The notes under the pieces are model-generated. The model saw nothing but the letters and a program-made list of their open reading frames with translations, did no database searches and was not told the origin of the DNA. From Oscillospiraceae bacterium (GTDB lineage: Bacteria > Bacillota > Clostridia > UBA1212 > UBA1255), in assembly GCA_015069165.1 (NCBI GenBank), contig SVJD01000001.1:57485-121484 (forward strand): a stretch of 64,000 nucleotides of DNA. Direction: 5' to 3'. This document shows positions 1 through 64,000 of the stretch, piece after piece. Position 1 is the stretch's first letter. Every line of letters starts with the position of its first letter. The position numbers were made by a program, and so were the translations under genes.

Positions 1-62
1 TTTTCCTCCCGGATATCTTAACGGAGAATAATTCATTTCTAAAACTCCCTTTTTCATCTTCA

Positions 63-977
63 TCATTCCCACAAAACTGTATCAACCACAAAACTTGTTT
101 TATATTCAGTATTGCATGCATCATAAAGAACTACTTCAACCTTCAGTTCCTGGTGCATGTTCGTTCTCTCCCGGATCACTTCACAAAAGCTATCACTTAC
201 CTTGAGGAAGAGTGTTTTTTCGGCCTGACTTTTAGCTGGCAACATAAACGGCGACTTTTCAATCAAAGTAGGAGCTTGTCTGAATTGCGTTTTGTTATCA
301 TCAATATACAGAACGGAGCTTCCTATTTTGCTATCTGAATACATCCATTTAACTGTGACCTTACTAAATACAAAAGAGTTGTCCGTATTATTCACGAAAC
401 TGATAGGAATACGTGCAAACACCTGCTTCACTCGGGATATGTCCACAATACCAATTTCAATTTTATTATTCAAAGACAAGATATCCACATAGAATCTCGT
501 TTTGTAAATTTCCTCGATATCACTTCTAAGTGCACGGAAATTATTCGCGCTCTTTCTAATGTATATATCACCTGCATGAAGACATATTTTATCTTTAAAA
601 GAATAATCTTTTGCTACAACGTATGGCTTTTGAATATTCGAACTTTTTACAATCGCCGCACCGACTCTTTTAGTTTCAATATCAAATTGCTCAATATCTA
701 TTTCGATAAACGGATCGCAATAGGTGCGAATTAATTGGTTGAGGTCTGAAATATCCGGAATGTCTTTTTCTGTTATACCAACAATCTCACGAGTGACATC
801 ACTTACTCCAAAAATAATATACTTGTCTTCCCGCGATGAGGCATTAGCAAAACTAATGATGTCTTTTATAAATTCACTTTTTTTGGCTTCGTGGTAATAC
901 TGCTGCTTAAAATCAACGGTATCGCTCTCAATACCATTTTCAATAAGCTTCGCAATTCTTTTCTGTCTTTGATTCAT
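63..977 (-). CDS. AlbA_2 / Schlafen-core (divergent AAA) domain protein
   Basis: The N-terminus reads ESDTVDFKQQ...FIKDIISFANASSREDKYIIFGVSD, which fits the PF04326 AlbA_2 pattern (E..EFK...IaAFAN..GG.L.iGV.D). It is the last gene of a 4-gene co-directional operon, and its first 12 codons overlap the upstream NUDIX gene. Confidence 0.55.
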   Translation of the reverse strand: MNQRQKRIAKLIENGIESDTVDFKQQYYHEAKKSEFIKDIISFANASSREDKYIIFGVSDVTREIVGITEKDIPDISDLNQLIRTYCDPFIEIDIEQFDIETKRVGAAIVKSSNIQKPYVVAKDYSFKDKICLHAGDIYIRKSANNFRALRSDIEEIYKTRFYVDILSLNNKIEIGIVDISRVKQVFARIPISFVNNTDNSFVFSKVTVKWMYSDSKIGSSVLYIDDNKTQFRQAPTLIEKSPFMLPAKSQAEKTLFLKVSDSFCEVIRERTNMHQELKVEVVLYDACNTEYKTSFVVDTVLWE

Positions 978-1368
978 TAGTTTCTATATCTCCTAATAGT
1001 ACTTTTAAGATTTCCTCATCTGCTGGGCAGAACTCATAGTTCGGTATCTCTCTTGGTGTGATCCATTGAATATCGTTATGTTCCGACATCTGCGGTTCGT
1101 CTTCGACAATGGTGGCATTAAACAATGTTAGATGCACCGTCAAGTCGGGATATTCGTGGACGACGTCCATAAACACGCCGCCGACAGATAGCGTCACGGC
1201 AAGTTCTTCTTGACACTCACGAATAAGCGCCTGTTCTTTTGTTTCTCCCTGCTCAACTTTGCCACCAACAAACTCCCACAGGAGCCCGCGCGCCTTGTGC
1301 GCCGGGCGTTGACAGATCATGAATTTATTGCTCTGCCAAATAAGGGCTGCTACTACTTCGGTTATCAT
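940..1368 (-). CDS. NUDIX hydrolase (MutT-like)
   Basis: A Nudix box is present: GGKVEQGETKEQALIRECQEELAV, matching GX5EX7REUXEEXGU. Its start codon overlaps the stop of the upstream helicase gene by 4 nt (ATGA-type coupling). Confidence 0.75.
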   Translation of the reverse strand: MITEVVAALIWQSNKFMICQRPAHKARGLLWEFVGGKVEQGETKEQALIRECQEELAVTLSVGGVFMDVVHEYPDLTVHLTLFNATIVEDEPQMSEHNDIQWITPREIPNYEFCPADEEILKVLLGDIETNESKTEKNCEAY

Positions 1369-3494
1369 ATTTCCTCAATGCCAATCTTCTTCAAGTATTC
1401 ATAAGTTCCATCGTAGAATTTAGGCAAGCGAGTGCTATCCTCCCAAAATCCACTTGGATTCTTATTGGGATTACCAGCAGGAACACAAATCACCATACCA
1501 GCCCTTGCTCTTGTGAGAAGAACTCGATAAGCATTGAGCATATATTTGATCTGCTCTTGTTTATTCTCAGTATCGGGTATTTTTTCATTCCACGCAGTTT
1601 TACCGTTAAATGTATAATAACGCCATTTTTCGTTATCACATCTCATATCGGCATCCCACAGCACGCAGGTATAATCAAGCTCCAAACCCTGCACCTGAAT
1701 TTCCGTTGCGGCATCTTCAAGATAGTTAGAGGCTCTTGTATCAATTTTGTCTTCAAGGAACCAGTGAACTGCATTCTCATCACCAGAGGGGAGAATGTGT
1801 ATTCCCAACGGTTTGAATCGTGCAGCTTCCTTGGTTACGAGTACGCCTGTACGTTCTGTTCCTCTGACTTTACCATGAAGCCATCTTTTTGCAGTTACCA
1901 TATCTCGTGTTAAGACAATGGGATACCTGTCCTTTATTTCATTGTACAATTCTGCTGCATCAGGATTGAAGGTGAGCAGTGAATGAACAAATGCAGAGAG
2001 TTTTTCGGCTCTGAAGGAGCGTAGAGAAACACCAAGGTGTAAATTTTCCGAATACGTAACGTTTTCGTTTTTCGCCAGCAGTTCGTTAACCTTACCTTCG
2101 GCATATTCCGGCTCTGTAAGCTTTGGAGAAATATATACTTTCCAATGTGGAAATTTGTCATTCAGTGCATTTATCCACTCTGAAATTCCCGCTTCACCGG
2201 TATTGATCTCCTGTCCACCACCTACAAGGCAGACAATAGTTGCCCAGTCCTCTCTCTGATCGAGAGACCATATCAAGAAAGCCGCCTCGGATAATGGAAA
2301 ATTGGGAACCTTCAATTTATTTCCGTATGTACCACCACGTTTTAGATAATCTGCAAGCCTTTTGTGGGTCCACGAGCGCTGCGCCTCGTCAAAAATGGCA
2401 ACGTGCTCCACTTCTCCGTAACCAGATTCTGCGAGTTTCACCGCTTTTTCGGGATCAATTTCCAAAACCCCATTTTCAACAGGATTTTTGATTTTAGCGA
2501 GCATATTATCACGATAGCGGTGGATGATTTGAATAAATTTACCTACCTCTCTGCGAGAATCGGACAGATTTTTCTTTTCGTTTCTATCACGGCATTTTTG
2601 ATGATTATCTTTTGCAAGAGCTTCGGTAAGTACCGCAACCAAAGGACCATTTCCCGAAAGATATACTGCGCCTTCGTCTTCAACAGGAGCGTCATTTCCC
2701 TGATAGGTTTGCTTTACAGCAACATCGAGCCCGACAAGCGTTTTCCCTGCACCGGGGACACCAGTAACGAAGCAAATGCTTTTTTCTCCGTTTGTCTTGC
2801 TTCTTTGTATTACGTCAAGTATGTATTTAATTGTTGTATCAGTTGAAACCTTATCCGCTTCGTGCCTCGTGATATTCTCAACTGAATGACTCTCGTATAA
2901 CGTTTTTGCAGCCTCAACAATAGTCGGCGTGGGTGCATAAGGACTGATAATCCAATCGTTATGAACCGGGAGTTCGCTCGGAAACTTATTCAACACATTT
3001 TCGATCAAAACAGATATCCCTGCTTTTCCGGTAACCAACGGATTTATTACCATGTCGTCATACACCGACATTTGAATAGAGGTGCTGCGATTAGAATAAT
3101 TTGTAGCAACCAAAATGGGAGCGATAACTTTGTCCTCGCTAAATTTGTGGAAGTTTTTCAGATCCAAAGCATAATCCAAAACTTGGTCAATATTAGATTC
3201 GAGAATTTTTGACTCGCCAACCTTAAATTCAAGGCAAAACACAATGCCGCAATAAAGGAGAACAACGTCAATTCTTTTACCGAGTCTCGGTATATCATAT
3301 TCAAAAACTATTTGGCCATTGGCATCACAAAGACTCGAAACCACGTTCTTCATGATTTCAATTTCAGCCTTCCACGCATCTCTTGTCGTGGTTAAAGCTT
3401 CACCGTGATAATTGTCGTCCAATATTCTGTATATAGAATCCGAGTCTGTATCTAAAAATGTTGCGAAATCGCTATTATACAAGCAGCGTGCCAT
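1365..3494 (-). CDS. Mrr-like PD-(D/E)xK nuclease fused to DUF2075 SF1 helicase
   Basis: The N-terminal nuclease motif is ...IDVVLL...CLEFKVG (D-x-n-E-x-K). The central region has Walker A GVPGAGKT and Walker B/DEAQ (IFDEAQ), as in the DUF2075/AAA_30 Schlafen-type helicase. An AAGGAG ribosome-binding site lies 9 nt upstream of the ATG. Confidence 0.65.
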   Translation of the reverse strand: MARCLYNSDFATFLDTDSDSIYRILDDNYHGEALTTTRDAWKAEIEIMKNVVSSLCDANGQIVFEYDIPRLGKRIDVVLLYCGIVFCLEFKVGESKILESNIDQVLDYALDLKNFHKFSEDKVIAPILVATNYSNRSTSIQMSVYDDMVINPLVTGKAGISVLIENVLNKFPSELPVHNDWIISPYAPTPTIVEAAKTLYESHSVENITRHEADKVSTDTTIKYILDVIQRSKTNGEKSICFVTGVPGAGKTLVGLDVAVKQTYQGNDAPVEDEGAVYLSGNGPLVAVLTEALAKDNHQKCRDRNEKKNLSDSRREVGKFIQIIHRYRDNMLAKIKNPVENGVLEIDPEKAVKLAESGYGEVEHVAIFDEAQRSWTHKRLADYLKRGGTYGNKLKVPNFPLSEAAFLIWSLDQREDWATIVCLVGGGQEINTGEAGISEWINALNDKFPHWKVYISPKLTEPEYAEGKVNELLAKNENVTYSENLHLGVSLRSFRAEKLSAFVHSLLTFNPDAAELYNEIKDRYPIVLTRDMVTAKRWLHGKVRGTERTGVLVTKEAARFKPLGIHILPSGDENAVHWFLEDKIDTRASNYLEDAATEIQVQGLELDYTCVLWDADMRCDNEKWRYYTFNGKTAWNEKIPDTENKQEQIKYMLNAYRVLLTRARAGMVICVPAGNPNKNPSGFWEDSTRLPKFYDGTYEYLKKIGIEEI

Positions 3495-3508
3495 AATTTT
3501 TTGCTCCT

Positions 3509-3724
3509 TTACTGATCCTTTTGAGGAACTATTTCAACGATGTCGTCCATAGTACATCCAAGAGCCGAGTAGATCTTCACGAGCACATCGCTTGACACAA
3601 CGGCGCCATCTTTGCCCATCTTGGTGATGGTGGCGATGCTGATGTCGGCTTTTTCGGCGAGTTCTTTCTTTTTCATATCGCGGTCGATCAGAAGTTTAAA
3701 CAATTTCTTATAGCTTGCAGCCAT
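3509..3724 (-). CDS. XRE-family helix-turn-helix transcriptional regulator (72 aa)
   Basis: The HTH_3 domain is MAASYKKLFKLLIDRDMKKKELAEKADISIATITKMGKDG. The six-frame ORF was trimmed to the internal Met, which has a GAGGTG ribosome-binding site 8 nt upstream. A 14-nt gap separates it from the downstream nuclease-helicase gene. Confidence 0.7.
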   Translation of the reverse strand: MAASYKKLFKLLIDRDMKKKELAEKADISIATITKMGKDGAVVSSDVLVKIYSALGCTMDDIVEIVPQKDQ

Positions 3725-3776
3725 TGTATTACACCTCATAAATAGTTTTAGTAAGTATGCTATTTCACCATTTGCC

Positions 3777-3800
3777 ATTATACCACACTCCTCGTCAAAC
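3777..3800 (-). promoter_or_regulatory. Putative extended -10 promoter (TGgTATAAT) for the XRE-nuclease/helicase-NUDIX-AlbA operon
   Basis: The minus strand reads TTTGACGAGGAGTGTGGTATAATGG. It has a TGnTATAAT extended -10 and a short spacer to a TTGACG -35-like hexamer, about 50 nt upstream of the XRE start. Confidence 0.35.
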
Positions 3801-4004
3801 AGCAACAGTTTCCGGCAGAGAAATACTGCGTTTTCAGCATTTGTCGGTTTTTCACCACAAACTGCAGGTGTGCGCATTGCAGAACGCTTTTTCTTTGTTT
3901 ACTGCTGGGCAATTGTTGACTTGAGTGCAGATTTGGCGGGGTGTTTGAATATCTATCTCCGGATTGGCAAAAATAACGTATATCAAACAAGTGGAGGTAG
4001 TGAA

Positions 4005-4666
4005 ATGTTCAAACACGAAAAGATGCTTTTCATCCAGTAGAGGTGGAGAGACCCAACCCGCAGTTTGCGGCGCTTTTGCAGGAACAGTTTGGCGGCGGCA
4101 ACGGCGAGCTGAAGGCGGCGATGCAGTATATGTCCCAGAGCTTTCGAATCAAAGACCCCGAGATCAAGGATCTGTTCCTTGATATTGCGGCGGAGGAGCT
4201 TGGTCACATGGAGATGGTGGCGCAGACCATCAATCTCTTAAACGGTCACGACGTGGACGCAACAACAGTCCCTTGCGGTGAGATCCAATCCCACGTAATT
4301 CTCGGTCTGAATCCGGGACTTATCAACGCTTCGGGTTATTCCTGGACGGCTGATTACGTGACGGTTACGGGTGATCTGTGCGCCGACCTGCTCAGCAACA
4401 TCGCATCCGAACAGCGCGCGAAGGTGGTATATGAATATCTTTACCGCCAGATCGACGACAATAAGGTGCGCGAGACCATTGATTTTCTCTTAAACCGCGA
4501 GGAAGCGCACAATCAAATGTTCCGCGATGCCTTTAACAAGGTGCAGAACTCCAGCTCCAACCGTGATTTCGGTACGACCAAAGCCGCGAAAATGTATTTC
4601 TCCATGTCCGACCCCGGTCCCAACGCATTCGCGACAGGTGATACAAAACCCGTATCTTTCGAATAA
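4005..4666 (+). pseudogene. cotJC: Manganese catalase / CotJC family, interrupted by a 1-nt frameshift near the 5' end
   Basis: ATG 4005, preceded by a GGAGGT ribosome-binding site, encodes MFKHEKMLFIQ*, matching the CotJC N-terminus (MWVYEKKLQYPV). The frame then shifts by -1 in a T4 run (4027-4030). The long ORF from 4043 continues as PVEVERPNPQFAALLQEQFGGGNGELKAAMQYM...EELGHMEMV, with the di-Mn ligand motif. GC is about 60% against a genome average near 40%. Confidence 0.6.
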
Positions 4667-4670
4667 TAGC

Positions 4671-4710
4671 AAAAAGCCGATGAGGATTTTTTCTCATCGG
4701 CTTTTTATCT
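4671..4710. terminator. Bidirectional rho-independent terminator
   Basis: A 14-bp stem AAAAAGCCGATGAG / CTCATCGGCTTTTT with a 9-nt loop is flanked by an A-run and a T-run. It sits between the convergent genes ending at 4666 (+) and 4820 (-). Confidence 0.7.
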
Positions 4711-4819
4711 ATGTATGTCAATTAAGCAACATGGTGTTGCTATTTATTCAGCAGAATTATCACTTCAACGCTATTCGTTTTATAGCAACTATTATAACTA
4801 AATGATAAAATCACATTTA

Positions 4820-5863
4820 TCAATGCGAAATCATCCAATTAACTTGTGTTGGCAATCCCATATGTCTTATATGGTTTTCAAATATTGCTCCTACAGCTTT
4901 TGCCTGATCCAAAAAGGTGTCGCAACTGATTGCTTGACTAGCTAAAAGAGCGCTGATCTGCGTAGGTTCACTTCCATACTGAACCACTTTTGAAGAAGGA
5001 TCTTCACCTTTTTCTACCAAACGATCCAACATACGCTTTCCAGCTTCATTCACCATATCGCTTTTAAGCATATCTTCCAACTGTTTTCGCAGTTCTTCAA
5101 GAGCCATCCATCGCTTGCAAACACTCCAAGCATCTGATTTAACGATTTTTTCCAAATGCCGTTTCATTACACCAACCTTGTGATTTGCATTAAGGTATTG
5201 AACATTATCCGAAAGAGTCAACAGCTCTTGAAATAGTCCATAAAGCTTTGCCCTTTTCCCGTACCACGAAACAACATCTGGTTTGAGAACATTTTCCTTT
5301 GGAATATATATTGTAATACTATCCTGCTCCCGATAATCGTTTGCTCGGTACAACAAAACATTATGCACATAATCATTTAAACATGCATAATAAGCTACTT
5401 GTTCTTTGATATCTACAACAACAAGCAACACCGGTATCGCACTTCCCATACGTTCTACAAGCTTTAGCAGAGGAACGTCCACCACAAATTTTAAAACGGG
5501 AAGTTTCTTTTCTTCTAATTCCTTTTTGGTGTACAACTGTTCTCCAATAGGTTTTATTGTTGCAAATTCAGGATATTCCGTCCCCTTCACCTGAAAGAAA
5601 ACATGTTCTCCCAAAGTAACACAAACCCCATCTTCATGCTCAAACAACTCAAGGTCAATATCTATTCCGTAGTCCGGTTCCATCTTACGTTGTACCCATT
5701 CAATAGGAAGGACCGACTGCAAAAAGAGCAAAGACTTTGCTTCAACAATATGATTGGTATCTCTTATTTTTCCCTCTGCCAAAAAATTACCTGCTTTTCT
5801 AACATGAATCCCAATTCGCTGTTTACACTTTAATATTATATCACAATTTTGCCGAATTTTCAA
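4820..5863 (-). CDS. Hypothetical protein with PD-(D/E)xK-like nuclease motif (DUF4365-like)
   Basis: The motif EPDYGIDIDLELFE...EHVFFQVKG has a D..D..E.K restriction-endonuclease-like core. There is no other recognisable domain. Confidence 0.4.
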   Translation of the reverse strand: MKIRQNCDIILKCKQRIGIHVRKAGNFLAEGKIRDTNHIVEAKSLLFLQSVLPIEWVQRKMEPDYGIDIDLELFEHEDGVCVTLGEHVFFQVKGTEYPEFATIKPIGEQLYTKKELEEKKLPVLKFVVDVPLLKLVERMGSAIPVLLVVVDIKEQVAYYACLNDYVHNVLLYRANDYREQDSITIYIPKENVLKPDVVSWYGKRAKLYGLFQELLTLSDNVQYLNANHKVGVMKRHLEKIVKSDAWSVCKRWMALEELRKQLEDMLKSDMVNEAGKRMLDRLVEKGEDPSSKVVQYGSEPTQISALLASQAISCDTFLDQAKAVGAIFENHIRHMGLPTQVNWMISH

Positions 5864-6000
5864 CTTGAGTTCGCGTGTACAATATTTTCTCGTGTGTACA
5901 ATAGTCTTTTCTCAATCCCTTTTTCTTTGTCTACTGCGGGGCAAAATTTGTTTCGCGAAAGGCCTTGGCTTTTGGTGCGGGCAGAGTTACCATACAGACG

Positions 6001-6046
6001 ACAAAAAACACCTCGGATGCAGCTGCATTCGGGGTGTTTTGTTTGA
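6001..6046. terminator. Orphan bidirectional rho-independent terminator
   Basis: The arms AACACCTCGGATGCAG and CTGCATTCGGGGTGTT form a 14-16-bp stem with two G-U pairs, followed by TTTTGTTTG and preceded by AAAAAA. No annotated CDS ends nearby. Confidence 0.55.
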
Positions 6047-6195
6047 CCACAGTTTATCCCACATCCACGCACGGAGTACACGGAAACAGTGGAGATAAGA
6101 GCGCCGGAAAGGATGTGTTTCCGAGCAGAAAGGGGCGGAAACGGCTAAAAACGAACGGAAACAGGTACTCCGGATTTCTTTGGGAGCAGGATGCC

Positions 6196-6223
6196 GCAGG
6201 TTCAAATCCTGTCATCCCGACCA
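6196..6223 (+). other. tRNA 3'-end fragment: T-arm plus acceptor 3' strand plus CCA, with no matching 5' half
   Basis: The sequence GCAGG-TTCAAAT-CCTGT-CATCCCG-A-CCA mirrors the T-arm and 3' end of the complete tRNA-Leu at 32401-32483 (3 mismatches in 26). No acceptor 5' strand (CGGGATG) or cloverleaf is found upstream. Confidence 0.55.
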
Positions 6224-6376
6224 TATCGAGTGTTCATAACGGATTTGAGTTATGGACACTCGATTTTATTTTATTACGATGAATTGTCGAACAAAAAGTA
6301 ACATTTAATTAGAAAGACATGTTCTTTTCGGTGTGTTATGGATTTTACTGTCAAAATCCGAAGCTCGCTACACTAT

Positions 6377-6405
6377 TTGACTTTAAAAATGATTTTTAAT
6401 ATAAT
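6377..6405 (+). promoter_or_regulatory. Consensus sigma-A promoter: TTGACT, 17-nt spacer, TATAAT
   Basis: TTGACT lies at 6377-6382 and TATAAT at 6400-6405, with an exact 17-nt spacer. A GGGGGA ribosome-binding site sits 8 nt before the ATG at 6446. Confidence 0.6.
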
Positions 6406-6445
6406 GACTCTATTGATCTCACTTCAATAATTTGGGGGATATAAG

Positions 6446-7336
6446 ATGATAACAAATATAGATGTTTTCAATGAAACAATAAAAATTATTAATACAAATG
6501 AATGTTTAAATGTAGAAACAAAAAAAGCAATAAATAATACAGTTATATATGATGAAGGATTTCAATCTATCAAACAACCTGACTGTCAATCTAATGTACG
6601 ATTTGAAGAAAATCTGACACTACTCGCCGCAGAACCGATGGCATTAAATAAAAAAGTTGCCGTTTTAAACTTTGCAAATCCTGTTGAACCTGGTGGAGGG
6701 GTGTTGCGTGGAGCTAACTCACAAGAAGAATATTTATGTCGAGCAAGTAACCTATATCCATGCTTAACTTCAACACAAGCAAAACCATATTACGAACTAC
6801 ATAACAATCTCCTAAAACAAAATAATACCCCCTACTTTCTTTCGACTGATCGTATTATTTATTCAACAAATATTACTGTTATTCGAAAAGATGTAGGATT
6901 TTTTGTAGACAGACCTGATTGTAGAAGCATACAAAGATTTTCAAATAACTGGTACCAAATTGATGTTATTACATGTGCAGCTCCCTATTTTTATAATAAT
7001 ATACCAATATCTGAGGCATTATTGAAAGAACTTCTCAAAAAGCGAATAAAAAACATATTTGAAGTTGCCATTGAAAATGAAATACAAGTTCTTATTCTTG
7101 GCGCCTTTGGATGCGGGGCATTTCATAACCCGCCAATGCTTGTAGCAACCGCGTTTTCTGATGTTTTGCTTGAGAGCCGATATACTAATGCTTTTGAGGA
7201 AGTTATATTTGCAGTAAAAAGAACAGGATTTTTTTGCGAAAATATTGAAGCATTTGAAATCACCTTTTCTGTATTTCCGCCAACAGGCGAATACGTTCTT
7301 AGTGCCGAACGCAACAAGCGTCGCTTTTTTGAGTAA
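6446..7336 (+). CDS. Bacterial-type poly(ADP-ribose) glycohydrolase-like macrodomain protein (DUF2263/TIGR02452)
   Basis: The PARG signature GGG-x6-QEE appears as LNFANPVEPGGGVLRGANSQEEYLCRASNLY. The gene is very AT-rich (about 25% GC). Confidence 0.65.
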   Translation: MITNIDVFNETIKIINTNECLNVETKKAINNTVIYDEGFQSIKQPDCQSNVRFEENLTLLAAEPMALNKKVAVLNFANPVEPGGGVLRGANSQEEYLCRASNLYPCLTSTQAKPYYELHNNLLKQNNTPYFLSTDRIIYSTNITVIRKDVGFFVDRPDCRSIQRFSNNWYQIDVITCAAPYFYNNIPISEALLKELLKKRIKNIFEVAIENEIQVLILGAFGCGAFHNPPMLVATAFSDVLLESRYTNAFEEVIFAVKRTGFFCENIEAFEITFSVFPPTGEYVLSAERNKRRFFE

Positions 7337-7388
7337 TGTTATAGGATTCATTATAATTATAGAATCCGTTATGAACACCCGACCATAA

Positions 7389-7432
7389 AAAATCGGCATG
7401 CCTCTTATGAAGTATGCCGATTTTATTTTTTA
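7389..7432. terminator. Bidirectional terminator between convergent genes
   Basis: A stem AAAATCGGCAT / ATGCCGATTTT is followed by a TTTTATTTTTT run. It lies between the genes ending at 7336 (+) and 7441 (-). Confidence 0.55.
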
Positions 7433-7440
7433 CTTTTAAT

Positions 7441-10116
7441 TTACTGCTTAAGCAGAGGCATTACATCTTCTTCTCTGAGCCGCCATGTATTAATAAAGTC
7501 AAACTCTGCAAATGTCGATTTGTCCTTCATTTGTTCAGAAGATACAGCATTTGCGCCTGAATATTTAGTTCCTGTTGCAGTTGCCGGAGTGCCGTTATCG
7601 AGATAATAACAACCCTTTATACTATCTTCTGCGTTTTGAATTTCACCAGCTATAGAGCCGGAGCTTGTAGCACCCGAAACAGTACCTGTGTTATAGCAAT
7701 TAATAATAGGTGTTTTAGAGAAATCTTTACCAACAATACCGCCGGCAAATTGAACACCGGTTACACTTCCTAAATTGAAACAATCAGATATTTCGTCGTT
7801 GTCATCAAGTGTAGATCTGCCGATAATACCGCCCATATACATTTCGCCTGAAATATTGCCGCTATTCCAACACTTCTGTATATGAAGATTATAGCCCGAC
7901 AAACCTACTATACCGCCGGAACAGTAATACGGCTGAAGAACCCCGCCGTAATCTTCTGTTGTATCATAATCCTCTGCCCAATCATTAGTTACATTTCCAA
8001 GGTTATAGCAATTTTTAATATATGAGTTTGAAACTGAGCCGTAGTTATATCCGAGAATACCGCCTGAAGATACTGAGCAGCCTAAGCCGGACTGTGCGGA
8101 AATATTTCCTGTGTTATAGCAATTCTCAATAGTATCTGCATAATTGTAGCCTTTTATGCCGCCTACATATACAGTAATACTGTATACGTTAAAGGTATTT
8201 TCACAAGATGCATACATTTTCAGATTACCCGTGTTATAGCAGTTGCTTATTTTTCCGTCCTCACCTGCAATGCCGCCTAAAGCGCCGCTTTGTCTTGTTT
8301 TGATATTGATATCGGCTTCGTTATAGCAATTGGTGATAGTTGCACCGTCTGCATTTCCCATTAAACCTCCGAAATCTCCGGAACGCGCAGTAATATCAAT
8401 ACTACCCTTTACAAAGCAGTTATCAATTATACACCCATTTTTGTTATTCCAGCCCATAGTGCTGTTGGATATAGCTCCGCCTGCTGACTCTTTATCCTCT
8501 GTATCTGCAGTATGATTTATTTCCATACCGAGATTCTTAATAGTAGCATTTCCAATATAACCGAAGAGCTGTTTTGACATATTCTTCATTGTATATCCGT
8601 TGCCGTCAAGAACACCGTAGAATACTGCCGGAATATCATATTCCGCAGGGAAAGTGATATCATTCATCAATATGTATTTTGCAGTGTTAATCTCGTTTGC
8701 GTGTACTCTGATAGATGTAAGGAGTGTTGTTTCTCTGGGACAACTGTCTGTAATTTTCTTAAAGTCTTCATAAGAATATATACCTGAATAACCCTCGGGT
8801 ACTTCAGTTTTTTTCTCGACTTCAACAATAAATCCGTCGTGGAGCTCAAAACCGTTGTGAACAACATATTTTTGTTTCATAAGACGAACAAATATGTTAT
8901 TAATCATATTATAATATTCTTCACAGTAATCTGTCTGTGTGTTATACCATTTTTTGATGGTGTCCTCTTCATTTTTAAAGCCGTCAAGCATCTTAGATAT
9001 AACCGAAAGCACTCCTGCATCTTCTTGATTGAGGCTGTATATGAGATACTCTCCGCGAAGATGTGTGGCAATGAGCATTTTATAAAGCTCAGCCTTTGCA
9101 CGAATGTTACTGTAAGTAGCCTGAGCACTGTCGCTCTTAGATACTGTTATTTTGTTGTTTGCCGCAATGAGTGCCTCTGCAATATCTGTCATTGCAACCA
9201 TTTCGTTGTGGCGTCTGAATGTGTTTGTTGTGCCAAAAAGTATATCTCCGCCCATCATTACTGTCTTAAATACAGCTTTACCGGTAGATACGAGAGAATC
9301 AAGGGATTTAAAAGCCTTTTCACCGTAATCTACATAATCTTTTACGACAGTATCAGTTTTATATGCATCAACTTTTTTCAGAAGTCCGAAGCCCAACTTT
9401 CCGAGAAAATTGTCAACGGAAAATACTGCAATCTCTTCTGATGCGGAGGAAACAAAATTCATTCTTTCCTTATACAGAAGCTGATTTGCAGAACGAAGCT
9501 CCCCTGCCGCTTCCTTCATATCCGCATTATCCGTGTTGTCGTAAATTGCTTTAAGGAAAGTTTCTGCGTTCATATAGTTACGAACGCAAAGCTCGTAATA
9601 TTTAAGTTCATTTGTTGTATTTACAGCTAACTCAATTCCTGTCGAAGCAAGCTTGAGTCCGTCGGCAATTTTTTCCGCCGTACCGTCAATTCCCGCAACC
9701 GTTGCAGCAATATCAAAAACATCAAAAGCGTACTCTTTGACATTCTTCATATTGTCATACTGACCTTGCGTTTCAATCTGTTGAGCCAAATCACATTCAA
9801 TAACAGCGATCATGTTTGTAAGCACCTGAGCGTAGTATTTCTTGTCAGGTGTCTCACCTATAACTTTGTTTGCAATGCTTATAAACTTTGATGCTGTCTT
9901 TCTCTCTGCCATCGAATCTACATAAGTCCAATAAGCAAGACCGTCTTTTTTAAAGAACATAGTTTCAACCATGGCTTGAATATTTTCGTAATCGTAGTAA
10001 AGTTCCTCTATATCCGCATCAGTGTACAAAAAGCCGGGATCCTCAGCGCTAACCGTAAATGTAAGAGAAGTTACGCAGATAATAAGAGCAAGTAATATTG
10101 CTGATATTCTTTTCAT
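7441..10116 (-). CDS. Secreted GLUG-motif repeat protein (891 aa)
   Basis: There is an N-terminal signal peptide. The C-terminal half carries about 9 repeats of ..NCYNTGN(I/V)sg...GGI(V/A)G.. (GLUG motif). Confidence 0.5.
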   Translation of the reverse strand: MKRISAILLALIICVTSLTFTVSAEDPGFLYTDADIEELYYDYENIQAMVETMFFKKDGLAYWTYVDSMAERKTASKFISIANKVIGETPDKKYYAQVLTNMIAVIECDLAQQIETQGQYDNMKNVKEYAFDVFDIAATVAGIDGTAEKIADGLKLASTGIELAVNTTNELKYYELCVRNYMNAETFLKAIYDNTDNADMKEAAGELRSANQLLYKERMNFVSSASEEIAVFSVDNFLGKLGFGLLKKVDAYKTDTVVKDYVDYGEKAFKSLDSLVSTGKAVFKTVMMGGDILFGTTNTFRRHNEMVAMTDIAEALIAANNKITVSKSDSAQATYSNIRAKAELYKMLIATHLRGEYLIYSLNQEDAGVLSVISKMLDGFKNEEDTIKKWYNTQTDYCEEYYNMINNIFVRLMKQKYVVHNGFELHDGFIVEVEKKTEVPEGYSGIYSYEDFKKITDSCPRETTLLTSIRVHANEINTAKYILMNDITFPAEYDIPAVFYGVLDGNGYTMKNMSKQLFGYIGNATIKNLGMEINHTADTEDKESAGGAISNSTMGWNNKNGCIIDNCFVKGSIDITARSGDFGGLMGNADGATITNCYNEADINIKTRQSGALGGIAGEDGKISNCYNTGNLKMYASCENTFNVYSITVYVGGIKGYNYADTIENCYNTGNISAQSGLGCSVSSGGILGYNYGSVSNSYIKNCYNLGNVTNDWAEDYDTTEDYGGVLQPYYCSGGIVGLSGYNLHIQKCWNSGNISGEMYMGGIIGRSTLDDNDEISDCFNLGSVTGVQFAGGIVGKDFSKTPIINCYNTGTVSGATSSGSIAGEIQNAEDSIKGCYYLDNGTPATATGTKYSGANAVSSEQMKDKSTFAEFDFINTWRLREEDVMPLLKQ

Positions 10117-10589
10117 TTCTGTGCCGCCTCCTTTTCAAGAACAGCGTTAATAGCCTTTACAAGCTCTTCTTCCATAAAGCTCTTAATAAGCTCATCGCTT
10201 TTTACAACTTCGCTTCCGGTATTATAATCAGTTTCTACAGTAGCATATCCGCTGTATTCAACAGTAGTGTACTCTTTCTGATTTACAGCCTTGGCAACAG
10301 CCTTTTCAATATCTTCTTCACCCATAGCCGCAATAAATAGTTCTGTATAATTCGGAATTTGTGCTACAACGCGAACACGCGTTTCAAGTCTTAACTGCTC
10401 AGGTTCACCCGTGGTAAATTTGATTCCGTCAAGACTGATTTCATTAATTAATTGGTCTATTATTTCTTGCTGTTTATTGTCCTTATTTTCTTCGGAATCA
10501 TTTTTCTCCGAAGACGTACTGCTATTGCCGCACGCAACCAAGAAAACGGTTGCAAGAACAAGCAAAAAACACAACAATCTTTTTTTCAT
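10113..10589 (-). CDS. Lipoprotein (signal peptide with LVAC lipobox), co-transcribed with GLUG protein
   Basis: The ORF was trimmed to the internal start MKKRLLCFLLVLATVFLVACGN, which has an AAGGAGA ribosome-binding site. Its stop overlaps the start of the downstream gene. Confidence 0.5.
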   Translation of the reverse strand: MKKRLLCFLLVLATVFLVACGNSSTSSEKNDSEENKDNKQQEIIDQLINEISLDGIKFTTGEPEQLRLETRVRVVAQIPNYTELFIAAMGEEDIEKAVAKAVNQKEYTTVEYSGYATVETDYNTGSEVVKSDELIKSFMEEELVKAINAVLEKEAAQK

Positions 10590-10722
10590 ATTCTGTCTCC
10601 TTTTAAAGTGTTTCACTGCATTATACACAATTATATTCTAAATAACAATTATATAAATTTGCATTTTTGAATAATTTTTTCTCCCTTTGCAAACTATACT
10701 CTCAAAACTTCGGAGGTAAACT

Positions 10723-10821
10723 ATGAGTAACAGATTAGCAAAAGAAACAAGCCCGTATTTGCTCCGGCATAAAGATAATCCGGTTGATTGGTATACGTGG
10801 TGTGATGAAAGCACTTGCTAA
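10723..10821 (+). pseudogene. Truncated remnant (32 codons) of a DUF255/YyaL thioredoxin-domain protein
   Basis: A GGAGGT ribosome-binding site precedes [32 protein letters not shown]. This matches the conserved N-terminus (M..LA.E.SPYLLQHA.NPVDW.PW) of roughly 680-aa DUF255 proteins and then stops. Confidence 0.55.
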
Positions 10822-10908
10822 ACTACAACTTGATTTCATTTCAAAACGAGCTGCTGTATACCCCGCCGGTCACGCAATGTATTTATTGGCTTTATTGGAA
10901 TACAACAA

Positions 10909-12450
10909 TTAAATCTTTTTCCAAGTTCTTTTACTGAAAAGAATAATCACGGGCAATATTTCAAGTCTTCCCAGCATCATAGTGAGCGTAAGAATAATTT
11001 TAGAAAAACCACAGTATGCAGCATAAGAAACATATGGTCCTACTGCTTCAAAACCCGGTCCTATATTCGAAATACATGCAAGAGTGGCAGAAAAATTAGT
11101 CGTAAATCCATGAGTTACTTCGTATGAACCGGCATCAGAAACAACTTGCACTGTTTGCCCGTTTGCAGGGTCAAAAGCTAAAAGAAAAATAACCATAAAC
11201 AATATAAAAATATACAATGTAATAAATGCAAATACATCGTTTATTGTTTTTTGTTCTAATGTCTTACCTTCAAATTTAGCTTTTGGTACATATCTTGGAT
11301 TAATTAACTTTCTAATGTTTATATAAAGACCTTTTCCTGCCATTACAAGTCTTGAAAGTTTAATACCGCCGGCAGTTGAACCTGCCATGGCACCTGTAAA
11401 CATAAGAAGATAAAGCACAGTAGTTGCAATCACCGGCCACGCGTTATAATCTGTTGTGGTGTATCCGGTAGTTGTCATTATAGACGAAACTTGGAATAAA
11501 GAATGTCTGAATGCTTCTTCGGTTGTATAATTTTGAGGAAAATTCCGGATTTGTACAATTAAACTAACAAAAATTAAAGCAACGGCTCCGATAATTATAC
11601 CTAAATATGCTTTGAGTTCTTCACTTCTGAAAACATCTTTGATTTTGCCGATAAGAATTAAATAATAAAGACTGAAATTACAACCGAACAGTATTAAAAA
11701 TATCGCCATAACATATTGCGAAAAAGGATTAAATAACTCAATACTTCCCGGAAGAACACCAAATCCTCCTGTACCTGCACAACCGAATGTTGTAACTACG
11801 CTTATAAAAAATTGATCGCTTTCATATCCGGGTATAGGTTTATCCATCATTAAAATGATAACTTCAAGAACAGTCATTCCGCAATAAATCAGATAGAGAA
11901 TTCTTGTAGTTACTTTCATTTTTGACGCAATTTTACCTACTTGAGGTCCGGGGCTTTCTGCACGAAGCAAATGCATAGATGAACCGTCGTTGCTCTCGGG
12001 TATAAAAATAAGCACGAAAACGAGAATACCCATTCCGCCTATCCAGTGAGAAAAACTTCTCCAAAACAGCGAGGAATGTTCAAGTTTTGTTATGTCGGTA
12101 ATAATACTTGCTCCTGTAGTCGTAAATCCTGACATTATTTCAAAACAAGCGTCGATATAATTCGGTATATCACCGTTTAGTACAAAAGGCAATGCACCAA
12201 ATAAAGTCATAATTATCCACACCAAACCTGTGAGTGCAAAGCCTTCCTTTTGATAAAGATTGTTTCTTGTTGGTTTTGGTATTTGGAGTAAAAAACCGAT
12301 AATTGTCAATAATAAAATCGGAATCAGAAAAGATAATTTATATTTAAAAGTTTCATTATAGATAAAACTGACAACCAAAGGAGCAATCATTAGAATTGCC
12401 TCTAAAATCATAATTTTACCTAAAATTTTACCTAATTTCCTGTAGTTCAT
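10909..12450 (-). CDS. trkH: Trk/Ktr potassium uptake protein, TrkH family membrane subunit
   Basis: The 513-aa protein is polytopic and has a TrkH-like repeat architecture. It lies immediately downstream of trkA. Confidence 0.8.
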   Translation of the reverse strand: MNYRKLGKILGKIMILEAILMIAPLVVSFIYNETFKYKLSFLIPILLLTIIGFLLQIPKPTRNNLYQKEGFALTGLVWIIMTLFGALPFVLNGDIPNYIDACFEIMSGFTTTGASIITDITKLEHSSLFWRSFSHWIGGMGILVFVLIFIPESNDGSSMHLLRAESPGPQVGKIASKMKVTTRILYLIYCGMTVLEVIILMMDKPIPGYESDQFFISVVTTFGCAGTGGFGVLPGSIELFNPFSQYVMAIFLILFGCNFSLYYLILIGKIKDVFRSEELKAYLGIIIGAVALIFVSLIVQIRNFPQNYTTEEAFRHSLFQVSSIMTTTGYTTTDYNAWPVIATTVLYLLMFTGAMAGSTAGGIKLSRLVMAGKGLYINIRKLINPRYVPKAKFEGKTLEQKTINDVFAFITLYIFILFMVIFLLAFDPANGQTVQVVSDAGSYEVTHGFTTNFSATLACISNIGPGFEAVGPYVSYAAYCGFSKIILTLTMMLGRLEILPVIILFSKRTWKKI

Positions 12451-12459
12451 AACATCACC

Positions 12460-13815
12460 TTACTCGAATACATCATTAAGATCGTCGAAGTTTTTATGCG
12501 TAGTTACAACCACAACATTATCACCAAGTTTAATCTCTGAATTACCGTTGGGAATTATAATTTCATTCTTGCGGATAATGCAGGCAATCAAACAATTCTT
12601 TTTAATATTCAAATCACGCAGAGGCTTGTTATAAAAGTATTCTTCTCTTTTTGCAGCAAACTCTAAAGCTTCTACTTGGTCATTTACAAGTTGATACATT
12701 GTCAAAACGTTACTGCCTACAGAATTTGCCAATGCACGGATATAACTAATTATTCTGCCGGCAACTATGTGTTTCGGCGAAACATTATTTATAATACCAA
12801 GCTCATCAAGCATTCCGTAAAGGTCATCGCTTTTTATCTGAGTAATGGATTTTTTTACTTTTTTCTTATTTGCAAACATTGAAACAATCATATTTTCTTC
12901 GTCAATGTCAGTAAGCGCAACAAAAGCATCCATTGTTTCAATACCTTCTTCTATGAGAAGGTCGTGCTGCGTTCCGTTTCCGGCAATTACGGTAACACGA
13001 GGCAAAAGCTCGGCAAGTTCCTCTGCTTTTACAGTATCGTGCTCTATAAGTTTTACTTTATATTTTTTATTCGAAAGAGAATCCGCAAGATAATATCCGA
13101 TTCTTCCTCCGCCTACAATCATAATATTTTTTAAAGGCGATTTTACGAGATTTACCTCTGCAAGAAAATCACCCAGTGATCTTGCAGCAGATGTAAAGTG
13201 AATCTTGTCCCCTGCTTCGATTTTAAAAGTACCTGACGGAATTATTACATTGTCGCCGCGTTGTACAGCACAAATCAAAACTTTAGATTGCAATTTTTTA
13301 CCAAGCGAAATAAGCGTTTCTCCTACGAGCGGGCATCCGGCTTCAACAACAATTTCAACAAGAGTAACTTTTCCCTTGGCAAAATGCTCGATTTGAGCAA
13401 CTGAGGGAAGGTTTATAATATTAAAAATCTCATTTGCCATTTCTCTTTCGGGATTTACAATCATGGCAATACCGAGGTCATCTTTCATATTGATAATCTG
13501 TTTTCTGTAATCGGGATTACGAACACGGGCAATTGTATTTTTTACACCTATTTTCTTTGCAACTAAACAAGCAAACACATTTAATTCATCGCTGTTTGTG
13601 AGTACTATGGCCAAATCGGCATCTTCCATTCCGGCTTCTTTTTGTATATCAAGACAAGCACCGTTTCCCACAAGACCGTATACATCATATCTTTCAATGA
13701 GATTTTCAATAGTTGTTTTATCTTCATCAATGATGGTAATTGTATGATCTTCACCCGAAAGATTTTTTAATATCGTCTCACCGATTGTTCCGAGACCTAT
13801 AATAACTATCTTCAT
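12460..13815 (-). CDS. trkA: Trk system potassium uptake protein TrkA (two NAD-binding RCK domains)
   Basis: The N-terminus is MKIVIIGLGTIGETIL, and a second Rossmann motif IMIVGGGRIGYYLA follows. Confidence 0.85.
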   Translation of the reverse strand: MKIVIIGLGTIGETILKNLSGEDHTITIIDEDKTTIENLIERYDVYGLVGNGACLDIQKEAGMEDADLAIVLTNSDELNVFACLVAKKIGVKNTIARVRNPDYRKQIINMKDDLGIAMIVNPEREMANEIFNIINLPSVAQIEHFAKGKVTLVEIVVEAGCPLVGETLISLGKKLQSKVLICAVQRGDNVIIPSGTFKIEAGDKIHFTSAARSLGDFLAEVNLVKSPLKNIMIVGGGRIGYYLADSLSNKKYKVKLIEHDTVKAEELAELLPRVTVIAGNGTQHDLLIEEGIETMDAFVALTDIDEENMIVSMFANKKKVKKSITQIKSDDLYGMLDELGIINNVSPKHIVAGRIISYIRALANSVGSNVLTMYQLVNDQVEALEFAAKREEYFYNKPLRDLNIKKNCLIACIIRKNEIIIPNGNSEIKLGDNVVVVTTHKNFDDLNDVFE

Positions 13816-13947
13816 ATAAAAACCGCCTCAACCCTTAGATTCATGAGCATAGAAACTTTACTATAGATGTATCAGTTTTGTCAATACAGGAATATTCTGT
13901 ATTATTGTGCATAAAATTTAGTTATTCAATACAATAGGCGGTATTTT

Positions 13948-14472
13948 ATGAAAAAAGATTTGACACTTTGGCAAATTATAGGTTTTGGTTTCACATCTTT
14001 AGGTGGAACACTTTTACATTTTCTGTATGAATTTACTAATGAAAGTTTTTGGAGTGCTCCGTTTTCAGCCGTAAATGAATCAACATGGGAGCACATGAAA
14101 TTGCTCTTTTTTCCCCTATTCATTTACGCACTGATACAAAGCAGATATTTTAAAGAATATAAAAACTTTTGGTGTATAAAACTTGCCGGAATTACAACAG
14201 GGCTTGTCATAATTCCGGCTTTGTTTTACACATATAACGGAGCATTCGGGAAATCTCCCGACTGGCTGAATATTACAATTTTTTTCATAGGTGCCTTTAT
14301 AGCTTTTCTTCTGGAAACTTGGCTTTTTAAGAACAATATTATCAAATGCCGAAAACCGCTTCCGGCTTTTATATTACTTGTTCTGATATGTATACTTTTT
14401 GTTTTTTTTACATTCACAACACCCAAATTACCGATTTTTCGAGATCCGATCACAGGCACATACGGTATTTAA
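13948..14472 (+). CDS. Small integral membrane protein (hypothetical)
   Basis: The 174-aa protein has 5 predicted transmembrane segments and no recognisable catalytic motif. Confidence 0.35.
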   Translation: MKKDLTLWQIIGFGFTSLGGTLLHFLYEFTNESFWSAPFSAVNESTWEHMKLLFFPLFIYALIQSRYFKEYKNFWCIKLAGITTGLVIIPALFYTYNGAFGKSPDWLNITIFFIGAFIAFLLETWLFKNNIIKCRKPLPAFILLVLICILFVFFTFTTPKLPIFRDPITGTYGI

Positions 14473-16026
14473 TTAAATTAAATTGATACGTTTTAAAGCT
14501 CTTTCTGCTCTGAGAACGGGGATGTTTTTTGCAAAGATACTTTCCTCATCACGATAATACTCAAAATTAAAAGCGGCATTGTGCAGTTTTTGGTGCAATT
14601 CTTGATATGTTTCATCTTCTGAACCGCATTCTTCCGTGGAAATATCTGTGCCGTACTTGTTATCAAGATGCTCCGAAAGACGAACGAGTTCAGGAATAGC
14701 AGCGTCACCCAAATCATCCATTGCACGCATATCAACGGTTTTTAACGAACCGTCAATATATCTGTTTACGTTGTAACTTGCTATAAGACCATCAATGTTA
14801 ATAACTGACAAAACAGTAAGTAAAACTACACAAACAGAAAAAGATACTGCAACAGCCTTAATGCGTTTTGTAAATTGACATATAAAAATAACTATGAATA
14901 TTGAAGCAATTACTATCATAAACCAGGTGGAATATACTCTTTTGGGTGTAAGACCGTAACTGTCAATGTACATAAGCATTTTTGCAATTGCCGTACTTAT
15001 AAGAACAAACGTACAAATCGCAAATACAATTGATATAATTTTTAGTGTAATTGAACGCTCTGCTACATTTCTTCTCATAAAGAGAACTACTGCAAATATA
15101 ACAAGAAGATTTATCAGAGAAACAATACAAAGTTGGAAAAAGCCCTCCCTTGCAAATTCCGCATAGCTGAATTCATCAGGCAGTGAACCAACAAAACCTG
15201 ATATATAATAATCCCACTGGGAAACAAAAAATATGACATATATAAACACAAGCGGAACTACGGCTGTTATAACGGTTAATTTCGGTGCGATTTTCAAAGA
15301 CTGATATGCCTTTGAACAATCTTCTGCTTTTATGGTTTCTTTGCCTTTGTTTTCAACAGAAGAAGCATACAAGCCGAAAAGATACATTCCTATCGGAATA
15401 GCAAAACCTAAGCTGCCTATGTGTGAAATAATAGTTTTTAAGTCAAAATCTATTATTTTTGCAAGTAAATCCAAGAAATTTGAATCATAAGACAATAAAC
15501 GGATAACAACAATTGTTGGTATTAATGTTAAACCAACGCCGATAAAAATTTTACCTATCATTTTACCGCTGGATTTTGCTTTGCCGGTAAACATTGCCAA
15601 AAACAGTTTCGAGATAGAAGCAAACGGTAAAACTATTATTGCCTTGAAGAAATCGAACAACATAAAATCAGAAAAATCATTTTTTATGTTGTTTCCCAAT
15701 ACTGAATATACAAAGTAGCAATATGCCGCCATTGCATAAGAGAATGTCCAAAAATACAAAAAAGTATTTGTAGAGACTAAAAGTGATACAGAAATGGCAA
15801 TTGCCGAAGCGGCCACAATTGTAGGCCAAGTTCTGAATTTATGTTTTTGTATTTTTAAAAATATTGCCGTAAAAGTAAAAACAGCTACAATAAACAAAAA
15901 ACCGCCTAACGGAAATTCCATAACGGGAAACGCCCTGCAAAAGGCATATCCGGCAAAATAACACAGCCAAGCGAATACAGATTCCGTCAACGAAAATGTT
16001 CTTTTTTCGATTAATTCGTTATTCAT
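14473..16026 (-). CDS. Polytopic membrane protein (hypothetical, DUF4153-like)
   Basis: The 517-aa protein has more than 10 hydrophobic helices. Confidence 0.35.
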   Translation of the reverse strand: MNNELIEKRTFSLTESVFAWLCYFAGYAFCRAFPVMEFPLGGFLFIVAVFTFTAIFLKIQKHKFRTWPTIVAASAIAISVSLLVSTNTFLYFWTFSYAMAAYCYFVYSVLGNNIKNDFSDFMLFDFFKAIIVLPFASISKLFLAMFTGKAKSSGKMIGKIFIGVGLTLIPTIVVIRLLSYDSNFLDLLAKIIDFDLKTIISHIGSLGFAIPIGMYLFGLYASSVENKGKETIKAEDCSKAYQSLKIAPKLTVITAVVPLVFIYVIFFVSQWDYYISGFVGSLPDEFSYAEFAREGFFQLCIVSLINLLVIFAVVLFMRRNVAERSITLKIISIVFAICTFVLISTAIAKMLMYIDSYGLTPKRVYSTWFMIVIASIFIVIFICQFTKRIKAVAVSFSVCVVLLTVLSVINIDGLIASYNVNRYIDGSLKTVDMRAMDDLGDAAIPELVRLSEHLDNKYGTDISTEECGSEDETYQELHQKLHNAAFNFEYYRDEESIFAKNIPVLRAERALKRINLI

Positions 16027-16140
16027 TATTCATTCCTCCTCGCTCAAATCTATTTACAATTTATATCAATTTTCAAACAAAGTCAATGTATTTATAAACA
16101 TTTTACATTTTGTATATAATAGCTTTATAAATAATTTATA

Positions 16141-17424
16141 TTGAAAGAAGGTTTTCACTTGAAAACGAATACATTAATTATCGGCGGCGGAATAACCGGG
16201 ATTCTGACTGCATACTTTTTACAGCAAAAAAATGTTCCGTATACTCTTGCGGAGAAGGACAAACTCCTTAGCGGTGTTACCAGACGAACAACGGCCAAAA
16301 TCACTTACCAACACAATTTGATATATTCTAAAATAGCTAAAATGTATGATGTTGAAACATCGCAAAAATATTTATGCGCAAACAAAGCGGCTTTCAACAA
16401 ATATAGCGAACTTTGTGCTGATATTGATTGTGATTACGAAATAAAAAACAATTATGTATATTCTTTAAATGACAGAAGTGTTCTTGAGCAGGAAGCGGAA
16501 ATTCTTGACAAAATCGGTTACCATGCCGATTTTGTCGAAAATCTTAAAATCCCCATTAAAACGGTCGGTGCGCTTTGTTTTAAATCACAAGCGCAATTCA
16601 ATGCATTGAAATTTTTAAAAGCAATTTCTCAAAATTTAAATATTTTAGAAGATACTTTTATTCACGACATCGACGGAAATACAGCGCACGCCGGCAATTT
16701 GGATATTAAAGCAGAAAAAATTATAGTTGCAACACACTTCCCTTTTATTAACAAGCATGGAAATTATTTCTTAAAATTATATCAAGACCGCTCTTATGTT
16801 ATTGCTTTGGAAAACGAAAAAAATCCGCAAGAATTATTTGTAGACGGTATGTATATTGATGAAAGCGGTAAGGGATTGTCTTACCGTAATTATGAAAATT
16901 ATTTATTTATCGGAGGCGGTAATCATCGAACGGGCAAAAAAGGCGGAAATTACGGTGTTTTAAGGGATTTTGCAGCAAAAACATATCCGAATGCAATCGA
17001 GAAGTATCACTGGGCTACACAAGACTGTATGAGCTTAGACGGTATTCCGTATATCGGAAATTACTCTGCAAACACACCGAATCTATATACGGCAACAGGG
17101 TTTAACAAATGGGGTATGACTTCTTCAATGGTTGCGGCAATGATACTTTGTGATATGGTTACGGGAGAAAAAAACACAGAAGAATTTGCCGACATTTTTA
17201 ATCCGTCCAGAAGTATATTAAAGCCGCAACTTATCGTTAACGGCTTTGAATCTGTTAAAAATCTGTTAACCTTTTCCTCAAAAAGATGTCCTCATTTAGG
17301 ATGTGCTCTTAAATGGAATCCTGCAGAACACACATGGGACTGCCCTTGCCATGGTTCAAGATTTACTCAAGAAGGCAAAGTTATTAACAATCCCGCAAAA
17401 AAAGATATTAAAAGCAAAAAATAA
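16141..17424 (+). CDS. FAD-dependent oxidoreductase with C-terminal Rieske [2Fe-2S] domain (YhfW-like)
   Basis: A GGGITG dinucleotide-binding motif is present. The C-terminus reads CPHLGCALKWN...CPCHGSRF (CxH...CxxH). Confidence 0.65.
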   Translation: MKEGFHLKTNTLIIGGGITGILTAYFLQQKNVPYTLAEKDKLLSGVTRRTTAKITYQHNLIYSKIAKMYDVETSQKYLCANKAAFNKYSELCADIDCDYEIKNNYVYSLNDRSVLEQEAEILDKIGYHADFVENLKIPIKTVGALCFKSQAQFNALKFLKAISQNLNILEDTFIHDIDGNTAHAGNLDIKAEKIIVATHFPFINKHGNYFLKLYQDRSYVIALENEKNPQELFVDGMYIDESGKGLSYRNYENYLFIGGGNHRTGKKGGNYGVLRDFAAKTYPNAIEKYHWATQDCMSLDGIPYIGNYSANTPNLYTATGFNKWGMTSSMVAAMILCDMVTGEKNTEEFADIFNPSRSILKPQLIVNGFESVKNLLTFSSKRCPHLGCALKWNPAEHTWDCPCHGSRFTQEGKVINNPAKKDIKSKK

Positions 17425-17430
17425 TTGTGC

Positions 17431-18603
17431 TTAGTTAAATATTGCAGGATCAAAATTAATAACGGTGTAATAAGTTTTTTCATTGAGCTCGGCAAGTTTG
17501 CTGTCAATTAATGTCTTAATTTCTTTATCTTTCTTACTCAAATCAAAAGGTAATTCTATATCAAAAATCAGATTTGTATGTCCGCTGCCGCAAACCATTC
17601 TGAAATCGTGTAAAGACAGTCTTTTGTCGAACTCTTTTATAGTGTTTAAAACTATTCCTTTGATTCTTTCAAGCTCGGAATCGCCTGTGGAAACAGGGTC
17701 ATAATGAATAACCGTGTGAACATTATAACTTTGAAAAATTTCACGTTCCAAATCATCAATCATATCATGGCAATCCATGGGATCCTCTTTTGCATCCATT
17801 TCTATGTGTAAACTTGCAAAACGCTGACCTGGACCGTAATCATGTACCATTAAATCATGATATCCCAAGACTTTGGGATTTGATTTAATTAGTTCTGCAA
17901 TAAGTTCTCGAAGTTCGGGACTTCCTGCTTCGCCGAGCAAAGGACTTATTGTTTCTTTTCCGAGCATTGCACCGCTGTAAAGAATGAAAACTGCCACCAA
18001 AAGACCGATTATTCCGTCGACGTGCCAACCGAAGAAAAATTGAAGTACAGATGCAATCAAAACGGCAAGTGTTGAAATAACATCATTACGGCTGTCAGAA
18101 GACGCCGCTTGTAATGTAGCTGAGTTTATCATTTTACTTAATTTACCATTAAATACCGATAACCAAAGCTTAACAAGTATGGATAATATCAATACAACTG
18201 CAACGGGAACAGAAAACAGAACCTCTGTAGGATTGATAATTTTCTCTATTGAAGTTTTTGCCAATTCAAAGCCGATTATAATTATTATCGCCGCAACGAA
18301 CAGTGCCGATAAATATTCAAAACGCGCATGACCGTACGGATGGTCTTCATCAGCAGGTTTTTCTGCAAGCTTGAAACCCAAAAATGTAATAACAGAACTC
18401 GAAGCATCGGATAAGTTGTTCATAGCATCTGCCGTTATGGATACAGAGCCGGAAAGCAGACCTATCGTGATTTTTCCTGCGAAAAGCAATAGATTGCACA
18501 ATATTCCCACAACGCCGGAAAGACGCCCGATTTGCGAGCGTACTTTCAGCGAAGAAAGGTTATTCTTTTCTTTAACAAATAAATTTAAAAGTAATTTTGT
18601 CAT
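17431..18603 (-). CDS. Cation diffusion facilitator family metal transporter
   Basis: The transmembrane domain carries the HxxxD-type motif DHPYGHARFEY, followed by a C-terminal cytoplasmic domain. Confidence 0.75.
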   Translation of the reverse strand: MTKLLLNLFVKEKNNLSSLKVRSQIGRLSGVVGILCNLLLFAGKITIGLLSGSVSITADAMNNLSDASSSVITFLGFKLAEKPADEDHPYGHARFEYLSALFVAAIIIIIGFELAKTSIEKIINPTEVLFSVPVAVVLILSILVKLWLSVFNGKLSKMINSATLQAASSDSRNDVISTLAVLIASVLQFFFGWHVDGIIGLLVAVFILYSGAMLGKETISPLLGEAGSPELRELIAELIKSNPKVLGYHDLMVHDYGPGQRFASLHIEMDAKEDPMDCHDMIDDLEREIFQSYNVHTVIHYDPVSTGDSELERIKGIVLNTIKEFDKRLSLHDFRMVCGSGHTNLIFDIELPFDLSKKDKEIKTLIDSKLAELNEKTYYTVINFDPAIFN

Positions 18604-18604
18604 A

Positions 18605-20458
18605 TTATTTATTATATTTAAATATTACACAACTGTACTTCTCAGGAAGAACAATTTTAAAATCAGCACCGTTTTCAAAAGTTTCCTTCGTGTCAAAATT
18701 GGTGAATTTGTATGTTCCTTCAAGCTCTTTGAGTGTAATTGATGCAGAATCATTCGGAGAGTCTTTTCTGCGGAATGCCATTACTATTCCTACGTCGTTT
18801 TTATTGTCATGATACTGCCAAATTACCCAAGCAGATTGGTCGAATTTGTCAGAACCGAAATTATGAAAATGGCAAAGGAAGTATTTACGAATTGATTTAT
18901 ACTCTTCTATAACGTTTGCAAGCCATTTAATTTCGTCGTCCGTAATGGTTTGAATTACAGTACCGAAAGCACTGAATCCCCAGCTTGCAGAATAAGTACT
19001 TCTTGCCGCATAAATATCCATTTTCTTCTTTGTTGAGCAGCCTGTTACAGGAAGGAATTTGGAAATATTAGTTTGGTGCGTATTAGTAACGTCCGGCTCG
19101 GGATTAAATATACACTGATAATCTGTACGGTAAAGATGCAAAGACCTCTTAACCATTTCAAAATCAAGACGTCTGCCGCCGCTTGCGCAGTTATCTATAT
19201 ACAAGTGAGGAAATTCTGCGAGCAATGCGTCGTACAACCTGTAAAGACCTGCAACGTGGTAAATTTCAGTAATTCCGCGTCTGCCCTCTTCGTCTTTAAT
19301 TTTCCAATCTACATCACAAGGCATATTAAAGTCTTGTCTGTAGCATGAAATATTGAATTCTCTGATTCTTGCACAAAGCAAATCAAACGCATACTGCCAA
19401 GCTTCTTCGTTTCCTAAATCAAGGAGCATATGTTTGTTACCGTTTTGTATGAAGTATTCGGGATGTTCTTTAAATATGGGAGTTACAGGTGTTGCGTGTT
19501 CTATTTCAAACCAAAGCAAGAAACCTGCACCTGCATCGTTAGCCGCTTTTACAACGTCACGGAATCTGTCGGGATGTATATCTTCTTTTACTTCCCAATC
19601 ACCAATTTCATCTGCCCAAGTTGTATCGAAATTATTCTGACTTGCGGCAAATTTTCCGTTCCAAGCTGCATCTACCCAATATTCTTCGAATTTTGCACCG
19701 TTTGCTTGATATCTTTTGATTCTGTTAACCATTTCCTCAGATGGCAAACTTCCCCACAAAAGCGTAGGCAAAAGTCCGGGATGGTCTTTTCCCTGAACCT
19801 TCGGGGTGTAATATTTAACCATTATGTCACGGAATTTATTATATTGGTCTTCCCCTGCTTCGTATTTCATTATAAGTATAGATGCAGTTCTAACCTTTTC
19901 ACCGGGTTTTAAGTAAAATTCCGCATTTCTGAGACCAGCTTTAAATCGAACACCCTCACCTTCACGAATAAATTCCGCCAACCAGCTACCTGTCCAGCCG
20001 ATTGCAACAATGTAGCCTGCCCCTTTGCAAGCAACTTCGAAATACGGCATGATTTCGTCGGAACTTCTGCCTTCGTTGTTGAAGTAGTGTTTCTTCATAC
20101 CGATATCAAAAAGATAATCAATATGTGTCGAAAATTCTTGAGCAGAGCGTTCATCGTCAAACGAATACCTTTCACCTTCCAAAAGTCCCTGCATCCACAT
20201 AATTTTCGGAGCTTCTTCTGTGATTCTGAGTGTTGGAGACTCTCTGTGATACTCCGGAAGCTCTAAAAGCATATCGCAGTCTTTGATTTCAGAAAGAATT
20301 TCACTGTTGGAGTAACCTGTATTTTCATACGTAATACTCCATTCTATTGCATCAAATTCTGAATACTCTTTCTTTGAAACTTCTGTTTTTATGGGGTTAT
20401 TTTTTACTTTGTTAAAATCTTCTCCGCCGTAAAGATACGAAAAAACCGGTTTAATCAT
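18605..20458 (-). CDS. GH36 alpha-galactosidase
   Basis: The active-site region reads YIDNCASGGRRLD, and the protein resembles GH36 along its length. The ORF was trimmed to the ATG that has an AGGAG ribosome-binding site. Confidence 0.65.
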   Translation of the reverse strand: MIKPVFSYLYGGEDFNKVKNNPIKTEVSKKEYSEFDAIEWSITYENTGYSNSEILSEIKDCDMLLELPEYHRESPTLRITEEAPKIMWMQGLLEGERYSFDDERSAQEFSTHIDYLFDIGMKKHYFNNEGRSSDEIMPYFEVACKGAGYIVAIGWTGSWLAEFIREGEGVRFKAGLRNAEFYLKPGEKVRTASILIMKYEAGEDQYNKFRDIMVKYYTPKVQGKDHPGLLPTLLWGSLPSEEMVNRIKRYQANGAKFEEYWVDAAWNGKFAASQNNFDTTWADEIGDWEVKEDIHPDRFRDVVKAANDAGAGFLLWFEIEHATPVTPIFKEHPEYFIQNGNKHMLLDLGNEEAWQYAFDLLCARIREFNISCYRQDFNMPCDVDWKIKDEEGRRGITEIYHVAGLYRLYDALLAEFPHLYIDNCASGGRRLDFEMVKRSLHLYRTDYQCIFNPEPDVTNTHQTNISKFLPVTGCSTKKKMDIYAARSTYSASWGFSAFGTVIQTITDDEIKWLANVIEEYKSIRKYFLCHFHNFGSDKFDQSAWVIWQYHDNKNDVGIVMAFRRKDSPNDSASITLKELEGTYKFTNFDTKETFENGADFKIVLPEKYSCVIFKYNK

Positions 20459-20476
20459 AAAAGTCACTCCTAAATT

Positions 20477-21385
20477 TTATTTTATTAATCCTGTAAATAC
20501 ATTACCAACCATCATAATTGAGAGCATACCCAATATGAATCCAATAAGCTGAGAAATCTTAAATTTTTCTTTGAACAATACCCATCCTACAAGACCTGAA
20601 AGGAATATTGCTCCGCCGTTAACTATCGGGAAGAAAATTGGTGCCGGCAAAGTACCGGAAAGGTTAAGATTAATTATATGCATAGTAACTGTAAAACATC
20701 CCGTTATGCAAGCTAATCCTATTTTCTTAAATCCCCAATCTGTAAATGATTGTTTAAACTCACCTTTTTTATGTTTGTTTAAAATAAGTTTACCTAAAAT
20801 GAGAATTGCAGATGTAAAGAATGCTATGCACAAAAATGCATAATTTTCATCAGGATATGCGGAATTTCTCTGTTCTTTTTGTGCTACACCTATGAGCCCT
20901 GCCAAAATAAATATTACAATACAGCAAATTACCCATTTACCCGTAATTTTGCCTTCTGAACCGCTTTTAGATAAAACCAGATAAATAGAAACTATCATAA
21001 TGGCAATTCCTATCCACTGGAGAGTGTGAATTTTATCATTTTCCGGCCATCTTATAGCACTGTAAACTGTAGGAATGAGCATTCCGCAACTGGAAATAAG
21101 TACCGTAAATGACATAGGACCTGTTTGAAAAGCTGTTGTCTTTACTAAAAATGTTGCACTGTTAATTACACCGAATATAATACCGAGAATAATTGTATAC
21201 AAGGACACGCTGTCTAATGTAAAAATACAAAACGGAACCAACACCAAGGCACAGCTTATAGACAAAAATAAATTAAAAATGTAATTGTCCGATGGTCCTA
21301 CAAGCTGCTTTTTAGCAAATTTGTTATTAAAAGAGCTGGCTGCCACATTAACAAAAACGGAAATGAGCATTAAAACATAATCCAT
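20477..21385 (-). CDS. DMT/EamA-like membrane permease
   Basis: The 302-aa protein has 10 transmembrane segments with a duplicated five-helix pattern. Confidence 0.45.
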   Translation of the reverse strand: MDYVLMLISVFVNVAASSFNNKFAKKQLVGPSDNYIFNLFLSISCALVLVPFCIFTLDSVSLYTIILGIIFGVINSATFLVKTTAFQTGPMSFTVLISSCGMLIPTVYSAIRWPENDKIHTLQWIGIAIMIVSIYLVLSKSGSEGKITGKWVICCIVIFILAGLIGVAQKEQRNSAYPDENYAFLCIAFFTSAILILGKLILNKHKKGEFKQSFTDWGFKKIGLACITGCFTVTMHIINLNLSGTLPAPIFFPIVNGGAIFLSGLVGWVLFKEKFKISQLIGFILGMLSIMMVGNVFTGLIK

Positions 21386-21549
21386 AAAAAAACATTACCA
21401 CTTTTCATAAATTAAATATTTTTTACACGTTTTTTCATTAAAAACAGACTGATATTATTACAATATATTCCTTTTGTCAAGAGTATAAAATGAATATATT
21501 GCAGGACTTTCGGACATACTGATTTTATTAATTTTTAGGAGGGAATTCT

Positions 21550-22584
21550 ATGAATTCAGAAAAAATTCGTGCAGTACAGTACGGTTGCGGCAAAATGAGT
21601 AAATACATTTTGCGTTACCTTTATGAAAAAGGTGTTGAAATTGTTGGTGCAATTGATATCAATCCCGATATTGTGGGAATGGATGTGGGCGAATATGCAG
21701 GGCTTGGTTTTAATTTAGGCGTAAAAATCAAAAGCGATGCCGATGAAGTTCTGGATTCATGCGATGCAGATATTGCGATTTTAACATTGTTTAGTTATAT
21801 GGAAGATATGTATCCGCATCTTGAAAAATGTGTTTCACGAGGAATTAATGTAATTACAACGTGTGAAGAGGCAATTTATCCGTGGACAACGGCTTCCGGA
21901 ATTACTAACAAAATTGACAGAATTGCCAAAGAAACAGGTTGCACAGTTGTAGGCTCCGGAATGCAAGATATATACTGGATTAATATGATTTCACTTGTTG
22001 CAGGCGGAGTTCAATCAATAAAAAAAATAGAAGGTGCAGTGAGTTATAATGTAGAAGATTATGGTTTAGCTCTTGCTCAAGCACACGGTGTAGGATTGAC
22101 ACCTGCTGAATTTGAAGAAAAAATTGCACACCCTGTTGTCCTTGAACCCAGTTATGTTTGGAATTCTAACGAATCATTATGTAATAAAATGGGCTGGACA
22201 ATTAAATCACAAACACAAAAATGTGTACCCTATTTTTATGACAAAGAATTATATTCTAAAACGTGTGGTTTTACCATAAAAAAAGGAGATTGCATAGGTA
22301 TGAGCGCCGTTGTTACAACACAAACGTATCAAGGTCCTGTAATTGAAACACAGTGTATAGGTAAAGTATACGGTCCCGATGACGGAGATATGTGTGAATG
22401 GAAAATAACAGGCGAACCAAATACTGAATTTTATGTTAAAAAGCCTGCTACCGTGGAACACACTTGTGCAACTATTGTAAACAGAATTCCCGATGTATTA
22501 ACTGCGCCAGCAGGTTTTATAACTGTTGATAAACTAAGCGAGGTACACCATCTTACGTACCCAATGCATTTTTACGTTGAATAA
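21550..22584 (+). CDS. DapB-N-like NAD(P)-binding dehydrogenase (2,4-diaminopentanoate dehydrogenase family-like)
   Basis: The N-terminal Rossmann motif is [12 protein letters not shown]...GAIDIN. An AGGAGGG ribosome-binding site is present. Confidence 0.4.
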
Positions 22585-22587
22585 ATT

Positions 22588-22615
22588 AAAGAGCGGCTCA
22601 TGACCGCTCTTTACT
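22588..22615. terminator. Bidirectional terminator
   Basis: The sequence AAAGAGCGG-ctcatga-CCGCTCTTT forms a 9-bp stem between convergent genes. Confidence 0.6.
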
Positions 22616-22633
22616 ACTTAACTTCTAAATTTT

Positions 22634-24613
22634 TTAATAAGTATCGCAAACATCATGTATTTCCTTTAAAAAATATCCATTTGCTCCACTTCTTTGGCTC
22701 ATCCACTGCTTCATAGACTCGTTAACCGTAGATTGTGCCCAATAAGAATAATATGTTTCGTATATATTTTTACCCCACCTGTTAAAATGATATTGCATTT
22801 CTATCTCTATTAAAGCTTTTCTTTCAAGAAGCAAAGCATTAAGATGCTCCGGTGTCCAAAGCTGTGTTGCCAATTTTTCGCAGTAAGCAACAAACTTTTC
22901 TCTGAAACCATCATTTTTCAGACAGAAATTCAATAAACTTTGTGTATACAACGGGTCGTTATAAGTTCCCGCGTCAACATAAGGCAATCCGTTAGGATTA
23001 TAAAGTTTCGTCTTTTGTTCCTCAGTCAAGCAAGGCCACAAAAGATATCGTAAATTCTTTGCATCTGCTTTCGTGTAAAGCTCAGAAGGTGAATTCCAAG
23101 CTTCAGCGGCAACAGTGTAACGCGCCATACCTAAATCGGCATCACGAAGCATAAATTTGTATTTACCGTCGGAATACTTCCAAACTCTTACATTGTTGTG
23201 AGGCCAGTCGGTATTACATACAAAAACATTTATAGCACAATATTCAAGGAAATTATCCATATCAATATACTTTGAAGCTTGTTCAAATGTATATTTGCCT
23301 TCTTTAATTTCACTCAAAAGCTGAATGAATTTTTCAAGTTCGCCTTCCGGACCGCTATCTTGTTTGTAATAAAACCAAGAGCCGTTATATCTGTCATCAT
23401 CCTCTTGGGAATTAACCTCCGAAGAAATAACAGTGATGTTTTCTTTATCTTCAATACCGTAAACATTTGATATATAGTTATCATTTTCATGCTCACGCAT
23501 ATTCAAAATGCCGTAATATTCTCCGTTTAATATTACAATAACAGGTCTGTATTCCATATAATCCACATTTTTACTTGCACTGCCCGTAATTAAAGCTACC
23601 AAACCATCTCTTAACATGGAAGTTCTTATATTCTGTGTCGCTGTATGAAGTAACGAATCATTACCGCCGTTTCTGAGCACAAAGCTGTCATACTGAGAAA
23701 GCTCTGTACCGTCAGCTTTTAATCTTCCGGGAAATAATGCATATTTGAATTTACCAGCACCGTCATATCTGTTTACATTAAAATAAGATGATTTTCTTGC
23801 TGTGATTCTGAATGATTTTTGAAGCAAAGATCTGCTGCTGCCGCCAAAAATTCTGATACCTGCATCTTGTGATAATACACTTGTATCTTTTTCAATAAAT
23901 TCAAGGTGTACAGGTCTTTCCCAATATGAACCTCTTGCATTATAATTCGTAATAATCCCCTTATATTCATCATAAAGATTACTTGAATTAGTTATCAAAG
24001 ACACAACAGGAAGTGAAACATTTTCGCTGCGTTGAGATTTAATATAAGTAGCGGTTTCGATTTTTCCGATTAAATTATTATCGGAATCATAAACAGCCGC
24101 ACGTAAAATCGAAGTTGTAAATCGAGAATTAGAATCGTAAACGCTTGATGTAAAAGGAAGTTTAAGTTCTTTTTCATAACTTTGGCTATTAGAGGAAGGT
24201 TCTTCTTGATTAAATGATAATTTTATTGAATAATCAGTAATACCGCAAGTTTCCAATTTTTCTATATCACTTGCAGACAGAAAAACAGAAACAGACGGAT
24301 TTCCGATATAAAATCCGCCTTGTAATGAAAATATTGGTTTCACGTCTTTTAACAATTCAATATTTGACTCAGTGATTTGGGCAGCAGGAATTGATACTCC
24401 TAAGTTTTGTGGATTTTCGTCTTTATGAGACGGAAATTTATTATCACCATACTCGCCGTCATAATCAAAGTCTTCACTATTGTACTCTCCTGCAGGTTTT
24501 TCAGAAGATTTTGGAGGAAAATACTCAGAAAAATCACAGCCTGCAGAAAAACACAAGCACAACACTGAAATGATTATTAATATAAAAACACAACAATGTT
24601 TTATTAATTTCAT
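22634..24613 (-). CDS. CotH kinase-family lipoprotein
   Basis: A signal peptide is followed by a Cys. The CotH core motifs are IRIFGGSSRSLLQKSFRI and FVLRNGGND. Confidence 0.55.
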   Translation of the reverse strand: MKLIKHCCVFILIIISVLCLCFSAGCDFSEYFPPKSSEKPAGEYNSEDFDYDGEYGDNKFPSHKDENPQNLGVSIPAAQITESNIELLKDVKPIFSLQGGFYIGNPSVSVFLSASDIEKLETCGITDYSIKLSFNQEEPSSNSQSYEKELKLPFTSSVYDSNSRFTTSILRAAVYDSDNNLIGKIETATYIKSQRSENVSLPVVSLITNSSNLYDEYKGIITNYNARGSYWERPVHLEFIEKDTSVLSQDAGIRIFGGSSRSLLQKSFRITARKSSYFNVNRYDGAGKFKYALFPGRLKADGTELSQYDSFVLRNGGNDSLLHTATQNIRTSMLRDGLVALITGSASKNVDYMEYRPVIVILNGEYYGILNMREHENDNYISNVYGIEDKENITVISSEVNSQEDDDRYNGSWFYYKQDSGPEGELEKFIQLLSEIKEGKYTFEQASKYIDMDNFLEYCAINVFVCNTDWPHNNVRVWKYSDGKYKFMLRDADLGMARYTVAAEAWNSPSELYTKADAKNLRYLLWPCLTEEQKTKLYNPNGLPYVDAGTYNDPLYTQSLLNFCLKNDGFREKFVAYCEKLATQLWTPEHLNALLLERKALIEIEMQYHFNRWGKNIYETYYSYWAQSTVNESMKQWMSQRSGANGYFLKEIHDVCDTY

Positions 24614-24615
24614 TT

Positions 24616-26088
24616 TTACTCCTTTGTATCAAGGAAAAAAGCTTTTATATGCTCATAACCTTTGTGATATCTGTCAAATTTCTTATTGTAGAACTCAACA
24701 GCTGTCGGATTTGGCTTAAGCACTTTGCTGTAATGAACAAGTTTCTCACAAGCTTCGGAATAATTTGAAAAATATCCGTAACCTGTCGCTGCAAGTATTG
24801 CGGCACCGATACAACATGTATCTTTTTCAGCAGGAATATGAAGCTCGCAACCTGTCGCATCACAAGTAATTTGGCTCCACAAATCACTTTTTGCGGCACC
24901 GCCCACCATTTTAAGCTTTTTGATATCTGAACCGTGTGCGGCAAATTCATTTAATGTTTCACGTGTTTCAAAAGCAATACCTTCCATCAAAGCTCTCGCA
25001 AGATCATACTTGTCATGCATAAGCTCAAGACCCATGCAACAAGCTTTTACTGCGGGAATATGATGCGGGAATCCGGAACCTGCAAAATAAGGATAAAACA
25101 TAATGTTTTCTGCTGAATCCATACGGTCTGCAGCACCGTCATCAAGGATATTGTAATCTTCACCTGTTATATTCTTGTAGAATTTCAATGCAGAACCTGC
25201 ACTGTTTAATGAAGCTATATTTCCGTACAAACCTTCAACCGGATGTACACCGGGAGCTATATGGCTCTTAGTAAACAAGGGTGCTTCTGAAATACCTAAT
25301 ATTACCCAAGTTGTACCTGTCGAAAGAAGCATATCTCCGGGATTTACTGCTCCGCAACCGAGCGAAGCGCAATATTGGTCATGTGCGCCGTTGTAAACTT
25401 TAACGGTTTTGGGAAGCGAAAGCTCTGCCGCCGCTTCTTTTGTTAAAGTGCCTACAAACGCGCCTGTAGGTAAACACTCGGGAAGTCTGTCTCTTGTAAG
25501 ACCTGCTGCTTCAAGAAGAACATCGTTCCAATCTTTTGTTTCTACACTTATAAGCTGTCTCATTGCAGCGTTTGAAGGATCTGTAACATTTCTACCTGTA
25601 AGTTTGTAGTTTACGTATTCAACAGTAGACACAAAATTTGCCGCTTTGTTGAATATCTCAGGCTCATTTTCTGCCATCCAACGCATTTTCGGAGGGTCAA
25701 AACTCGGATCGCATCTCCAACCGGAAATATGGTAGATATCTTCACCGTATTTTTGACGTATTTCATCGTTTTCTTTGGTAGCTCTGCTGTCCATCCATGT
25801 ATATGCATCTGACAACGGTGTAAAGTTTTCATCAACGGGAAGTGTTGTACCTCCTTGAGTGGAAAGTGACATCGCAACGATATTTTTCTTATCAGGAATA
25901 GTTTTAACTGCTTCTTTTACGGAATAAACAACTGCTTTCCACCAATCATTAGCATCTTGCTCTACTTTACCGCCTTTGCCTGCTTTAAGCTCATATTCCA
26001 TATAGCCTTTACCGCAAAGTTTACCATTTTCATCCATTATTATTGTTTTTGTGCCGGTTGTGCCGACATCTGTTCCGACAAAATACAT
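24616..26088 (-). CDS. FGGY-family carbohydrate kinase (xylulokinase/gluconokinase-like)
   Basis: The start MYFVGTDVGTTGTK has a GGAGGG ribosome-binding site. FGGY N- and C-terminal domains are both present. Confidence 0.75.
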   Translation of the reverse strand: MYFVGTDVGTTGTKTIIMDENGKLCGKGYMEYELKAGKGGKVEQDANDWWKAVVYSVKEAVKTIPDKKNIVAMSLSTQGGTTLPVDENFTPLSDAYTWMDSRATKENDEIRQKYGEDIYHISGWRCDPSFDPPKMRWMAENEPEIFNKAANFVSTVEYVNYKLTGRNVTDPSNAAMRQLISVETKDWNDVLLEAAGLTRDRLPECLPTGAFVGTLTKEAAAELSLPKTVKVYNGAHDQYCASLGCGAVNPGDMLLSTGTTWVILGISEAPLFTKSHIAPGVHPVEGLYGNIASLNSAGSALKFYKNITGEDYNILDDGAADRMDSAENIMFYPYFAGSGFPHHIPAVKACCMGLELMHDKYDLARALMEGIAFETRETLNEFAAHGSDIKKLKMVGGAAKSDLWSQITCDATGCELHIPAEKDTCCIGAAILAATGYGYFSNYSEACEKLVHYSKVLKPNPTAVEFYNKKFDRYHKGYEHIKAFFLDTKE

Positions 26089-26117
26089 TTGACCCTCCAA
26101 ATAGCGTAAAATTTTAA

Positions 26118-27506
26118 TTAGATTTTATAAACTTTCATATTCAAAAGTTTACCGAAATGCATCATCTGCTCAGGTGTAACATCATAAACAAGCATACTGT
26201 GGTGTGTTGCACCGAATTCACTCAATTTTCTAAGGAAATCCTTAACAGGAACAGAAGGTTTCATCCAACCTCTGATTGTTCTCTTATATTGGTCGTAATC
26301 GTCCATATCGAGCATTTCAACATCGGATGCAACGAGGCAGAAACCTTCAGCATCACGGAAAATGTTGATATAAACTGCTTTTCCTGCTTTATATCTTGAG
26401 TAACCTGCCATAGGAAGTACAGAATCAACGTAGTTTGAACCTCTGAGACGTACTTCAGGTCTGTAAGCTGCAACACGATAGTTCATTTCACCCATATGGC
26501 TGAGGAAGAGAATGTTGTTCTTCCAGTCAGGACAGAAAATTTCTACGAATGATGCATCACCGAAAGCACGAATAAGAGCACCTGTAAATACAGCATCAAG
26601 AGCATCGCCCTCACCTGCATAACCGATACCTCTTGACATAGCTTTACAAGCTTCGATGAAAGGCATTGAGTCAATACCGTATGCAGGGCAAGCTTTCAAG
26701 AAGTTAACTGAGAACGCATCAAGATGCTCTTTTTCGATCCATTTACGAATTGAAAGACAAGCTCTTGTATTCATACGATAAACTTCATCGGAAATATCAA
26801 TCGGGAAATCGAAAATTTCTTTATCTGCTTCTATTTCTGCGTCAATTTCTTCGTCTGTGATTGACTGAGTAATCTGACGAGCCTCATCGTTGTTAGATAC
26901 GATAAATTCAACATCGAAGTTTTCTTTCATTTCCTCGGGAGTCACAATAAAGTCACCCATTCCGCTGAAGCTGCCGCCGAATACGCCGACTTTTGTGCCT
27001 TTTACGGAATTTGCAGCAACAGATGCTTTTACATAGTTAACTGTTTCTTTAACAACATCAGACTCTTTGTAGTGTCCGCAAGTAATAGCATATGTTTTTT
27101 TACCTCTGATAAGAAGATTGCAGAAATCCATTACGCCGTGGATACCGTGATTGTAGTCAATCTCATCGTTGATTGTTGTAGGAGCAAACTCGTAAGTCAT
27201 TGTTGTGTCCATTACAACGATAGGAAGCTTTGTGTTTATAAGAACATCTGCAGACTCAAGTGAAGGTGAGTATGCCATGTGAAGTGTTACAATACAATCA
27301 GCATTTTCTTTTTCGTAATTTTCAACTGCAGCCTTGAACTCTGACTCTAAACGACAGAAAGGTGTGCGCATTACTTCTAAACCTTCGTTTTCGAGAATTG
27401 TTGCCATTTCATCATAAAATGCTTCGAGTCTCGGACGAAGCTCACCGCAACTGTCATCATAAAGCTTGATGTAAAGCGGTAAAAAACCAATTTTTATCTT
27501 TTTCAT
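26118..27506 (-). CDS. L-arabinose/L-fucose isomerase family protein
   Basis: The N-terminus MKKIKIGFLPLYIKLYDD is characteristic of the AraA-like family. Confidence 0.5.
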   Translation of the reverse strand: MKKIKIGFLPLYIKLYDDSCGELRPRLEAFYDEMATILENEGLEVMRTPFCRLESEFKAAVENYEKENADCIVTLHMAYSPSLESADVLINTKLPIVVMDTTMTYEFAPTTINDEIDYNHGIHGVMDFCNLLIRGKKTYAITCGHYKESDVVKETVNYVKASVAANSVKGTKVGVFGGSFSGMGDFIVTPEEMKENFDVEFIVSNNDEARQITQSITDEEIDAEIEADKEIFDFPIDISDEVYRMNTRACLSIRKWIEKEHLDAFSVNFLKACPAYGIDSMPFIEACKAMSRGIGYAGEGDALDAVFTGALIRAFGDASFVEIFCPDWKNNILFLSHMGEMNYRVAAYRPEVRLRGSNYVDSVLPMAGYSRYKAGKAVYINIFRDAEGFCLVASDVEMLDMDDYDQYKRTIRGWMKPSVPVKDFLRKLSEFGATHHSMLVYDVTPEQMMHFGKLLNMKVYKI

Positions 27507-27525
27507 AAATTAACCTCCGTTGATA

Positions 27526-28548
27526 TTAAAAGCTTATATTAAAAAGTTTTGCGGCATTGTTGCACATAATATCTTCAACATCTTGTTTTGATAATTTAAG
27601 TGCTTCTGCTGCTCTCTTGAAGGCCAAGAGTTCCTCATACATGAAGCATGTAATGTCTTCTCTGTCAGTTTCACGCATGTGTACATCGCCGGAAACATCA
27701 CCGTAAAGACCTCTGGGAACATTGTTATAATAAACGCCGTTTTCGAAAGTACGGAACATTTTCATCTTTAATATCGGCAAATCAGAACCGAACATAAAGC
27801 GCTTTGGTCCTACTGTTTCGAGACATTTAATCATAGCATAGTCGTAGGTATTTGCAGTAAAGTCAAACATCATATTCTTTGTATTTTTCAATACTTCAAA
27901 TGCATTACCCAAATCCTCAGGTGTATACGCTCTGCCAACGTGTGCAACTATAAGCTTTACATTAGGATATTTCTCTTCTATTTCCAAAAGCTGTGCAAGA
28001 TTCAAAGGATCGCGAAGTCTTGCAGGTCTTGAAATATGAAGCATAACGATCCACCCCTTGCGATTAGCAAGCTCCAAATGTTCCGGTGTTAAAAAGTCGA
28101 ATATACGAATTTCACCTGCCGGAATATAGTCGGGTGAATTATTCTGATATGGTTTTAATCCGCAAAAACCGCCCTGCTCTACTTCTTTTTCAAGAAATTC
28201 CGCAGTCATAGAGTGATGTGTGCAATAGAAAGCAGGAAGATTATATTTCTTTGCAGCTTCACTTGTATATTTGTTGTTTTGTGCAAGGTCACACTGAGGC
28301 TCGCCCATCAAAACTGCTTTTACGGTTTTTCCCGGAAACATATCTTTATATGTTTGGAAAAGATCCTCAACAGTATTGTATTCTGCAACCATACTGGTCC
28401 AAGAAACACAAGCTTTTGCATCGCTCTTTTTAATACATTCTTTGGGCCATATATGTATATGACAGTCAATCATTTTCTCAGGTAAAAAATCCTTGAGTTG
28501 TTCCTCATAAATTTTCTTGTCATAAGCTGACATTTCATATCCGAACAT
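27526..28548 (-). CDS. Amidohydrolase-2 family metal-dependent hydrolase (TIM barrel)
   Basis: The metal-binding signature is IDCHIHIW. Confidence 0.6.
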   Translation of the reverse strand: MFGYEMSAYDKKIYEEQLKDFLPEKMIDCHIHIWPKECIKKSDAKACVSWTSMVAEYNTVEDLFQTYKDMFPGKTVKAVLMGEPQCDLAQNNKYTSEAAKKYNLPAFYCTHHSMTAEFLEKEVEQGGFCGLKPYQNNSPDYIPAGEIRIFDFLTPEHLELANRKGWIVMLHISRPARLRDPLNLAQLLEIEEKYPNVKLIVAHVGRAYTPEDLGNAFEVLKNTKNMMFDFTANTYDYAMIKCLETVGPKRFMFGSDLPILKMKMFRTFENGVYYNNVPRGLYGDVSGDVHMRETDREDITCFMYEELLAFKRAAEALKLSKQDVEDIMCNNAAKLFNISF

Positions 28549-28560
28549 TTTAATTCTCCT

Positions 28561-29055
28561 TTATTCGCCGATAATCATAACTTGAACAGTACGCTGTCTT
28601 GCTCTTGTCTGGTCAAAATCAATAAAATGAATGTGTCCGAATTCACCAAGATCAAGCTCTCCGTCAATAAGAACGATTGTTTCGCTTCTGCCGATAATAG
28701 ATGAACGCAAGTGAGCATCAGTATTGTGGCAACCTCTCGCATCTTCATCATGTTCTTCTGCAAATTTCAATGCCTTCGGTCCGGGATGCAAATAGATACC
28801 TTCATGTTTGCAAACAGGAATAATATCATCCATAATGTTTACCAAATCTTGTTGAAGTGTTTCCAAACCTGTTATTGATTCATCAAAAGCACACTCTTGT
28901 GTAATTACACAGCAAGTTGTGTGGTGTGAATATACAACAACGATACCGTTCTTAATGCCTGAACGCTCTACAACTTCTCTTGTGCCTGCTGTAACATCAT
29001 GGAAAGAACACATCTTATCATTTGACTGAACTTTGAACGCTTCTCTGTATACCAT
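28561..29055 (-). CDS. YjbQ/UPF0047 family protein
   Basis: The motif HHTTCCVITQE is conserved, and a paralogue lies at 29813. Confidence 0.65.
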   Translation of the reverse strand: MVYREAFKVQSNDKMCSFHDVTAGTREVVERSGIKNGIVVVYSHHTTCCVITQECAFDESITGLETLQQDLVNIMDDIIPVCKHEGIYLHPGPKALKFAEEHDEDARGCHNTDAHLRSSIIGRSETIVLIDGELDLGEFGHIHFIDFDQTRARQRTVQVMIIGE

Positions 29056-29070
29056 ATCAAAATTACTCCT

Positions 29071-29781
29071 TTATTTTTTCATTTTTTCAAGATCGTCTGC
29101 AGCCTGTCTTACAGCAGCAATCATTTCGTCTATCATAGCAATAGGATCTTCGGCATTCATAATACCCGATGCTGCACCTGCAGCTTCTGAACCTGCCATA
29201 ATAAAATCATATACTTGTTTGCCGTTTGTGATACCTGCAGCTTGTTCAACAAGGATATTAGGGTCAATCTCTCTGATTGCCTGCATAACCTCTTTAACAT
29301 AACTCATATCACTTACTCCGCCGCCTGAACCGCCGATAAGCTCTGTGGGCTCGGGGTTGATAATATCGGGGTGAAGCTGAGCAATTGCTTTTGCCTCTGC
29401 AACAGTATCAGCACAAGCGAAAACAAGGAAATCTATCTCGTTTGCTCTGTCGATTGTTGCTTTAATTTGTGGTAAGGACATAGGTTTTTCACAGTGGTTT
29501 ACAACAACACCAACCGCACCTGCTGCTTTTAATGCCTCAGGAAGTACGTCTGCCATACCTCTGCCCGGACGAAGTGTATCCATATACGGAGCGAGTACTA
29601 TAAGATTCTTTGTGTTTTGAACAACATTTCTGATTTCAACTGCGGGGCAAATAAAAAGTACATCGATGTCATACTTTTCTGCTGCAGCATCAGCAGCTTT
29701 TGCATATTCCAACACTTTATCGCCGTATATGTAGTTTTTTGTACCGATTTCGAAATACGGTGTTCTTATTTTTCTTTTCAT
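29071..29781 (-). CDS. Triosephosphate isomerase-family protein
   Basis: The 236-aa protein has a TIM-like fold and sits between two YjbQ genes inside the sugar-catabolism cluster. Confidence 0.45.
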   Translation of the reverse strand: MKRKIRTPYFEIGTKNYIYGDKVLEYAKAADAAAEKYDIDVLFICPAVEIRNVVQNTKNLIVLAPYMDTLRPGRGMADVLPEALKAAGAVGVVVNHCEKPMSLPQIKATIDRANEIDFLVFACADTVAEAKAIAQLHPDIINPEPTELIGGSGGGVSDMSYVKEVMQAIREIDPNILVEQAAGITNGKQVYDFIMAGSEAAGAASGIMNAEDPIAMIDEMIAAVRQAADDLEKMKK

Positions 29782-29812
29782 AATAATTAATCCACCTTAA
29801 ATATTTAGTAAA

Positions 29813-30433
29813 TTATCTCTTAAGCTGAAGATCATAGTGAGGATCATATGCTTTTTCTTCTGCTGTGTATTTACGGAGTGTGTTTACAACTTCGCCGTTG
29901 TTGAACTTTCTGTCTTCTACATCCTCAGTTGTTCCCATGATAGTAACGTTGAGCTGTCTTCTGCGAGCACGAACGTGATCCCAGTCTACGAAATAGATGT
30001 GAGCGAATTCGCCGCCATCAAGCTCGCCGTCTTTGATTGTCATAACTTCGCTTCTGCCAAAGAATACACTTCTGAGGTGTCCGTCTGTATTCATACTTGT
30101 GAAGTCACCGGGCTCATCAACGTAACGGCCAAACTGTGTATGAATCGGTCCGGGGTGACGATATTGATGCTCTTCTGCAAAGTCAGGAGCAATTTTTCTC
30201 ATGATGTCGAGAAGGTCATGTTGCAAATATTCGATATCGAAAGAATCGATGTCATGTGAACATTCCTGAATCATTACGCAGCATGTTGTGTGGTGTGATG
30301 CAAGATTACATGTACCGTTTTTAATACCTGAAGCTTTTACTATTTCAATTACCTCTTTGGATACATCGTGAAATGTAGGGATCCAACCTCTTGATTGCAA
30401 TTCGATTTCTTTTTGATAAACTTTAAATTCCAT
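29813..30433 (-). CDS. YjbQ/UPF0047 family protein (long form)
   Basis: The motif HHTTCCVMIQE is present. Confidence 0.65.
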   Translation of the reverse strand: MEFKVYQKEIELQSRGWIPTFHDVSKEVIEIVKASGIKNGTCNLASHHTTCCVMIQECSHDIDSFDIEYLQHDLLDIMRKIAPDFAEEHQYRHPGPIHTQFGRYVDEPGDFTSMNTDGHLRSVFFGRSEVMTIKDGELDGGEFAHIYFVDWDHVRARRRQLNVTIMGTTEDVEDRKFNNGEVVNTLRKYTAEEKAYDPHYDLQLKR

Positions 30434-30552
30434 AATAATTTCCTCCGTTTATTTTTTAGTAAATATTAAATTTTCACAGGAAAAGACATAATTTCCCATG
30501 CTTTTGTCAGCATAACACTTTTCTTGTTAGTAGTCAATCAAATTATATCTAA

Positions 30553-31551
30553 TTAACGCAGATGCGGCGGGTTCCAACGCACTGCATCCTCCATCGTTTT
30601 GAAAAAGCCAAAATATTCAATATGCAAATACGGAGTAGCTTCACTCATTTCTAACTCGTGCTGATAAATGCTCAATCCATCAAGTCTGATACCGGAAATA
30701 GGATTTCGTGCTGCAAGAAAACTAGGACCTTTTTGTTGGCCGATATCATAGACATAGTTTTTAAAAGTCTTGTCTTCTCCTGAAATAAAAAATGAAATGC
30801 GATCCCCGTAAGTTGCTCCGTTTGTAATCATAAGGTGCGTCTCAAACGTTGTGGAAACTGTTTCGTTTTTGAGTCTGATTTTAAATACAGGATATTCACT
30901 GAGATTAAACGTCTTACCGTCTTCCCCACCTTTAATAGCAAAATAAGGATCCACCGTATGAATTTGAATTACGAGTGCACGTTCTACCGGATCACAAAAA
31001 TAAGTACACGCAGGTCCGGTTGCTGTCATACCAACCCCTGTTGCTTTTGAATCTATAAAAGTATCAGATTTCCACATATAATTATCAGGAGCGTAAAATC
31101 TGTAAAGTATAGCATCTACCTCTTCCTCATCTTTAACGGGAGTTTGCGTCGGTACTGCTGTTGGTGTAGGTGTGGGCGCTTGTGTCGGCGGTGTTGTAGG
31201 AGCTTTCGTAGGAGCTTGCGTAGGAACAGTCGGAATAATCGTCGGCTTTTTTGTTGGTGCTGTTGTCGGAGCTATGGTTGGAATTACAGTTGGTGTTGAT
31301 TCTTGTGTCGGCTCCGGTGTTTCTGTAGGCTCGGGCGTTGTCTCAACCGTTGGCGTAGGAGTCTGTATTTCAAGTGTTGAAGTCGGTTCCGGTGTTTCTG
31401 TTTCTTCCGGAATAGACGTACTTTCAGATCCTATTGTAGGTTTCACGGAAGCAGTAGTAACAATCGGGTTATCGGAATTTTCCGTGCAGCCTGTTAATAA
31501 AACCGTGAAAATAATTGTTAATACAATAATTGTCAAAATTGCTTTTTTCAT
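30553..31551 (-). CDS. Lipoprotein with ~120-aa Pro/Thr-rich linker and C-terminal globular domain
   Basis: The signal peptide is LTGCTEN. PT repeats (TPEPTETPEPTQ...) run through the middle of the protein. Confidence 0.45.
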   Translation of the reverse strand: MKKAILTIIVLTIIFTVLLTGCTENSDNPIVTTASVKPTIGSESTSIPEETETPEPTSTLEIQTPTPTVETTPEPTETPEPTQESTPTVIPTIAPTTAPTKKPTIIPTVPTQAPTKAPTTPPTQAPTPTPTAVPTQTPVKDEEEVDAILYRFYAPDNYMWKSDTFIDSKATGVGMTATGPACTYFCDPVERALVIQIHTVDPYFAIKGGEDGKTFNLSEYPVFKIRLKNETVSTTFETHLMITNGATYGDRISFFISGEDKTFKNYVYDIGQQKGPSFLAARNPISGIRLDGLSIYQHELEMSEATPYLHIEYFGFFKTMEDAVRWNPPHLR

Positions 31552-31732
31552 TATTAAATTACCCTCTTTCTCAATGATTTTGATTACAAGAATTGTATAT
31601 TAAACAACTACATTTGTAAATATGCTCTTTCAGTTCAAAACGATTTATTGCATTATCTTCAATAAAATATTATAATCAACTTGTATTTTAAAAATATAAA
31701 TTCTACTACTTAAAGAACGGAGTTGTCATACT

Positions 31733-32329
31733 TTGAAAAACGAATCATTAACACAAGCTATGAACGCTTTTGCAATCGAGAGCGAATGTATTTCCGAATT
31801 TGCAAATTACATAGACAAAGAGCAATTTTCCAAGGCTGTTGAACTTTTGGCAAATGCTGAAAGAATCGGTACTTGCGGTTGCGGTCACTCAGGTATTGCG
31901 TGCCAACATTTTTCTCACCTTTTGTGCTGTATCGAGCGTCCTTCACGCTTCATTTCTCCTGCCGAAGCTCCCCACGGTGCTACAGGCTTTTTGCAAAAAG
32001 GCGACGTAATGGTATTTGCTTCACGCGGTGGTAAAACTTCTGAATTACTTCCAATTATGGAAATTTGCCGCAAAAAAGAAATTAATATTATTACTATCAC
32101 TGAAAATCTCGAATCCCCCCTTGCAAAAGGCGCAACAGTCGTATTAAAACAATATGTAAACCGTGAAACAGATAAATACAACGCACAAGGAACAACTTCA
32201 ACAACTTCACTTTGCGTACTTTTCCACGCTTTGCAAGCAGCTCTAATAGAAGAAACAGATTACCTCAACGAGCAATTTGCTTTGATTCATCCCCACGGTG
32301 CTGTAGGCGAAAGACTTAATAAAAAATAA
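31733..32329 (+). CDS. SIS (sugar isomerase) domain protein
   Basis: A KpsF/GutQ-like SIS motif GTCGCGHSG is present. The gene probably uses a TTG start. Confidence 0.55.
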   Translation: MKNESLTQAMNAFAIESECISEFANYIDKEQFSKAVELLANAERIGTCGCGHSGIACQHFSHLLCCIERPSRFISPAEAPHGATGFLQKGDVMVFASRGGKTSELLPIMEICRKKEINIITITENLESPLAKGATVVLKQYVNRETDKYNAQGTTSTTSLCVLFHALQAALIEETDYLNEQFALIHPHGAVGERLNKK

Positions 32330-32400
32330 ATCGTAAAATACCAATTTCATCTTGTTATTTGAGTTAAAATTTGTTATTATATCGTATGTAAAACACGAAC

Positions 32401-32483
32401 GCGGATGTGGTGAAATTGGCAGACACGATGGATTTAGGTTCCATTGCGAGAGCGTGCGGGTTCAAGTCCTGTCATCCGCACCA
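32401..32483 (+). tRNA. tRNA-Leu, anticodon UAG (type II, long variable arm)
   Basis: The acceptor stem GCGGATG/CATCCGC is perfect. The anticodon arm is ATGGA-TTTAGGT-TCCAT, there is a long variable arm, the T-loop is GGTTCAAGTCC, and CCA is encoded. Confidence 0.85.
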
Positions 32484-32573
32484 AATTTTAATAGCTTGAA
32501 CCTCTTTATTTCTTGTAAGATGTTCGAGCTATTATTGTATAAAGAGCTATATTAACAGAAATGAGGTATATGT

Positions 32574-33542
32574 ATGAAATTAGAAAATACAACTTTTAAA
32601 ACTCCCATTCACGAAATTACTTCTCTTTACAGCACAGATAATCAAATTTTCTTTAAAAGAGACGACTTGCAGCCCTTCTCTTTCGGCGGTAACAAAGTAA
32701 GAATCGCACGAAAAATTATTGAACACATGTACGCAACAGGTTGTGACACACTCATTACATACGGTAATAAACGTTCTAACCTTTGCCGTGTTACAACAAA
32801 TATGTGTGCTGCATTGGGAATTAAATGCTACATGATTTCAATTACCGATGATGACCACGGCTTAAAGAAAGCATTTAACGGAGAAATGGCTCACCTTTTC
32901 GGAGCACAGGTAATTCAGTGTGAAAAATCCGAAGTTGATGCTACAGTTGCAAAAGTTAAAGAAAAAATTGTTAAGGAAGGCGGCGTTCCCTACTATATCA
33001 ACGAAGGCGACGCAGTAATCAATCAAGCTTCCACATACGTTGACGTTTATAACGAAATCATGGAACAAAGCAAAGAGTTCGGCGGCTTCGATTACATTTT
33101 CTGTGCTTCCGGTTCAGGCACGACACAAGCAGGCTTAACTATCGGCAAACTTTTGAATTCCGATACAGCAGAAGCGCCAAAAGTTGTTGGCATTTCAATT
33201 GCCCGTGTAAAAGAGCGCGGACTTCTTAAACTTAACGAACATATAAACGGTTATTTCGCCAAAAACAATATCACGAACATTCCGGCAGAACGTATTTCCG
33301 AGGAAATCAATCTTGCTACGGAATACTTGTGCGGCGGTTATTCTTTACATACTGACGAAATCAGAAACGCTTGCACTCAAATGCTTGCCGTAAACGGAAT
33401 TGAATTAGACACAACATATACAGGAAAAGCCTATGTCGGCTGTGAAAAATACTTAAAAGATAACAACATCAAGGGTAAAAAGGTTTTGTTTGTTCACACC
33501 GGCGGACTCCCCTTGTTCTTCGATCTTATGAACGAATTTTAA
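32574..33542 (+). CDS. PLP-dependent D-cysteine desulfhydrase / ACC deaminase family protein
   Basis: The Lys region reads GGNKVRIARKI, and the protein is of the fold-type II PLP family. Confidence 0.65.
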   Translation: MKLENTTFKTPIHEITSLYSTDNQIFFKRDDLQPFSFGGNKVRIARKIIEHMYATGCDTLITYGNKRSNLCRVTTNMCAALGIKCYMISITDDDHGLKKAFNGEMAHLFGAQVIQCEKSEVDATVAKVKEKIVKEGGVPYYINEGDAVINQASTYVDVYNEIMEQSKEFGGFDYIFCASGSGTTQAGLTIGKLLNSDTAEAPKVVGISIARVKERGLLKLNEHINGYFAKNNITNIPAERISEEINLATEYLCGGYSLHTDEIRNACTQMLAVNGIELDTTYTGKAYVGCEKYLKDNNIKGKKVLFVHTGGLPLFFDLMNEF

Positions 33543-33571
33543 TTATATATAAATTGAAGGAGGTCTTTAAA

Positions 33572-35347
33572 ATGGATAATAAGTACATTGACTTATACCA
33601 AGACACTTGGGCGGCAGCTGACAATTTAAAACGTGAGCTTCCCTTAGATGTAAAAGGTTTACAAAAAGACGGAAAAGTTGGTATTTTCTACTTTATGTGG
33701 CATTGCGGCAGAGGTCCGCTTATGGACCACACAGTAGCTTACGCTATGGGCGGAGCTGATGAATTTGAAAAAATGTTAGCAAGCGGTCCTTTAGGTTTTG
33801 CACATTATTGGGCAGAGCCATATTTTGGCTACTACCGTTCCGATGACGAATGGGTAATCCGTAAGCATATTTATCAACTTATGAATGCTGGAATTGATTT
33901 TATTTTCTTTGATGTAACAAACGGCTTAATTTATGCCCCTGTTCTCGAAGTAATTTTGAAAGTTTGGAACGAAGTTCGCGCTGAAGGTTACAAAACACCT
34001 GATGTTATTTTCAACTGCGGCGATAGCTTTGACAATTCAAGCAGATCTTTCGGCGCACTTTTAGAAAAATTTTACAGCGACAAACAGTATGACAATTTGT
34101 GGTTTAATTGGGAAAACAAACCGCTCGTTCTCGCACCGAGAAGTTTGGCAGAATCTCTCCCTGCAGATGTTCGCGACAGATTTACATTCCGTAAATGCTG
34201 GGCTATGACAAACGACGAGTGGTATACTTCTACCGATGGTAAAGGCGCTTGGGCGTGGGCTGATATGTATCCTCAAATGCCCGGCAAATCAGAAACAGGA
34301 GAAGTTGAGCAAGTTATCGTTATGTGCGGTTTCTGGGTAAACGGAAGTTACGGTACTAATGCCGGAAGAAGTTTTCATGACGGCAAGCAACCTCCCAACA
34401 AAAAAGAAAGAGATTACGGTTTTTCACTTGTTGATGATACTACACCGCACGGATATGCTTTCCAAGAGCAATTTGAGCGTGCAAAAGAAATCAATCCTCC
34501 TATAGTGATGATTACAGGTTGGAATGAATGGTGGGCAGGTCGTTGGGATAACTATCTCCCCGGCGGTGTAAATCCTGCCAAAGGTCAGTTAATTGCAAAC
34601 ACATACATTGTTGACCCCGAAGATCCTATGAAGCGTAATTATTACGTAGATTGCTTAAACGGAGAATATTCTCGTGATATTGAGCCTGTAAAAGGTCTAT
34701 TTAACGATAACTATTATTATCAAATGGTTTCAAATATCAGAGAATACAAAGGTTCTCGCCCTATCCCCTGTGCTGACGGACAGAAAACAATTGATATAAA
34801 CGGCTGTCCTTGCCAATGGAATGATGTTGGTCCTGAATATCTTGACTATAAAGGTGATACTGTTAAACGTGATGCCGTTTCACATGTTGGCGAAATTCAT
34901 TATGTGAATGATTCCGGCAGAAACGACTTTGTTACAATGAAAGTGTCTTCTGATGATGAATTTATTTATTTCTATGCTGAATGTGCAGATAGCATTACTG
35001 CTCCCGAAGGTACAAATTGGATGAACCTCTTTATTAACGCTGACCGTTCATATAATACCGGTTGGTACGGTTACAATTTTGTATTGAACAGATTCCAAAA
35101 CGGTAACGAAATTTCCGTAGAAGCCTTCAAAGATTCCGAATGGGCTATGGAAAAAGTCGGTACTGCGGAGTATTGTGTAAAAGGAAATATAATTCAAATC
35201 AAAGTTTCAAAAGCACTTTTGGGCATTAAAGATTCTTTTGAATTCAAATGGGCCGACAACTCTGTTTCAGACGGCGATATTATGAAATTCATTGACATGG
35301 GCGATGTTGCTCCTAACGACAGATTTAATTACATTTTCAAAAAATAG
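33572..35347 (+). CDS. Putative glycoside-hydrolase-like protein (uncharacterised family)
   Basis: The N-terminal stretch (FYFMWH...GWNEWW) and the length are what a TIM-barrel with a beta-sandwich C-terminus would give, but this is a judgement from primary sequence only. The ORF was trimmed to the ATG that has a GGAGG ribosome-binding site. Confidence 0.3.
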   Translation: MDNKYIDLYQDTWAAADNLKRELPLDVKGLQKDGKVGIFYFMWHCGRGPLMDHTVAYAMGGADEFEKMLASGPLGFAHYWAEPYFGYYRSDDEWVIRKHIYQLMNAGIDFIFFDVTNGLIYAPVLEVILKVWNEVRAEGYKTPDVIFNCGDSFDNSSRSFGALLEKFYSDKQYDNLWFNWENKPLVLAPRSLAESLPADVRDRFTFRKCWAMTNDEWYTSTDGKGAWAWADMYPQMPGKSETGEVEQVIVMCGFWVNGSYGTNAGRSFHDGKQPPNKKERDYGFSLVDDTTPHGYAFQEQFERAKEINPPIVMITGWNEWWAGRWDNYLPGGVNPAKGQLIANTYIVDPEDPMKRNYYVDCLNGEYSRDIEPVKGLFNDNYYYQMVSNIREYKGSRPIPCADGQKTIDINGCPCQWNDVGPEYLDYKGDTVKRDAVSHVGEIHYVNDSGRNDFVTMKVSSDDEFIYFYAECADSITAPEGTNWMNLFINADRSYNTGWYGYNFVLNRFQNGNEISVEAFKDSEWAMEKVGTAEYCVKGNIIQIKVSKALLGIKDSFEFKWADNSVSDGDIMKFIDMGDVAPNDRFNYIFKK

Positions 35348-35354
35348 TAAATTT

Positions 35355-36791
35355 TTATGAATTGACAGAATATTCTTTTTTAAAACCATGGGCGCCGAAG
35401 ATTTGCCATTTGCCAATGCCGAGGCGCCCGATAATTGCTTTTCTTTCCTCAGAACAAAGTTTTGGATTTGTATCAACGGAAGTCATCAAAATAGGTGCAT
35501 ATTGATTGTACTCGGCTTGTTCAGGTGTAAGTCCGTGAGTATTTATATAAATATCCCCTGTTAAAGCAATATGATGAGTATAATCAATCAACACAATTTC
35601 TCCCGGCAAATGACCGCCCTTACCTTCATATACTTCAAAATGAAGCTCCTCGAAATCAAAAAAACCGATTTGAGTAAGAGGTTGTGACAAATTATCAACA
35701 ATGTTCCACAAAGCTTTAATTTTATCAGGATTCACAGCCTTATAGGAAGTTAACAATTTACAAATATTGATATATGGCTTGTGAAGAGGGTTCTTTTCTC
35801 TGAATCCGTCGTTTCCAACAAATTCACTTTTTAAGCAAAAAGCCGTTTTTGTACTTGTAATTATTTCATCAAACAAAGGAAGTAAGCCGCAGTGATCAAC
35901 ATCCGCGTGAGTAACTATAATAGTTTTCTTCATTTTATCAAAATCGGGAATAATTTTTTTAAAAATTTTCTGCATCTCAATACTGTAACATGCGTATCCG
36001 CTATCAACAAACAAAAACTTATTATTACTTTTTATAATAATTGTGTTACTGCCGCAAGGAGGTTCTATTAATATTATTTCGGTATTGTCTGTTATTCTGT
36101 GATTACTGATTCGGGGCATAAAATTTCTTTCTTTTGATGCACCGAGTAAATCCGCAAACTTACTTATACTATCAAAAGTTCTGTACGGAGATAATCCTTG
36201 TTCGTCAAGAGTTTGCATAGCAAGATTGACGTGGACCAAAAGTTCACGTCTAATCTCGTCAGAAAGCCCCATTGTTTTGGAGAGACCCATAACATAAGTA
36301 TTATAAAAAATACTATTATCATATACCTTTTCAGAACTGTTATAATTTATGACTCGAACCTTGCAAATTTTTTCAGCCTCTTTTAAAAATTCAGAAATTT
36401 TATCAATATCTTCAACGTACAAACCCATTTTAAAATATTGATATGCAGTTCCGTTTTCCTGAGAACTTATATACGAAATGTTAAAATTAAAATCAGATAT
36501 TAATTCAAGCACATTCACAACACTGCCCGGAATATCTTCAAGACAAAATTCAATCAAAACAACACTTGATTTATTCGTATTACTTTGCAAATAACCGATT
36601 TTTTCAAGTTCTGTATCAGCTTTCTTTAACTGTTCTTCCGTACCTTCTGCATCTATAAAGAGTGTATGCGAATCAACAGCTTTGTTATAACTTACACGAG
36701 TTATATTTATCCCTAAAGCAGAAAAACACTTACTTGCTTTTAAAAAAGCACCGATATGATTAGGCATTGATGTCACGTAAGTCTTTTTCAT
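35355..36791 (-). CDS. Tandem ACT-domain protein fused to MBL-fold metallo-hydrolase
   Basis: Two N-terminal ACT-like units precede an MBL motif THADVDHCGL. It is the last gene of the T-box operon. Confidence 0.55.
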   Translation of the reverse strand: MKKTYVTSMPNHIGAFLKASKCFSALGINITRVSYNKAVDSHTLFIDAEGTEEQLKKADTELEKIGYLQSNTNKSSVVLIEFCLEDIPGSVVNVLELISDFNFNISYISSQENGTAYQYFKMGLYVEDIDKISEFLKEAEKICKVRVINYNSSEKVYDNSIFYNTYVMGLSKTMGLSDEIRRELLVHVNLAMQTLDEQGLSPYRTFDSISKFADLLGASKERNFMPRISNHRITDNTEIILIEPPCGSNTIIIKSNNKFLFVDSGYACYSIEMQKIFKKIIPDFDKMKKTIIVTHADVDHCGLLPLFDEIITSTKTAFCLKSEFVGNDGFREKNPLHKPYINICKLLTSYKAVNPDKIKALWNIVDNLSQPLTQIGFFDFEELHFEVYEGKGGHLPGEIVLIDYTHHIALTGDIYINTHGLTPEQAEYNQYAPILMTSVDTNPKLCSEERKAIIGRLGIGKWQIFGAHGFKKEYSVNS

Positions 36792-37230
36792 AATTTACCA
36801 CCTGATTTTTGCATTTTACAATAGCTTCAGTGACATCTGTTAAGACAAGTTCACCGTTTTGATTATATGCATCAATTCTAATTTCTACCAATCCGTTTTT
36901 GGAGTTTCTTTTTTCGAGTTTTGTAATAATTGCCTTTCCTATCAAAACATCATCAGCAAATACAGGTTTTAACCACTCTATTTTAGTGGACTTCCCTGCC
37001 AATAATTCATTGCCGAAAAAATCAACTTCGAGATATTTTGCCCATACAGACATAAAAGACATTACCCCCGGAGCAATAAGCTTACCAAAAGGTGTAGTTT
37101 TTGCATATTCCTCATCGGTATGAAGAGGAATATTGTCATAATCTCGAGCAAAATCTATCATTTTTTCTTTTTTTATAACGGCGGCAGATATTTCCACCGC
37201 CATACCAATTTCCAAATCGTCAAAATACAT
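36760..37230 (-). CDS. MaoC-like (R)-hydratase/dehydratase, hot-dog fold
   Basis: The 156-aa protein is MaoC-like. Confidence 0.65.
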   Translation of the reverse strand: MYFDDLEIGMAVEISAAVIKKEKMIDFARDYDNIPLHTDEEYAKTTPFGKLIAPGVMSFMSVWAKYLEVDFFGNELLAGKSTKIEWLKPVFADDVLIGKAIITKLEKRNSKNGLVEIRIDAYNQNGELVLTDVTEAIVKCKNQVVNYEKDLRDINA

Positions 37231-37231
37231 A

Positions 37232-39685
37232 TTACAATCCTAACATTTCAACCGACATATCACGCATTTTGTATTTTAATATTTTACCTGCGGCATTCAT
37301 CGGAAATTCATCTACGAAAACAAAGTATTTAGGTACTTTATGTCTTGCAATGGAGGCATTTCCGTATTCTTTCATTTCGGCTTCATCAGAAGTTTCACCT
37401 TTATGAAGAATAATCCAAGCGCAACATTCTTCGCCGTATTTTTCATCCGGAACACCAACTACTTGAACATCGCGAACTTTAGGATTTGTTAAATAAAACT
37501 CTTCAATTTCACGAGGATAAAGGTTTTCACCACCGCGAATAATCATATCTTTCAAACGACCCGTAACTTTATAGTAACCATCGGGTGTTCTCATACAAAT
37601 ATCTCCGGAATGGAGCCATCCGTCAGCATCAATTGCTTGAGCCGTAGCCTCAGGCATTTTATAATAACCCTTCATAATGTTAAATCCGCGTGCAACAAAT
37701 TCTCCGCTTTCTCCATCAGGAAGTTCATTTCCTGTTTCGGGGTCGATAATCTTACATTCAACACCGGGGAAAGCACTGCCAACAGTTTCTACACGGTGGT
37801 CAAGATCCTCGTTTACCTCACCCATTGTACAACCGGGAGATGCTTCTGTCTGACCGTAAACCGAAATAATTTCACGCATATTCATTTCAACGGAAGCACG
37901 GCGCATCAAATCTGCCGGGCAGTTTGCACCGGCCATGATACCTGTTCGCATATATGAAAAATCAGTCTTTGCAAAATCAGGATGATTGAACATAGCGATA
38001 AACATCGTGGGAACACCATTAAAGCAAGTGATACGTTCATCGTTTACACACGCAAGAGAAGACTTTGGTGAGAAATATGGAATAGGGCAAAGTGTACCGC
38101 CGTGTGTCATCATAGATGTCATAGAAAGTACCATTCCGAAGCAATGGAACATAGGCACCTGAATCATCATTCGATCAGCAGTAGACAAATCCATTCTGTC
38201 ACCAATAGTTTTTCCGTTGTTTACGATATTGCGGTGAGTAAGCATAACTCCTTTGGGGAAACCTGTTGTACCGGAAGTATATTGCATATTACATACATCG
38301 TCGGGTTTAACGAGAGAAGCACGTCTTCTGACCTCTTCACGAGGAACAAGCGAAGAACGCGAAAGCATTTGCTCCCAAGTAAGACAACCTTCCATATCAA
38401 AACCAACTGTTACGACATTACGAAGGAACGGCAAATTCTTGGAATACAGAGGTTTTCCCGGTTCAAGTGTCTTGAGTTCGGGGCAAAGTTCTTCGATAAT
38501 CTCTTTATAATTTATATCTTTGCAATACTCAATCATAACGAGCGTATGAGTATCGGATTGTTTGAGCAAATATTCGATTTCGTGAATCTTATACGCAGTG
38601 TTAACTGTAACCAAAACAGCACCGATTTTAGTCGTTGCCCAGAATGTAATAAACCATTGAGGAACGTTTGTTGCCCAAATAGCAACGTGATCTCCGGCTT
38701 TTACACCCAAAGAGATAAGTGCTGCTGCACATTCGTCTACATCACGACGGAATTGCTCGTAAGTTCTTGTATAGTCCAATGTGGGATACTTAAAAGCAAA
38801 TTGATCGGGATATGTTTCTGCCATTGTGTCAAGTACTTCTGAAAATGTAGCATCAATAACATCATACTTTTTCCATACGAAAGTACCTGTTTTTGAACGA
38901 TTATAATAAGCATGATCAAATGTTTTCTTTTCACGGTTAAGTGCAGAAATATAATTCGTGAAATGTGTCAAAACAATATCAGCATCACTGATTTCTTCAT
39001 TCCAAGCAGCACAGATGAAGCCCTCATAATTTAAAGAAGAGAGCGCATTCAGTACCTTACTTACATCTAAATCTCCCTCACCTATCAAAACTGTTTTGCC
39101 GTCTTTCATATCGCCGAGACGAACATACTTGATATATGCTCCTAAATTTTTAATTGTCGTTTCTGCTGATTCGCCCGCATCAAAATAAGTTCTTCTTACA
39201 TTCCAAGAAACACCGATATTAGCAAAAGCGAAATGATTAATAATACCTATTACATTTTCTGTATGTGCAAGGCTTCCTACAGTTTCGAACAAAATCATAA
39301 CATCTGAAGCTTCCGCACGCTTAATGGCAACAGATAATTTTGCATCTAACACATCAAAAGGTACATTATTTTCTGCTCTGACAATTACATTTTCAATACT
39401 GGCGGAAGCTGCCATATCAACGTATTTTTCAATAAGTTCAGCAGTAATTTCTTCATTTTCAACAGAACCGGGCACACGCAAAGCAGAAACAGACAAAGTT
39501 CTGTTAACCAGTTTTCTTTTTGCATCAGCAACACGATCACGCCTTAAGATACTGTCGTGATGTGCGTTTCTTTCTTTAATTGCATCATATATTTCAAAAC
39601 CCTCAAAACCGTAGTCGTAGGCATATCTGCATATATCAAGAAAAGATGCGCGACTAACATTTTTAGTTGAAAAAACAATTTTCAT
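37232..39685 (-). CDS. Fusion: xylose-isomerase-like TIM-barrel domain plus AMP-dependent acyl-CoA synthetase/ligase
   Basis: The N-terminal ~270 aa form a sugar-phosphate isomerase/epimerase-like barrel. The C-terminal part carries the AMP-binding motif YTSGTTGFPKGV and has the acyl-CoA synthetase fold. The start was trimmed to MKIVFSTKN and is translationally coupled to the upstream gene. Confidence 0.6.
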   Translation of the reverse strand: MKIVFSTKNVSRASFLDICRYAYDYGFEGFEIYDAIKERNAHHDSILRRDRVADAKRKLVNRTLSVSALRVPGSVENEEITAELIEKYVDMAASASIENVIVRAENNVPFDVLDAKLSVAIKRAEASDVMILFETVGSLAHTENVIGIINHFAFANIGVSWNVRRTYFDAGESAETTIKNLGAYIKYVRLGDMKDGKTVLIGEGDLDVSKVLNALSSLNYEGFICAAWNEEISDADIVLTHFTNYISALNREKKTFDHAYYNRSKTGTFVWKKYDVIDATFSEVLDTMAETYPDQFAFKYPTLDYTRTYEQFRRDVDECAAALISLGVKAGDHVAIWATNVPQWFITFWATTKIGAVLVTVNTAYKIHEIEYLLKQSDTHTLVMIEYCKDINYKEIIEELCPELKTLEPGKPLYSKNLPFLRNVVTVGFDMEGCLTWEQMLSRSSLVPREEVRRRASLVKPDDVCNMQYTSGTTGFPKGVMLTHRNIVNNGKTIGDRMDLSTADRMMIQVPMFHCFGMVLSMTSMMTHGGTLCPIPYFSPKSSLACVNDERITCFNGVPTMFIAMFNHPDFAKTDFSYMRTGIMAGANCPADLMRRASVEMNMREIISVYGQTEASPGCTMGEVNEDLDHRVETVGSAFPGVECKIIDPETGNELPDGESGEFVARGFNIMKGYYKMPEATAQAIDADGWLHSGDICMRTPDGYYKVTGRLKDMIIRGGENLYPREIEEFYLTNPKVRDVQVVGVPDEKYGEECCAWIILHKGETSDEAEMKEYGNASIARHKVPKYFVFVDEFPMNAAGKILKYKMRDMSVEMLGL

Positions 39686-39686
39686 T

Positions 39687-41075
39687 TTATGCCTCCTCGA
39701 AAACGATTTTGTTAAGTGCATTCAAATATGCTCTTATACTTGCAGCAATGATATCCGTAGAAGTACCATTACCAGAATAAAGCTTACCGTTATTGCGGAG
39801 TCTTACAAGAGCAGAACCTAAAGCGTCCTTTCCTTCTGTTACAGACTGTACCTGGAAATCATCAAGTTCATAATGATGACCGATGCACTGTTCGATTGCA
39901 CGAAAAGCAGAGTCAACAGGACCTTCACCGTTACTTACACCGCAAATAATTTCACCGTTACATTTTAAAATTACTTGCGACATAGAACTTGATACATTGC
40001 TGCTCGTAGTTGTATATGACTCCAAATGATACGTAGAAGGAGCCTGCATAGCATAACTTGCAATAAGTGCTTCAAATTCTCTTGAACCTATTGCGCCCTT
40101 TTTGTCACACAAATGCTTGAGAGCCTTAAATACATTTCCAACGTCTGAATCAGAAAGTTCATAACCCAATACTTCCGCAGCTTGAGTAACCTGCGCCAAA
40201 GTAGAATCTGAATCAAGTAATATTTTTTTCTTTTCACTTATTTCATTATCGTTTTCATATGCTTCATGGTTAATACGCAAAAGCATATCATCAATACTTG
40301 AATGAATTTTCGTATTGTTTAACTTAATTTCAGCATTAATTTGTCCGCCGCAAGCATTTATTGCATCAGAAATCTCTCCTGTTAAAAGCACATCTTTTCC
40401 AACCATTGCGCATTTAATTCCGTCTGCACCTTTTGAAATTGCAGAAAAAGCAGAAGCAACTGCCATATTTATACGGTCAGAAAGTTTAACGTAAACGGGA
40501 ATGCTTACGGTTGCCTTTACCTTTGCAACTAAAGCAGCAATATCGTCAGGTGTTGAAACCCCTGCTTCGTCACATATTGTAATTGTTTTAGCACCGTTGT
40601 TTTCAGCTTCTTTAACAGCTGAAATAAGAAAATCTTCATCTGCTCTTGTAGCATCAAGTGCAGAAAATTCAACATCATCACAAAGTGTTTTTGCTGCTTT
40701 TGTAAGTTCTGCAATTTTCTCAAGCATTTTCGACTGCTTTATATGATATGTGTATTCCATTTGAATTGTCGAAACGGGCAATTCAACTTGAAGTCCGGGC
40801 TTTTTTGCATCTTTTACACATCCCCACGCAGATGTAACATCTTCTGTATTATATCCTACCGGTATTGTTAAAGCCGCATTTTGTATATTTTGAGCAATTG
40901 TTTTATAAATAATAGTATCTTCTCGAAGTGATTTTACCGCCGGAAGTTCGATGGCATCAACACCAATTGTATCTGCACAGTTAGCGATAGCGGATTTTTC
41001 ACGGAATAGCAAATTAAGTGCACGCTCCTCTGCGAGCTTTTTAAGCGTAATGTCCGTAACAATGATTCTTTTCAT
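39687..41075 (-). CDS. LeuA/HMGL-family homologue with degenerate catalytic motifs and intact LeuA C-terminal regulatory domain
   Basis: DTTLRDGEQ is replaced by DITLKKLAEE. The HxH(N)D metal site is replaced by KLSDRINMAVASAF. The C-terminus GEGPVDSAFRAIEQ...GKDALGSALV...GTSTDIIAASIRAYLNALNKI aligns with the allosteric domain of LeuA. It is the first gene after T-box leader 1. Confidence 0.6.
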   Translation of the reverse strand: MKRIIVTDITLKKLAEERALNLLFREKSAIANCADTIGVDAIELPAVKSLREDTIIYKTIAQNIQNAALTIPVGYNTEDVTSAWGCVKDAKKPGLQVELPVSTIQMEYTYHIKQSKMLEKIAELTKAAKTLCDDVEFSALDATRADEDFLISAVKEAENNGAKTITICDEAGVSTPDDIAALVAKVKATVSIPVYVKLSDRINMAVASAFSAISKGADGIKCAMVGKDVLLTGEISDAINACGGQINAEIKLNNTKIHSSIDDMLLRINHEAYENDNEISEKKKILLDSDSTLAQVTQAAEVLGYELSDSDVGNVFKALKHLCDKKGAIGSREFEALIASYAMQAPSTYHLESYTTTSSNVSSSMSQVILKCNGEIICGVSNGEGPVDSAFRAIEQCIGHHYELDDFQVQSVTEGKDALGSALVRLRNNGKLYSGNGTSTDIIAASIRAYLNALNKIVFEEA

Positions 41076-41398
41076 TTTTGAAAACCCCTTTCAAATTGTG
41101 TAAATATAATAAATTTTTGTAACAAAAAAACGTTTCCATCTCGTTGTTACTACAAAGAGACGAAAACGTTAAAAAAAACTAAATTTCCGCGGTACCACTC
41201 TTCTTCATCCAAAACAGGATGCACCTTAGATGCTATCACATCTTAACTCTGTTACGGGAGTTCCCGTCTGCCACTACTTAAACTTTCATGTCAGCCGCTC
41301 CGCGGTGAGTTCAGCAAAATTCTCACAGTGTCTTGCACCATCCGACACCTCTCTGTTAGTAAAGCATATTGCATACTACTCCGCATCTTCGCGTTTAC
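41076..41398 (-). promoter_or_regulatory. T-box riboswitch leader (with promoter TTGACA at 41429-41434 and intrinsic terminator about 41121-41170)
   Basis: On the minus strand the AGAGAGG GA-motif is followed by the T-box sequence AGAGTGGTACCGCGG (plus-strand CCGCGGTACCACT at 41187-41199). After that comes a 14-bp terminator helix AACGTTTTCGTCTC/GAGATGGAAACGTT plus U7, and then an AAAGGGG ribosome-binding site. Confidence 0.7.
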
Positions 41399-41441
41399 TT
41401 GACACAGAATATCATTTTTTATTTGTATTGTCAATAAAAAA

Positions 41442-41873
41442 TTACAATTTACATACATCAGCTTCCGTTACAATTTTAAAACCTGCATTCGAAAGAACGT
41501 TTTCTGCGGCTTTGTTATCTTCTACACGGACAACAACGTAAGCGTGTTTTTCAGTACGGGTCATAAAAGCGTACAAATATTCCATATTGATTTTGTTTTC
41601 ATCAAGAACTTTCAATGCCTCAGAAAGTTTGCCGGGTTCATCACTGATTTTTACACCGACAACATCGGTTATCTTTATAAGATATCCTGCTTCATTAAGA
41701 ATTCTTTCGGCCATTGTCTCATTGTCAACAATCAAACGCAAAATACCAAACTCCTGAGTTTCTGCAATTGAAAGTGCTCTGAGATTAATATTGTGTTTTG
41801 AAAGAGTTTCTGTAATTGAAACTATTGATCCTTGTTTGTTTTCAACAAATACAGTTAATTGCTTAATTGCCAT
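41442..41873 (-). CDS. ACT-domain protein (pairs with PaaK-like ligase)
   Basis: The 143-aa protein has two ACT-like halves. Confidence 0.55.
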   Translation of the reverse strand: MAIKQLTVFVENKQGSIVSITETLSKHNINLRALSIAETQEFGILRLIVDNETMAERILNEAGYLIKITDVVGVKISDEPGKLSEALKVLDENKINMEYLYAFMTRTEKHAYVVVRVEDNKAAENVLSNAGFKIVTEADVCKL

Positions 41874-41894
41874 AATAAATTCCCCTTTCTGATA

Positions 41895-43202
41895 TTACAC
41901 AAGTTTTCTCTTATCAATAACGCGGACAGCTTTACCTTCACTTCTTGCAATGCTTTTCGGTGCTACAAGATGAACAGCAGGATTGATGCCGAGCATGGCT
42001 TTCATTGCATTTGCAAGAGCTTTTTCCATAGAAAGAATTTCGCTGAGTTTATCGGTGAACTTTTCAGGTGTCATTTCAACGTTAACTTCAAATGTATCGG
42101 TATTTTTAACACGGTCTACAACAATCTGATAGTTTGGCTGATAACCTTCACTTAAAAGAACTGTTTCTATTTGACTCGGGAATACATTAACTCCGCGAAT
42201 AATAAGCATGTCATCTGTTCTTCCCATAGGTTTTGCCATTTTCACAAGAGTTCTGCCACAAGAACACTTTTTACGTGAAAGAACACAAATATCACGTGTG
42301 CGGTAACGCAAAAGCGGAAACGCTTCCTTATCGAGTGAAGTGAACACAAGCTCACCTTTACTTCCTTCGGGAAGTACTTCACCTGTATCAGGATCGATAA
42401 TCTCGGCATAGAAGTGGTCTTCATTTATATGCATGCCTGTTTGCTCGCTACACTCAAATGCAACTCCCGGACCGGTTGTTTCCGTCAGACCGTATATATC
42501 GTAAGCTTTAATTCCGAGTGTTTCTTCAATACTGCGGCGCATTTCCTCTGTCCAAGGCTCTGCACCGAAAATTCCAGCTTTTAGCGGAATATCTTCAGGT
42601 TTATATCCTTGCTCTTTCAATGTTTCACCGATATAAGCGGCATAAGATGGTGTACAGCAAATAATTGATGCACTAAGATCCATCATGAACTGGATTTGTC
42701 TTTCTGTATTACCTGATGACATAGGAAGTGTCAAACAACCAACCTTATGTGAGCCACCGTTAAGACCGGGACCTCCTGTGAATAAGCCGTAACCGTATGC
42801 AACCTGACAAACATCTTTTTTAGTTCCGCCTGCTGCAGTAATTGCACGTGCGCAACAATCTTCCCAAAGGTCAATATCGTGTTGTGTGTAAAAAGCAACA
42901 ACACGTCTGCCTGTTGTACCTGATGTTGACTGAATACGAACACAATCCTCAAGGGGTTTTGCTAAAAGTCCATATGGATATGCATCTCTCAAATCGGCTT
43001 TTGAGATAAACGGAAGTTTGTGCAAGTCATCAATACCTTTGATATCTTCAGGTTTTACACCTTTCTCGTCCATAAGATTACGGTAATACGGTACATTTTC
43101 ATATACGTGTTTTACCTGCTTAACGAGTTTTTCTGATTGAAGTTTTTTCATATCTTCAATCGGCATTGTTTCAATTTCTTTTTGATAATAGTTTTGTGCC
43201 AT
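41895..43202 (-). CDS. Phenylacetate-CoA ligase family (PaaK-like aryl-CoA ligase)
   Basis: The protein is PaaK-like throughout (QSTSGTTGRRVV, YGLTE). The start was trimmed to MAQNYYQKEIETM, which has an AGGGTGG ribosome-binding site. Confidence 0.7.
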   Translation of the reverse strand: MAQNYYQKEIETMPIEDMKKLQSEKLVKQVKHVYENVPYYRNLMDEKGVKPEDIKGIDDLHKLPFISKADLRDAYPYGLLAKPLEDCVRIQSTSGTTGRRVVAFYTQHDIDLWEDCCARAITAAGGTKKDVCQVAYGYGLFTGGPGLNGGSHKVGCLTLPMSSGNTERQIQFMMDLSASIICCTPSYAAYIGETLKEQGYKPEDIPLKAGIFGAEPWTEEMRRSIEETLGIKAYDIYGLTETTGPGVAFECSEQTGMHINEDHFYAEIIDPDTGEVLPEGSKGELVFTSLDKEAFPLLRYRTRDICVLSRKKCSCGRTLVKMAKPMGRTDDMLIIRGVNVFPSQIETVLLSEGYQPNYQIVVDRVKNTDTFEVNVEMTPEKFTDKLSEILSMEKALANAMKAMLGINPAVHLVAPKSIARSEGKAVRVIDKRKLV

Positions 43203-43565
43203 TTTGACCACCCTTTCTTTTTGCTTACGGAGTGAGAAAAGCAATAAAAAACGCCCTCCGCATTCCGATAAAGAATACAGAGGACGAGAAAATCAATAAT
43301 CCCGTGGTACCACCTCAGTTCGCTGTCATCTCACAACAACAGCCTTGTCAGGTACTATCATACCTTAGTTCTATAACGGGAACACCCGTTGCATCCTACT
43401 TAAGAAAAAAACTTGTTCAGCGCACTGCTAACAGAATGAATTCGAGAAGGACGTAAACTTTGCCTCGCACCAACCGGCAACTCTCTCCAGAATCGTTCCG
43501 ACCTACTGGTTTCTGATCATCGCATTTAGTTTCAATTACACACAAAAGTTAAACACAACTTTCAT
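43203..43565 (-). promoter_or_regulatory. T-box riboswitch leader 2 (promoter TTGACT...TATATAAT at about 43571-43610 on the minus strand)
   Basis: On the minus strand a short Stem I (AGAGAG, UUGCC, loop, GGCAA, AGUUUACGU) is followed by the T-box GAGGTGGTACCACGGG (plus-strand CCCGTGGTACCACCTC at 43301-43316). Then comes a terminator CGTCCTCTG...CGGAGGGCG plus U6, about 35 nt before the start codon. Confidence 0.65.
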
Positions 43566-43611
43566 GTGTTGACATTATATATCACTCAAATAAAAAAAGT
43601 CAATATATTTT

Positions 43612-44364
43612 TTAAAACTTACCGCTTCTGCCGCCGTGAGACCTTCCCGACGAAGAAGTATGGGAACTTGAATTATTTTTCGGTTTCGCAGTTCGGGTTA
43701 CATGACTGTATAAATATACATCACGGCTTTCTGCAACCGCAAAGCTGTTCTCTTTCATATAGGCTCCCGAATATATCTGTTTTCGAACACTTTTAAGTTT
43801 ACTTTTCATAACAGATACAACAATAAGCGATATAACAAAGCCCACAACAACGGAAAAGAACAGATTTGAAATAAACGGAAATGTGTTATAATCAACTATG
43901 TATTCTTCTGTGATGTTTATAAATGACGTAAACGCAGAATAATAATCACCTGCAGACAAGTAAGGAATACATATTTCTTCGATCTCATCTAACGCAATAT
44001 CATCGATTATGTTTTCGCCGCTGCCGCAAGTTGAAACAGTCCATTCACTATCAGCCATATTCACAACAAATATTACACCGTCAAAATCGTTTCCGTAGCC
44101 GTAACCGTTATCATCATAAAAATCATCTGCGAAGCTTTCAATTGAGCTGTAATCCGCATAATCTACGGTTAAAATAGCTATATCAAACTCATTTTCTTCA
44201 CTTTTCGAATCCAAAATTGAAATAATCTCTTTTTCTTGTGAATCCGTAAGCAAATCAGCATCATCTATAAGCCTTGGCATTTTAGCGGCAAGTGATGTAA
44301 ATGATGAAAAAAGTACAAGTAAAAAAGTAATTAAACAAGCAGTAAAAATCTTATATTTTCGCAT
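43612..44364 (-). CDS. TPM-domain (TLP18.3/Psb32-like phosphatase) membrane protein, YdjH-like
   Basis: A signal peptide, a TPM core, a C-terminal transmembrane segment and a Gly/Ser/Arg tail are present. Confidence 0.5.
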   Translation of the reverse strand: MRKYKIFTACLITFLLVLFSSFTSLAAKMPRLIDDADLLTDSQEKEIISILDSKSEENEFDIAILTVDYADYSSIESFADDFYDDNGYGYGNDFDGVIFVVNMADSEWTVSTCGSGENIIDDIALDEIEEICIPYLSAGDYYSAFTSFINITEEYIVDYNTFPFISNLFFSVVVGFVISLIVVSVMKSKLKSVRKQIYSGAYMKENSFAVAESRDVYLYSHVTRTAKPKNNSSSHTSSSGRSHGGRSGKF

Positions 44365-44377
44365 TTACAACACCTCC

Positions 44378-45463
44378 TCACAAAAGCCACAACAAGAATG
44401 AAAGAACAAACGCAGCAGCAGAAAAAATCCCTGCTAATCCGAAAAGATATTTTCGGTAAGCCTTTTTATCCACAGGCAAATCCCCAACAAATTTTCCGGT
44501 TTGACCATTCATTGCAAAAACATATTTTTGTCCGTTCCAGGAAGTATTCAAAAGCCATACAGGATAAAGCGCGTATTTCGCCTTACCGTTTTTTAATTTG
44601 ATGTTTGAATATTCCGGCAAAACCGTATTATATCCGTGTACGGTTTCTGCAAAACTCTGTTCTGTGCTGTTTTTTATACGCTGATTTGCACGCTCAACAC
44701 TCGTTTGGGCATCAACATCATATTTATCGGCAAAAAATCCCGAAAGATATGCTGTCTTAAAATCAACAGCTTCACTGAAATCATAAGGTTCTATTGATTC
44801 CATAAGATTGTCTTCCATTTTTGTTGAGCCATCAACAGGCACACGAGAAAAACCTATAGAACCGCTTCTGAAAATCGAAAAATAACTGGTTTTAGTGTAA
44901 TTATAATTCGAATCACTCCACATATGTATTTTTGTACCGCGATATCTGATTGAAGCGTCAGCATCAGCATCAAAAAGCCAAAACGGAACGTAAACACCTT
45001 TAATTTCATCGATATGGTTTTCGTCTTTGAAAACTTTAGGAAGTAAACGCTTACCTTTTGTGTGCTCAATCATAGCCTTTTTAGCATCTTCTTTACTCTT
45101 TTTGAAAGGTATAACATAATCAGGCTTTAACATTCCCGAAAGCTTTCCCACCATTACAACAGGATTATCGCAATAGGGACAGAATGTCGCTGCAACATTT
45201 TCGTCACCCACAATTTCGCCGCCGCAAGATTTACACACGTAAGTTACAAGTCCGTCTGTCTCGGATGATTCCCATTCGCCGCCGGCTTCTGTTTCCCAAT
45301 TCATTTCATCAGGTGTATCGTTTTTAAGTTCTTCTTCGTATCCTTTTATTGCCTCTACATCAAACTCAGTATCACAGTAAGGGCACTGCATTTTCTGTAA
45401 TTCTGAATTGAACTCAATGGAACCTCCGCAACAAGGACATTTAAACTCTTGTAATTCAGCCAT
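44378..45463 (-). CDS. Zinc-ribbon protein with C-terminal TM anchor, YdjG-like
   Basis: Three CxxC...CxxC ribbons (CPCCGG, CPYCDT, CKSCGG...CPYCDN) and a C-terminal transmembrane segment are present. Confidence 0.45.
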   Translation of the reverse strand: MAELQEFKCPCCGGSIEFNSELQKMQCPYCDTEFDVEAIKGYEEELKNDTPDEMNWETEAGGEWESSETDGLVTYVCKSCGGEIVGDENVAATFCPYCDNPVVMVGKLSGMLKPDYVIPFKKSKEDAKKAMIEHTKGKRLLPKVFKDENHIDEIKGVYVPFWLFDADADASIRYRGTKIHMWSDSNYNYTKTSYFSIFRSGSIGFSRVPVDGSTKMEDNLMESIEPYDFSEAVDFKTAYLSGFFADKYDVDAQTSVERANQRIKNSTEQSFAETVHGYNTVLPEYSNIKLKNGKAKYALYPVWLLNTSWNGQKYVFAMNGQTGKFVGDLPVDKKAYRKYLFGLAGIFSAAAFVLSFLLWLL

Positions 45464-45465
45464 AA

Positions 45466-46782
45466 TTATTTGATATCTCCATTGTCAAAAACATCTCCGC
45501 ATTCAGGGCAGAATTTCGGAGGCTTTGTAGGGTCTGCAGGCTCCCAACCGCATTTGTCACATTTGTATTGAGGTATTCCCGCAGGTTTCTTTGCTCCGCA
45601 ATTTTCACAGAATTTACCTTTATTGGCAAAACCGCAAGTACAAGTCCATGAATTATCAGGCTTTTTAGCTCCGCATTCCGGACAGAAATTGCCGGATGCT
45701 TCATATCCGCACGCACATTTCCAAGTATTTGAGCTTTCATTTGCCTTATGTGATTCTTTTTCAGCCTGCTTTTGTTGCTGACCCATTGTAAATAAATTTT
45801 GTGTATTTGTACCGCCGGCATTCATAGCCATTCCCATTCCCATAAAACCGGTCATTGCGCCTGCACTGTTACCTGCAGCTGTCTTCATAGCATCAGCTTG
45901 TGCACCAACAAGTGTGGCAGCTGCCATTGTGGGATCTTTATACATTGCAGCTTTTTGTGCTTGTTTAATAAGCTCTGCTTCATCTTCCGGAAGTGTTATA
46001 GGATTAAGGGCAACTGAAACAACAGTTAAACCTCTTAATTCTTTCCACTTTTTAGAAAGAATTTCATTCATTGCAAGCTCAATATCAGCATTATGGTTTG
46101 ATATCTGATTGGGTCTGATTTCCATTTCTGAAAGTTTACCCATTGCAGGTGCAAGTGCGCTTATAAATTCAGTCTTTAATTGTTTATCAATTTCTTCGCG
46201 AGTATAATCATCTTCAATATTACCGCATACATTTGTATAGAATAAGAGCGGGTCTGTAATTCTGTACGAATACAATCCTGAACATCTTACGGAAACATCA
46301 ATGTCGAGTCCGATTTTGCTATCAACAACTCTGAACGGAATCGGATTAGGTGTACCGAATTTATTGTCAAGAAGTTCTTTTGTGTTGAAATAATAAACTC
46401 TCTGGTCTTTTCCTGTATCGCCGCCGTAAGTAAAACGCTTACCGATTGTTTTAAATGTTTCTATAATCGAGGTACCCAAACTACCGGCAAAAATGCTTGG
46501 TTCAGTAGAACTGTTATAAGTAAATTCTCCCGGTTCTGCACAAACTTCAACTACTTTGCCTTGCTCTACAATTATCATACATTGCCCGTCAGCAACGGCT
46601 ATGCCCGAACCGTTTGAAATTACATTGTCGCTTCCTTTCGTGTTGGAAGAACGTCCTGAAATCCTTTTTTGTCCTTTTGTTGCGAGTACATTTGCATCTA
46701 ATGAATCACAATAGAAAAATTCTTTCCATTGGTCTGCGAGTGTACTGCCTAATGCTCCGATTCCTGCTTTAATTAAACCCAT
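45466..46782 (-). CDS. SPFH (band-7/virion-core-like) domain protein with C-terminal zinc ribbons, YdjI-like
   Basis: The N-terminus MGLIKAGIGALGSTLADQWKEFFYCD and the following region are SPFH-like. The C-terminus has four CxxC pairs (CACGYE..CPECG, CTCGF..CENCG, CDKCG..CPECG). Confidence 0.5.
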   Translation of the reverse strand: MGLIKAGIGALGSTLADQWKEFFYCDSLDANVLATKGQKRISGRSSNTKGSDNVISNGSGIAVADGQCMIIVEQGKVVEVCAEPGEFTYNSSTEPSIFAGSLGTSIIETFKTIGKRFTYGGDTGKDQRVYYFNTKELLDNKFGTPNPIPFRVVDSKIGLDIDVSVRCSGLYSYRITDPLLFYTNVCGNIEDDYTREEIDKQLKTEFISALAPAMGKLSEMEIRPNQISNHNADIELAMNEILSKKWKELRGLTVVSVALNPITLPEDEAELIKQAQKAAMYKDPTMAAATLVGAQADAMKTAAGNSAGAMTGFMGMGMAMNAGGTNTQNLFTMGQQQKQAEKESHKANESSNTWKCACGYEASGNFCPECGAKKPDNSWTCTCGFANKGKFCENCGAKKPAGIPQYKCDKCGWEPADPTKPPKFCPECGDVFDNGDIK

Positions 46783-46813
46783 AACAAATTATCTCCTTTA
46801 ATTTTATAATGTA

Positions 46814-47539
46814 TCAAAGTACTTTTGATAAAAAGTCTTTCGTTCTTTCGTGTTGAGGATTATCAAAAATAGCTTCAGGTGATCCTTGTTCTATTATTTT
46901 TCCCTCATCAATAAACAATACTCTGTTTGCTACTTCTTTTGCAAATCCCATTTCATGCGTAACAACCACCATCGTCATTCCTTCATCGGCAAGCTCATGC
47001 ATAAGAGAAAGAACTTCACCTACCATTTCAGGGTCGAGAGCACTCGTTGGTTCGTCAAAAAGCATAACTTCAGGATTCATCGCAAGAGCTCTTACAATTG
47101 CAACTCTTTGTTTCTGACCGCCGGAAATCATTCCGGGATATGCATTTACTTTATCTGCCAAACCAATTCTTTTTAACAGTCTGTTGGCGTTTTCTTGCGC
47201 TTCTTCTTTTGATTGAAGCTTTAATTTTATAGGTGCAAAAGAAATGTTGTCAAGAATTGTCATGTGAGGAAACAAATTGAAATGTTGAAAAACCATTCCC
47301 ATATTTGTTCTCACTCTGTTAATATCAATTTTAGATGAAGTTATTTCTTCATCCTTAAAAAATATCTTTCCGCTTGTAGGTGTTTCAAGAAGATTCAAAC
47401 AACGAAGAAATGTACTTTTTCCGGAGCCGGAAGGTCCGATTATTACCACTTTTTCCTTTTTATTTATATTTTCTGTAATGCCGTTTAATACTAACTTTTT
47501 ACCATCAAAAGATTTTACAAGATTTTCAGTTCTTATCAC
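46814..47539 (-). CDS. Polar amino-acid ABC transporter ATP-binding protein
   Basis: Walker A is GPSGSGKST, the signature motif is [15 protein letters not shown], and the Walker B region is [10 protein letters not shown]. Confidence 0.85.
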
Positions 47540-49604
47540 TCTTACTCAACCTCTTTTCAAAATATTTAAACAATGCAGACAATCCGAATACCAATACAAA
47601 GTAAACAGCAGCAACAAATATCAATGTAAAAAATGCATCAGCTGTTCGGCTTCTTATAAGTTCTCCGGCACGAGTAAGATCTACAACACCAAGATATCCG
47701 ATAACGGAAGTTTCTTTAAGCAGTGCAATAAACTCATTTCCCAAAGCAGGCAGAATATTCTTTAACGCCTGCGGTAAAACGATACTCTTCATTGTTGTAA
47801 ATTGCGACAATCCCAATGAGCGTCCTGCTTCTGTCTGTCCCTTATCTACTGAATTAATTCCGGCTCTTATGATCTCTGATATGTAAGCACCTGAATTTAT
47901 ACTGAAAGCAAAAATTCCTATCATTACCGCTTCGTCAGAGAAAACAAATATTACGTTATATGTAATCAACAACTGAACTACCACAGGTGTTCCTCGTATA
48001 ATTGCGGTGTAAGCTTCTGCAATGAAATTAAAGAAACTTAAAATCAAATTTCTTTTCTTTGAAAGAACACTTTGATGATGTACAACCTTTATTACCGCAA
48101 TAATAATTCCGATAAACACGCCGAATAATGTAGCAGCAGCGGCAACCAAAAGTGTATTTCCGAGACCGGTTAAAAAGAGTTGGTAACGATTATCTTTTAT
48201 GAATGTTTTTGTAATCATCTCTTTAAAATAATCAATTGTTCCGGCAATGAAACCTTTGTCCTCGTCTTTTTTTACATCTGTATTTTCCGGTGTTTGCGAA
48301 GTTTTAAAGAGATTTTGCAACCTGATCTTGCTGATTCCCGTAAGTTCCGGAGCCTTATTGAAAAGACCATCCTCAGCACTGTACACAACAGGAATAATAC
48401 AGCTGTCTTGTGAAGCATTTTTAAGTTCCGTTGCTTTTGTTATAAAATCGACATCTGCTTTCCAAAGGGCTTCTTGTGAGTTTTTCCATGCTTCGTCATT
48501 ATTTTTATCAACAAGCAATATACCTTCTTCAAGTGCTGCTTCTGCCCAAATTTCAGGAAGCTGACCATCTCTGAATGTTATAACATTCCAGTTGAATTCC
48601 TTAAAATATTTAAACAATGAAGTTATCCATTCTTTATTCCAAGTATATCCTATATTCTTTTCGTTTGCGAAGAATTCAGAAACAACTATATCCATTCCGT
48701 ATTTGTAACCATCAGTATTAAACAGTCCTTCCTGCATCATAGCAAAAGGTATTTCGACGGAATCTCCGGATACTGTTATGCTTGCAGTATAGACATACGG
48801 TTTATTTGCCGACCAAGCAGTCTTTTCAGAAAAGTCTTCTATTGTTATACCTGTTACTGTAGCAGTTGTATTGCAATTTTCAAGGACATCGACATCTTTA
48901 AGCTCATAAGTTCCCTTTATGTTTGCATCGGCATCGTAGATTTTCACAAATACATCTGTTTTCAGTGCACTGTTTCGGGCATTATAAAGACTGATTTCGA
49001 AGGAAACAGAAGATTCTGTGATATTTGTTGAAATTTCAGCAGAAGTAATAACAGGTGCATTTGAAAAAACAAGTTTTATTTTATCAACGAAATGATATTT
49101 ATTAGGCTTTTCAGGTAAAATTTCTTTAACAAGAACGACAGTATTCTCGCCGATTTTAAAGAATGACGAAAGGTTGTCTGTGTCAACTTTCATATCGTTT
49201 ACATAGACAGCTTTAACGCTTTCTCCTACCCCAAAATCCAATATAACAGATTCTTGCGGTTTATTTGCAAGTGAAAACTTCTTTGCATACCATATAAGTG
49301 AGCCTTCACCCTTTGTTAGGTCTTCTGAAAGCGCAGTATACGAAGGAATCATCAGCTCTTTGTCAAAAGTTATGTCTTTCGGCAAAGTATCAGGTAATTC
49401 TCCTTCAAAAAGTGCGGTCGACGTCCAATTCCATGTTCCGTCTAAATCCAAAGTTTCACGGTTGTTTCCGATGAAATATTCGGAAGACGCAGTTTCTTGT
49501 GATGCGCAAACGCAAGTAAATACATTACATAAAACTAAAATTACGCACAGAAACAGTAGTAATAATTTGCGGCATTTAATGCGTTGTTCAGTAGTTCTTT
49601 TCAT
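47526..49604 (-). CDS. Fusion: large extracellular GH2-like/sugar-binding-like domain plus polar amino-acid ABC permease
   Basis: After the signal peptide there are about 450 aa with jelly-roll/Ig-like features (LDGTWNW..., repeated beta-rich segments). The C-terminal ~220 aa form a His/Gln-type permease carrying the EAA-like motif [22 protein letters not shown]. The start was trimmed to MKRTTEQ, which has a GAGGA ribosome-binding site. Confidence 0.55.
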
Positions 49605-49626
49605 CAATAATCCTCGAATCTGTAAT

Positions 49627-50535
49627 TTATTCAAATAATGCTTTAACATAATCTTCCGGCACAAAAGGCTGCAAATCTTCAATGCCTTCACCTACACCCA
49701 CAAGTCTTACGGGAATTTTCAATTCATTACAAATAGAAACAATAATTCCGCCCTTTGAAGAACCGTCTAACTTTGTGAGAATAATACCTGTAATATTAGC
49801 AACTTCAGAAAAAGCTCTTGCTTGATTTACTGCATTTTGACCTGTAGTCGAGTCAAGTACAAGGAAAGTTTCATGCTTAACATCAGGAAGTTCCTTCTCA
49901 ACTACACGAGCCATTTTCGCAAGCTCATTCATAAGATTTTTCTTGTTGTGAAGTCTTCCGGCAGTATCGCAAATCAAAACATCAGTTTCTCTTGCTTTTG
50001 CTGCTCTGCAAGCATCAAATAATACAGCCGCAGGATCAGCGCCTTCATTTTGACGAATCATATCAACTCCGCAACGTTTTGCCCAAATATCAAGTTGGTC
50101 AATAGCAGCAGCTCTGAATGTGTCACCAGCCGCAAGTAAAACCTTTTTACCTGAACTTTTATATAAATGAGCAATTTTACCAATTGAAGTTGTCTTTCCT
50201 ACACCGTTTACACCGATTACCGTAATCAGAACGGGAACTTCTTGCAAATCAAGTCCTTTTTCACCCAATTCAAGAAACTCAGCTATGATTTTTTGAAGCT
50301 CTGTTCTTATTTGACTTGCATCAGTCAACTTGTTCTCCTTAACGGACACTCTCAATTTTTCAAGAATTTCTTCGGTAGTCTGTACACCAAAATCAGAAGT
50401 GATTAAAATTTCTTCCAATTCATCAAATAATTCTTCATCTATTTTACCGAAACTTGCGAGAATTGTATCAACTTTACCTAAAAAACTCTCTTTGGTTTTT
50501 TTCAGACCGTTTTTTAATTTTTCAAAAAAAGCCAT
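49627..50535 (-). CDS. ftsY: Signal recognition particle receptor FtsY
   Basis: The SRP-GTPase motifs are [15 protein letters not shown] and TKLDG. Confidence 0.9.
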
Positions 50536-50547
50536 TTAAATAACTCC

Positions 50548-53500
50548 TCACTGATTCATTTTTAAAGATATAACCTTTGAAATACCTTTTTCTTCCATTG
50601 TTACACCGTAAAGCGAACAAGCATTTTCCATTGTTCCCTTTCTGTGTGTAATCATTATAAACTGTATATCGTCCTTAATTTTCTTTAAATAATCAGAAAG
50701 ACGATAAACATTGGCATCATCAAGCGCCGCTTCGATTTCGTCGAGCAAACAAAACGGCGAAGGATGCATTTTAAGTATTCCGAACAGCAATGCGATAGCC
50801 GTAAGCGCTCGCTCACCGCCGGACAAGAGCATCATATTTTGAAGCTTCTTTCCGGGTGGCTGAACTTGAATTTCAATACCGCATTCAAGCACATCTTGAG
50901 TTTCATCAAGTACAATATCAGCTTTACCGCCTCCGAAAAGTTCTGTAAACACTTCTTTAAAGTTTTCTCTTATAAGCTTAAATTGCTGCATAAATTGCTC
51001 TCTCATTACAGCGTTTAATTCGGATATAACTTTTTGAAGTTTAGCTTTTGCTTCGTCCATATCTTGCTTTTGTGCAGACATAAACGTATACCTTTCCATT
51101 GTGGACTCATATTCTTCAACAGCGTTTACATTTACCGGTCCCAGGGCTTTTATCTGTGCTTTGAATTCTTTAATCTTTTTGGCAGCTTCGGGGTAATTTT
51201 CTACTCGTTTACCACCCATAAGCTCTTTAGCCGCAGAGAAAACGAGCTCGTATTCTTCCCAAAGTCTGTTTTTATTCGAGTTAATTTCACTCTCTTCGCG
51301 TACTTTTTTTATTTCCGCTTTGTTAAGTCCGTCGGAATACAGCGTGATTTTTTCGTTAATTTCCGTAATTTTGTCAAGCATACCGCCCAAATCCTTGTCA
51401 AGTCCCGATTTCATTTCCTCGTACTTAGCAAGCTGATTCGCATTTTCTTCTTTTAACTCAGAAACTTTTATAATTTCTTCCTCTAAAGAACTATTAGCAG
51501 CTTCAATGGCCTTTACGGAATCTTCGCAATCTTTAATCTGAACATCGTAATATTCAAGATGTTCCGCGCCTTCTGAAAGTGCCTCCGTATATCTCGTTTT
51601 ATCTTCTTCAAGTTTAACAAGCGTAACTTTCAAATCTGCATCTTTGACTTTTTGTCGAATGAGATTTTGATTAGCTTCTTCAAGTAATTTCTCCGAATGT
51701 TCGCGCTTAATATCGTGCATTTTGAGATTTTCTTCAGCTTCGGCAAGCTCTTTTTCAAGAATCTTTTCTAATTCTTGAGCTTCTTCAATACCTGTTCTGG
51801 CAGAAAGCATACTGTTAACCTGAACTTTTAATTCCTCAACCAGTTTACCTCTGCGTGCCGTTTCACCTGCCTGTTTTTCACGCATAGCCATACATTTTGC
51901 AGACCATTGTGAATAATTAACTTCCAGTGTACGTACATCACCCGACAGATTTTCACGGTCTTTTTCAAGAGTTTTTACAGAATTTCTGTATTCTTCTATG
52001 CTGATGTTTACTTCTTCCAAAAGTTTTTTGTTGGAGCTTACAGATTTTTCCAATGCAGGAATTTCCCTCGTTCTGGAAAGCGTACCTGCGGAAGATTTAC
52101 CCTTTTCCGCACTACCGCCTGTAATAGCACCTGAAGTTCTTAAAATATCGCCTTCCAACGTAACGCACATAAAAGCATATTTATTACGGCTTGCACATCT
52201 TAATGCATTGTCGAGATTATCAAAAACAGCAACTCTGCCGAGCAAACTGTCAACTGCTTTTTGGTACTTATCTTCAAAATCCACAAGGTCAGAGGCAATA
52301 CCTAAATATCCCACGGCACCTTCAAGAATTTTTACTGTATCATATTCAAATCTCCTGCCGTTTACTGCTGTTAACGGTAAAAACGTAGCTCTGCCATATC
52401 TGCCTTTTTTCAAATATTCAATTGCTTTTTTTGCATCTTCTTCTGTTTCGGTAACAATGTTCTGATATGCCTGCGCAAGTGCTACTTCGATTGCAATTTC
52501 GTATTCCGCAGAAACATTTATAATCTGTGCAATTGCACCGCAAATACCTTTGCCGAAATCGGGATTTGCTTTACAAAGTGATAAAACCTTTTTAACGCTG
52601 AAAGCATAACCTTCGTAGTCATCTTCCATTTCTTTTATAAGTTTCAATCTGGCAGAATCACTTTGCAACTTGGCCGAAATCTTTGCCGCTTCTTCTGTTG
52701 ATTTTGCTTCATTTTGTTTTGCGGTTTCCAAAGCTTCTGTTTTATTCTTAAAAAGCTGCTTTGTATCTTCCAATTTAGCTTCAACTGCAGAACGCTCTTT
52801 CTCTGCTGCCTCAATTTCGCCGCTTGCTATCTCCGAACTCGATTCAAGTACTTCCAATTCATTGTCAATACTTACTTTACGGTCAGTTATAAGCTCAATT
52901 TGCTTGTTAAACGATTCAATTGAACTTTGCGCTTTTCCTTTTTTCAATTTAAGTTCAAGTATAACATCGGAAGCTTTTGAAACTTCTTGCTTTTTATTTT
53001 CATTTTCTTTTAAAAGCTCATTGTATTCATTTTGAAGCCTTTCGGTTTCTTTTTGGTGTTCCTCAAGTGTGCTTTTAAGTACAGCAATTTCCTCAATCAT
53101 TTCGTTTATCTTTATATCATAAACACTGCTTTTTTGTTTTTGCTGTTCTTTTTCAAGAACCAAACGTTGCTTGTTATCCTCAGCCGCTTTGATTTTTTCT
53201 TTGTTTATTTCTATTTCACTTTTAAGCCTTTCAATTTTTTTCTCGTCAGAATATATGCTCTCTCTTGCAGATTGCAACATATCAGACAATATTTTCGCCT
53301 TTTCTGTCTTGTCTGTATTTTCTCTTTTGATATCTTCAAGCATATTTTCTGCATTTTGCTTATCTGCAGTTAAAATATCAATATCATTTATTATTTTTTC
53401 CAATCTTTCTTGTGCAAAATCAATGCCGTCAACAAGAACATTAACCTCAATATCACGAAGAGCATACTTAAAGTCCAAATATTTTTTAGCTGTTTCTGCC

Positions 53501-54138
53501 TGCTTTTCCAATGGTTTGATTTGATGTGCAAGTTCATTTACAATATCATTAACTCTGAGAAGATTTTGTTCTGTAAGATTAAGCTTTCTTTCGCTTTCTG
53601 CTTTACGCATCCTGTATTTCATAATACCGGATGCATCTTCGAAAATATTTCGTCTTTCATCGGATTTGCTGTTTAAAATTTCATCAACACGTCCTTGTCC
53701 TATGAGAGAATAACCATCTTTACCTATACCTGTGTCTGCAAAAAGCAAATGAATGTCTTTCATTCTGCATTGCGAATTATTAATAAGATATTCACTATCT
53801 CCGGAACGATACAGACGTCTTGTAATCTTCACTTCACTGAAATCTATGTTGAGAACTCTGTCTTCGTTGTCCATAATGAGGGAAACTTCTGCCATGCCGA
53901 CAGGTCTTCTGCTCTCGGTTCCTGCAAAAATCACGTCTTCCATGCGGCTGCCTCTTAATGTTTTGGGACTTTGCTCTCCCAAAACCCATTTAACGGCATC
54001 GGAAATATTACTTTTACCGCTGCCGTTAGGACCTACAACAGCCGTGATTCCTTCGTTAAAATCTAATATGGTCTTATCAACAAAAGACTTAAAGCCTTGC
54101 ATTTCCAATCGTTTTAAATACAACTCTTTCTCCTCCAT
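50548..54138 (-). CDS. smc: Chromosome segregation protein SMC
   Basis: The N-terminus LYLKRLEMQGFKSF...GPNGSGKSN, long coiled coils, a hinge, and the C-terminal LSGGERALTAIALLF with DEIEAALD are all present. The start was trimmed to MEEKELYLKR. Confidence 0.9.
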   Translation of the reverse strand: MEEKELYLKRLEMQGFKSFVDKTILDFNEGITAVVGPNGSGKSNISDAVKWVLGEQSPKTLRGSRMEDVIFAGTESRRPVGMAEVSLIMDNEDRVLNIDFSEVKITRRLYRSGDSEYLINNSQCRMKDIHLLFADTGIGKDGYSLIGQGRVDEILNSKSDERRNIFEDASGIMKYRMRKAESERKLNLTEQNLLRVNDIVNELAHQIKPLEKQAETAKKYLDFKYALRDIEVNVLVDGIDFAQERLEKIINDIDILTADKQNAENMLEDIKRENTDKTEKAKILSDMLQSARESIYSDEKKIERLKSEIEINKEKIKAAEDNKQRLVLEKEQQKQKSSVYDIKINEMIEEIAVLKSTLEEHQKETERLQNEYNELLKENENKKQEVSKASDVILELKLKKGKAQSSIESFNKQIELITDRKVSIDNELEVLESSSEIASGEIEAAEKERSAVEAKLEDTKQLFKNKTEALETAKQNEAKSTEEAAKISAKLQSDSARLKLIKEMEDDYEGYAFSVKKVLSLCKANPDFGKGICGAIAQIINVSAEYEIAIEVALAQAYQNIVTETEEDAKKAIEYLKKGRYGRATFLPLTAVNGRRFEYDTVKILEGAVGYLGIASDLVDFEDKYQKAVDSLLGRVAVFDNLDNALRCASRNKYAFMCVTLEGDILRTSGAITGGSAEKGKSSAGTLSRTREIPALEKSVSSNKKLLEEVNISIEEYRNSVKTLEKDRENLSGDVRTLEVNYSQWSAKCMAMREKQAGETARRGKLVEELKVQVNSMLSARTGIEEAQELEKILEKELAEAEENLKMHDIKREHSEKLLEEANQNLIRQKVKDADLKVTLVKLEEDKTRYTEALSEGAEHLEYYDVQIKDCEDSVKAIEAANSSLEEEIIKVSELKEENANQLAKYEEMKSGLDKDLGGMLDKITEINEKITLYSDGLNKAEIKKVREESEINSNKNRLWEEYELVFSAAKELMGGKRVENYPEAAKKIKEFKAQIKALGPVNVNAVEEYESTMERYTFMSAQKQDMDEAKAKLQKVISELNAVMREQFMQQFKLIRENFKEVFTELFGGGKADIVLDETQDVLECGIEIQVQPPGKKLQNMMLLSGGERALTAIALLFGILKMHPSPFCLLDEIEAALDDANVYRLSDYLKKIKDDIQFIMITHRKGTMENACSLYGVTMEEKGISKVISLKMNQ

Positions 54139-54227
54139 CTTCTTTAACTTGTACATTATCGCAAAATTTATTTTTGATGTCAACTAAGCAAAGAAGATAT
54201 TTATTCAGTTTTGTCAAATGTTGTTTC

Positions 54228-54267
54228 AAAAAAAGCCGTGCTTTTCACAAGCACAGCTTTTTAAGAC
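54228..54267 (-). terminator. Rho-independent terminator downstream of dfx
   Basis: The stem GCTGTGCTT/AAGCACGGC (one mismatch) with a 5-nt loop is flanked by T/A runs. Confidence 0.5.
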
Positions 54268-54290
54268 ATTTAATTAACTTTAACAAAATT

Positions 54291-54917
54291 TCATTTAATT
54301 TTGCCGCTCATTATATCTGACAAAATAGTAATTACCTTATTGTAGCAACCGCCGCAGCCTGTTGAGCAGTGTGTTGTATTCTTAACATTATCAAAAACTG
54401 CAAGTAAGCTGTCTATATTTGCGTTATCGCGAGCTGCATCAAGTATGTCAAAATAGCTTACACTGTTACATTTACATACAGTATAATTCTCGTTTGTATC
54501 TGTATCAACAGGTTTAAGGTCGCAAACAGGTTTAACTTCGTTTTCAGCTACCCACAAACCATGCAAATTACAATATGCATAAACTGCTTCAACTTCATCA
54601 TTATCGCAAATCGAAAAGCAAACGGCCGGTTTTTCGCCGGGTTCAAGACATTTTCTCTGGTTGCCGAATTTTGTCTGAATTGAAATCCACTCAATGTAGT
54701 GTTCGTCTGCCATGGGATGCTCAACATCACCTACTATAACATATACTTTTCCGCCATCAATAGTAAAAACCGGCAAATGCTTTTCGACAGAAGCTTCAAT
54801 GCTGCCGGGGATAATTTCGTTCATTTTTTTACCGCAACACATTACAGGAACCCCGCAATCTTTTACCAAAGCGTATATATTGCCACAGTGTTCACACTTA
54901 AAAAATCTTTGTTTCAT
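54291..54917 (-). CDS. dfx: Desulfoferrodoxin (superoxide reductase) fused to C-terminal BFD-like [2Fe-2S] domain
   Basis: Centre I is CEHCGN...CCG. Centre II ligands are HLPV...EHYIEWI...CNLHG. The C-terminal motif is CKCNSV...CSTGCGGC, which is BFD-like. Confidence 0.6.
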   Translation of the reverse strand: MKQRFFKCEHCGNIYALVKDCGVPVMCCGKKMNEIIPGSIEASVEKHLPVFTIDGGKVYVIVGDVEHPMADEHYIEWISIQTKFGNQRKCLEPGEKPAVCFSICDNDEVEAVYAYCNLHGLWVAENEVKPVCDLKPVDTDTNENYTVCKCNSVSYFDILDAARDNANIDSLLAVFDNVKNTTHCSTGCGGCYNKVITILSDIMSGKIK

Positions 54918-55035
54918 ATATTAATCCTCCGTTTATGTAAAATTTGTTTTTTTATTATTTTATATATTCAAAAACGTATGTCAAGAAAAATATTGTATGG
55001 TATAATACAAACATAAAATATTTAGAGGTAATTTT

Positions 55036-56409
55036 ATGAATTTTGACACATTTATTAACAACGAAATGCACAATATGATTGACTCATTAGACCGTTTAGT
55101 AAGTATTCCGAGTGTCGGAGGAATTCATGATAGTGAAGCACCTTTCGGCAAAGAAGCACTTTCAGCTCTTAAGGAAGTTGAAAAAATAGCCACTGAAATG
55201 GGACTGTGCGCTCACATCTACCATAACAGAGTTGCCGTGATTGATTTATACCCTGCTCCTTTTCCGACCGTCGGTATTTTAACTCATGCCGATGTTGTTC
55301 CTGCCGGCAACGGCTGGACATACGAGCCTTTTAAAGTTACAAAAAACGGTGAAAATCTATACGGCAGAGGCGTAATTGACAATAAAGGTCCTATTGTTTC
55401 CACACTTTATGCAATGAAATATGCCAAGGAATACCTAAGTTTAAATAACAATTTCAGACTTATCGTAGGCAGCGATGAAGAACGTGGTTCTTCAGATTTA
55501 TCATACTACATGGCAAACCAAAAACTTCCGGAGTATGTATTCACCCCTGATGCCAATTACCCGGTTATAAACACAGAAAAAGGCAGAGCTACGGGTAATT
55601 TTACAAAAAAAATCACGTACACAACCGATAAGAAAGTTTTAAGTGCAACCGGCGGCACTGTTATAAATGCTGTACCGGATCGTGCTTATGCAACGGTTTG
55701 CGGTTACGAATTGCATGAACTTTATATGGCCTCAGACGCTTGTTCGGCACCTGTAAAGTATGAGTTCATTGAAAAAGCCGATAATATTACAGAAATTACA
55801 GTATATGGTACAAGTGCACACGCTTCACTTCCCGAGAACGGCGAAAACGCCTTAACTGCACTTTGTGAACTTTTTTCAAAACTCGACTATCGATGGGAAA
55901 ATATTTACAATGCATGTCCTCATAATGATGTATACGCAAAAGCCATTAAAGCAGATTGCGAAGACGAAATTTCCGGCAAATTGACATTTTCATTTGATCT
56001 GTTGGAATTTGACGGAGAAAATTTCAAAGGTACATTTGATGTACGTTTTCCCGTTTGCCTTACTGTTCAAGAACTTAGGCAAAAACTTACTGACGGACTT
56101 AACAGATTCGGACTCAATTTAGAAGATTATTCCGCAGTACCTCCGCACCATACAAATTCCGACTCTCTTTTGGTAAAGGCACTTCTCGAAGCATACGAAG
56201 CCGTAACCGGAAAACCGGGCAAACCTTTAGCTGTCGGCGGCGGCACATACGCTCACGGAATACCGGGAGCCGTTGCATTCGGACCTGAGTTCAACGAAAT
56301 TGACAATAAGATTCACGGAGCAGACGAATTTATTTCTTTGGAACATTTTAAAATCAACACAAGCATGATTTATAACGCAATGTTAAAACTTGATGAACAA
56401 ATTGTTTAG
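55036..56409 (+). CDS. M20-family dipeptidase (PepV/Sapep-like)
   Basis: Metal-binding motifs HADVVP and GRGVIDNKG are present, and the protein has the M20 dimerisation-domain architecture. Confidence 0.7.
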   Translation: MNFDTFINNEMHNMIDSLDRLVSIPSVGGIHDSEAPFGKEALSALKEVEKIATEMGLCAHIYHNRVAVIDLYPAPFPTVGILTHADVVPAGNGWTYEPFKVTKNGENLYGRGVIDNKGPIVSTLYAMKYAKEYLSLNNNFRLIVGSDEERGSSDLSYYMANQKLPEYVFTPDANYPVINTEKGRATGNFTKKITYTTDKKVLSATGGTVINAVPDRAYATVCGYELHELYMASDACSAPVKYEFIEKADNITEITVYGTSAHASLPENGENALTALCELFSKLDYRWENIYNACPHNDVYAKAIKADCEDEISGKLTFSFDLLEFDGENFKGTFDVRFPVCLTVQELRQKLTDGLNRFGLNLEDYSAVPPHHTNSDSLLVKALLEAYEAVTGKPGKPLAVGGGTYAHGIPGAVAFGPEFNEIDNKIHGADEFISLEHFKINTSMIYNAMLKLDEQIV

Positions 56410-56472
56410 ATGCTTTACTTTGAATTTAAACTATGTTATTTTTATACTGATTATGATTAGGAGTTGACTAAA

Positions 56473-57795
56473 ATGAAAAAAGGTCTGAAAACTGTTATTT
56501 TGTTTTTACTTACAGCAGTTCTTTTACTTTCTGCTTTTGGGTGCAAAAACTATTTAAGTCCCGAAGAAAAAGCTCAAAGAGATGCACAACTCGTTGAAAC
56601 ATTGATGAAAGAAGCTCAACTCATTACTGATTTTATGAGAGATCAAAAATTCATATATGGTGACGCAAAAATAAACCCGGGTATCAACTGGGAACACCTT
56701 GATCCGGCAAAAGCCATAGACCCTTACGAAAAAGTTGTAAGTTGTGACAGACTCGTAGATTGGATTTTGTACAGAGCAGGTTTTACCGATCAAGTTTACG
56801 ACCAAGGCACAACTGTTTGGTATATGGGTGCTTGGTGCGAAGAACAAAACTTCGAAAGAATTGATAATGTTGAAGAATTAAAAGCAGGAGACATTGTTTT
56901 TGTAAATCCCGATTCACAAGGTCGCCCCGCTCACGTTTTTATGTGTGCAAGTACCATGGATGAATACGGAATGTACTTAAGATACGATGCCGGAAGTAAC
57001 GAGCGTATTCAGTGCAAAAAAGGTACGGAGGCAACTCCCGGTCAACAGCCTTTCCGTGAGCCTATTGCAGGATTTATGTATGCCTACAGACCAAATGCAA
57101 GCGCTATAGACGAAGATTATGTTGCAAGTGACGGTAACAGCAAACCGGTTGAGAAAATATCTTTCGAAATCCCCTACGGCACTGCGACAATCGATGGCAA
57201 AATCGATAAAGACGAATATAAGGCACATTACACAATGGACAAAGACTCTTGCATGGCATGGATGGGTTCTGTTAAAAATGCCAAAACAGAAATTTACTTT
57301 GCATGGGATGAAGAAGGTCTGTATTATGCCGGACAAATTTCAGATAATACTCCTGCATATTCTAACACTGACAATGAGTGGAATGGTGCTGATTGCATAC
57401 AACTTGCCGTTAACCCGGGTAATCTTATAGAAGCATCATCAGGAATATTCTTCACGTTCGGAGCGACAAGCGACAATAATGTTGTTGCATACAGGAGCAA
57501 CTACTCAGAATTAAATGTTACCGATAAGATTCAAAGTGCTGCCTGCGGTCATACGGTCGGAAGTGACAGTTATGTTATAGAGGTTAAAATTCCGTGGAAT
57601 TTAATGAAACTTAAAGTTACAAGCGGCAATATAATAGATTTAACTTCATTCGAACCAAAAAAAGGTGCCGAACTCGGTCTTTTACCTTGTGTGATTGACT
57701 GCGATAATGCAAGTTCAACTATAAAGGCTGCTTACAGACATAATAATACAAACTTTAATACCAATTACTTTGTATCCGCAATACTTACAAAATAA
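56473..57795 (+). CDS. Lipoprotein: papain-like Cys/His hydrolase-like domain plus CBM9/DOMON-like C-terminal domain (paralogue A)
   Basis: The lipobox is LSAFGC. A conserved Cys (VSCDRLVDWIL) is followed about 60 aa later by a His (PAHVFM). The C-terminus has IDGKIDKDEY...EIYFAWDEEGLYYAG. Confidence 0.4.
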   Translation: MKKGLKTVILFLLTAVLLLSAFGCKNYLSPEEKAQRDAQLVETLMKEAQLITDFMRDQKFIYGDAKINPGINWEHLDPAKAIDPYEKVVSCDRLVDWILYRAGFTDQVYDQGTTVWYMGAWCEEQNFERIDNVEELKAGDIVFVNPDSQGRPAHVFMCASTMDEYGMYLRYDAGSNERIQCKKGTEATPGQQPFREPIAGFMYAYRPNASAIDEDYVASDGNSKPVEKISFEIPYGTATIDGKIDKDEYKAHYTMDKDSCMAWMGSVKNAKTEIYFAWDEEGLYYAGQISDNTPAYSNTDNEWNGADCIQLAVNPGNLIEASSGIFFTFGATSDNNVVAYRSNYSELNVTDKIQSAACGHTVGSDSYVIEVKIPWNLMKLKVTSGNIIDLTSFEPKKGAELGLLPCVIDCDNASSTIKAAYRHNNTNFNTNYFVSAILTK

Positions 57796-57816
57796 ATTTA
57801 AGAATGGAGTAGAAAA

Positions 57817-59172
57817 ATGAACAAATTTATCAAACGCACAATTTTAATCATGCTTGTTGTTGTGTCCGTATTTTCAGTAATCGGATGTACAACAAATCCG
57901 GGTAGCTCGTCAACAAACGAATCAGCCGCACCTGCTGACGGTTCGGCAAGTGCGACAGCAAGACCCGTTGCAAAAGAAACTCTTGCTGATGTACTTATGA
58001 GAGAAGCTCAGATAGTTACAGATTTCATCAGAGATAATGACTTTTTTTACGGTGATGCATCTATCAATCCTGCAATCAACTGGGCAGAGCTTGATCCTGC
58101 AAAAGCAATCAAGAAAAACGAAAGAATTGTAAGCTGCGACAGACTTGTAGGCTGGATTTTGTACAGAGCTGGTTTTGTTAATCAGTCATACACACAAGGA
58201 GAGACTTGTTATGTTTTCACTAAATGGTGCGAAGACAACAAATTTATCAAAATTACCGACAAAACAAAATTACAACCCGGTGATGTCTTGTTTGTTAACC
58301 CAAACAGTGAAGGTCAACCGATGCATATGTTTATGACTGCAAGTACAATGGATTCAAACGGCAAATACTTAAGATACGATGCAGGAAGTGATGCTCGTAT
58401 TCAATGTAAAAAAGGTACGGAAGCAAAACGCGGACAACAGCCTTTCATCGAACCTATCGATAACTTTATGTATGCATACCGTCCTACTGATGCTATGCTT
58501 GATATTGATTATCCTGACAGCGATGCGGAACGTTATGTATTCCCTACTGTAGATACAAGCTTTGAAGTTGCTTACGGCAAACCAACAATTGACGGTAAAA
58601 TCAACGACGGCGAATACAAGTCACATTACACAATGGATAAAACAACTTGTGATGCATGGCAAGGCGACATTGATAAGGCAAAAGCTGAAATCTATTTTGC
58701 TTGGGACGAAGAAGGTTTATACTATGCAGGAGAAATTTCTGACAGCACACCTAAATTCGGCAAAGATAGAGAATCTTGGAGTTCTTCTGACTGTCTCCAA
58801 CTTGGTATAGATCCCGGCAGATTACTCACAACATCTTCCGGCGTATTCTTTACTTTCGGTGCAACAGACGAAAATAATGTTATTGCTCACAGAGCTAATT
58901 TCAACGGAAGAGTATGTTCTAAAAAAGTTACTTCGGCAGCAAGCGGTCATGTTAAAGGCAGTGAATCATACATTATAGAAGTCATGATTCCTTGGTCAGA
59001 AATCGAAACTGCTCTTTCAAAAGAGTTTAAAGCTGAATCAGGCGCATCAATCGGACTTCTTCCCTGCGTACTTGATTATAAAATCGGCGGTTCATCACTC
59101 AATGCTGCTTATCGCTTTAAAACCACAGATTTCAACCCCAGAACATACGTTCCTGCAACACTTACAAAATAA
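57817..59172 (+). CDS. Lipoprotein paralogue B, same architecture
   Basis: It is about 55-60% identical to paralogue A across its length (VSCDRLVGWILYRAGF...HMFM; IDGKINDGEY...EIYFAWDEEGLYYAG). Confidence 0.4.
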   Translation: MNKFIKRTILIMLVVVSVFSVIGCTTNPGSSSTNESAAPADGSASATARPVAKETLADVLMREAQIVTDFIRDNDFFYGDASINPAINWAELDPAKAIKKNERIVSCDRLVGWILYRAGFVNQSYTQGETCYVFTKWCEDNKFIKITDKTKLQPGDVLFVNPNSEGQPMHMFMTASTMDSNGKYLRYDAGSDARIQCKKGTEAKRGQQPFIEPIDNFMYAYRPTDAMLDIDYPDSDAERYVFPTVDTSFEVAYGKPTIDGKINDGEYKSHYTMDKTTCDAWQGDIDKAKAEIYFAWDEEGLYYAGEISDSTPKFGKDRESWSSSDCLQLGIDPGRLLTTSSGVFFTFGATDENNVIAHRANFNGRVCSKKVTSAASGHVKGSESYIIEVMIPWSEIETALSKEFKAESGASIGLLPCVLDYKIGGSSLNAAYRFKTTDFNPRTYVPATLTK

Positions 59173-59217
59173 TCCTAAAAACATACAAAATTATATAATA
59201 TAAACAACAAAATAATG

Positions 59218-59279
59218 TTGACTATAACCTCCTGAAGTGTTAAAATATAACATATGAATGTTCAAAATTAACATTCATA
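59218..59279 (+). promoter_or_regulatory. Sigma-A promoter (TTGACT, 17-nt spacer, TAAAAT) with overlapping perfect 10-bp inverted-repeat operator
   Basis: The -35 hexamer is at 59218-59223 and the -10 at 59241-59246. The palindrome TATGAATGTT-n7-AACATTCATA lies at 59253-59279, at about +1 to +27. Confidence 0.5.
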
Positions 59280-59321
59280 CGTATTAAATTTAGTTTATTA
59301 TAACACCAAGGAGGTTTTTCA

Positions 59322-61058
59322 ATGGCAACGCCAATTATTATGCCCCGTCAGGGCCAATCAGTTGAAAGCTGTATTATTTCTAATTGGGCCAAGAAAGTTG
59401 GAGACAAAGTTGCAGTAGGCGACACATTATTCACTTATGAAACCGACAAAGCTACGTTCGACGAAGAAGCAAAAGTTGAAGGTACTATGTTGGTTCATTT
59501 TTTTGATGAAGGTGACGATGTTCCTTGTCTTACAAACGTTTGCGTTATCGGTAACGACGGCGAAGACTTTTCTGCATTTTCTCCCAACGGTGCTGTAGCT
59601 GCTCCCGCTGCAGTAGAAGCACCTGCTGCCCCCGCTGCACCTGCAGCTCCTGTTGCTGCCGCACCTGCTCCTGCAGCTCCGGTAGGATCCAAATCAAATG
59701 CAAATCCTGTTATTATGCCCCGTCAGGGACAATCAGTTGAAAGCTGCATTATTTCAAAGTGGAATGTTAAAGTAGGCGATCAAGTTAAAGTCGGCGACAA
59801 TCTTTTCACTTATGAAACAGACAAAGCTACATTTGATGAAGAATCAAAATTCGAAGGAACAGTTCTTGCAATCTTCTTCGCTGAAGGCGATGACGTTCCT
59901 TGCCTTACAAATGTTTGCGTTATCGGTGCTCCCAATGACACTTTTGCAGAGTTCGATCCTAACGCATCAGCAGCACCTGTTGAAGCTGCTCCCGCTACTG
60001 CAGAAGCGCCCGTAGCTCAAGCTCCGGTTGCACAAGCAGCTGCTCCCGCTCCCGTAGTAAACAACGAGGGCAAAATATTTATTTCACCCAGAGCTAAAAA
60101 TTGTGCTGAAAGAGCCGGCGTTAATCCCGCATTCATCGCAGGTACAGGCCCTTACGGCAGAATTATTGAAAGCGACGTTAAAAACTTCATCGCAGCCGGC
60201 GGTAATACTACATACGCAGCAAGCGGTGTTGCACAAGCTGACATGAACGCTACAGGTTTCGCAGGAAAAATTTCCGTTGCAGACCTTAACGCTCCTAAAG
60301 CTCCCGCAGAAGCTGCTCCTTCAGTTGCTCCTGTTGCAGAAGCTCCTAAGAGCGATGCTGATTTCGAAGATGTTAAGATTCCGAATATCCGTAAAGTTAT
60401 TTCCAAATCAATGCATGCTTCCCTTTCAACAATGGCTCAGCTCACACTCAACGCTTCTTTCGATGCAACAAATATCCTTGCATTCAGAAAACAGCTTAAA
60501 GAGAACAAAGACAAGCTCGGTCTTAACAACATCACAATCAACGACATTATCATCTACGCTGTATCAAGAACAATTCTTGCTCACAAAGATCTTAATGCAA
60601 ACTTCATTAACGATGGTACAACAATGCGTTACTTCAAAAACGCACACATCGGTGTTGCTGTTGATACTCCCAGAGGTCTTATGGTTCCCACAGTGATGGA
60701 TGCTAACCTTAAATCACTCAATGATATTTCCGCAGAGGCTAAAAAGCTCGCAACAGATGCTCAGGCAGGAACAATCAACCCTGACCTTCTCAAAGGCGGC
60801 ACATTTACAATTACAAACCTCGGTACAATGGGAATTGAGTCATTTACACCTGTTATCAATCCTCCTCAAACAGGAATTCTCGGTGTTAATACTCTTGAAA
60901 CACGCGTTAAAAATGTTAACGGTGAGATGAAAATGTATCAAGCAATGACACTTTCTCTTACATTCGACCACAGAGCATTGGACGGCGCTCCGGCTGCCAG
61001 ATTCCTCCAAGACCTCTGCAAGAATCTTGAGAATTTCACAATGCTTTTGATTAAATAA
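59322..61058 (+). CDS. 2-oxo acid dehydrogenase E2 (dihydrolipoamide acetyltransferase) with two lipoyl domains
   Basis: Two xETDKA lipoyl-lysine motifs are present, joined by Ala/Pro-rich linkers. A peripheral subunit-binding domain follows, and the catalytic DHRxxDG motif appears as TFDHRALDGA. Confidence 0.85.
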   Translation: MATPIIMPRQGQSVESCIISNWAKKVGDKVAVGDTLFTYETDKATFDEEAKVEGTMLVHFFDEGDDVPCLTNVCVIGNDGEDFSAFSPNGAVAAPAAVEAPAAPAAPAAPVAAAPAPAAPVGSKSNANPVIMPRQGQSVESCIISKWNVKVGDQVKVGDNLFTYETDKATFDEESKFEGTVLAIFFAEGDDVPCLTNVCVIGAPNDTFAEFDPNASAAPVEAAPATAEAPVAQAPVAQAAAPAPVVNNEGKIFISPRAKNCAERAGVNPAFIAGTGPYGRIIESDVKNFIAAGGNTTYAASGVAQADMNATGFAGKISVADLNAPKAPAEAAPSVAPVAEAPKSDADFEDVKIPNIRKVISKSMHASLSTMAQLTLNASFDATNILAFRKQLKENKDKLGLNNITINDIIIYAVSRTILAHKDLNANFINDGTTMRYFKNAHIGVAVDTPRGLMVPTVMDANLKSLNDISAEAKKLATDAQAGTINPDLLKGGTFTITNLGTMGIESFTPVINPPQTGILGVNTLETRVKNVNGEMKMYQAMTLSLTFDHRALDGAPAARFLQDLCKNLENFTMLLIK

Positions 61059-61075
61059 GAAAGAGGTGCATTTAC

Positions 61076-62446
61076 ATGGTATATGATTTAATCGTTATCG
61101 GTGGCGGACCGGCCGGATATCTTGCAGCAGAGCGCGCAGGACATGCAGGCCTCAACACACTCCTTATCGAGAAAAGATTTATCGGCGGTGTTTGCCTTAA
61201 TGAAGGTTGTATTCCTTCAAAAGCTCTTCTCTACTCCGCTAAAATCTTTGACGGTGCTGCTCACGGCGAGAAATACGGTGTTTCCGTAAAAGACATTAAA
61301 CTCGACCACAATTTCGTAGTTGAGCGTAAAAACAAAGTTGTTAACACTCTCGTTAGCGGTATCAAATCAAAACTCAAAAAGAACAAAGTTACTGTTGTTA
61401 TGGCAGAAGGTAAAATTGCAGGCAGAACAGCTGAAGGTTTCAATGTTACTGCAGGCGACCAGACATACACAGGCGCTAAACTCTTAATAGCTACAGGTTC
61501 AGTACCTGTAACTCCTCCGATTCCCGGTGTTAAAGAAGGACTTGAGTCAGGTTTCGTAGTAACAAACCGCGAAATCCTTGACCTCAAAGAAGTTCCTGAG
61601 AAATTCACAATTATCGGCGGCGGCGTTATCGGTCTCGAAATGGCATCATACTTCAATACAGCAGGTTCAAAAGTTACTGTTATTGAAATGATGGACAAAA
61701 TCGCAGGACCTACTGACAGAGAAATCTCTGAAATACTCCTCAAAAACTACCAGAAAAAAGGTATTACTTTCAATCTCGGTTGTAAAGTTGTTGGGGTTGA
61801 GCCCGGTAAAGTTCTCTATGAGCTCGAAGGCAAAACATACGAAGTTCCCTCTGATAAAGTTCTTCTCAGTATCGGCAGACGTGCTTTCACAGAAGGTCTC
61901 GGACTCGAAACAATCGGTGTTGAAACTGAAAGAGGAAAAATCAAAACTGATAACAAAGGACGCACAAACATTGCCGGTGTTTATGCTACAGGTGACGTTA
62001 ACGGTTATTCAATGCTTGCACACACAGCATACCGTGAAACAGAAGTAGCTATTAACGATATTCTCGGCATTAAGGATACAATGCGTTACAATGCTATCCC
62101 TTCTGTAATTTACACTAACCCTGAAGTTGCAGGTGTTGGCGAAACAGAAGAAACAGCAAAAGCTAAAGGTATTGATTATGAGGTAGCTAAACTTTCAATG
62201 ATGTACTCAGGCAGATACGTTGCTGAAAATGAAGGCGGAGATGGTATCATCAAAGTTCTCATTAACAAGAAATACAGAAACGTTATCGGCGTACACATGA
62301 TTGGTAACTATTCTTCAGAGATTATATACGGTGCAGGTATCATGATTGAAACAGAAATGCCTGTTAAAGATATCAAAAAGCTCGTATTCCCTCACCCTTC
62401 AGTATGCGAAGTAATTCGTGAAGGTATTTTCGAATTTAACGACTAA
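61076..62446 (+). CDS. lpd: Dihydrolipoyl dehydrogenase (E3)
   Basis: The FAD site is GGGPAGY, the redox disulfide is GGVCLNEGCIPSK, and the C-terminal HPS motif is HPSVCE. Confidence 0.9.
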   Translation: MVYDLIVIGGGPAGYLAAERAGHAGLNTLLIEKRFIGGVCLNEGCIPSKALLYSAKIFDGAAHGEKYGVSVKDIKLDHNFVVERKNKVVNTLVSGIKSKLKKNKVTVVMAEGKIAGRTAEGFNVTAGDQTYTGAKLLIATGSVPVTPPIPGVKEGLESGFVVTNREILDLKEVPEKFTIIGGGVIGLEMASYFNTAGSKVTVIEMMDKIAGPTDREISEILLKNYQKKGITFNLGCKVVGVEPGKVLYELEGKTYEVPSDKVLLSIGRRAFTEGLGLETIGVETERGKIKTDNKGRTNIAGVYATGDVNGYSMLAHTAYRETEVAINDILGIKDTMRYNAIPSVIYTNPEVAGVGETEETAKAKGIDYEVAKLSMMYSGRYVAENEGGDGIIKVLINKKYRNVIGVHMIGNYSSEIIYGAGIMIETEMPVKDIKKLVFPHPSVCEVIREGIFEFND

Positions 62447-62475
62447 GATTATATAAAAGAAAGAGGTAAGATTTT

Positions 62476-64000
62476 ATGCCAAAATCACAATTTATTGATC
62501 AAAAGACAGTAAGAAAAAGCGGCTGGATAAAATATCAGGATACTCCTGTTAACCAGTATAAGAAAACTATCGAAGAAGAGAAAGCTAACTACACTAAAGA
62601 AGAATTTCTCCGTATTTACAGAGATATGTTTATCATCCGTGAATTCGAAATGATGCTCAACAGCATTAAAACAACAAGTGAATACAATGGTATTCAGTAC
62701 AGCCACCCCGGACCGGCTCACCTTTCAATCGGTCAGGAAGCTTCTGCAGTAGGTCAGGCTTACTTGTTGGATACAAACGACTGGATTTTCGGTTCACACA
62801 GAAGCCACGGCGAAATCCTCGCTAAAGGTCTTTCTGCAATTGAGAAACTCAGCGACAAAGAGCTCATGAAAATCATGGAAGACTATTTTGACGGCTCAAT
62901 TCTCAAAATCGTTCAAAAAGACCAAACAACAGTTAAAGAACTCGCTATCGACTTCTTGATGTATGGTACACTTGCAGAAATTTTCGCAAGAGAGACAGGT
63001 TTCCACAAAGGTCTCGGCGGATCAATGCACGCATTCTTCTGCCCCTTCGGTATCTATCCTAACAACGCTATCGTTGGTGGTAGTGCAACAATCGCTACAG
63101 GTTCTGCTTTGTTTAAGAAAGTTAACAGAAAACCCGGTATCGTAATCGCTAACATCGGTGACGGTTCAATGGGCCGCGGTCCTGTTTGGGAAGCTATGGC
63201 ATTTGCTACAATGGATCAGTACAAGAAACTTTGGGAAGGCGATATGCAAGGAGGACTCCCCCTCATATTTAACTTCTACAACAACCAATACGCAATGGGC
63301 GGACAAACAAACGGAGAAACAATGGGTTACGAAATCCTCGCAAGAATGGGCGCAGGCGTTAACCCTGAGCAAATGCATTCAGAGCGCGTTGACGGTTACA
63401 ATCCGTTGGCAGTTATCGATGCTATCCGCAGAAAGAAAGAAATTCTCGCTCAGAAGAAAGGTCCTGTACTTCTCGATACTCTTACATACAGAACAACAGG
63501 TCACTCACCTTCAGATGCTTCAAGCTACAGAACAAAAGAAGAGATCGACATGTGGTTTGAGGGCAACTCAGTTAATGAGTACAAAAACAAACTCATCAAA
63601 GCTAAAGTTGCTACTGCAAAAGAATTCGACGCTATCGACAAGAGCTGCATAGAACTCATCACAAAGATTTGCGCTATGTCTGTTGATACAACAATTTCAC
63701 CTCGTATGGACTTCATCAAGAATCCTCGTCAATTGGAAGACCTTATGTTCTCTAACCAGAAGATTGCTAAAATGGAAGACCGCGAGCCCGACGTTCTTAT
63801 GCCTAAAGAAGAGAACCCGAGAGTTCAGCAGATTGCTAAGAAAGAAAGATATGCTTTCGATGCAAACGGCAAACCTTTCTCAAAACTTAAAACATACAAC
63901 TACAGAGATGCTATCTTTGAGCCTATCATGGATAAATTCTATGAAGATCCTACATTAATTGCATACGGTGAAGAAAACAGAGACTGGGGCGGCGCTTTCG
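62476..64000 (+). CDS. TPP-dependent E1 component, fused alpha-beta type (3' partial, continues past window)
   Basis: An AAGAGGT ribosome-binding site precedes the start. TPP motifs are SIGQEA...GDGSMGRG. After about 460 aa the sequence continues into a beta-subunit-like N-terminus (LIAYGEENRDWGGAF) in the same frame with no stop. It is absent from the ORF track because there is no stop within the window. Confidence 0.7.
   Translation, partial: MPKSQFIDQKTVRKSGWIKYQDTPVNQYKKTIEEEKANYTKEEFLRIYRDMFIIREFEMMLNSIKTTSEYNGIQYSHPGPAHLSIGQEASAVGQAYLLDTNDWIFGSHRSHGEILAKGLSAIEKLSDKELMKIMEDYFDGSILKIVQKDQTTVKELAIDFLMYGTLAEIFARETGFHKGLGGSMHAFFCPFGIYPNNAIVGGSATIATGSALFKKVNRKPGIVIANIGDGSMGRGPVWEAMAFATMDQYKKLWEGDMQGGLPLIFNFYNNQYAMGGQTNGETMGYEILARMGAGVNPEQMHSERVDGYNPLAVIDAIRRKKEILAQKKGPVLLDTLTYRTTGHSPSDASSYRTKEEIDMWFEGNSVNEYKNKLIKAKVATAKEFDAIDKSCIELITKICAMSVDTTISPRMDFIKNPRQLEDLMFSNQKIAKMEDREPDVLMPKEENPRVQQIAKKERYAFDANGKPFSKLKTYNYRDAIFEPIMDKFYEDPTLIAYGEENRDWGGAF

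Follow-up and report, generated by a model that had tools for sequence, protein, structure and literature searches.

Nhi of S. epidermidis (SERP2475), the 'Nhi-like' proteins (Millman et al. 2022) and AbiO of lactococci are nuclease-helicases in which a PD-(D/E)xK nuclease at the N-terminus and a DUF2075/SLFN-group-3-type SF1 helicase at the C-terminus share one polypeptide. Domain architecture and defence-island location have been described for Nhi and AbiO, as has the mechanism of Nhi (bioRxiv 10.1101/776245, 10.1101/2022.05.11.491447, PMC13064643). Bacterial Schlafens with sensor domains have also been experimentally characterised (PMC13056530, PMC13462974). RorSlfn5/pSlfn5, a single-gene system of Enterobacterales, starts with a Schlafen nuclease domain whose Ex4(E/D)xK motif lies around residue 15-25 and ends in a faster-diverging Ig-like beta-sandwich (PMC13056530). 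Besides CbCash, many Schlafens that carry unknown C-terminal domains and are encoded beside restriction-modification genes have been reported as 'Cluster 4' (PMC13462974). PD-lambda-5 is a 'compact RM+Abi' system of an E. coli prophage (PMC9519451).

The locus described here resembles several of these systems in parts. Its helicase gene shares the architecture and the defence-island location of Nhi and AbiO, and its Schlafen gene is comparable to RorSlfn5 and CbCash. As in the eukaryotic group III Schlafens (SLFN5/11/13), homologues of the AlbA_2 core and of the group-3 helicase occur in one array. In contrast to SLFN5/11/13, they are separate polypeptides in reversed order with a NUDIX gene in between, and the helicase has a PD-(D/E)xK nuclease in addition. 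Across genomes the two genes are distributed independently of each other.

Gene array and nuclease-helicase

The window (the whole stretch of 64,000 nucleotides that was analysed) contains four co-directional genes on the minus strand in the order XRE, nuclease-DUF2075 helicase, NUDIX and AlbA_2/Schlafen. The original prediction had described these reading frames correctly, including the 14-nt gap and the overlaps of 4 and 38 nt at the junctions, and its domain calls agree with Pfam (HTH_26, DUF2075, NUDIX_4 and SLFN_AlbA_2). The array extends beyond position 63 into a gene for a D12-class (Dam-like) N6-adenine DNA methyltransferase, of which only the 5' end (1..36, minus strand, start MNYSPLRYPGGK) lies inside the window edge. 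A promoter-like site was read by eye about 53 nt ahead of the XRE start codon (3772..3806, minus strand; TTGCTG, a 17-nt spacer and the extended -10 element TGgTATAAT). It is omitted by a consensus promoter scan and its -35 hexamer fits at 3 of 6 positions only, so its function as a promoter is putative. No other promoter-like site and no convincing terminator were found within the array, and the proposed single transcript is likely. The housekeeping-like TipAS and peptide deformylase genes further downstream are packed equally tightly, so that tight packing is uninformative at this locus.

The first gene (3724..3509, minus strand) encodes an HTH_26 protein of 71 aa (Pfam 5.8e-15). A longer reading frame of 122 aa is unlikely; the orthologues comprise 70-71 aa. 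Homologues of the XRE gene were found directly upstream of the helicase gene in 19 of 74 loci, and a gene of the HTH_26 type is likewise found ahead of a helicase lineage of just 43% identity (L109). The XRE protein is probably the cognate regulator of the helicase gene.

The second gene (3494..1365, minus strand) encodes a protein of 709 aa. Its C-terminal part (1365..2783) matches SLFN-g3_helicase/DUF2075 (PF09848, 1.2e-64, aa 238-672), and the predicted Walker A motif GVPGAGKT (aa 245-252) and DEAQ (aa 369-372) were recovered together with a TRAR motif at aa 661-664. For the N-terminal domain (2790..3494, aa 1-235) the PD-(D/E)xK assignment was correct. The proposed Mrr type was not supported, as an Mrr_cat signal was absent and NERD was the nearest family. 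Residues E65, D76, E89-x-K91 and Q104 are invariant across 24 homologues with 34-53% identity, among which Pfam detects NERD in 8 of 24 and also CoiA_nuc, HSDR_N and PDDEXK_1/9. The AlphaFold model of this nuclease was poor (pLDDT 39.5) and was left unused.

Judged from its domain order, the architecture is that of the stand-alone Nhi/AbiO nuclease-helicases. Unlike them, the protein shows no significant sequence membership: the PADLOC AbiO profile covers aa 41-265 (E 1.4e-4), the Nhi model matches the Walker A region only (E 0.0044), and the full-length protein belongs to a separate candidate family, PDC-S41 (801 bits). A further difference from Nhi/AbiO is the XRE gene often present upstream. 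The helicase search yielded at least 8000 candidates, and distribution counts were taken from 80 species genomes, across which the helicase is unusually conserved (78-97% identity).

The Schlafen gene and its cassette

The AlbA_2/Schlafen gene (977..63, minus strand) encodes 304 aa and is classified by PADLOC as PDC-S50. Its AlbA_2 nuclease domain (498..977, aa 1-160) matches SLFN_AlbA_2 (PF04326, 6.4e-19, aa 17-147), and in Foldseek it matches SLFN13 (5yd0). In phmmer the protein aligns with CbCash (9ylu, 6.3e-7), placing E17-x4-D22-x-K24 on the CbCash catalytic triad (PMC13462974). Among 24 homologues E17 and K24 do not vary, and D22 shows at least 90% conservation. Unlike CbCash, the locus comprises neither Csx15 nor a cyclic-oligoadenylate sensor or CRISPR context.

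In the AlphaFold2 model (pLDDT 91) the C-terminal region (aa ~165-304; 63..485 including the stop codon) is almost wholly beta. Its top Foldseek matches in the PDB are Ig-like sandwiches (the KirBac C-domain, TRAP, transglutaminase, Spo0M and arrestin). Sequence divergence in this Ig-like/arrestin-like domain outpaces that in the nuclease domain (mean identity 39% vs 59%), and the domain is a candidate sensor. It is likened to the RorSlfn5 domain by architecture as described (PMC13056530). Unlike the RorSlfn5 gene, the Schlafen gene heads a conserved four-gene block.

The constant partners of the Schlafen gene lie past the window edge. The methyltransferase gene (positions 10942/10912-11802 of contig L001) matches MethyltransfD12 (2.4e-25), and its FVGGGG and DPPY motifs are intact. 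It is followed on the same contig by genes for a DUF87/HerA-like ATPase (650 aa) and a zinc-ribbon protein of 462 aa. These four genes form a 5.15-kb cassette of low GC content (35.3%, vs 42.8% for XRE-helicase-NUDIX and 42.9% downstream), in agreement with the compositional mosaic noticed before. The methyltransferase matches the PADLOC profile PD-Lambda-5_B with 367 bits; differing from PD-lambda-5, a PD-Lambda-5_A match is absent among the proteins here. The ATPase resembles those of HerA-effector complexes, its best solved relatives being TdpA (8wet, 2.7e-20) and the HerA subunits of defence complexes. Its N-terminal region may be a nuclease, as suggested by a weak Tox-REase-5 match (E 0.015). 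For the 462-aa protein no homologue of known function was detected. This HerA partner is unannotated and differs from Sir2, DUF4297 and any recognisable NurA, in contrast to the partners in Sir2-HerA and DUF4297-HerA. The restriction-modification neighbours recall the 'Cluster 4' Schlafens by description only (PMC13462974).

Nine genomic contexts contain the cassette as a block, and in five of them no DUF2075 helicase is present. In L092, L112, L093, L095 and L098 the AlbA_2 homologues (60, 48, 46, 39 and 37% identical, respectively) are followed by genes for a D12 methyltransferase, DUF87 and a ~460-aa protein, and DUF2075 and NUDIX are absent nearby. AlbA_2 identity tracks that of the methyltransferase, the HerA-like ATPase and the 462-aa protein (Spearman 0.90-0.92); no such co-variation was seen with the helicase.

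The NUDIX gene and the insertion slot

The NUDIX gene (1368..940, minus strand) encodes 142 aa (NUDIX_4, 4.5e-23), and its Nudix box is intact. The nearest NCBIfam models, NudG and MutT, both score under the cut-off, and PADLOC assigns the protein to PDC-S07 (148.6 bits). By analogy it would be a MutT/NudG-like (d)NTP pyrophosphohydrolase.

In the closest relatives devoid of the cassette, XRE-helicase-NUDIX abuts TipAS directly. In blastn comparisons with these genomes homology ends within the NUDIX gene at L001 9968, corresponding to window position 1010, and restarts at TipAS (15159-15168). The last ~23 NUDIX codons (window ~1010-940) are junction-specific, and the C-terminal tail is variable beyond FCPADEEIL. 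At the 'empty' sites L106-108 NUDIX and TipAS overlap by 4 nt. Elsewhere other cargo occupies this slot: PRTase-CE with a reverse transcriptase in L101, and a TIR protein in L104. The 38-nt overlap of NUDIX and AlbA_2 is a cassette-insertion junction in the variable NUDIX tail. The NUDIX gene behaves like a backbone gene flanking an insertion slot and is a facultative neighbour of the helicase; the conserved backbone would read XRE-helicase-NUDIX-[slot]-TipAS...peptide deformylase.

One system or separate modules

The original prediction regarded XRE, nuclease-helicase, NUDIX and AlbA_2 as one 'split Schlafen' system in which NUDIX may process a signal. On such a reading the helicase would sense nucleic acid and control the Schlafen nuclease as in SLFN11/13. 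Both Schlafen modules are indeed present as homologues, the genes are tightly packed and probably co-transcribed, and helicase and AlbA_2 are also neighbours in L019, L023 and L109, with helicases of 85, 83 and 43% identity. All three of these loci lack NUDIX, however, and AlbA_2 is absent from 77 of the 80 helicase loci: the cassette occurs in L019 and L023 only, and the AlbA_2 protein of L077 is unrelated. Five of the nine cassette contexts lack the helicase. Moreover, the genes with which AlbA_2 co-occurs and co-diverges are those of the methyltransferase, HerA and the 462-aa protein, and not the helicase gene; the AlbA_2 family is small (52 clusters vs at least 8000 helicase candidates), the 38-nt overlap is an insertion junction with a step in GC content, and Nhi and the characterised bacterial Schlafens are each single-gene systems (PMC13056530, PMC13552941, 10.1101/776245). 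We consider the joint system improbable. An integrated system spanning the whole run of seven genes that begins with XRE and ends with the 462-aa protein would accord with their shared direction and short junctions and with the NUDIX-cassette junction kept in the related contig L089 (88.5% DNA identity). The full set is confined to the window's own lineage (L001-L008, L089), each sub-block is found alone elsewhere, and the packing carries no information, being equally tight at TipAS and peptide deformylase. This reading is exceedingly improbable.

A two-gene system of helicase and NUDIX, with or without XRE, in which NUDIX would, for example, hydrolyse modified or excess (d)NTPs set free or detected in the course of helicase-nuclease action, or buffer toxicity, is rather unlikely. 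NUDIX is the commonest helicase neighbour (in 20 of 80 loci it follows directly, mostly overlapping by 4 nt), the MAGs that show the pairing are assigned to several phyla, and in L081 it involves a NUDIX lineage of only 34% identity, which could indicate a functional link; the PDC-S07 type is also a PADLOC defence candidate. Against this, about two thirds of the helicase loci, distant plasmid copies included, lack NUDIX inside 10 kb, L104 retains NUDIX in the same backbone without the helicase, and unrelated cargo lies exactly between both genes in L015, L018, L029, L032 and L050. NUDIX overlaps a following TipAS or TIR gene alike, so tight junctions are general to the array, and enrichment in islands is expected of any hotspot-flanking gene.

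From the gene content, motifs, modular distribution and insertion boundaries we regard the four genes as probably belonging to separate anti-phage modules placed side by side. The suspected phage-defence setting is likely. Of the 9 distinct cassette contexts, 4 have the helicase gene immediately ahead of the cassette (the window, L019, L023 and L109); two of these 4 came from searching with the helicase. This exceeds what a casual neighbour would suggest, and the two modules may cooperate facultatively. The copy of the cassette in the window no longer has an upstream intergenic region of its own and must therefore rely for expression on read-through of XRE/helicase/NUDIX transcription, a coupling at least in regulation.

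We infer the biochemical activities and the division of labour by analogy. Module 1 would consist of XRE and the single-polypeptide NERD-like nuclease-DUF2075 helicase, which, like Nhi/AbiO, may act alone as sensor and effector and unwind and degrade phage replication intermediates, with its expression controlled by the XRE protein. Module 2 would be the separately acquired cassette starting at the AlbA_2 gene, most likely a methylation-based restriction module coupled to an abortive-infection Schlafen nuclease. Here the Dam-type m6A methyltransferase would mark self, HerA and its 462-aa partner would act on unmarked DNA, and the Schlafen protein would be a prokaryotic tRNase-type nuclease fused to an Ig-like sensor. 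The combination of modification enzyme, ATPase-driven effector and abortive nuclease would follow the overall logic of PD-lambda-5 and HerA complexes.

The earlier statement that the locus matches no named defence system does not hold for its parts, as PADLOC files three of the proteins separately and both the helicase architecture and sensor-domain Schlafens have described counterparts. The four-gene Schlafen-methyltransferase-HerA cassette itself is uncharacterised; each part is of a catalogued or recently characterised kind. The region is likely part of a defence hotspot on the chromosome of a gut/rumen Clostridia bacterium, with independent modules stacked head to tail.

Gene layout and surroundings of the array

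The array begins with four open reading frames, all on the minus strand. They encode a 71-aa XRE/HTH_26 protein (3724..3509; Pfam HTH_26, 5.8e-15), a 709-aa nuclease-helicase (3494..1365; Pfam SLFN-g3_helicase, DUF2075, PF09848, 1.2e-64, residues 238-672), a 142-aa NUDIX protein (1368..940; Pfam NUDIX_4, 4.5e-23) and a 304-aa AlbA_2 protein (977..63; Pfam SLFN_AlbA_2, PF04326, 6.4e-19, residues 17-147). The reading frames and their junctions, a 14-nt gap followed by overlaps of 4 nt and 38 nt, were as the original prediction had described them, and the Pfam scan upheld its domain calls for all four genes. A promoter-like sequence, TTGCTG-17-TGgTATAAT, was read by eye approximately 53 nt upstream of the XRE gene, and by analogy the XRE protein most likely controls transcription of the array. 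A consensus scan revealed no convincing terminator within the array. Both the promoter and the terminator scans gave counts at background level and were uninformative either way on internal transcription signals. The genes for TipAS, peptide deformylase and PNPOx further downstream are packed equally tightly. Thus, tight packing characterises the array as a whole and does not single out one system. The array became an operon by accretion.

Two further conflict-type genes, neither of them shared with the loci of the closest relatives, are located just upstream of the array. They encode a DUF4365 protein (4820-5863, minus strand; PD-(D/E)xK-like, with a weak match to PADLOC PDC-M02A) and a microbial PARG-like/TIGR02452 macro-domain protein (6446-7336, plus strand). 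The 3'-end of a tRNA, consisting of T-arm and acceptor end (...GCAGGTTCAAATCCTGTCATCCCGACCA), was located at 6185-6222 on the plus strand, where neither ARAGORN nor Rfam detected a complete tRNA. This fragment may be what is left of an attachment site, marking a former integration boundary of the island. A 207-aa open reading frame of the Mn-catalase family (4043-4666, plus strand) covers only positions 15-224 of the 284 profile positions and lies at a local GC peak of 52%. It could represent a truncated gene or a short form.

The nuclease-helicase family

The nuclease-helicase carries a Walker A motif (GVPGAGKT) at residues 245-252 and DEAQ at residues 369-372, and thereby shows the C-terminal DUF2075 SF1 helicase with Walker A and B motifs that is typical of Nhi and AbiO. 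Residues 1-235 gave no direct Pfam match. An alignment of 24 family members (34-53% identity) revealed E65, D76, E89, K91 and Q104 as invariant, which corresponds to the PD-(D/E)xK constellation. Thus, the N-terminal nuclease of the Nhi/AbiO architecture is likewise present with intact catalytic residues. When the 24 members were scanned singly, eight matched NERD, and matches to CoiA_nuc, HSDR_N, PDDEXK_1 and PDDEXK_9 occurred among others. The fusion of a nuclease to a DUF2075 helicase had been predicted correctly, but its nuclease is NERD-like and not of the Mrr type; the Mrr_cat identity was dropped because it was unsupported in every scan. An AlphaFold2 model of the N-terminal domain, built from a shallow alignment (87-99% identity), reached a pLDDT of 39.5 and was discarded. 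The profile of this domain retrieved only coiled-coil noise from the PDB sequences, and a phmmer search of the PDB with the full protein gave no match.

An exhaustive search of cluster representatives yielded 2212 related clusters. With lengths of 645-830 aa among the full-length relatives, the two-domain architecture is stable. The PADLOC profile of AbiO aligned partially, to residues 41-265 (E 1.4e-4), and that of Nhi over 31 residues only (E 0.0044), while the single-gene PADLOC candidate PDC-S41 matched over the full length with 801 bits. Consequently, the protein shares with Nhi and AbiO the arrangement of nuclease and helicase on one polypeptide but belongs to a different sequence family. 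A literature search for PDC-S41 found no publication. AbiO combines a PD-(D/E)xK domain with an SF1B helicase containing a Schlafen-group-3-like helicase domain (PMC13064643), and the 'Nhi-like' protein of Millman et al. also has the Nhi architecture (10.1101/2022.05.11.491447). Nhi itself acts alone and needs both its nuclease and its helicase activity; phage replication intermediates were proposed as the target of degradation (10.1101/776245). By its architecture, the nuclease-helicase of the array would most likely be an autonomous sensor and effector of the Nhi type acting on phage DNA intermediates.

A scan in which a single genome represented each species found relatives of the helicase in 331 genomes, and the neighbours in the best 80 of these were tabulated by tblastn and clustering of open reading frames. 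The best 80 belong mostly to Clostridia; a few metagenome-assembled genomes among them were assigned to Melainabacteria, Elusimicrobia (Elusimicrobiaceae) and Bacilli, assignments in which binning errors are possible. With 78-97% amino acid identity across these 80 species-level genomes, amid hypervariable flanks, the helicase shows more conservation than is usual among defence genes. This suggests either that it spread widely by horizontal transfer in recent times or that it is under strong constraint, with contamination of metagenome-assembled genomes as a possible contribution. A scan of viral contigs revealed no relatives of the helicase. Plasmids contained only distant homologues in a tblastn search (≤41% identity), and the one from a B. 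cereus plasmid is a solitary gene.

A NUDIX gene directly follows the helicase gene in 20 of the 80 loci. In another six (L015, L018, L029, L032, L050, L082) it lies within 10 kb, set apart by other cargo. An XRE homologue is found just upstream of the helicase in 19 of 74 informative loci. AlbA_2 is present in only three of the 80, two of which (L019, L023) carry the gene together with its complete downstream block of methyltransferase, HerA-like ATPase and 462-aa protein, and without NUDIX. The remaining neighbours are hypervariable and of the defence-island type: type I restriction-modification (R-M) systems, GmrSD-like and SIR2-like proteins, integrases, recombinases and Fic proteins. A phage-defence context, as predicted, is likely.

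The Schlafen cassette and its insertion slot

The window's own contig beyond the window edge (L001) was retrieved by exact-match look-up of the AlbA_2 protein; window coordinates equal 10978 minus the L001 coordinate. Directly past the AlbA_2 stop codon, at window position 36, starts an open reading frame opening with MNYSPLRYPGGK. On L001 the genes following AlbA_2 encode a D12-class methyltransferase, a 650-aa DUF87/HerA-like ATPase, a 462-aa protein, TipAS, peptide deformylase and PNPOx. The methyltransferase matched Pfam PF02086 (2.4e-25) and PADLOC PD-Lambda-5_B (367 bits) and contains intact FVGGGG and DPPY motifs. Judged by these signatures it is a D12-class m6A enzyme and predicted to be active. 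The best solved relatives of the HerA-like ATPase are TdpA (8wet, 2.7e-20) and HerA subunits of defence complexes, and its N-terminal region gave only a weak match to Tox-REase-5 (E 0.015), the one hint of a restriction nuclease in the cassette. A literature search for TdpA/TdpB returned unrelated papers only. For the 462-aa protein (L001 13763-15151) no relatives were detected in Pfam, PADLOC or the PDB sequences; conserved in it are a zinc-ribbon of the pattern CPx(2-3)C...CPxCG and an invariant motif, SSTTFGAETYYGQDFI. Some of its motifs resemble (I/V)DS and INGPL, but a NurA-like identity is not claimed here, as no profile match supported it.

The AlbA_2 protein aligned to CbCash (PDB 9ylu) with an E-value of 6.3e-7, and its residues E17, D22 and K24 fall on the experimentally defined catalytic triad of CbCash (PMC13462974). 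The pattern E17-x4-D22-x-K24 is conserved across the AlbA_2 family and agrees with the Ex4(E/D)xK signature of the Schlafen core. An AlphaFold2 model (pLDDT 91) exhibited a Schlafen-type N-domain matching SLFN13, followed by a C-terminal beta-sandwich at residues ~165-304, so that the PF04326 domain is joined to a non-nuclease domain. The top Foldseek matches of this sandwich in the PDB were Ig-like or arrestin-like domains (E 1e-4 to 1e-3), at low TM-scores of 0.22-0.48. The model thus supports an Ig-like/arrestin-like fold class with no specific relative. At a mean identity of 39%, compared with 59% for the nuclease domain, the C-domain is diverging faster, and RorSlfn5, of the Ig-like class pSlfn5, exhibits the same pattern of a faster-diverging Ig-like C-domain. 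The RorSlfn5 domain recognises a tail-assembly chaperone of the phage and thereby triggers tRNA cleavage (PMC13056530). Stand-alone Schlafens defend in Firmicutes as well (PMC13552941). Schlafens that are associated with R-M genes and carry an unknown C-terminal domain form a large unexplored group, whose regulation has been named an open question (PMC13462974).

Comparison with the closest relatives, whose helicases are 94-97% identical, revealed where the Schlafen genes entered the array. By blastn, XRE, helicase and NUDIX align up to L001 position 9968 (window 1010), and the alignment restarts at TipAS (15159-15168) or at peptide deformylase. These relatives lack the 5.15 kb in between, which extend from the start of AlbA_2 to the stop codon of the gene for the 462-aa protein and align as a block to L019, L092, L093, L098 and the related contig L089. 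The GC content of this cassette (35.3%, against 42.8% upstream and 42.9% downstream) agrees with an insertion. The slot between NUDIX and TipAS (L001 9969-15158, from window 1010 to beyond position 1) holds the Schlafen cassette here. Elsewhere it contains a PRTase-CE gene with a reverse transcriptase (L101-103) or a TIR protein (L104), and it is empty in L106-108, contigs ascertained through NUDIX, where NUDIX overlaps TipAS by 4 nt. The slot junctions fall on gene boundaries. Since the C-terminal tail of NUDIX past FCPADEEIL varies from locus to locus, the junction itself accounts for the 38-nt overlap with AlbA_2, which is no evidence of translational coupling. Homology to the other cassette copies sets in only near the start codon of AlbA_2; the cassette in the window therefore lacks a native intergenic region upstream, and it is probably expressed by read-through.

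A second slot, between helicase stop and NUDIX start, carries other cargo in L015, L018, L029, L032 and L050, namely a four-gene block of large proteins, a 1166-aa protein, a DUF262/GmrSD-like pair, and a MazG-like gene with a 755-aa protein. In L104 a LlaJI-type R-M system takes the place of the helicase, so NUDIX occurs there without the helicase. The nearest NCBIfam models of the NUDIX protein, NudG (99.9 bits, cut-off 156) and MutT (84.2 bits, cut-off 97.9), both scored below cut-off, and PADLOC PDC-S07 matched with 148.6 bits. The Nudix box GGKVEQGETKEQALIRECQEELAV is intact save for the final G (consensus GX5EX7REUXEEXGU). NUDIX may be a house-cleaning enzyme of the backbone or a facultative accessory.

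NikA-like, relaxase and ParB_N genes follow the Schlafen cassette in two contexts (L092 13273-16899; L109 14496-16915), so the cassette may be carried by an integrative mobilisable element. In L112 (5256-7703) the cassette copy is preceded by a second D12 methyltransferase beside an AAA_15/AAA_21 ATPase, which together may be another methyltransferase-ATPase defence pair.

Assortment of the genes and relation to group III Schlafens

The original prediction had read XRE, helicase, NUDIX and AlbA_2 as one functional unit, a split counterpart of the group III Schlafens. These proteins (SLFN11/13) carry the core, with the nuclease N-terminal, and the group-3 helicase on one polypeptide. In the array, by comparison, the two modules are separate genes, the helicase lies upstream with NUDIX in between, and the helicase has a PD-(D/E)xK domain of its own. 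The distribution of the genes argues against one unit as well: 77 of the 80 helicase loci lack AlbA_2, and the AlbA_2 family is small (52 clusters, compared with at least 8000 helicase candidates at E ≤ 1e-10). A scan of metagenome contigs with AlbA_2 found three near-identical loci only, and viral contigs scanned with the AlbA_2 alignment contained no relatives. AlbA_2 homologues of 60, 48, 46, 39 and 37% identity (L092, L112, L093, L095 and L098, respectively; the L095 copy is decayed) are each followed by the D12 methyltransferase, the DUF87 ATPase and the ~460-aa protein, with neither DUF2075 nor NUDIX nearby. At 32% identity (L100) the partner is a PHP/AAA_21 protein instead. Identity values of AlbA_2 correlate with those of the methyltransferase, of HerA and of the 462-aa protein (Spearman 0.90-0.92); they do not follow helicase identity in the three loci compared.

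The helicase nevertheless adjoins the cassette repeatedly. In L109-111 (AlbA_2 62% identical) an HTH_26 gene and a DUF2075 protein stand directly upstream, the latter only 43% identical to the helicase of the window. Altogether, five of nine distinct cassette contexts lack the helicase and four have it adjacent, with divergent helicases, in a small sample in which two of the four adjacent cases came from the helicase-based search. Such recurrence in lineages only 43% identical could reflect real facultative cooperation, in which, for example, DNA intermediates of the helicase-nuclease would activate the Schlafen tRNase. The helicase domain of SLFN11 senses ssDNA. If true, this cooperation would make the array a prokaryotic unfused counterpart of SLFN11 and other group III Schlafens, or their precursor in evolution. 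We regard it as quite improbable. Neither the consistent co-occurrence nor the co-divergence of helicase and AlbA_2 expected of a split Schlafen was seen, though their adjacency recurs in four contexts. The Schlafen analogy rests on two independently assorting neighbours. The original interpretation finds partial support: its domain calls and the defence setting stand, but a functional split-Schlafen unit of the four genes is not supported.

Taken as a unit of its own, the cassette would most likely work as follows. The Dam-type methyltransferase would mark self DNA, the HerA-like ATPase might drive an effector complex with the 462-aa protein, as in HerA-effector systems, and the Schlafen, a predicted tRNase, could sense a phage protein or the state of the restriction module through its Ig-like domain. 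As a whole this would correspond to the 'RM+Abi' logic proposed for PD-lambda-5 (PMC9519451). The cassette shares with PD-lambda-5 the PD-Lambda-5_B-type methyltransferase but not the PD-Lambda-5_A partner, for which the Schlafen, HerA-like and 462-aa proteins gave no match.

The earlier view that the gene combination matches no named defence system could not be maintained, as its parts have known relatives (PDC-S41 and the Nhi/AbiO architecture; Schlafens of the CbCash/RorSlfn5 type). The array does not represent a new kind of system; its novelty is an uncharacterised variant, the Schlafen-Dam-HerA-462-aa cassette, together with a catalogued candidate family of nuclease-helicases. The main value of these results is corrective, in that close gene packing in the array is no sign of a functional unit. 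PDC-S41, so far a candidate, emerges as a very abundant family of nuclease-helicases that share the Nhi architecture and are unusually conserved. The well-defined NUDIX-TipAS insertion slot of gut Clostridia exchanges defence cargo and could be mined for new systems. Finally, the conserved four-gene cassette offers a concrete model for the regulation of the many R-M-associated bacterial Schlafens.

What the first reader, a model, noticed from the sequence alone, without database searches (positions are those of the whole stretch)
6377..7336. AT-rich bacterial PARG-type macrodomain gene behind a perfect consensus promoter
The GGG-x6-QEE signature GGGVLRGANSQEE, which in the DUF2263/TIGR02452 family is diagnostic of ADP-ribose glycohydrolase activity, is intact. 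The gene is about 25% GC, far below its surroundings. It is driven by an exact TTGACT-17-TATAAT promoter with a strong ribosome-binding site. It is a single-gene unit between two terminators. Stand-alone PARG-like macrodomains can reverse protein or DNA ADP-ribosylation, and the position beside a defence-type island suggests an immunity or anti-toxin role.
Basis: partly seen in the sequence, partly recalled or inferred. Interest (0 to 1): 0.55.

Follow-up and report, generated by a model that had tools for sequence, protein, structure and literature searches.

The report
Mobile bacterial PARG hydrolase gene cassette
This is an ordinary, intact member of the known bacterial PARG (ADP-ribose-removing) enzyme family; the useful extra is that it sits in a 1.16-kb recombination-site-flanked cassette next to a tRNA remnant and was recently copied between two bacterial species.

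Summary
The gene is real. ORF 6446-7336 (+) encodes 296 aa with an intact GGG-x7-QEE loop. It scores 174 bits against TIGR02452 (cut-off 50) and hits PF10021 at E 7e-31. Its AlphaFold model (pLDDT 91) matches the T. curvata and D. radiodurans PARG crystal structures (TM 0.77-0.83). Key residues are invariant in 33 relatives, and dN/dS is 0.18.

Some details of the finding are wrong. GC is 33.4%, not about 25% (window 38.0%). The promoter matches the consensus at 11 of 12 positions, not all 12. Terminator hairpins on both sides and a neighbouring defence island are confirmed.

A toxin-antitoxin role is not supported. No ADP-ribosyltransferase gene lies within about 10 kb, and 80 genome loci show no conserved partner gene.

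New here: the gene is the only cargo of a 1.16-kb cassette. On its left is a tRNA-Pro 3' fragment and a hairpin that is exactly conserved after the CCA ends of many tRNAs in at least 50 metagenome contigs, often beside a large serine recombinase. On its right is the matching half-site. The cassette is 99% identical in a second species whose backbone is only 83-86% identical.

Best reading: an active PARG-type hydrolase spread as a non-autonomous element. It probably acts as an orphan protector against ADP-ribosylating toxins, an idea already published in 2025. It is a new member of a known kind.

The parts
6178..6223 (+). 3' fragment (46 nt, anticodon loop to CCA) of a tRNA-Pro(UGG-type) gene; the 5' half is missing. 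It forms the B half of the left junction.
   Evidence: It aligns to intact tRNA-Pro genes of L177 and L179 from CTTTGGGA to ...CCCGACCA, and the last 28 nt are identical to the L177 tRNA-Pro(CGG). ARAGORN and Rfam do not call a tRNA here.
6225..6264 (+). Hairpin 'HP' (ATCGA GTGTTCATAAC GGATTTGA GTTATGGACAC TCGAT) followed by a T-run to about 6272. It is terminator-like. Its first arm (6226-6245) is the left inverted repeat of the cassette (P' half-site).
   Evidence: 16-bp stem (I6). The 30-nt core is exact in at least 50 metagenome contigs, always 6 nt after a CCA.
6377..6405 (+). Sigma-70-type promoter TTGACT-17-TATAAT (11 of 12).
   Evidence: Kept in L010 and, as TTGATT-17-TATAAT, in L009. 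Chance level.
6434..6439 (+). Ribosome-binding site GGGGGA, 6 nt before the ATG.
   Evidence: Read directly from the sequence.
6446..7336 (+). PARG-type macrodomain gene (296 aa), TIGR02452 / PF10021.
   Evidence: dN/dS is 0.18 against the 88% relative.
6692..6730 (+). Codons for the catalytic loop G83-G-G-VLRGANS-Q93-E94-E95.
   Evidence: G84, G85, Q93, E94 and E95 are invariant in 33 relatives and G83 is in at least 90%. E95 aligns with DrPARG E112, whose E112A mutant is inactive.
7100..7123 (+). Codons for the diphosphate-binding loop G219-AFGCGAF-226.
   Evidence: G219, A220, F221, G222, C223, G224 and F226 are invariant. The loop aligns with DrPARG GAWGCGVF.
7241..7243 (+). Codon for N266, at the position of the DrPARG T267 / TcPARG R268 'ribose cap'.
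   Evidence: HMM alignment to the 5zdb and 5zdf chains. N266 is invariant in the clade. Meaning of the position from PMC6445106.
7363..7385 (+). Right end of the cassette: AATCCGTTATGAACAC CCGA CCA. It is the inverted repeat of 6226-6245 (P half-site) and ends in a tRNA-like ...CCCGACCA.
   Evidence: 20-nt inverted repeat, 95% complementary, arms 1117 nt apart (I2). CCCGACCA recurs at 6216 and 7378. Homology to L010 and L009 stops exactly here. The same right end bounds the serine-recombinase elements L179, L211 and L212.
7389..7424 (.). Hairpin with T-runs on both strands (to about 7433). It is a bidirectional terminator between PARG (+) and the 891-aa GLUG protein gene (-), and lies outside the cassette.
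   Evidence: I8 (16-nt arms, 88% complementary) and the sequence.

Best explanation
ORF 6446-7336 encodes a catalytically competent bacterial-type poly(ADP-ribose) glycohydrolase, a PARG-like macrodomain. Its Glu95 in the GGG-x7-QEE loop would cleave the ribose-ribose O-glycosidic bond (2'-OH to C1''). This is the bond found in PAR chains and in 2'-OH ADP-ribosylated RNA.

The gene is transcribed on its own, from a near-consensus promoter and between two terminator hairpins.

It is the single cargo of a 1.16-kb non-autonomous integrated element of the CIME type. The left junction is the 3' end of a tRNA-Pro remnant plus the conserved HP hairpin. The right junction is the inverted copy of the HP arm plus a tRNA-like CCCGACCA. 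Joined together, the two ends form a 45-bp near-palindrome like a serine-recombinase attP. Complete elements with the same ends carry a large serine recombinase, which would move the cassette in trans.

The cassette was recently transferred between two species.

Most likely role: a stand-alone protective or repair enzyme that erases ADP-ribose marks placed by foreign ADP-ribosyltransferase toxins. It is not the antitoxin of a linked toxin.

Shown: family, fold, conserved residues, purifying selection, cassette ends, horizontal transfer.
Inferred: enzyme activity, substrate, recombinase-mediated mobility, physiological role.
For: Family and fold:
- TIGR02452 174 bits against a cut-off of 50, profile positions 25-264 of 266.
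- PF10021 E 7e-31.
- DrPARG E 9e-26 and TcPARG 3e-20 by sequence; 5e-39 and 1e-32 by profile.
- AlphaFold2 pLDDT 91.2, pTM 0.91.
- Foldseek top hits are 3sih, 3sij and 3sig (TM 0.74-0.77 by query length, 0.83 by target length) and 5zd* (0.67-0.71 and 0.80-0.83). Other macrodomains follow only at E about 1e-7 and TM about 0.4.

Selection: catalytic and diphosphate-loop residues are invariant in 33 relatives. dN/dS is 0.18.

Stand-alone unit. There is no conserved neighbour in 80 genome loci; the largest neighbour clusters have 5-6 members.

Cassette:
- 20-nt inverted repeat flanking the gene.
- The hypothetical joined ends fold as a 19-bp-armed palindrome, z = -10.
- The HP is exact in at least 50 contigs after the CCA of tRNA-Pro, -Leu, -Met, -Gln and -Arg.
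- An adjacent 564-aa protein carries Resolvase + Recombinase + Zn_ribbon_recom + DUF4368.
- The same two ends bound elements of 12.8 kb, 8.0 kb and 0.86 kb and other one-gene cassettes.

Transfer: the cassette is 99.0% identical to L010 over 1151 nt, while the flanking TrkH/TrkA backbone is 83-86% identical. An 88% copy sits in an unrelated teichoic-acid gene context.

Role: the bacterial-type PARGs SCO0909 and DRB0099 reverse RhsP2 2'-OH RNA ADP-ribosylation and protect E. coli (PMC11833690). A clostridial DUF2263 protein (C. difficile CD160) removes PAR (PMC5966428).
Against: - No enzyme assay exists for this protein or for any relative above about 38% identity.
- No toxin it might counter has been identified.
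- All 14 contigs read that carry the exact neighbouring GLUG protein also carry PARG or break before it. No empty site was seen, and no circular form or excision product has been observed.
- No serine recombinase lies in the 64-kb window or the 10 kb beyond it.
- In four short cassettes the right-end 8-mer equals the 3' end of the neighbouring tRNA; in three longer elements it does not. The crossover point and the mechanism (serine or tyrosine recombinase) are therefore unsettled.
- The wider PARG family is not linked to HP: only the 100%, 99% and 88% copies are.
Confidence: 0.6

Rival explanations
1. Endogenous eraser of a PAR or ADP-ribose signalling pathway. The enzyme would work with a PARP-like or other transferase encoded elsewhere in the same genome, as in Herpetosiphon aurantiacus, C. 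difficile CD160 or D. radiodurans, for example in DNA/RNA damage repair.
For: Characterised family members degrade PAR, and two bacteria have PARP+PARG pairs (PMC5966428; PMC8120803). Loss of DrPARG leads to PAR accumulation in D. radiodurans after radiation damage (PMC6445106).
Against: No transferase family is among the annotated genes within about 10 kb or among the ten large ORFs sampled further along the window. Relatives have no conserved partner gene. The gene travels alone on a cassette recently exchanged between species, which fits an accessory function better than a core signalling pair. That paper cites an earlier count of only 28 bacterial PARP homologues in 27 species, whereas this search found 3861 relatives.
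Confidence: 0.2
2. Counter-defence cargo. The hydrolase would protect incoming mobile DNA (the cassette's helper element, or phages in the case of viral relatives) from host defence systems that ADP-ribosylate DNA or RNA. This would be analogous to the orphan antitoxin-like enzymes phages use against DarTG1.
For: 197 relatives lie on IMG/VR viral contigs. Hits also occur in Lak megaphages and Bacillus phage G. The gene sits on a mobile cassette. There is a precedent for orphan hydrolases as anti-DarTG factors (PMC11825919, abstract).
Against: Viral relatives are only 29-40% identical; the single closer one (68%) is a decayed pseudogene. PARG-type macrodomains have not been shown to reverse DarT-type base ADP-ribosylation: in PMC11833690 guanosine-base marks were removed only by NADAR enzymes. 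The cassette has no transfer functions, and in this population it is apparently fixed in the chromosome.
Confidence: 0.2
3. Antitoxin of a DarTG-like or other ART toxin-antitoxin pair.
For: Macrodomain antitoxins exist (DarG). The gene lies next to a defence island.
Against: It is a single-gene transcription unit with its own promoter and terminators. There is no adjacent ORF with a transferase domain. The fold class is PARG-like, not the TARG1/ALC1-like class of DarG. It has no PADLOC match. The cassette moves without any partner gene.
Confidence: 0.03
4. Housekeeping metabolite hydrolase, for example acting on O-acetyl-ADP-ribose or ADP-ribose-1''-phosphate, with no role in conflict.
For: Many macrodomains hydrolyse such small molecules (general knowledge of the superfamily; review PMC7050489).
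Against: The QEE catalytic loop is specific to the PARG class, which cleaves ribose-ribose bonds. The patchy, mobile distribution is unlike a housekeeping gene.
Confidence: 0.07

Closest known systems
Deinococcus radiodurans PARG (DRB0099; PDB 5ZDA-5ZDG)
   Same: Same family (TIGR02452 / PF10021), with 37.8% identity over residues 71-257. Same GGG-x7-QEE and GAxGCGxF loops. Fold TM 0.67-0.71 by query length and 0.80-0.83 by target length. A small uncharged residue (N266 against T267) replaces the TcPARG Arg268 ribose cap.
   Different: DRB0099 lies in a three-gene repair operon with an RNA/DNA ligase and a kinase-phosphatase on a megaplasmid (PMC11833690). The window gene is a solitary cassette gene. 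The window protein has about 45 extra N-terminal residues and a clade-specific C-terminal tail ending ...NKRRFFE.
Thermomonospora curvata PARG (PDB 3SIG/3SIH)
   Same: Best structural match, at E 3.5e-19 and TM 0.77/0.83 over 287 columns. It shares the N-terminal helical extension plus macrodomain core.
   Different: 27% identity. TcPARG has the Arg268 ribose cap that makes it a strict exo-glycohydrolase. The window clade has an invariant Asn there, so an open 2'-OH side is possible (inference).
Orphan bacterial PARGs as immunity enzymes against RhsP2-type RNA ADP-ribosylating toxins (S. coelicolor SCO0909, DRB0099; NAR 2025, PMC11833690)
   Same: A stand-alone PARG-type macrodomain with no cognate toxin nearby.
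   Different: No activity or protection data exist for this protein. The published examples are actinobacterial or deinococcal chromosomal or plasmid genes that were not described as mobile cassettes.
CIMEs (cis-mobilizable elements) and serine-recombinase IMEs/ICEs of Firmicutes (review PMC5704250)
   Same: attL and attR are retained, no recombinase or transfer genes remain, the location is a tRNA-associated hot spot next to another island, and tandem accretion is seen in a related locus.
   Different: The ends match a family whose recombinase is a large serine recombinase and whose target appears to be the CCA end of many different tRNAs. The review describes site-specific serine-recombinase IMEs mainly as inserting within genes, and 5' or 3' gene-end sites as typical of tyrosine recombinases. 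Mobility of this cassette is inferred, not observed.
DarG macrodomain antitoxin (DarTG)
   Same: A macrodomain ADP-ribosylhydrolase used in bacterial conflict systems.
   Different: Different macrodomain class (TARG1/ALC1-like), always paired with DarT, and acts on thymidine- or guanosine-linked DNA ADP-ribose. None of these applies here.

Membership tests
Bacterial-type PARG (TIGR02452 / Pfam PF10021 PARG_cat_microb, formerly DUF2263) | Full-length profile match above the curated cut-offs | tested here: met
   TIGR02452 174 bits against 50, residues 21-270 on profile positions 25-264 of 266. PF10021 108 bits against 23.5.
Bacterial-type PARG (TIGR02452 / Pfam PF10021 PARG_cat_microb, formerly DUF2263) | PARG signature GGG-X6-8-QEE with two consecutive glutamates | tested here: met
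   G83-G-G-VLRGANS-Q93-E94-E95, with a spacer of 7. Invariant or nearly so in 33 relatives. E95 aligns with the DrPARG catalytic E112.
Bacterial-type PARG (TIGR02452 / Pfam PF10021 PARG_cat_microb, formerly DUF2263) | Macrodomain fold with N-terminal helical extension, closest to solved microbial PARGs | tested here: met
   AF2 pLDDT 91.2. Foldseek ranks 1-13 are all TcPARG or DrPARG at E 1e-16 to 1e-19 and TM up to 0.83; the next macrodomains are at E about 1e-7.
Bacterial-type PARG (TIGR02452 / Pfam PF10021 PARG_cat_microb, formerly DUF2263) | Diphosphate-binding loop (G-A-x-G-C-G-x-F) | tested here: met
   G219-AFGCGAF aligns to DrPARG GAWGCGVF. Invariant in the clade.
Bacterial-type PARG (TIGR02452 / Pfam PF10021 PARG_cat_microb, formerly DUF2263) | Hydrolysis of poly(ADP-ribose) / ribose-ribose O-glycosidic bonds | not testable with these tools
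   Needs purified protein. Activity is shown only for relatives.
Strict exo-glycohydrolase subtype (TcPARG-like ribose cap) | Arg at the ribose-cap position (TcPARG R268) | tested here: not met
   The position aligned to DrPARG T267 is N266, invariant in the clade. The equivalence T267 = R268 is taken from PMC6445106. I did not align TcPARG directly.
DarTG-type or other ART toxin-antitoxin pair | Adjacent, co-transcribed ADP-ribosyltransferase toxin gene | tested here: not met
   The unit is monocistronic. No transferase family is among the neighbours. No conserved neighbour in 80 loci.
Known or candidate anti-phage defence systems (PADLOC-DB 2.0) | Match to a PADLOC protein model | tested here: not met
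   0 families for the PARG protein, while its upstream neighbours match PDC-S41, PDC-S07 and PDC-S50.
CIME-type non-autonomous integrated element | attL and attR retained, with ends shared with autonomous elements | tested here: met
   Inverted repeats 6226-6245 / 7363-7382. The same left (HP) and right (GTTATGAACAC-CCGCACCA) ends bound the recombinase-carrying elements L179 and L211.
CIME-type non-autonomous integrated element | No integration or transfer genes inside | tested here: met
   PARG is the only sizeable gene between the ends. The other ORFs in that span listed lie on the opposite strand inside or across the PARG gene and look spurious.
CIME-type non-autonomous integrated element | Demonstrated excision or mobilisation | not testable with these tools
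   Only indirect evidence: 99.0% cassette identity against 83-86% backbone identity, and an 88% copy in an unrelated context. No empty site was found.

The most novel reading that the evidence does not exclude
The HP hairpin and its partner half-site define a previously undescribed family of elements in gut and rumen Clostridia. Their large serine recombinases would integrate at the universal CCA end of essentially any tRNA gene. One-gene derivatives of these elements (PARG here; a GNAT acetyltransferase and an unknown membrane protein elsewhere) would act as trans-mobilised 'conflict cassettes'. On this reading the PARG cassette is a portable, constitutively expressed shield against RNA- or protein-ADP-ribosylating toxins circulating in the community.
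Probability: 0.3. Interest if true: 0.55.

Novelty: new member of a known kind. Interest (0 to 1): 0.35.

Why it matters
The physiological role of the many stand-alone bacterial PARGs is still open. The only experimental lead, from 2025, is protection against an RNA ADP-ribosylating toxin.

Here a PARG is a strongly promoted, single-gene, att-flanked cassette that crossed a species boundary recently. That is the distribution expected of an accessory conflict or immunity gene rather than a core signalling enzyme. It also offers a compact, natural construct (1.16 kb with promoter, gene and ends) for testing.

The by-product is of interest for mobile-element biology and for serine-integrase tools. 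It is an exactly conserved hairpin placed 6 nt after the CCA of many different tRNAs, next to large serine recombinases.

The gene itself is ordinary: thousands of close family members are already annotated as TIGR02452.

Tried and rejected
- tmRNA or complete tRNA upstream. ARAGORN found nothing at 6100-6223. Rfam gave only a sub-threshold tmRNA hit, 10.9 bits against a gathering score of 47. The sequence is a 46-nt tRNA-Pro 3' fragment. My first guess of tRNA-Leu, based on the tRNA-Leu at 32401, fits less well.
- tRNA adjacency as a family trait. Only 7 of 160 related loci have a tRNA within 1.5 kb. Rejected.
- Conserved operon partner. Neighbour clustering over 80 genome loci gave no cluster larger than 6 members, against several clusters of 7-9 among the 80 viral loci.
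- Target-site-duplication model for the 8-10-nt direct repeat. It is contradicted by L179, L211 and L212, whose right ends are CCGCACCA whatever the left tRNA is. Left open.
- Integron attC reading of the hairpin. The AAC/GTT boxes lie next to the loop, not at the outer ends. Rejected by inspection.
- Empty site. Looking up the exact GLUG neighbour gave only PARG-linked or truncated contigs.
- Walking upstream for an intact tRNA-Pro or an integrase. No tRNA and no recombinase family among the annotated genes within 10 kb beyond the window start.
- PHROGs gave no hit for the PARG protein.
- The HP 30-mer is absent from IMG/VR.
- One script printed a flood of output because of an empty-string bug. 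Only its valid rows were used.
Full report
**1. What is at the coordinates**

ORF 6446-7336 (+) runs from an ATG to TAA and encodes 296 aa containing PGGGVLRGANSQEEYLCRAS.
- TTGACT-17-TATAAT lies at 6377-6405.
- GGGGGA lies 6 nt before the ATG.
- A 16-bp-stem hairpin with a T-run lies upstream at 6225-6264. A second hairpin with T-runs on both strands lies at 7389-7424, between this gene and the convergent 891-aa GLUG-motif gene.

The single-gene unit between two terminators is therefore real.

Two statements in the finding are wrong or overstated.
- The gene is 33.4% GC (GC3 20.5%), not about 25%. The window is 38.0%, and 6.7% of 891-nt windows are lower.
- The promoter matches the sigma-70 consensus at 11 of 12 positions. 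The window holds eight sites that good, against 3.4 +/- 1.8 in simulated sequence. Its position and its conservation in relatives are what make it credible, not the match itself.

**2. What the protein is**

Profile and sequence evidence:
- TIGR02452 scores 174 bits against a cut-off of 50, over profile positions 25-264 of 266.
- Pfam PF10021 'Microbial-type PARG, catalytic domain' gives E 7e-31.
- The only solved structures it hits by sequence are the D. radiodurans and T. curvata PARGs: E 9e-26 and 3e-20 for the single sequence, and 5e-39 and 1e-32 with a 33-sequence profile.

Fold evidence: an AlphaFold2 model built on that alignment has pLDDT 91.2 and pTM 0.91. Foldseek ranks 1-13 are all those two enzymes, with TM up to 0.77 by query length and 0.83 by target length. 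A gap of about twelve orders of magnitude in E-value separates them from other macrodomains.

Residue conservation in the 33-member alignment (49-88% identity to the query), all:
- G84, G85, Q93, E94 and E95 are invariant, and G83 is present in at least 90%.
- The diphosphate loop G219-A-F-G-C-G and F226 is invariant.

E95 aligns with DrPARG E112, whose alanine mutant is inactive. Against the 88% relative, dS is 0.37, dN is 0.067 and dN/dS is 0.18, so the gene is under purifying selection. The motif is not coincidental.

One subtype detail. The residue aligned with DrPARG T267 is N266, invariant in this clade. T267 is the counterpart of the TcPARG Arg268 'ribose cap' that enforces strict exo-activity (PMC6445106). 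The clade therefore resembles DrPARG, with a possibly accessible 2'-OH side. This is an inference from alignment only.

**3. How common it is**

The protein search found 3861 relatives with E at or below 1e-5, mostly unnamed or named 'TIGR02452 family protein' from Clostridia, Lachnospiraceae and Oscillospiraceae MAGs.
- 578 stretches in GTDB species genomes encode relatives. The closest listed loci come largely from ruminant and other gut MAGs.
- 197 stretches lie on IMG/VR viral contigs.
- Relatives also occur in Lak megaphages, Bacillus phage G and plasmids, including the D. radiodurans megaplasmid.
- The exact protein occurs on at least 18 metagenome contigs.

As a gene family member it is ordinary.

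**4. Context: is it an antitoxin or part of the defence island?**

Upstream genes match candidate defence systems:
- the 709-aa Schlafen-group-3/DUF2075 helicase matches PDC-S41 (E 1.8e-241);
- the NUDIX protein matches PDC-S07 (1.9e-44);
- the AlbA_2/Schlafen protein matches PDC-S50 (8.9e-30);
- beyond the window start lie a Dam-like methyltransferase and a HerA-like ATPase.

'Beside a defence-type island' is therefore correct. The PARG protein itself has no PADLOC or PHROG match. None of the annotated genes within about 10 kb on either side carries an ADP-ribosyltransferase family, nor do the ten large ORFs sampled further along the window.

Neighbour clustering over 80 genome loci of relatives gave no recurrent partner. 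The largest genome clusters have 5-6 members. By reading their sequences, not by HMM, they look like a vWA-like protein, a Ser/Thr kinase and a MacroD-like fragment. A DarTG-like or other linked toxin-antitoxin reading is rejected.

**5.

(a) Directly upstream, 6178-6223 is the 3' 46 nt of a tRNA-Pro, from the anticodon loop CTTTGGGA to ...CATCCCGACCA. Its last 28 nt are identical to an intact tRNA-Pro found elsewhere. The 5' half is absent, and neither ARAGORN nor Rfam calls a tRNA there.

(b) After 'TA' comes the hairpin HP (6225-6264).

(c) A 20-nt inverted repeat, 95% complementary, flanks the gene: TCGAGTGTTCATAACGGATT at 6226-6245 and AATCCGTTATGAACACCCGA at 7363-7382. CCCGACCA(TA) occurs at both 6216 and 7378.

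(d) Joining the right end to the left end gives a 45-bp near-perfect palindrome centred on CCATA (DNA fold -18.8 kcal/mol, z = -10). That is the shape of a serine-recombinase attP.

(e) The 30-nt HP core is exact in at least 50 metagenome contigs, many labelled human gut metagenome. In almost all of them it starts 6 nt after a CCA. In most this is the 3' end of a tRNA, with many identities: Pro-CGG, Pro-UGG, Pro-GGG, four Leu isoacceptors, Met, Gln and Arg.

(f) In many of these contigs the next gene is a 564-579-aa protein on the opposite strand with Resolvase, Recombinase, Zn_ribbon_recom and DUF4368 domains. It is followed by a ParB-like protein.

(g) Elements of 12.8 kb (L179) and 8.0 kb (L211) carrying that recombinase end in the same right-end motif, GTTATGAACAC-CCGCACCA. 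So do a 0.86-kb remnant holding only a recombinase fragment (L212) and two other one-gene cassettes: L213 with a GNAT acetyltransferase, and L180 with an unknown 367-aa protein. In L211 the HP follows a right-end motif instead of a tRNA, as expected for tandem accretion.

The PARG unit therefore has the two ends of a serine-recombinase element family but no recombinase. This matches the published definition of a cis-mobilizable element, or CIME (PMC5704250).

**6. Evidence that the cassette has moved**

Contig L010 carries the cassette at 99.0% identity over 1151 nt (window 6238-7387). The flanking TrkH/TrkA backbone of that contig is only 83-86% identical to the window. Homology ends exactly after ...CCCG(C)ACCA.

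An 88% copy (L009) has the same two ends but lies beside teichoic-acid and ABC-transporter genes. Contigs L010 and L009 both break inside or just before HP, as expected for a repeated palindrome.

Limits on this evidence:
- No empty site was found. Every contig with the exact GLUG neighbour also carries PARG or ends before it.
- No recombinase lies in the window or in the 10 kb beyond it.
- The HP link is confined to the 100%, 99% and 88% copies, not the wider family.
- A 70% relative (L011) has a tRNA-like end and an HP variant downstream instead.
- The closest viral relative (L096) is a decayed pseudogene between a tyrosine integrase and a tRNA-Ala.

**7. Mechanism proposed**

Shown: an intact, conserved PARG-type active site; independent expression signals; cassette ends shared with recombinase-bearing elements; recent horizontal transfer.

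Inferred:
- The enzyme cleaves 2'-OH to C1'' ribose-ribose bonds. The same bond is present in PAR and in RhsP2-type RNA 2'-O-ADP-ribosylation (PMC11833690).
- It serves as an orphan protective or repair enzyme against foreign ADP-ribosyltransferase toxins.
- HP-type serine recombinases acting at the CCA end move the cassette in trans.

Unresolved: in four short cassettes the right-end 8-mer equals the neighbouring tRNA 3' end, but in three longer elements it is always CCGCACCA. So I cannot say whether that repeat is target-derived or an element-borne half-site that mimics a tRNA end, nor exactly where the crossover lies.

**8. Comparison with what is known, and novelty**

The protein is a member of the bacterial-type PARG family; all defining features testable here are met. 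The orphan-immunity idea was published in 2025 for SCO0909 and DRB0099. A clostridial member (C. difficile CD160) has been shown to remove PAR.

The gene is therefore a new member of a known kind. What is added here is its packaging as a mobile one-gene cassette. As a by-product, there is an apparently undescribed family of recombinase elements that insert next to tRNA CCA ends. My two literature searches did not surface a description of it, but they were not exhaustive.

**9. Verdict**

- Interest is 0.35.

Noticed in passing
window 6230-6259; loci L176-L225: The 30-nt hairpin core GTGTTCATAACGGATTTGAGTTATGGACAC is exact in at least 50 metagenome contigs, many labelled human gut metagenome. 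It almost always starts 6 nt after a CCA, usually the 3' end of one of many different tRNAs. It often lies next to a 564-579-aa large serine recombinase (with DUF4368) and a ParB-like gene. This looks like the end of an element family that integrates at tRNA CCA ends.
   Followed up: partly
window 1-5863 and L236 10916-15151: Candidate defence island: AlbA_2/Schlafen (PDC-S50), NUDIX (PDC-S07), Schlafen-group-3/DUF2075 helicase (PDC-S41, E 1.8e-241), an HTH regulator and DUF4365. Beyond the window start lie a Dam-like methyltransferase, a HerA-like ATPase and a 462-aa unknown protein. No tRNA, and no recombinase family among the annotated genes, within 10 kb beyond the window start.
   Followed up: partly
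window 6098-6177 (and hairpin 6005-6040): A strongly structured stretch with GGAAAC repeats replaces the 5' half of the tRNA-Pro. A separate terminator-like hairpin at 6005-6040 precedes it. No Rfam family reaches threshold (tmRNA 10.9 bits only). Origin and function unknown.
   Followed up: no
window 4043-4666 (+): The Mn-catalase/rubrerythrin-like ORF has 52.9% GC (GC3 65%) in a 38% GC window. It is the strongest compositional outlier seen, far more so than the PARG gene.
   Followed up: no
L096 5503-7992: The closest viral-contig relative (IMG/VR, from a sample in which the exact PARG also occurs) is a decayed PARG pseudogene; only a 102-aa C-terminal ORF is left. It lies between a 415-aa integrase (tyrosine type judged from its sequence, no HMM scan run) and a tRNA-Ala, again at an element/tRNA junction.
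   Followed up: partly
window 7288-7333 (residues 282-296); alignment A3: The clade has a conserved basic C-terminal tail (consensus ...NKRRFFE). The profile alignments to the DrPARG and TcPARG chains end at about profile position 276, before this tail. It is modelled as a helix with lower confidence (pLDDT about 66).
   Followed up: no
proteins P0052, P0068, P0072, P0094, P0099, P0107, P0118, P0120: Many relatives of 49-56% identity are 426-478 aa long. In eight of the nine long relatives scanned, the PARG domain starts at about residue 140-195, leaving an N-terminal extension with no Pfam match; the ninth (P0085) instead has extra C-terminal sequence.
   Followed up: no
viral loci L094-L175 (e.g. 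L103, L166, L094): In phage-like contigs the PARG relative lies in syntenic blocks. By eye, the neighbours look like RtcB RNA ligase, NAD synthetase, NUDIX and metallophosphatase proteins (motifs read from sequence, no HMM scan run). This hints at an RNA-repair or NAD-metabolism context in phages.
   Followed up: no
window 41153-41398 (-), 43277-43529 (-), 32401-32483 (+): Two T-box leaders (125 and 102 bits) and a tRNA-Leu(TAG). With SMC, TrkH/TrkA and 2-oxoacid dehydrogenase genes, they mark the window as chromosomal DNA of a Bacillota (Clostridia-like) organism.
   Followed up: no
window 7388-10663 vs L010 1152-1185: The block carrying the 891-aa GLUG-motif protein and a 171-aa ORF is absent from the related backbone in L010, which has a thioredoxin-domain (DUF255-like) gene instead. 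The region between the cassette and TrkH is itself variable.
   Followed up: partly

Follow-up and report, generated by a model that had tools for sequence, protein, structure and literature searches.

A leucine-specific T-box leader ahead of a predicted LeuA-like pseudoenzyme and an acyl-CoA ligase fusion in a Clostridium of the ruminant gut

T-boxes report tRNA charging, and their usual targets are aminoacyl-tRNA synthetases, canonical biosynthetic enzymes or transporters, whereas the leader described here, found in a 64,000-nucleotide stretch of DNA from an Oscillospiraceae bacterium (the window), precedes an acyl-CoA ligase and a LeuA relative that lacks catalytic motifs. Which amino acid does this leader sense, and why would its scarcity call for enzymes of this kind? 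CoA enzymes are never mentioned in the 2008 survey of T-box regulons (PMC2494555), and the literature that we searched held no paper pairing "T-box leader" with "CoA ligase". The leader and its four genes occupy positions 35355-41398 of the minus strand, on which all features described below also lie, in the order T-box, LeuA-like protein, TIM-barrel/ligase fusion (TIM-ligase), MaoC-type protein and ACT-ACT-MBL hydrolase. Because the gene junctions are tight (TAAaATG, TAAtATG and then a 32-nt overlap), the four genes are translationally coupled, as a preliminary description of the locus had proposed, and the four domain identities that it gave were recovered by Pfam (HMGL-like and LeuA_dimer; AP_endonuc_2, AMP-binding and AMP-binding_C; MaoC_dehydratas; ACT and Lactamase_B).

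The leader (41153..41398) aligned to Rfam model RF00230 from end to end (model positions 1-219 of 219), with a score of 125.4 bits against a gathering threshold of 93 and an E-value of 2e-27, so that the earlier claim of a complete T-box leader stands. It is conserved in five close orthologous loci and three distant ones. A promoter-like site identified by a sigma-70-like consensus scan (41406..41434; TTGACA, 17 nt, TG-extended TATTCT; 10 of 12 consensus matches plus the TG) ends 8 nt ahead of where the T-box match begins. Stem I, with its K-turn, AG bulge and distal loop, is followed by Stem II, Stem IIA/B, Stem III and the antiterminator; the K-turn, a specifier loop with GAA-codon-purine, the Stem II S-turn, Stem IIA/B, Stem III, a UGGN antiterminator bulge and a competing terminator with its U-run are all shared with class I T-boxes of the B. 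subtilis tyrS and glyQS type.

In the cmscan alignment the Stem I specifier loop reads GAA-CUC-A (41312-41306), with GAA at 41312-41310, the codon CUC at 41307..41309 and the conserved purine, A, at 41306, and the T-box is therefore specific for Leu, a specificity that it has in common with the leaders of leuS and ilv-leu. The specifier had previously been sought in GAAAGUUUAAGUAG, with UUA or UUU as candidate codons; this is the wrong helix, the segment being the Stem II S-turn, which falls at model positions 113-125, in the Stem II loop. A Leu codon was found in all 10 operons of the LeuA-like/TIM-ligase type that were examined (CUC in seven, including that of the window, CUG in one and CUU in one).

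The T-box sequence itself, AGAGUGGUACCGCGG (41187..41201), forms the classic 7-nt UGGUACC bulge in the antiterminator fold, where UGGU (41197-41194), which reads the discriminator and fits A73, is expected to base-pair with ACCA at the 3' end of the tRNA. The 5' arm of the intrinsic terminator (41124..41170) and the 3' arm of the antiterminator overlap in the common segment UUCGUCUC, which makes the two folds mutually exclusive. As described earlier, the terminator consists of a 14-bp stem (41170-41157 / 41142-41129), two of its pairs being G-U, and a U7 run; its folding energy is -20.9 kcal/mol (z -5.3), and none of 200 shuffled sequences was as stable. Judged by these features the leader is a genuine class I transcriptional Leu T-box, and read-through on uncharged tRNA is predicted.

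Leu T-boxes stand upstream of leuA and ilv-leu operons, and a real leuA sits behind a Leu T-box in some bacteria, as the first gene of this operon does (39687..41075; 462 aa). The product has the two-domain layout of LeuA (2-isopropylmalate synthase), with a degenerate DRE-TIM barrel and an intact regulatory, leucine-binding domain (LeuA_dimer, PF08502; 111.5 bits, positions 4-130 of 131). This homologous C-terminal domain is the best-conserved part of the orthologues, including a G-[DE]-G-P-[IV]-D loop that corresponds to the GxGPxD loop of LeuA and reads GEGPVD here, with a role in leucine binding predicted from homology. In the barrel, by contrast with LeuA, the Arg-Asp of RDGEQ, the HxH metal ligands, GIGERAGN and the ~25-residue HSSGIHQDG subdomain are gone. 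Alignment to 3EWB pairs RDGEQ with KKLAE and HxH with KLS, and the same two losses were seen in six orthologues (45-75% identity) set against an E. coli LeuA reference sequence; GIGERAGN and subdomain I are missing from the protein and from all orthologues examined. The protein also reaches less than half of every NCBIfam LeuA cut-off, the lowest of which is 532 bits; the best match (NF002086) is split into two stretches and scores 252.5 bits against 532. The label LeuA-like is thus right for the domains, but with the metal and substrate ligands lost along with RDGEQ and HxH the protein cannot be a synthase; as far as its residues tell, it is a pseudoenzyme, and it ought not to carry a synthase annotation. 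The degenerate barrel still shows good conservation among the orthologues (45-75% identity); KNLREDTIIYKTIA and STVQMEYTYH are two of its conserved blocks.

The second gene (37232..39685) encodes an 817-aa fusion of a xylose-isomerase-like TIM barrel (approximately residues 1-250) to an ANL acyl-CoA ligase; an in-frame ATG upstream at 39721 would extend the protein to 829 aa, and gene callers choose the 817-aa start. The ligase part (PF00501, 320.8 bits; PF13193, 59.4 bits) keeps the ANL core motifs YTSGTTGFPKG and AAGKILKYK, with the catalytic Lys in GK. Its best NCBIfam match, to the generic subfamily PRK12583, scores 673 bits and falls short of the cut-off (832 bits), and among solved structures it is closest to feruloyl-, malonyl- and fatty-acyl-CoA ligases; we infer isovalerate as the substrate, a choice that cannot be read from the sequence. 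The TIM barrel (PF01261, 38.2 bits against a gathering threshold of 31.1) is found only as a fusion to this ligase (167 hits), to which it is joined by a near-invariant linker, YYNRSKTGTFxWKKYD, and its AlphaFold model (pLDDT 89) matches ketose 3-epimerases and UlaE, both with a TM of about 0.7, as well as AsbF, at 12-20% identity. The invariant residues of the domain are E31, D44, E134, E172, D192, D236, H241 and R263; within the Glu-Asp-His-Glu tetrad of sugar isomerases E134 is thus invariant, and the Asp and His sites, placed by eye from strand position, seem to be N162 and R189. An Amidohydro_2 gene often adjoins the pair of LeuA-like and TIM-ligase genes.

The third gene (36760..37230) encodes a MaoC-type (R)-specific enoyl-CoA hydratase/dehydratase of 156 aa (PF01575, 45 bits against 27), whose Asp32/His37 dyad (YDNIPLH) is kept in 14 of 15 orthologues. 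The fourth (35355..36791; 478 aa) encodes two ACT units, a helical linker and a metallo-beta-lactamase (MBL) domain (Lactamase_B, 29.6 bits against 22.7), an architecture of which we know no characterised member. Its AlphaFold model (pLDDT 86.6) contains two beta-alpha-beta-beta-alpha(-beta) ACT-like units, and it is by these N-terminal tandem units that many archaeal homologues match the ACT-like domains of IlvA (PF00585, Thr_dehydrat_C). The MBL domain has the fold of thioesterases such as glyoxalase II and PqsE, and the putative binuclear-site ligands H295-x-D297-x-D299-H300, H394, D413 and H468 are conserved across 28 homologues (23-64% identity), but its motif is HxDxDH instead of HxHxDH, with every ligand position filled and one His now Asp, and its identity to any solved MBL is only 14-19%. 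Foldseek returned generic MBL relatives only; PqsE was among the top matches, at 14% identity, ranking alongside beta-lactamases, ODP and flavodiiron proteins. Since the Asp/His dyad is kept and all metal-ligand positions are filled, both MaoC and the MBL hydrolase are probably active. The hydrolase probably edits or hydrolyses CoA thioesters.

Do the four proteins then form a single pathway? The preliminary description suggested that they do, the ligase activating an acid, MaoC hydrating or dehydrating it and the MBL, as a thioesterase, releasing the product. Two examples would be a bypass of the isomerase LeuCD at the level of CoA esters, from 2-isopropylmalate to 3-isopropylmalate, and a route by which a leucine precursor is made from a C6 dicarboxylate (hydroxymethylglutarate or methylglutaconate, for instance). 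Coupling of all four genes behind one Leu T-box fits such a route, as do the probable activity of MaoC and the MBL hydrolase, the existence of MBL-fold thioesterases with PqsE among the structural matches, the presence of malonyl-CoA synthetase, a dicarboxylate ligase, among the closest solved relatives of the ligase, and the frequent neighbour Amidohydro_2, whose family includes decarboxylases and hydratases. The related loci, however, speak against it. The four-gene arrangement is restricted to this species among ~78 of them, one other (L075) having an ACT-MBL gene in its Leu operon without MaoC, and what is conserved behind the Leu T-boxes of relatives is just the pair of LeuA-like and TIM-ligase genes. 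In these relatives the genes for MaoC and ACT-ACT-MBL are found at other loci, in most cases together with an MbcS-like ligase under an Ile (AUC) T-box, or as MaoC-MBL pairs without any T-box. Methanogens and other Clostridia have ACT-ACT-MBL as a solitary gene, and no ligase is encoded close to it. MaoC and ACT-ACT-MBL form a mobile module, controlled as a rule by an Ile T-box or by none. A linear pathway needs the four genes together, yet this module occurs apart from the conserved pair, and such a pathway is therefore unsupported; nor could the LeuA-like protein, with its active site gone, supply isopropylmalate. We consider the linear route unlikely.

A different organization emerges from the neighbourhood of the operon. 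About 2 kb upstream of the Leu leader lies a second T-box leader (43277..43529; RF00230, 101.7 bits) with a UUC (Phe) specifier, as in all readable PaaK-linked orthologous leaders, and a terminator of -22.8 kcal/mol. The module that it heads, 300 nt upstream, comprises a phenylacetate-CoA ligase (41895..43244; AMP-binding and AMP-binding_C_2), which we call only PaaK-like because its full-length match to TIGR02155 scores 533.8 bits, under the equivalog cut-off of 646.3, and a co-transcribed ACT-pair protein of 143 aa (41442..41873; ACT_8, 94.8 bits), the gene for which follows PaaK in every relative with the Phe module. In sister genomes an AUC (Ile) T-box (27 leaders) precedes an HTH-cupin-MbcS-like ligase and then ACT-ACT-MBL. 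The best NCBIfam match of this ligase is MbcS (454 bits against an equivalog cut-off of 850), a proven 2-methylbutyrate/isobutyrate-CoA ligase (PMC10026030); it resembles S. aureus MbcS, which like Methanosarcina Macs is an ANL ligase for 2-methylbutyrate and similar acids, but carries the HTH and cupin domains in addition. MbcS itself serves lipid and not amino-acid synthesis, and the window's own ligase belongs to another subfamily.

The clade thus has three parallel modules, Phe (UUC) with a PaaK-like ligase and an ACT protein, Ile (AUC) with an MbcS-like ligase and ACT-ACT-MBL, and Leu with the dead LeuA and the TIM-ligase, and in each of them the ligase adjoins a protein with an amino-acid-binding domain. 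The same logic, an ATP-dependent ligase for the acid with one carbon fewer than the 2-oxo acid of the amino acid, encoded beside a small amino-acid-binding protein, is seen in the aryl-acid salvage modules of anaerobes, which pair PaaK with an ACT protein (some with an indolepyruvate:ferredoxin oxidoreductase), and in the reductive carboxylation of branched volatile fatty acids by rumen bacteria, and the ecological setting, rumen and hindgut, is common to the known acid-salvage modules and to these. Unlike the known ones, each module here is headed by a separate T-box specific for the corresponding amino acid and has no linked oxidoreductase, and the Leu module combines a PRK12583/FadD3-like ligase that has an N-terminal TIM barrel with a LeuA-derived, not an ACT-only, partner.

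Taken with reports that rumen microbes use isovalerate to make Leu, and phenylacetate and phenylpyruvate to make Phe (PMC7356843), the three modules are best explained, with a probability that we would put at about 0.5, as parallel starvation-induced units, each activating the acid that matches its amino acid, isovalerate in the case of Leu, before a reductive carboxylation encoded elsewhere. Under leucine starvation, uncharged tRNA-Leu reading CUC would stabilise the antiterminator and the operon would be read through; the ATP-dependent ligase would convert a scavenged acid with the carbon frame of leucine, in the simplest case isovalerate, into the CoA ester; reductive carboxylation of isovaleryl-CoA by a 2-oxoacid:ferredoxin oxidoreductase from another locus would give 2-oxoisocaproate, and transamination would then yield leucine. 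The dead LeuA may act as a leucine sensor that exerts fast feedback on the ligase, in a position like that of the ACT protein beside PaaK, although a search of the literature returned no demonstrated homologue with such a regulatory role. The operon of the window has in addition captured the MaoC hydratase and the MBL hydrolase, which would be gated by an amino acid; the two make up a module that serves the isoleucine counterpart in most relatives. Of the earlier proposal of a CoA-dependent acid-to-amino-acid route induced by uncharged tRNA, the broad idea therefore gains support, because a Phe T-box drives a PaaK-like ligase and an Ile T-box an MbcS-like one. Several points count against this explanation: we saw no 2-oxoacid:ferredoxin oxidoreductase or aminotransferase in the window or its 10-kb flanks; a putative thioester hydrolase would be co-induced with the ligase; and a plain isovalerate route has no role for the fused TIM barrel and the frequent Amidohydro_2, which points to additional chemistry or to a substrate of greater complexity.

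The ligase might alternatively supply isovaleryl-CoA primers for iso-branched fatty acids when leucine is scarce, as S. aureus MbcS does, without any synthesis of leucine. Branched acids from outside the cell enter lipid synthesis through ligases of the MbcS type (PMC10026030, PMC11167679), which the ligase of the Ile module resembles, leucine limitation would limit the supply of primers of which leucine is the normal source, and a complete 2-oxoacid dehydrogenase complex (E2, E3 and a fused E1) is encoded 20 kb away. Phenylacetate, however, which the parallel Phe module would activate, is no lipid primer, and a single logic for all three modules favours amino-acid supply; in T-box regulons, moreover, the specifier corresponds to the amino acid with which the regulated gene deals (PMC2494555), and the leucine-, ACT- and IlvA-type sensor domains fit end-product feedback on an amino-acid pathway. 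We therefore give this alternative little weight. That neither the LeuA-like protein nor the fused TIM barrel is a sensor, and that together they form a new active site or a channelling scaffold for chemistry beyond acid activation, would accord with the well-conserved degenerate LeuA barrel, the exclusive fusion of the TIM domain with its invariant acidic and basic residues, and the nearly invariant linker, but is improbable, since all residues known to be needed for DRE-TIM catalysis are missing, the metal-site Asp and His of sugar isomerases appear, as judged by eye, to be Asn162 and Arg189, and no precedent was found in the literature searched.

Starvation-induced activation of a scavenged acid thus remains our preferred reading of the Leu operon. 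The carriers of these modules are Clostridia of ruminant and herbivore guts, and in one such ruminant-gut Clostridium the operon places a predicted leucine-sensing switch beside a sister Phe switch and, in related genomes, an Ile switch.

The leader of the four-gene operon at 35355-41398 (-) had been described as a complete T-box, and the Rfam covariance model RF00230 accepts it over its whole length: cmscan aligned window positions 41153-41398 (-) to model positions 1-219 of 219, with a score of 125.4 bits (gathering score 93) and an E value of 2e-27. A sigma-70-like promoter (41434-41406, (-); TTGACA, 17 nt and a TG-extended TATTCT) ends 8 nt 5' of the T-box, and the 14-bp terminator with seven U was recovered as a stem of 14 pairs, two of them G-U (41170-41157 with 41142-41129, (-)), which folds at -20.9 kcal/mol (z -5.3), a stability equalled by 0 of 200 shuffles. 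The antiterminator fold carries the canonical 7-nt UGGUACC bulge and shares the segment UUCGUCUC with the 5' arm of the terminator, so that the two are alternative folds.

The same alignment called the specifier codon. The preliminary description had proposed UUA or UUU within GAAAGUUUAAGUAG; since that stretch aligns to the S-turn-bearing loop of Stem II (model positions 113-125), both candidates lie in the wrong helix and were rejected. The Stem I specifier loop instead reads GAA-CUC-A, with CUC at 41309-41307, and the UGGU reader at 41197-41194 is compatible with a tRNA bearing discriminator A73. Among orthologous leaders from five close relatives (alignment A3) the specifier is CUC in four and CUG in one, and in three lineages with a ~50% identical ligase TIM domain it is CUC, CUU and CUC; changes confined to the leucine codon box are what is expected of a functional specifier, and they support the leucine call. 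Judged by its sequence, the leader is a leucine T-box, and we regard the regulatory claims made on it as solid at that level. A tRNA-Leu gene with anticodon UAG lies 3 kb from the operon (32401-32483, (+)); it differs from the GAG isoacceptor, which would be the perfect pairing partner of the CUC specifier.

Downstream of the leader, domain matches of the ORFs bore out the four earlier gene assignments, and the proposed translational coupling is seen in the junctions TAAaATG, TAAtATG and a 32-nt overlap, so that the T-box operon as first observed is confirmed. A 597-aa ORF on the opposite strand (33554-35347, (+)), which matches nothing in Pfam or NCBIfam, is convergent with the operon, with 7 nt between its end and the stop codon of the last operon gene and no terminator seen in between.

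The first protein (39687-41075) has the HMGL-like barrel and LeuA_dimer domain implied by its label of LeuA-like enzyme, but the catalytic part of that label did not survive. Its score of 252 bits falls short of half the cut-off of each NCBIfam LeuA model (at least 532 bits). Relative to the solved Listeria monocytogenes LeuA (3EWB), DTTLRDGEQ is replaced by DITLKKLAE and HCHDDLG by KLSDRIN, and the same catalytic-motif losses occur in six of six orthologues at 45-75% identity when these are aligned with E. coli LeuA (alignment A5), in which GIGERAGN is also lost and the ~25-residue HSSGIHQDG subdomain deleted. The comparison with the E. coli sequence agrees with the 3EWB alignment. In DRE-TIM metallolyases an Asp and two His hold the catalytic metal and an Arg binds the 2-oxo acid; because the metal-binding Asp/His and the Arg are gone, a Claisen condensation should be impossible, and the residues thus mark this protein as a pseudoenzyme. 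An active LeuA or citramalate synthase supplying pathway substrate is ruled out by the missing catalytic residues. The best-conserved part is the C-terminal regulatory domain, including GxGPxD and the block ...HHYELDDFQ...GKLYSGNG.STDI..ASIRAYINALNKIV (A5), and it is through the regulatory domain, retained here, that LeuA binds leucine. Literature searches returned no report of a LeuA pseudoenzyme, and we found no precedent for a sensor role of a dead LeuA.

The second protein, the TIM-ligase (37232-39685; 817 aa from the gene callers' start), fuses a xylose-isomerase-like barrel to a complete ANL acyl-CoA ligase, in which both YTSGTTGFPKG and the GK lysine of the C-terminal part are present. 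Among NCBIfam models the generic PRK12583 subfamily fits it best, at a score below cut-off, and the solved relatives are a diverse group, so that the substrate is not readable from sequence. The N-terminal barrel, modelled with a pLDDT of 89, is similar in model comparisons to ketose 3-epimerases, UlaE and AsbF (12-20% identity), and the usual Asp/His metal ligands appear, from strand positions in the model read by eye, to be Asn162 and Arg189. This domain was seen only within the fusion family (167 matches, mostly from Clostridia); used alone as a query, it returned fragments of the same fusion and no stand-alone or annotated relatives.

Comparison of gene orders shows that the arrangement in the window is exceptional among the 80 closest loci, with only its own species and one other locus (L075) having the MBL gene within the Leu operon. 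The commonest order, found at ~29 loci (L015, L018 at 6342-8967, L023, L027, L031, L034, L036 and others), is a T-box followed by a 766-aa HTH_3 + Cupin_2 + AMP-binding ligase and then the ACT-ACT-MBL gene. The best NCBIfam match of this ligase is the 2-methylbutyrate/isobutyrate ligase MbcS (454 bits, below cut-off), and its T-box has the isoleucine specifier AUC, as called by cmscan on L018 and by reading 27 leaders. The fusion of a DNA-binding HTH_3 domain to a ligase is unusual in itself. At L029, L052 and L068 the Ile T-box stands immediately 5' of the MBL gene, and 15 loci have MaoC-MBL pairs without a T-box, none being found ahead of such pairs in relatives at the gathering score. The LeuA-like and TIM-ligase genes, for their part, always occur together behind a Leu T-box (L023, L031, L034, L036, L075 and the distant L087-L089), often beside an Amidohydro_2 gene (PF04909; L031 5439-6248, L034, L087 7493-8293, L088 1504-2295) that is missing from the window operon and whose family includes reversible decarboxylases, hydratases and lactonases.

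One rival reading of this constant pair is that its two degenerate barrels, the LeuA-like one and the TIM barrel of the fusion, form a new composite active site. The linear activate-hydrate-hydrolyse pathway of the preliminary description, which could for instance be a CoA-level bypass of LeuCD, is weakened because the four-gene set is not conserved and its LeuA-like member is dead.

Directly 5' of the Leu operon promoter, at 41442-43529 (-), a second complete T-box (43277-43529; 101.7 bits, specifier UUC) precedes genes for a PaaK-like phenylacetate-CoA ligase (41895-43244) and a 143-aa ACT-pair protein (41442-41873), a pair that in relatives always lies behind a Phe (UUC) T-box. From their sequences, the Leu, Ile and Phe loci look like three parallel modules of one design, each with a single-specificity T-box, an acid-activating ligase and an adjoining protein with an amino-acid-binding domain: a PaaK-like ligase with the ACT protein for Phe, an MbcS-like ligase with ACT-ACT-MBL for Ile, and the TIM-ligase with the dead LeuA for Leu. 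An alternative explanation, that the ligase provides fatty acid synthesis with branched primers as MbcS does (PMC10026030), is weakened, both the Phe module and the T-box logic speaking against it.

Of the two remaining operon proteins, MaoC (36760-37230) has an Asp/His dyad (YDNIPLH) kept in 14 of 15 orthologues, and for the last protein (35355-36791) a predicted model with a pLDDT of 86.6 shows two ACT-like units joined through a helical linker to an MBL domain. The ligands H295-x-D297-x-D299-H300, H394, D413 and H468 are conserved across 28 homologues at 23-64% identity (alignment A1), so that ACT-ACT-MBL is probably an active binuclear metallo-enzyme with a variant HxDxDH motif; a Foldseek search returned generic relatives only, namely BcII, the thioesterase PqsE, ODP and flavodiiron proteins, each sharing 14-19% identity. 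The family forms ~150 clusters at 50% identity (E below 1e-30), and at least 591 genome stretches of GTDB species representatives contain a relative; Clostridia of the ruminant or herbivore gut account for all of the best 80 of these loci, at 76-86% identity, a range that refers to the relatives returned by the narrower alignment A2. Outside this clade no informative conserved partner was found, the gene standing alone in Methanosarcina, Methanoculleus, Methanomassiliicoccales and a Desulfoplanes-related contig. It also stands alone, with no ligase nearby, at 80 metagenome loci of an intermediate clade, where an Rfam scan found a T-box at 0 of 8 loci and a motif search of all 80 gave scattered matches, none positioned before the gene. 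PF00585, the threonine deaminase regulatory domain, matches the N-terminal half of many archaeal homologues, among them stand-alone ones from Methanosarcina siciliae (L084) and Methanoculleus (L085, L086) that are ~25% identical to the window protein. Methanosarcina, which has such a homologue, is also the source organism of Macs. Macs is a ligase that uses 2-methylbutyrate (PMC10455477). One relative has a glycine riboswitch aptamer directly 3' of the ACT-MBL gene (L025 10765-10865). Literature searches found no report of the ACT-ACT-MBL architecture. MaoC and MBL together give the impression of an accessory module, transferred in this genome from an Ile context into the Leu operon; thioester-level editing or CoA release is our best, and tentative, guess at their role.

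Synthesis of leucine, isoleucine and phenylalanine from volatile and aryl acids has been reported for fibre degraders of the rumen and hindgut, and classical labelling work on ruminococci reportedly dealt with the same subject; to our knowledge, the genes that activate the acids, and how these genes are regulated, are poorly characterised. For rumen microbes, leucine synthesis by isovalerate carboxylation and phenylalanine synthesis from phenylacetate and phenylpyruvate have been reported (PMC7356843), and in T-box regulons the specifier agrees with the function of the controlled gene (PMC2494555). The most economical reading of the Leu operon is isovalerate salvage with leucine feedback: leucine starvation would induce the TIM-ligase, a putative activator of isovalerate or of an acid close to it, the CoA ester would be carboxylated to 2-oxoisocaproate by a 2-oxoacid:ferredoxin oxidoreductase encoded at another locus, and the LeuA-derived protein would provide fast leucine feedback. 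This metabolic mechanism is one that we infer on good grounds. No VOR/IOR, leuBCD or aminotransferase gene lies within the window or 10 kb past each end, and the TIM barrel of the fusion, like the Amidohydro_2 neighbour that recurs beside the pair, suggests chemistry beyond the needs of a plain isovalerate route. Near the window end lie genes for the E2 and E3 components of a 2-oxoacid dehydrogenase (59322-62446, (+)), and next comes a gene for a fused E1 alpha-beta protein of 823 aa that extends past the end (11402-13873 of the flank L173); the complex could bear on branched-chain acyl-CoA metabolism. A sugar-type cluster at 24616-30433 (-), with YjbQ, triose-phosphate isomerase, a second YjbQ, Amidohydro_2, an AraA-like isomerase and an FGGY kinase, seems to have no connection with the operon. 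At the opposite end, a defence-island-like cluster (63-3877, (-), continuing into the flank L172) encodes a Schlafen-type helicase (PF09848), NUDIX, SLFN_AlbA_2 and HTH proteins, with a D12 methyltransferase and a DUF87 ATPase beside it just outside the window.

There is nothing unusual in the Leu leader as an RNA, which belongs to a well-known family, whereas the genes it controls are out of the ordinary, and literature searches found no report of T-box control of acyl-CoA ligases or of this gene set. Taken jointly, the loci may represent an as yet undescribed family of T-box-gated acid-salvage modules in gut and rumen Clostridia, with one module each for Leu, Ile and Phe, together with an amino-acid-gated ACT-ACT-MBL hydrolase, a reading to which we give a probability of roughly 30%. 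In such modules the first ATP-consuming enzyme, the ligase, may be doubly controlled, through tRNA charging at the level of RNA and through a partner protein that binds the end product; the leucine partner would be a LeuA paralogue devoid of catalysis, a pure leucine sensor, and the MBL protein, with its IlvA-like regulatory domains and its conservation from Clostridia to Methanosarcina, would carry out a step of branched-chain amino-acid or acyl-CoA homeostasis that has so far gone unrecognised. The specifier codon serves here as an unusually direct functional label, tying three ligase families to three amino acids and extending the T-box regulon past synthetases, canonical biosynthesis and transport. 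The LeuA-like protein offers a clean example of an enzyme turned likely sensor, and the operon draws attention to the ACT-ACT-MBL family, which is uncharacterised and widespread, with members in methanogens and in at least 591 genomes at species level. The modules also provide testable gene candidates for the use of branched-chain volatile fatty acids, a trait relevant to ruminant nutrition.
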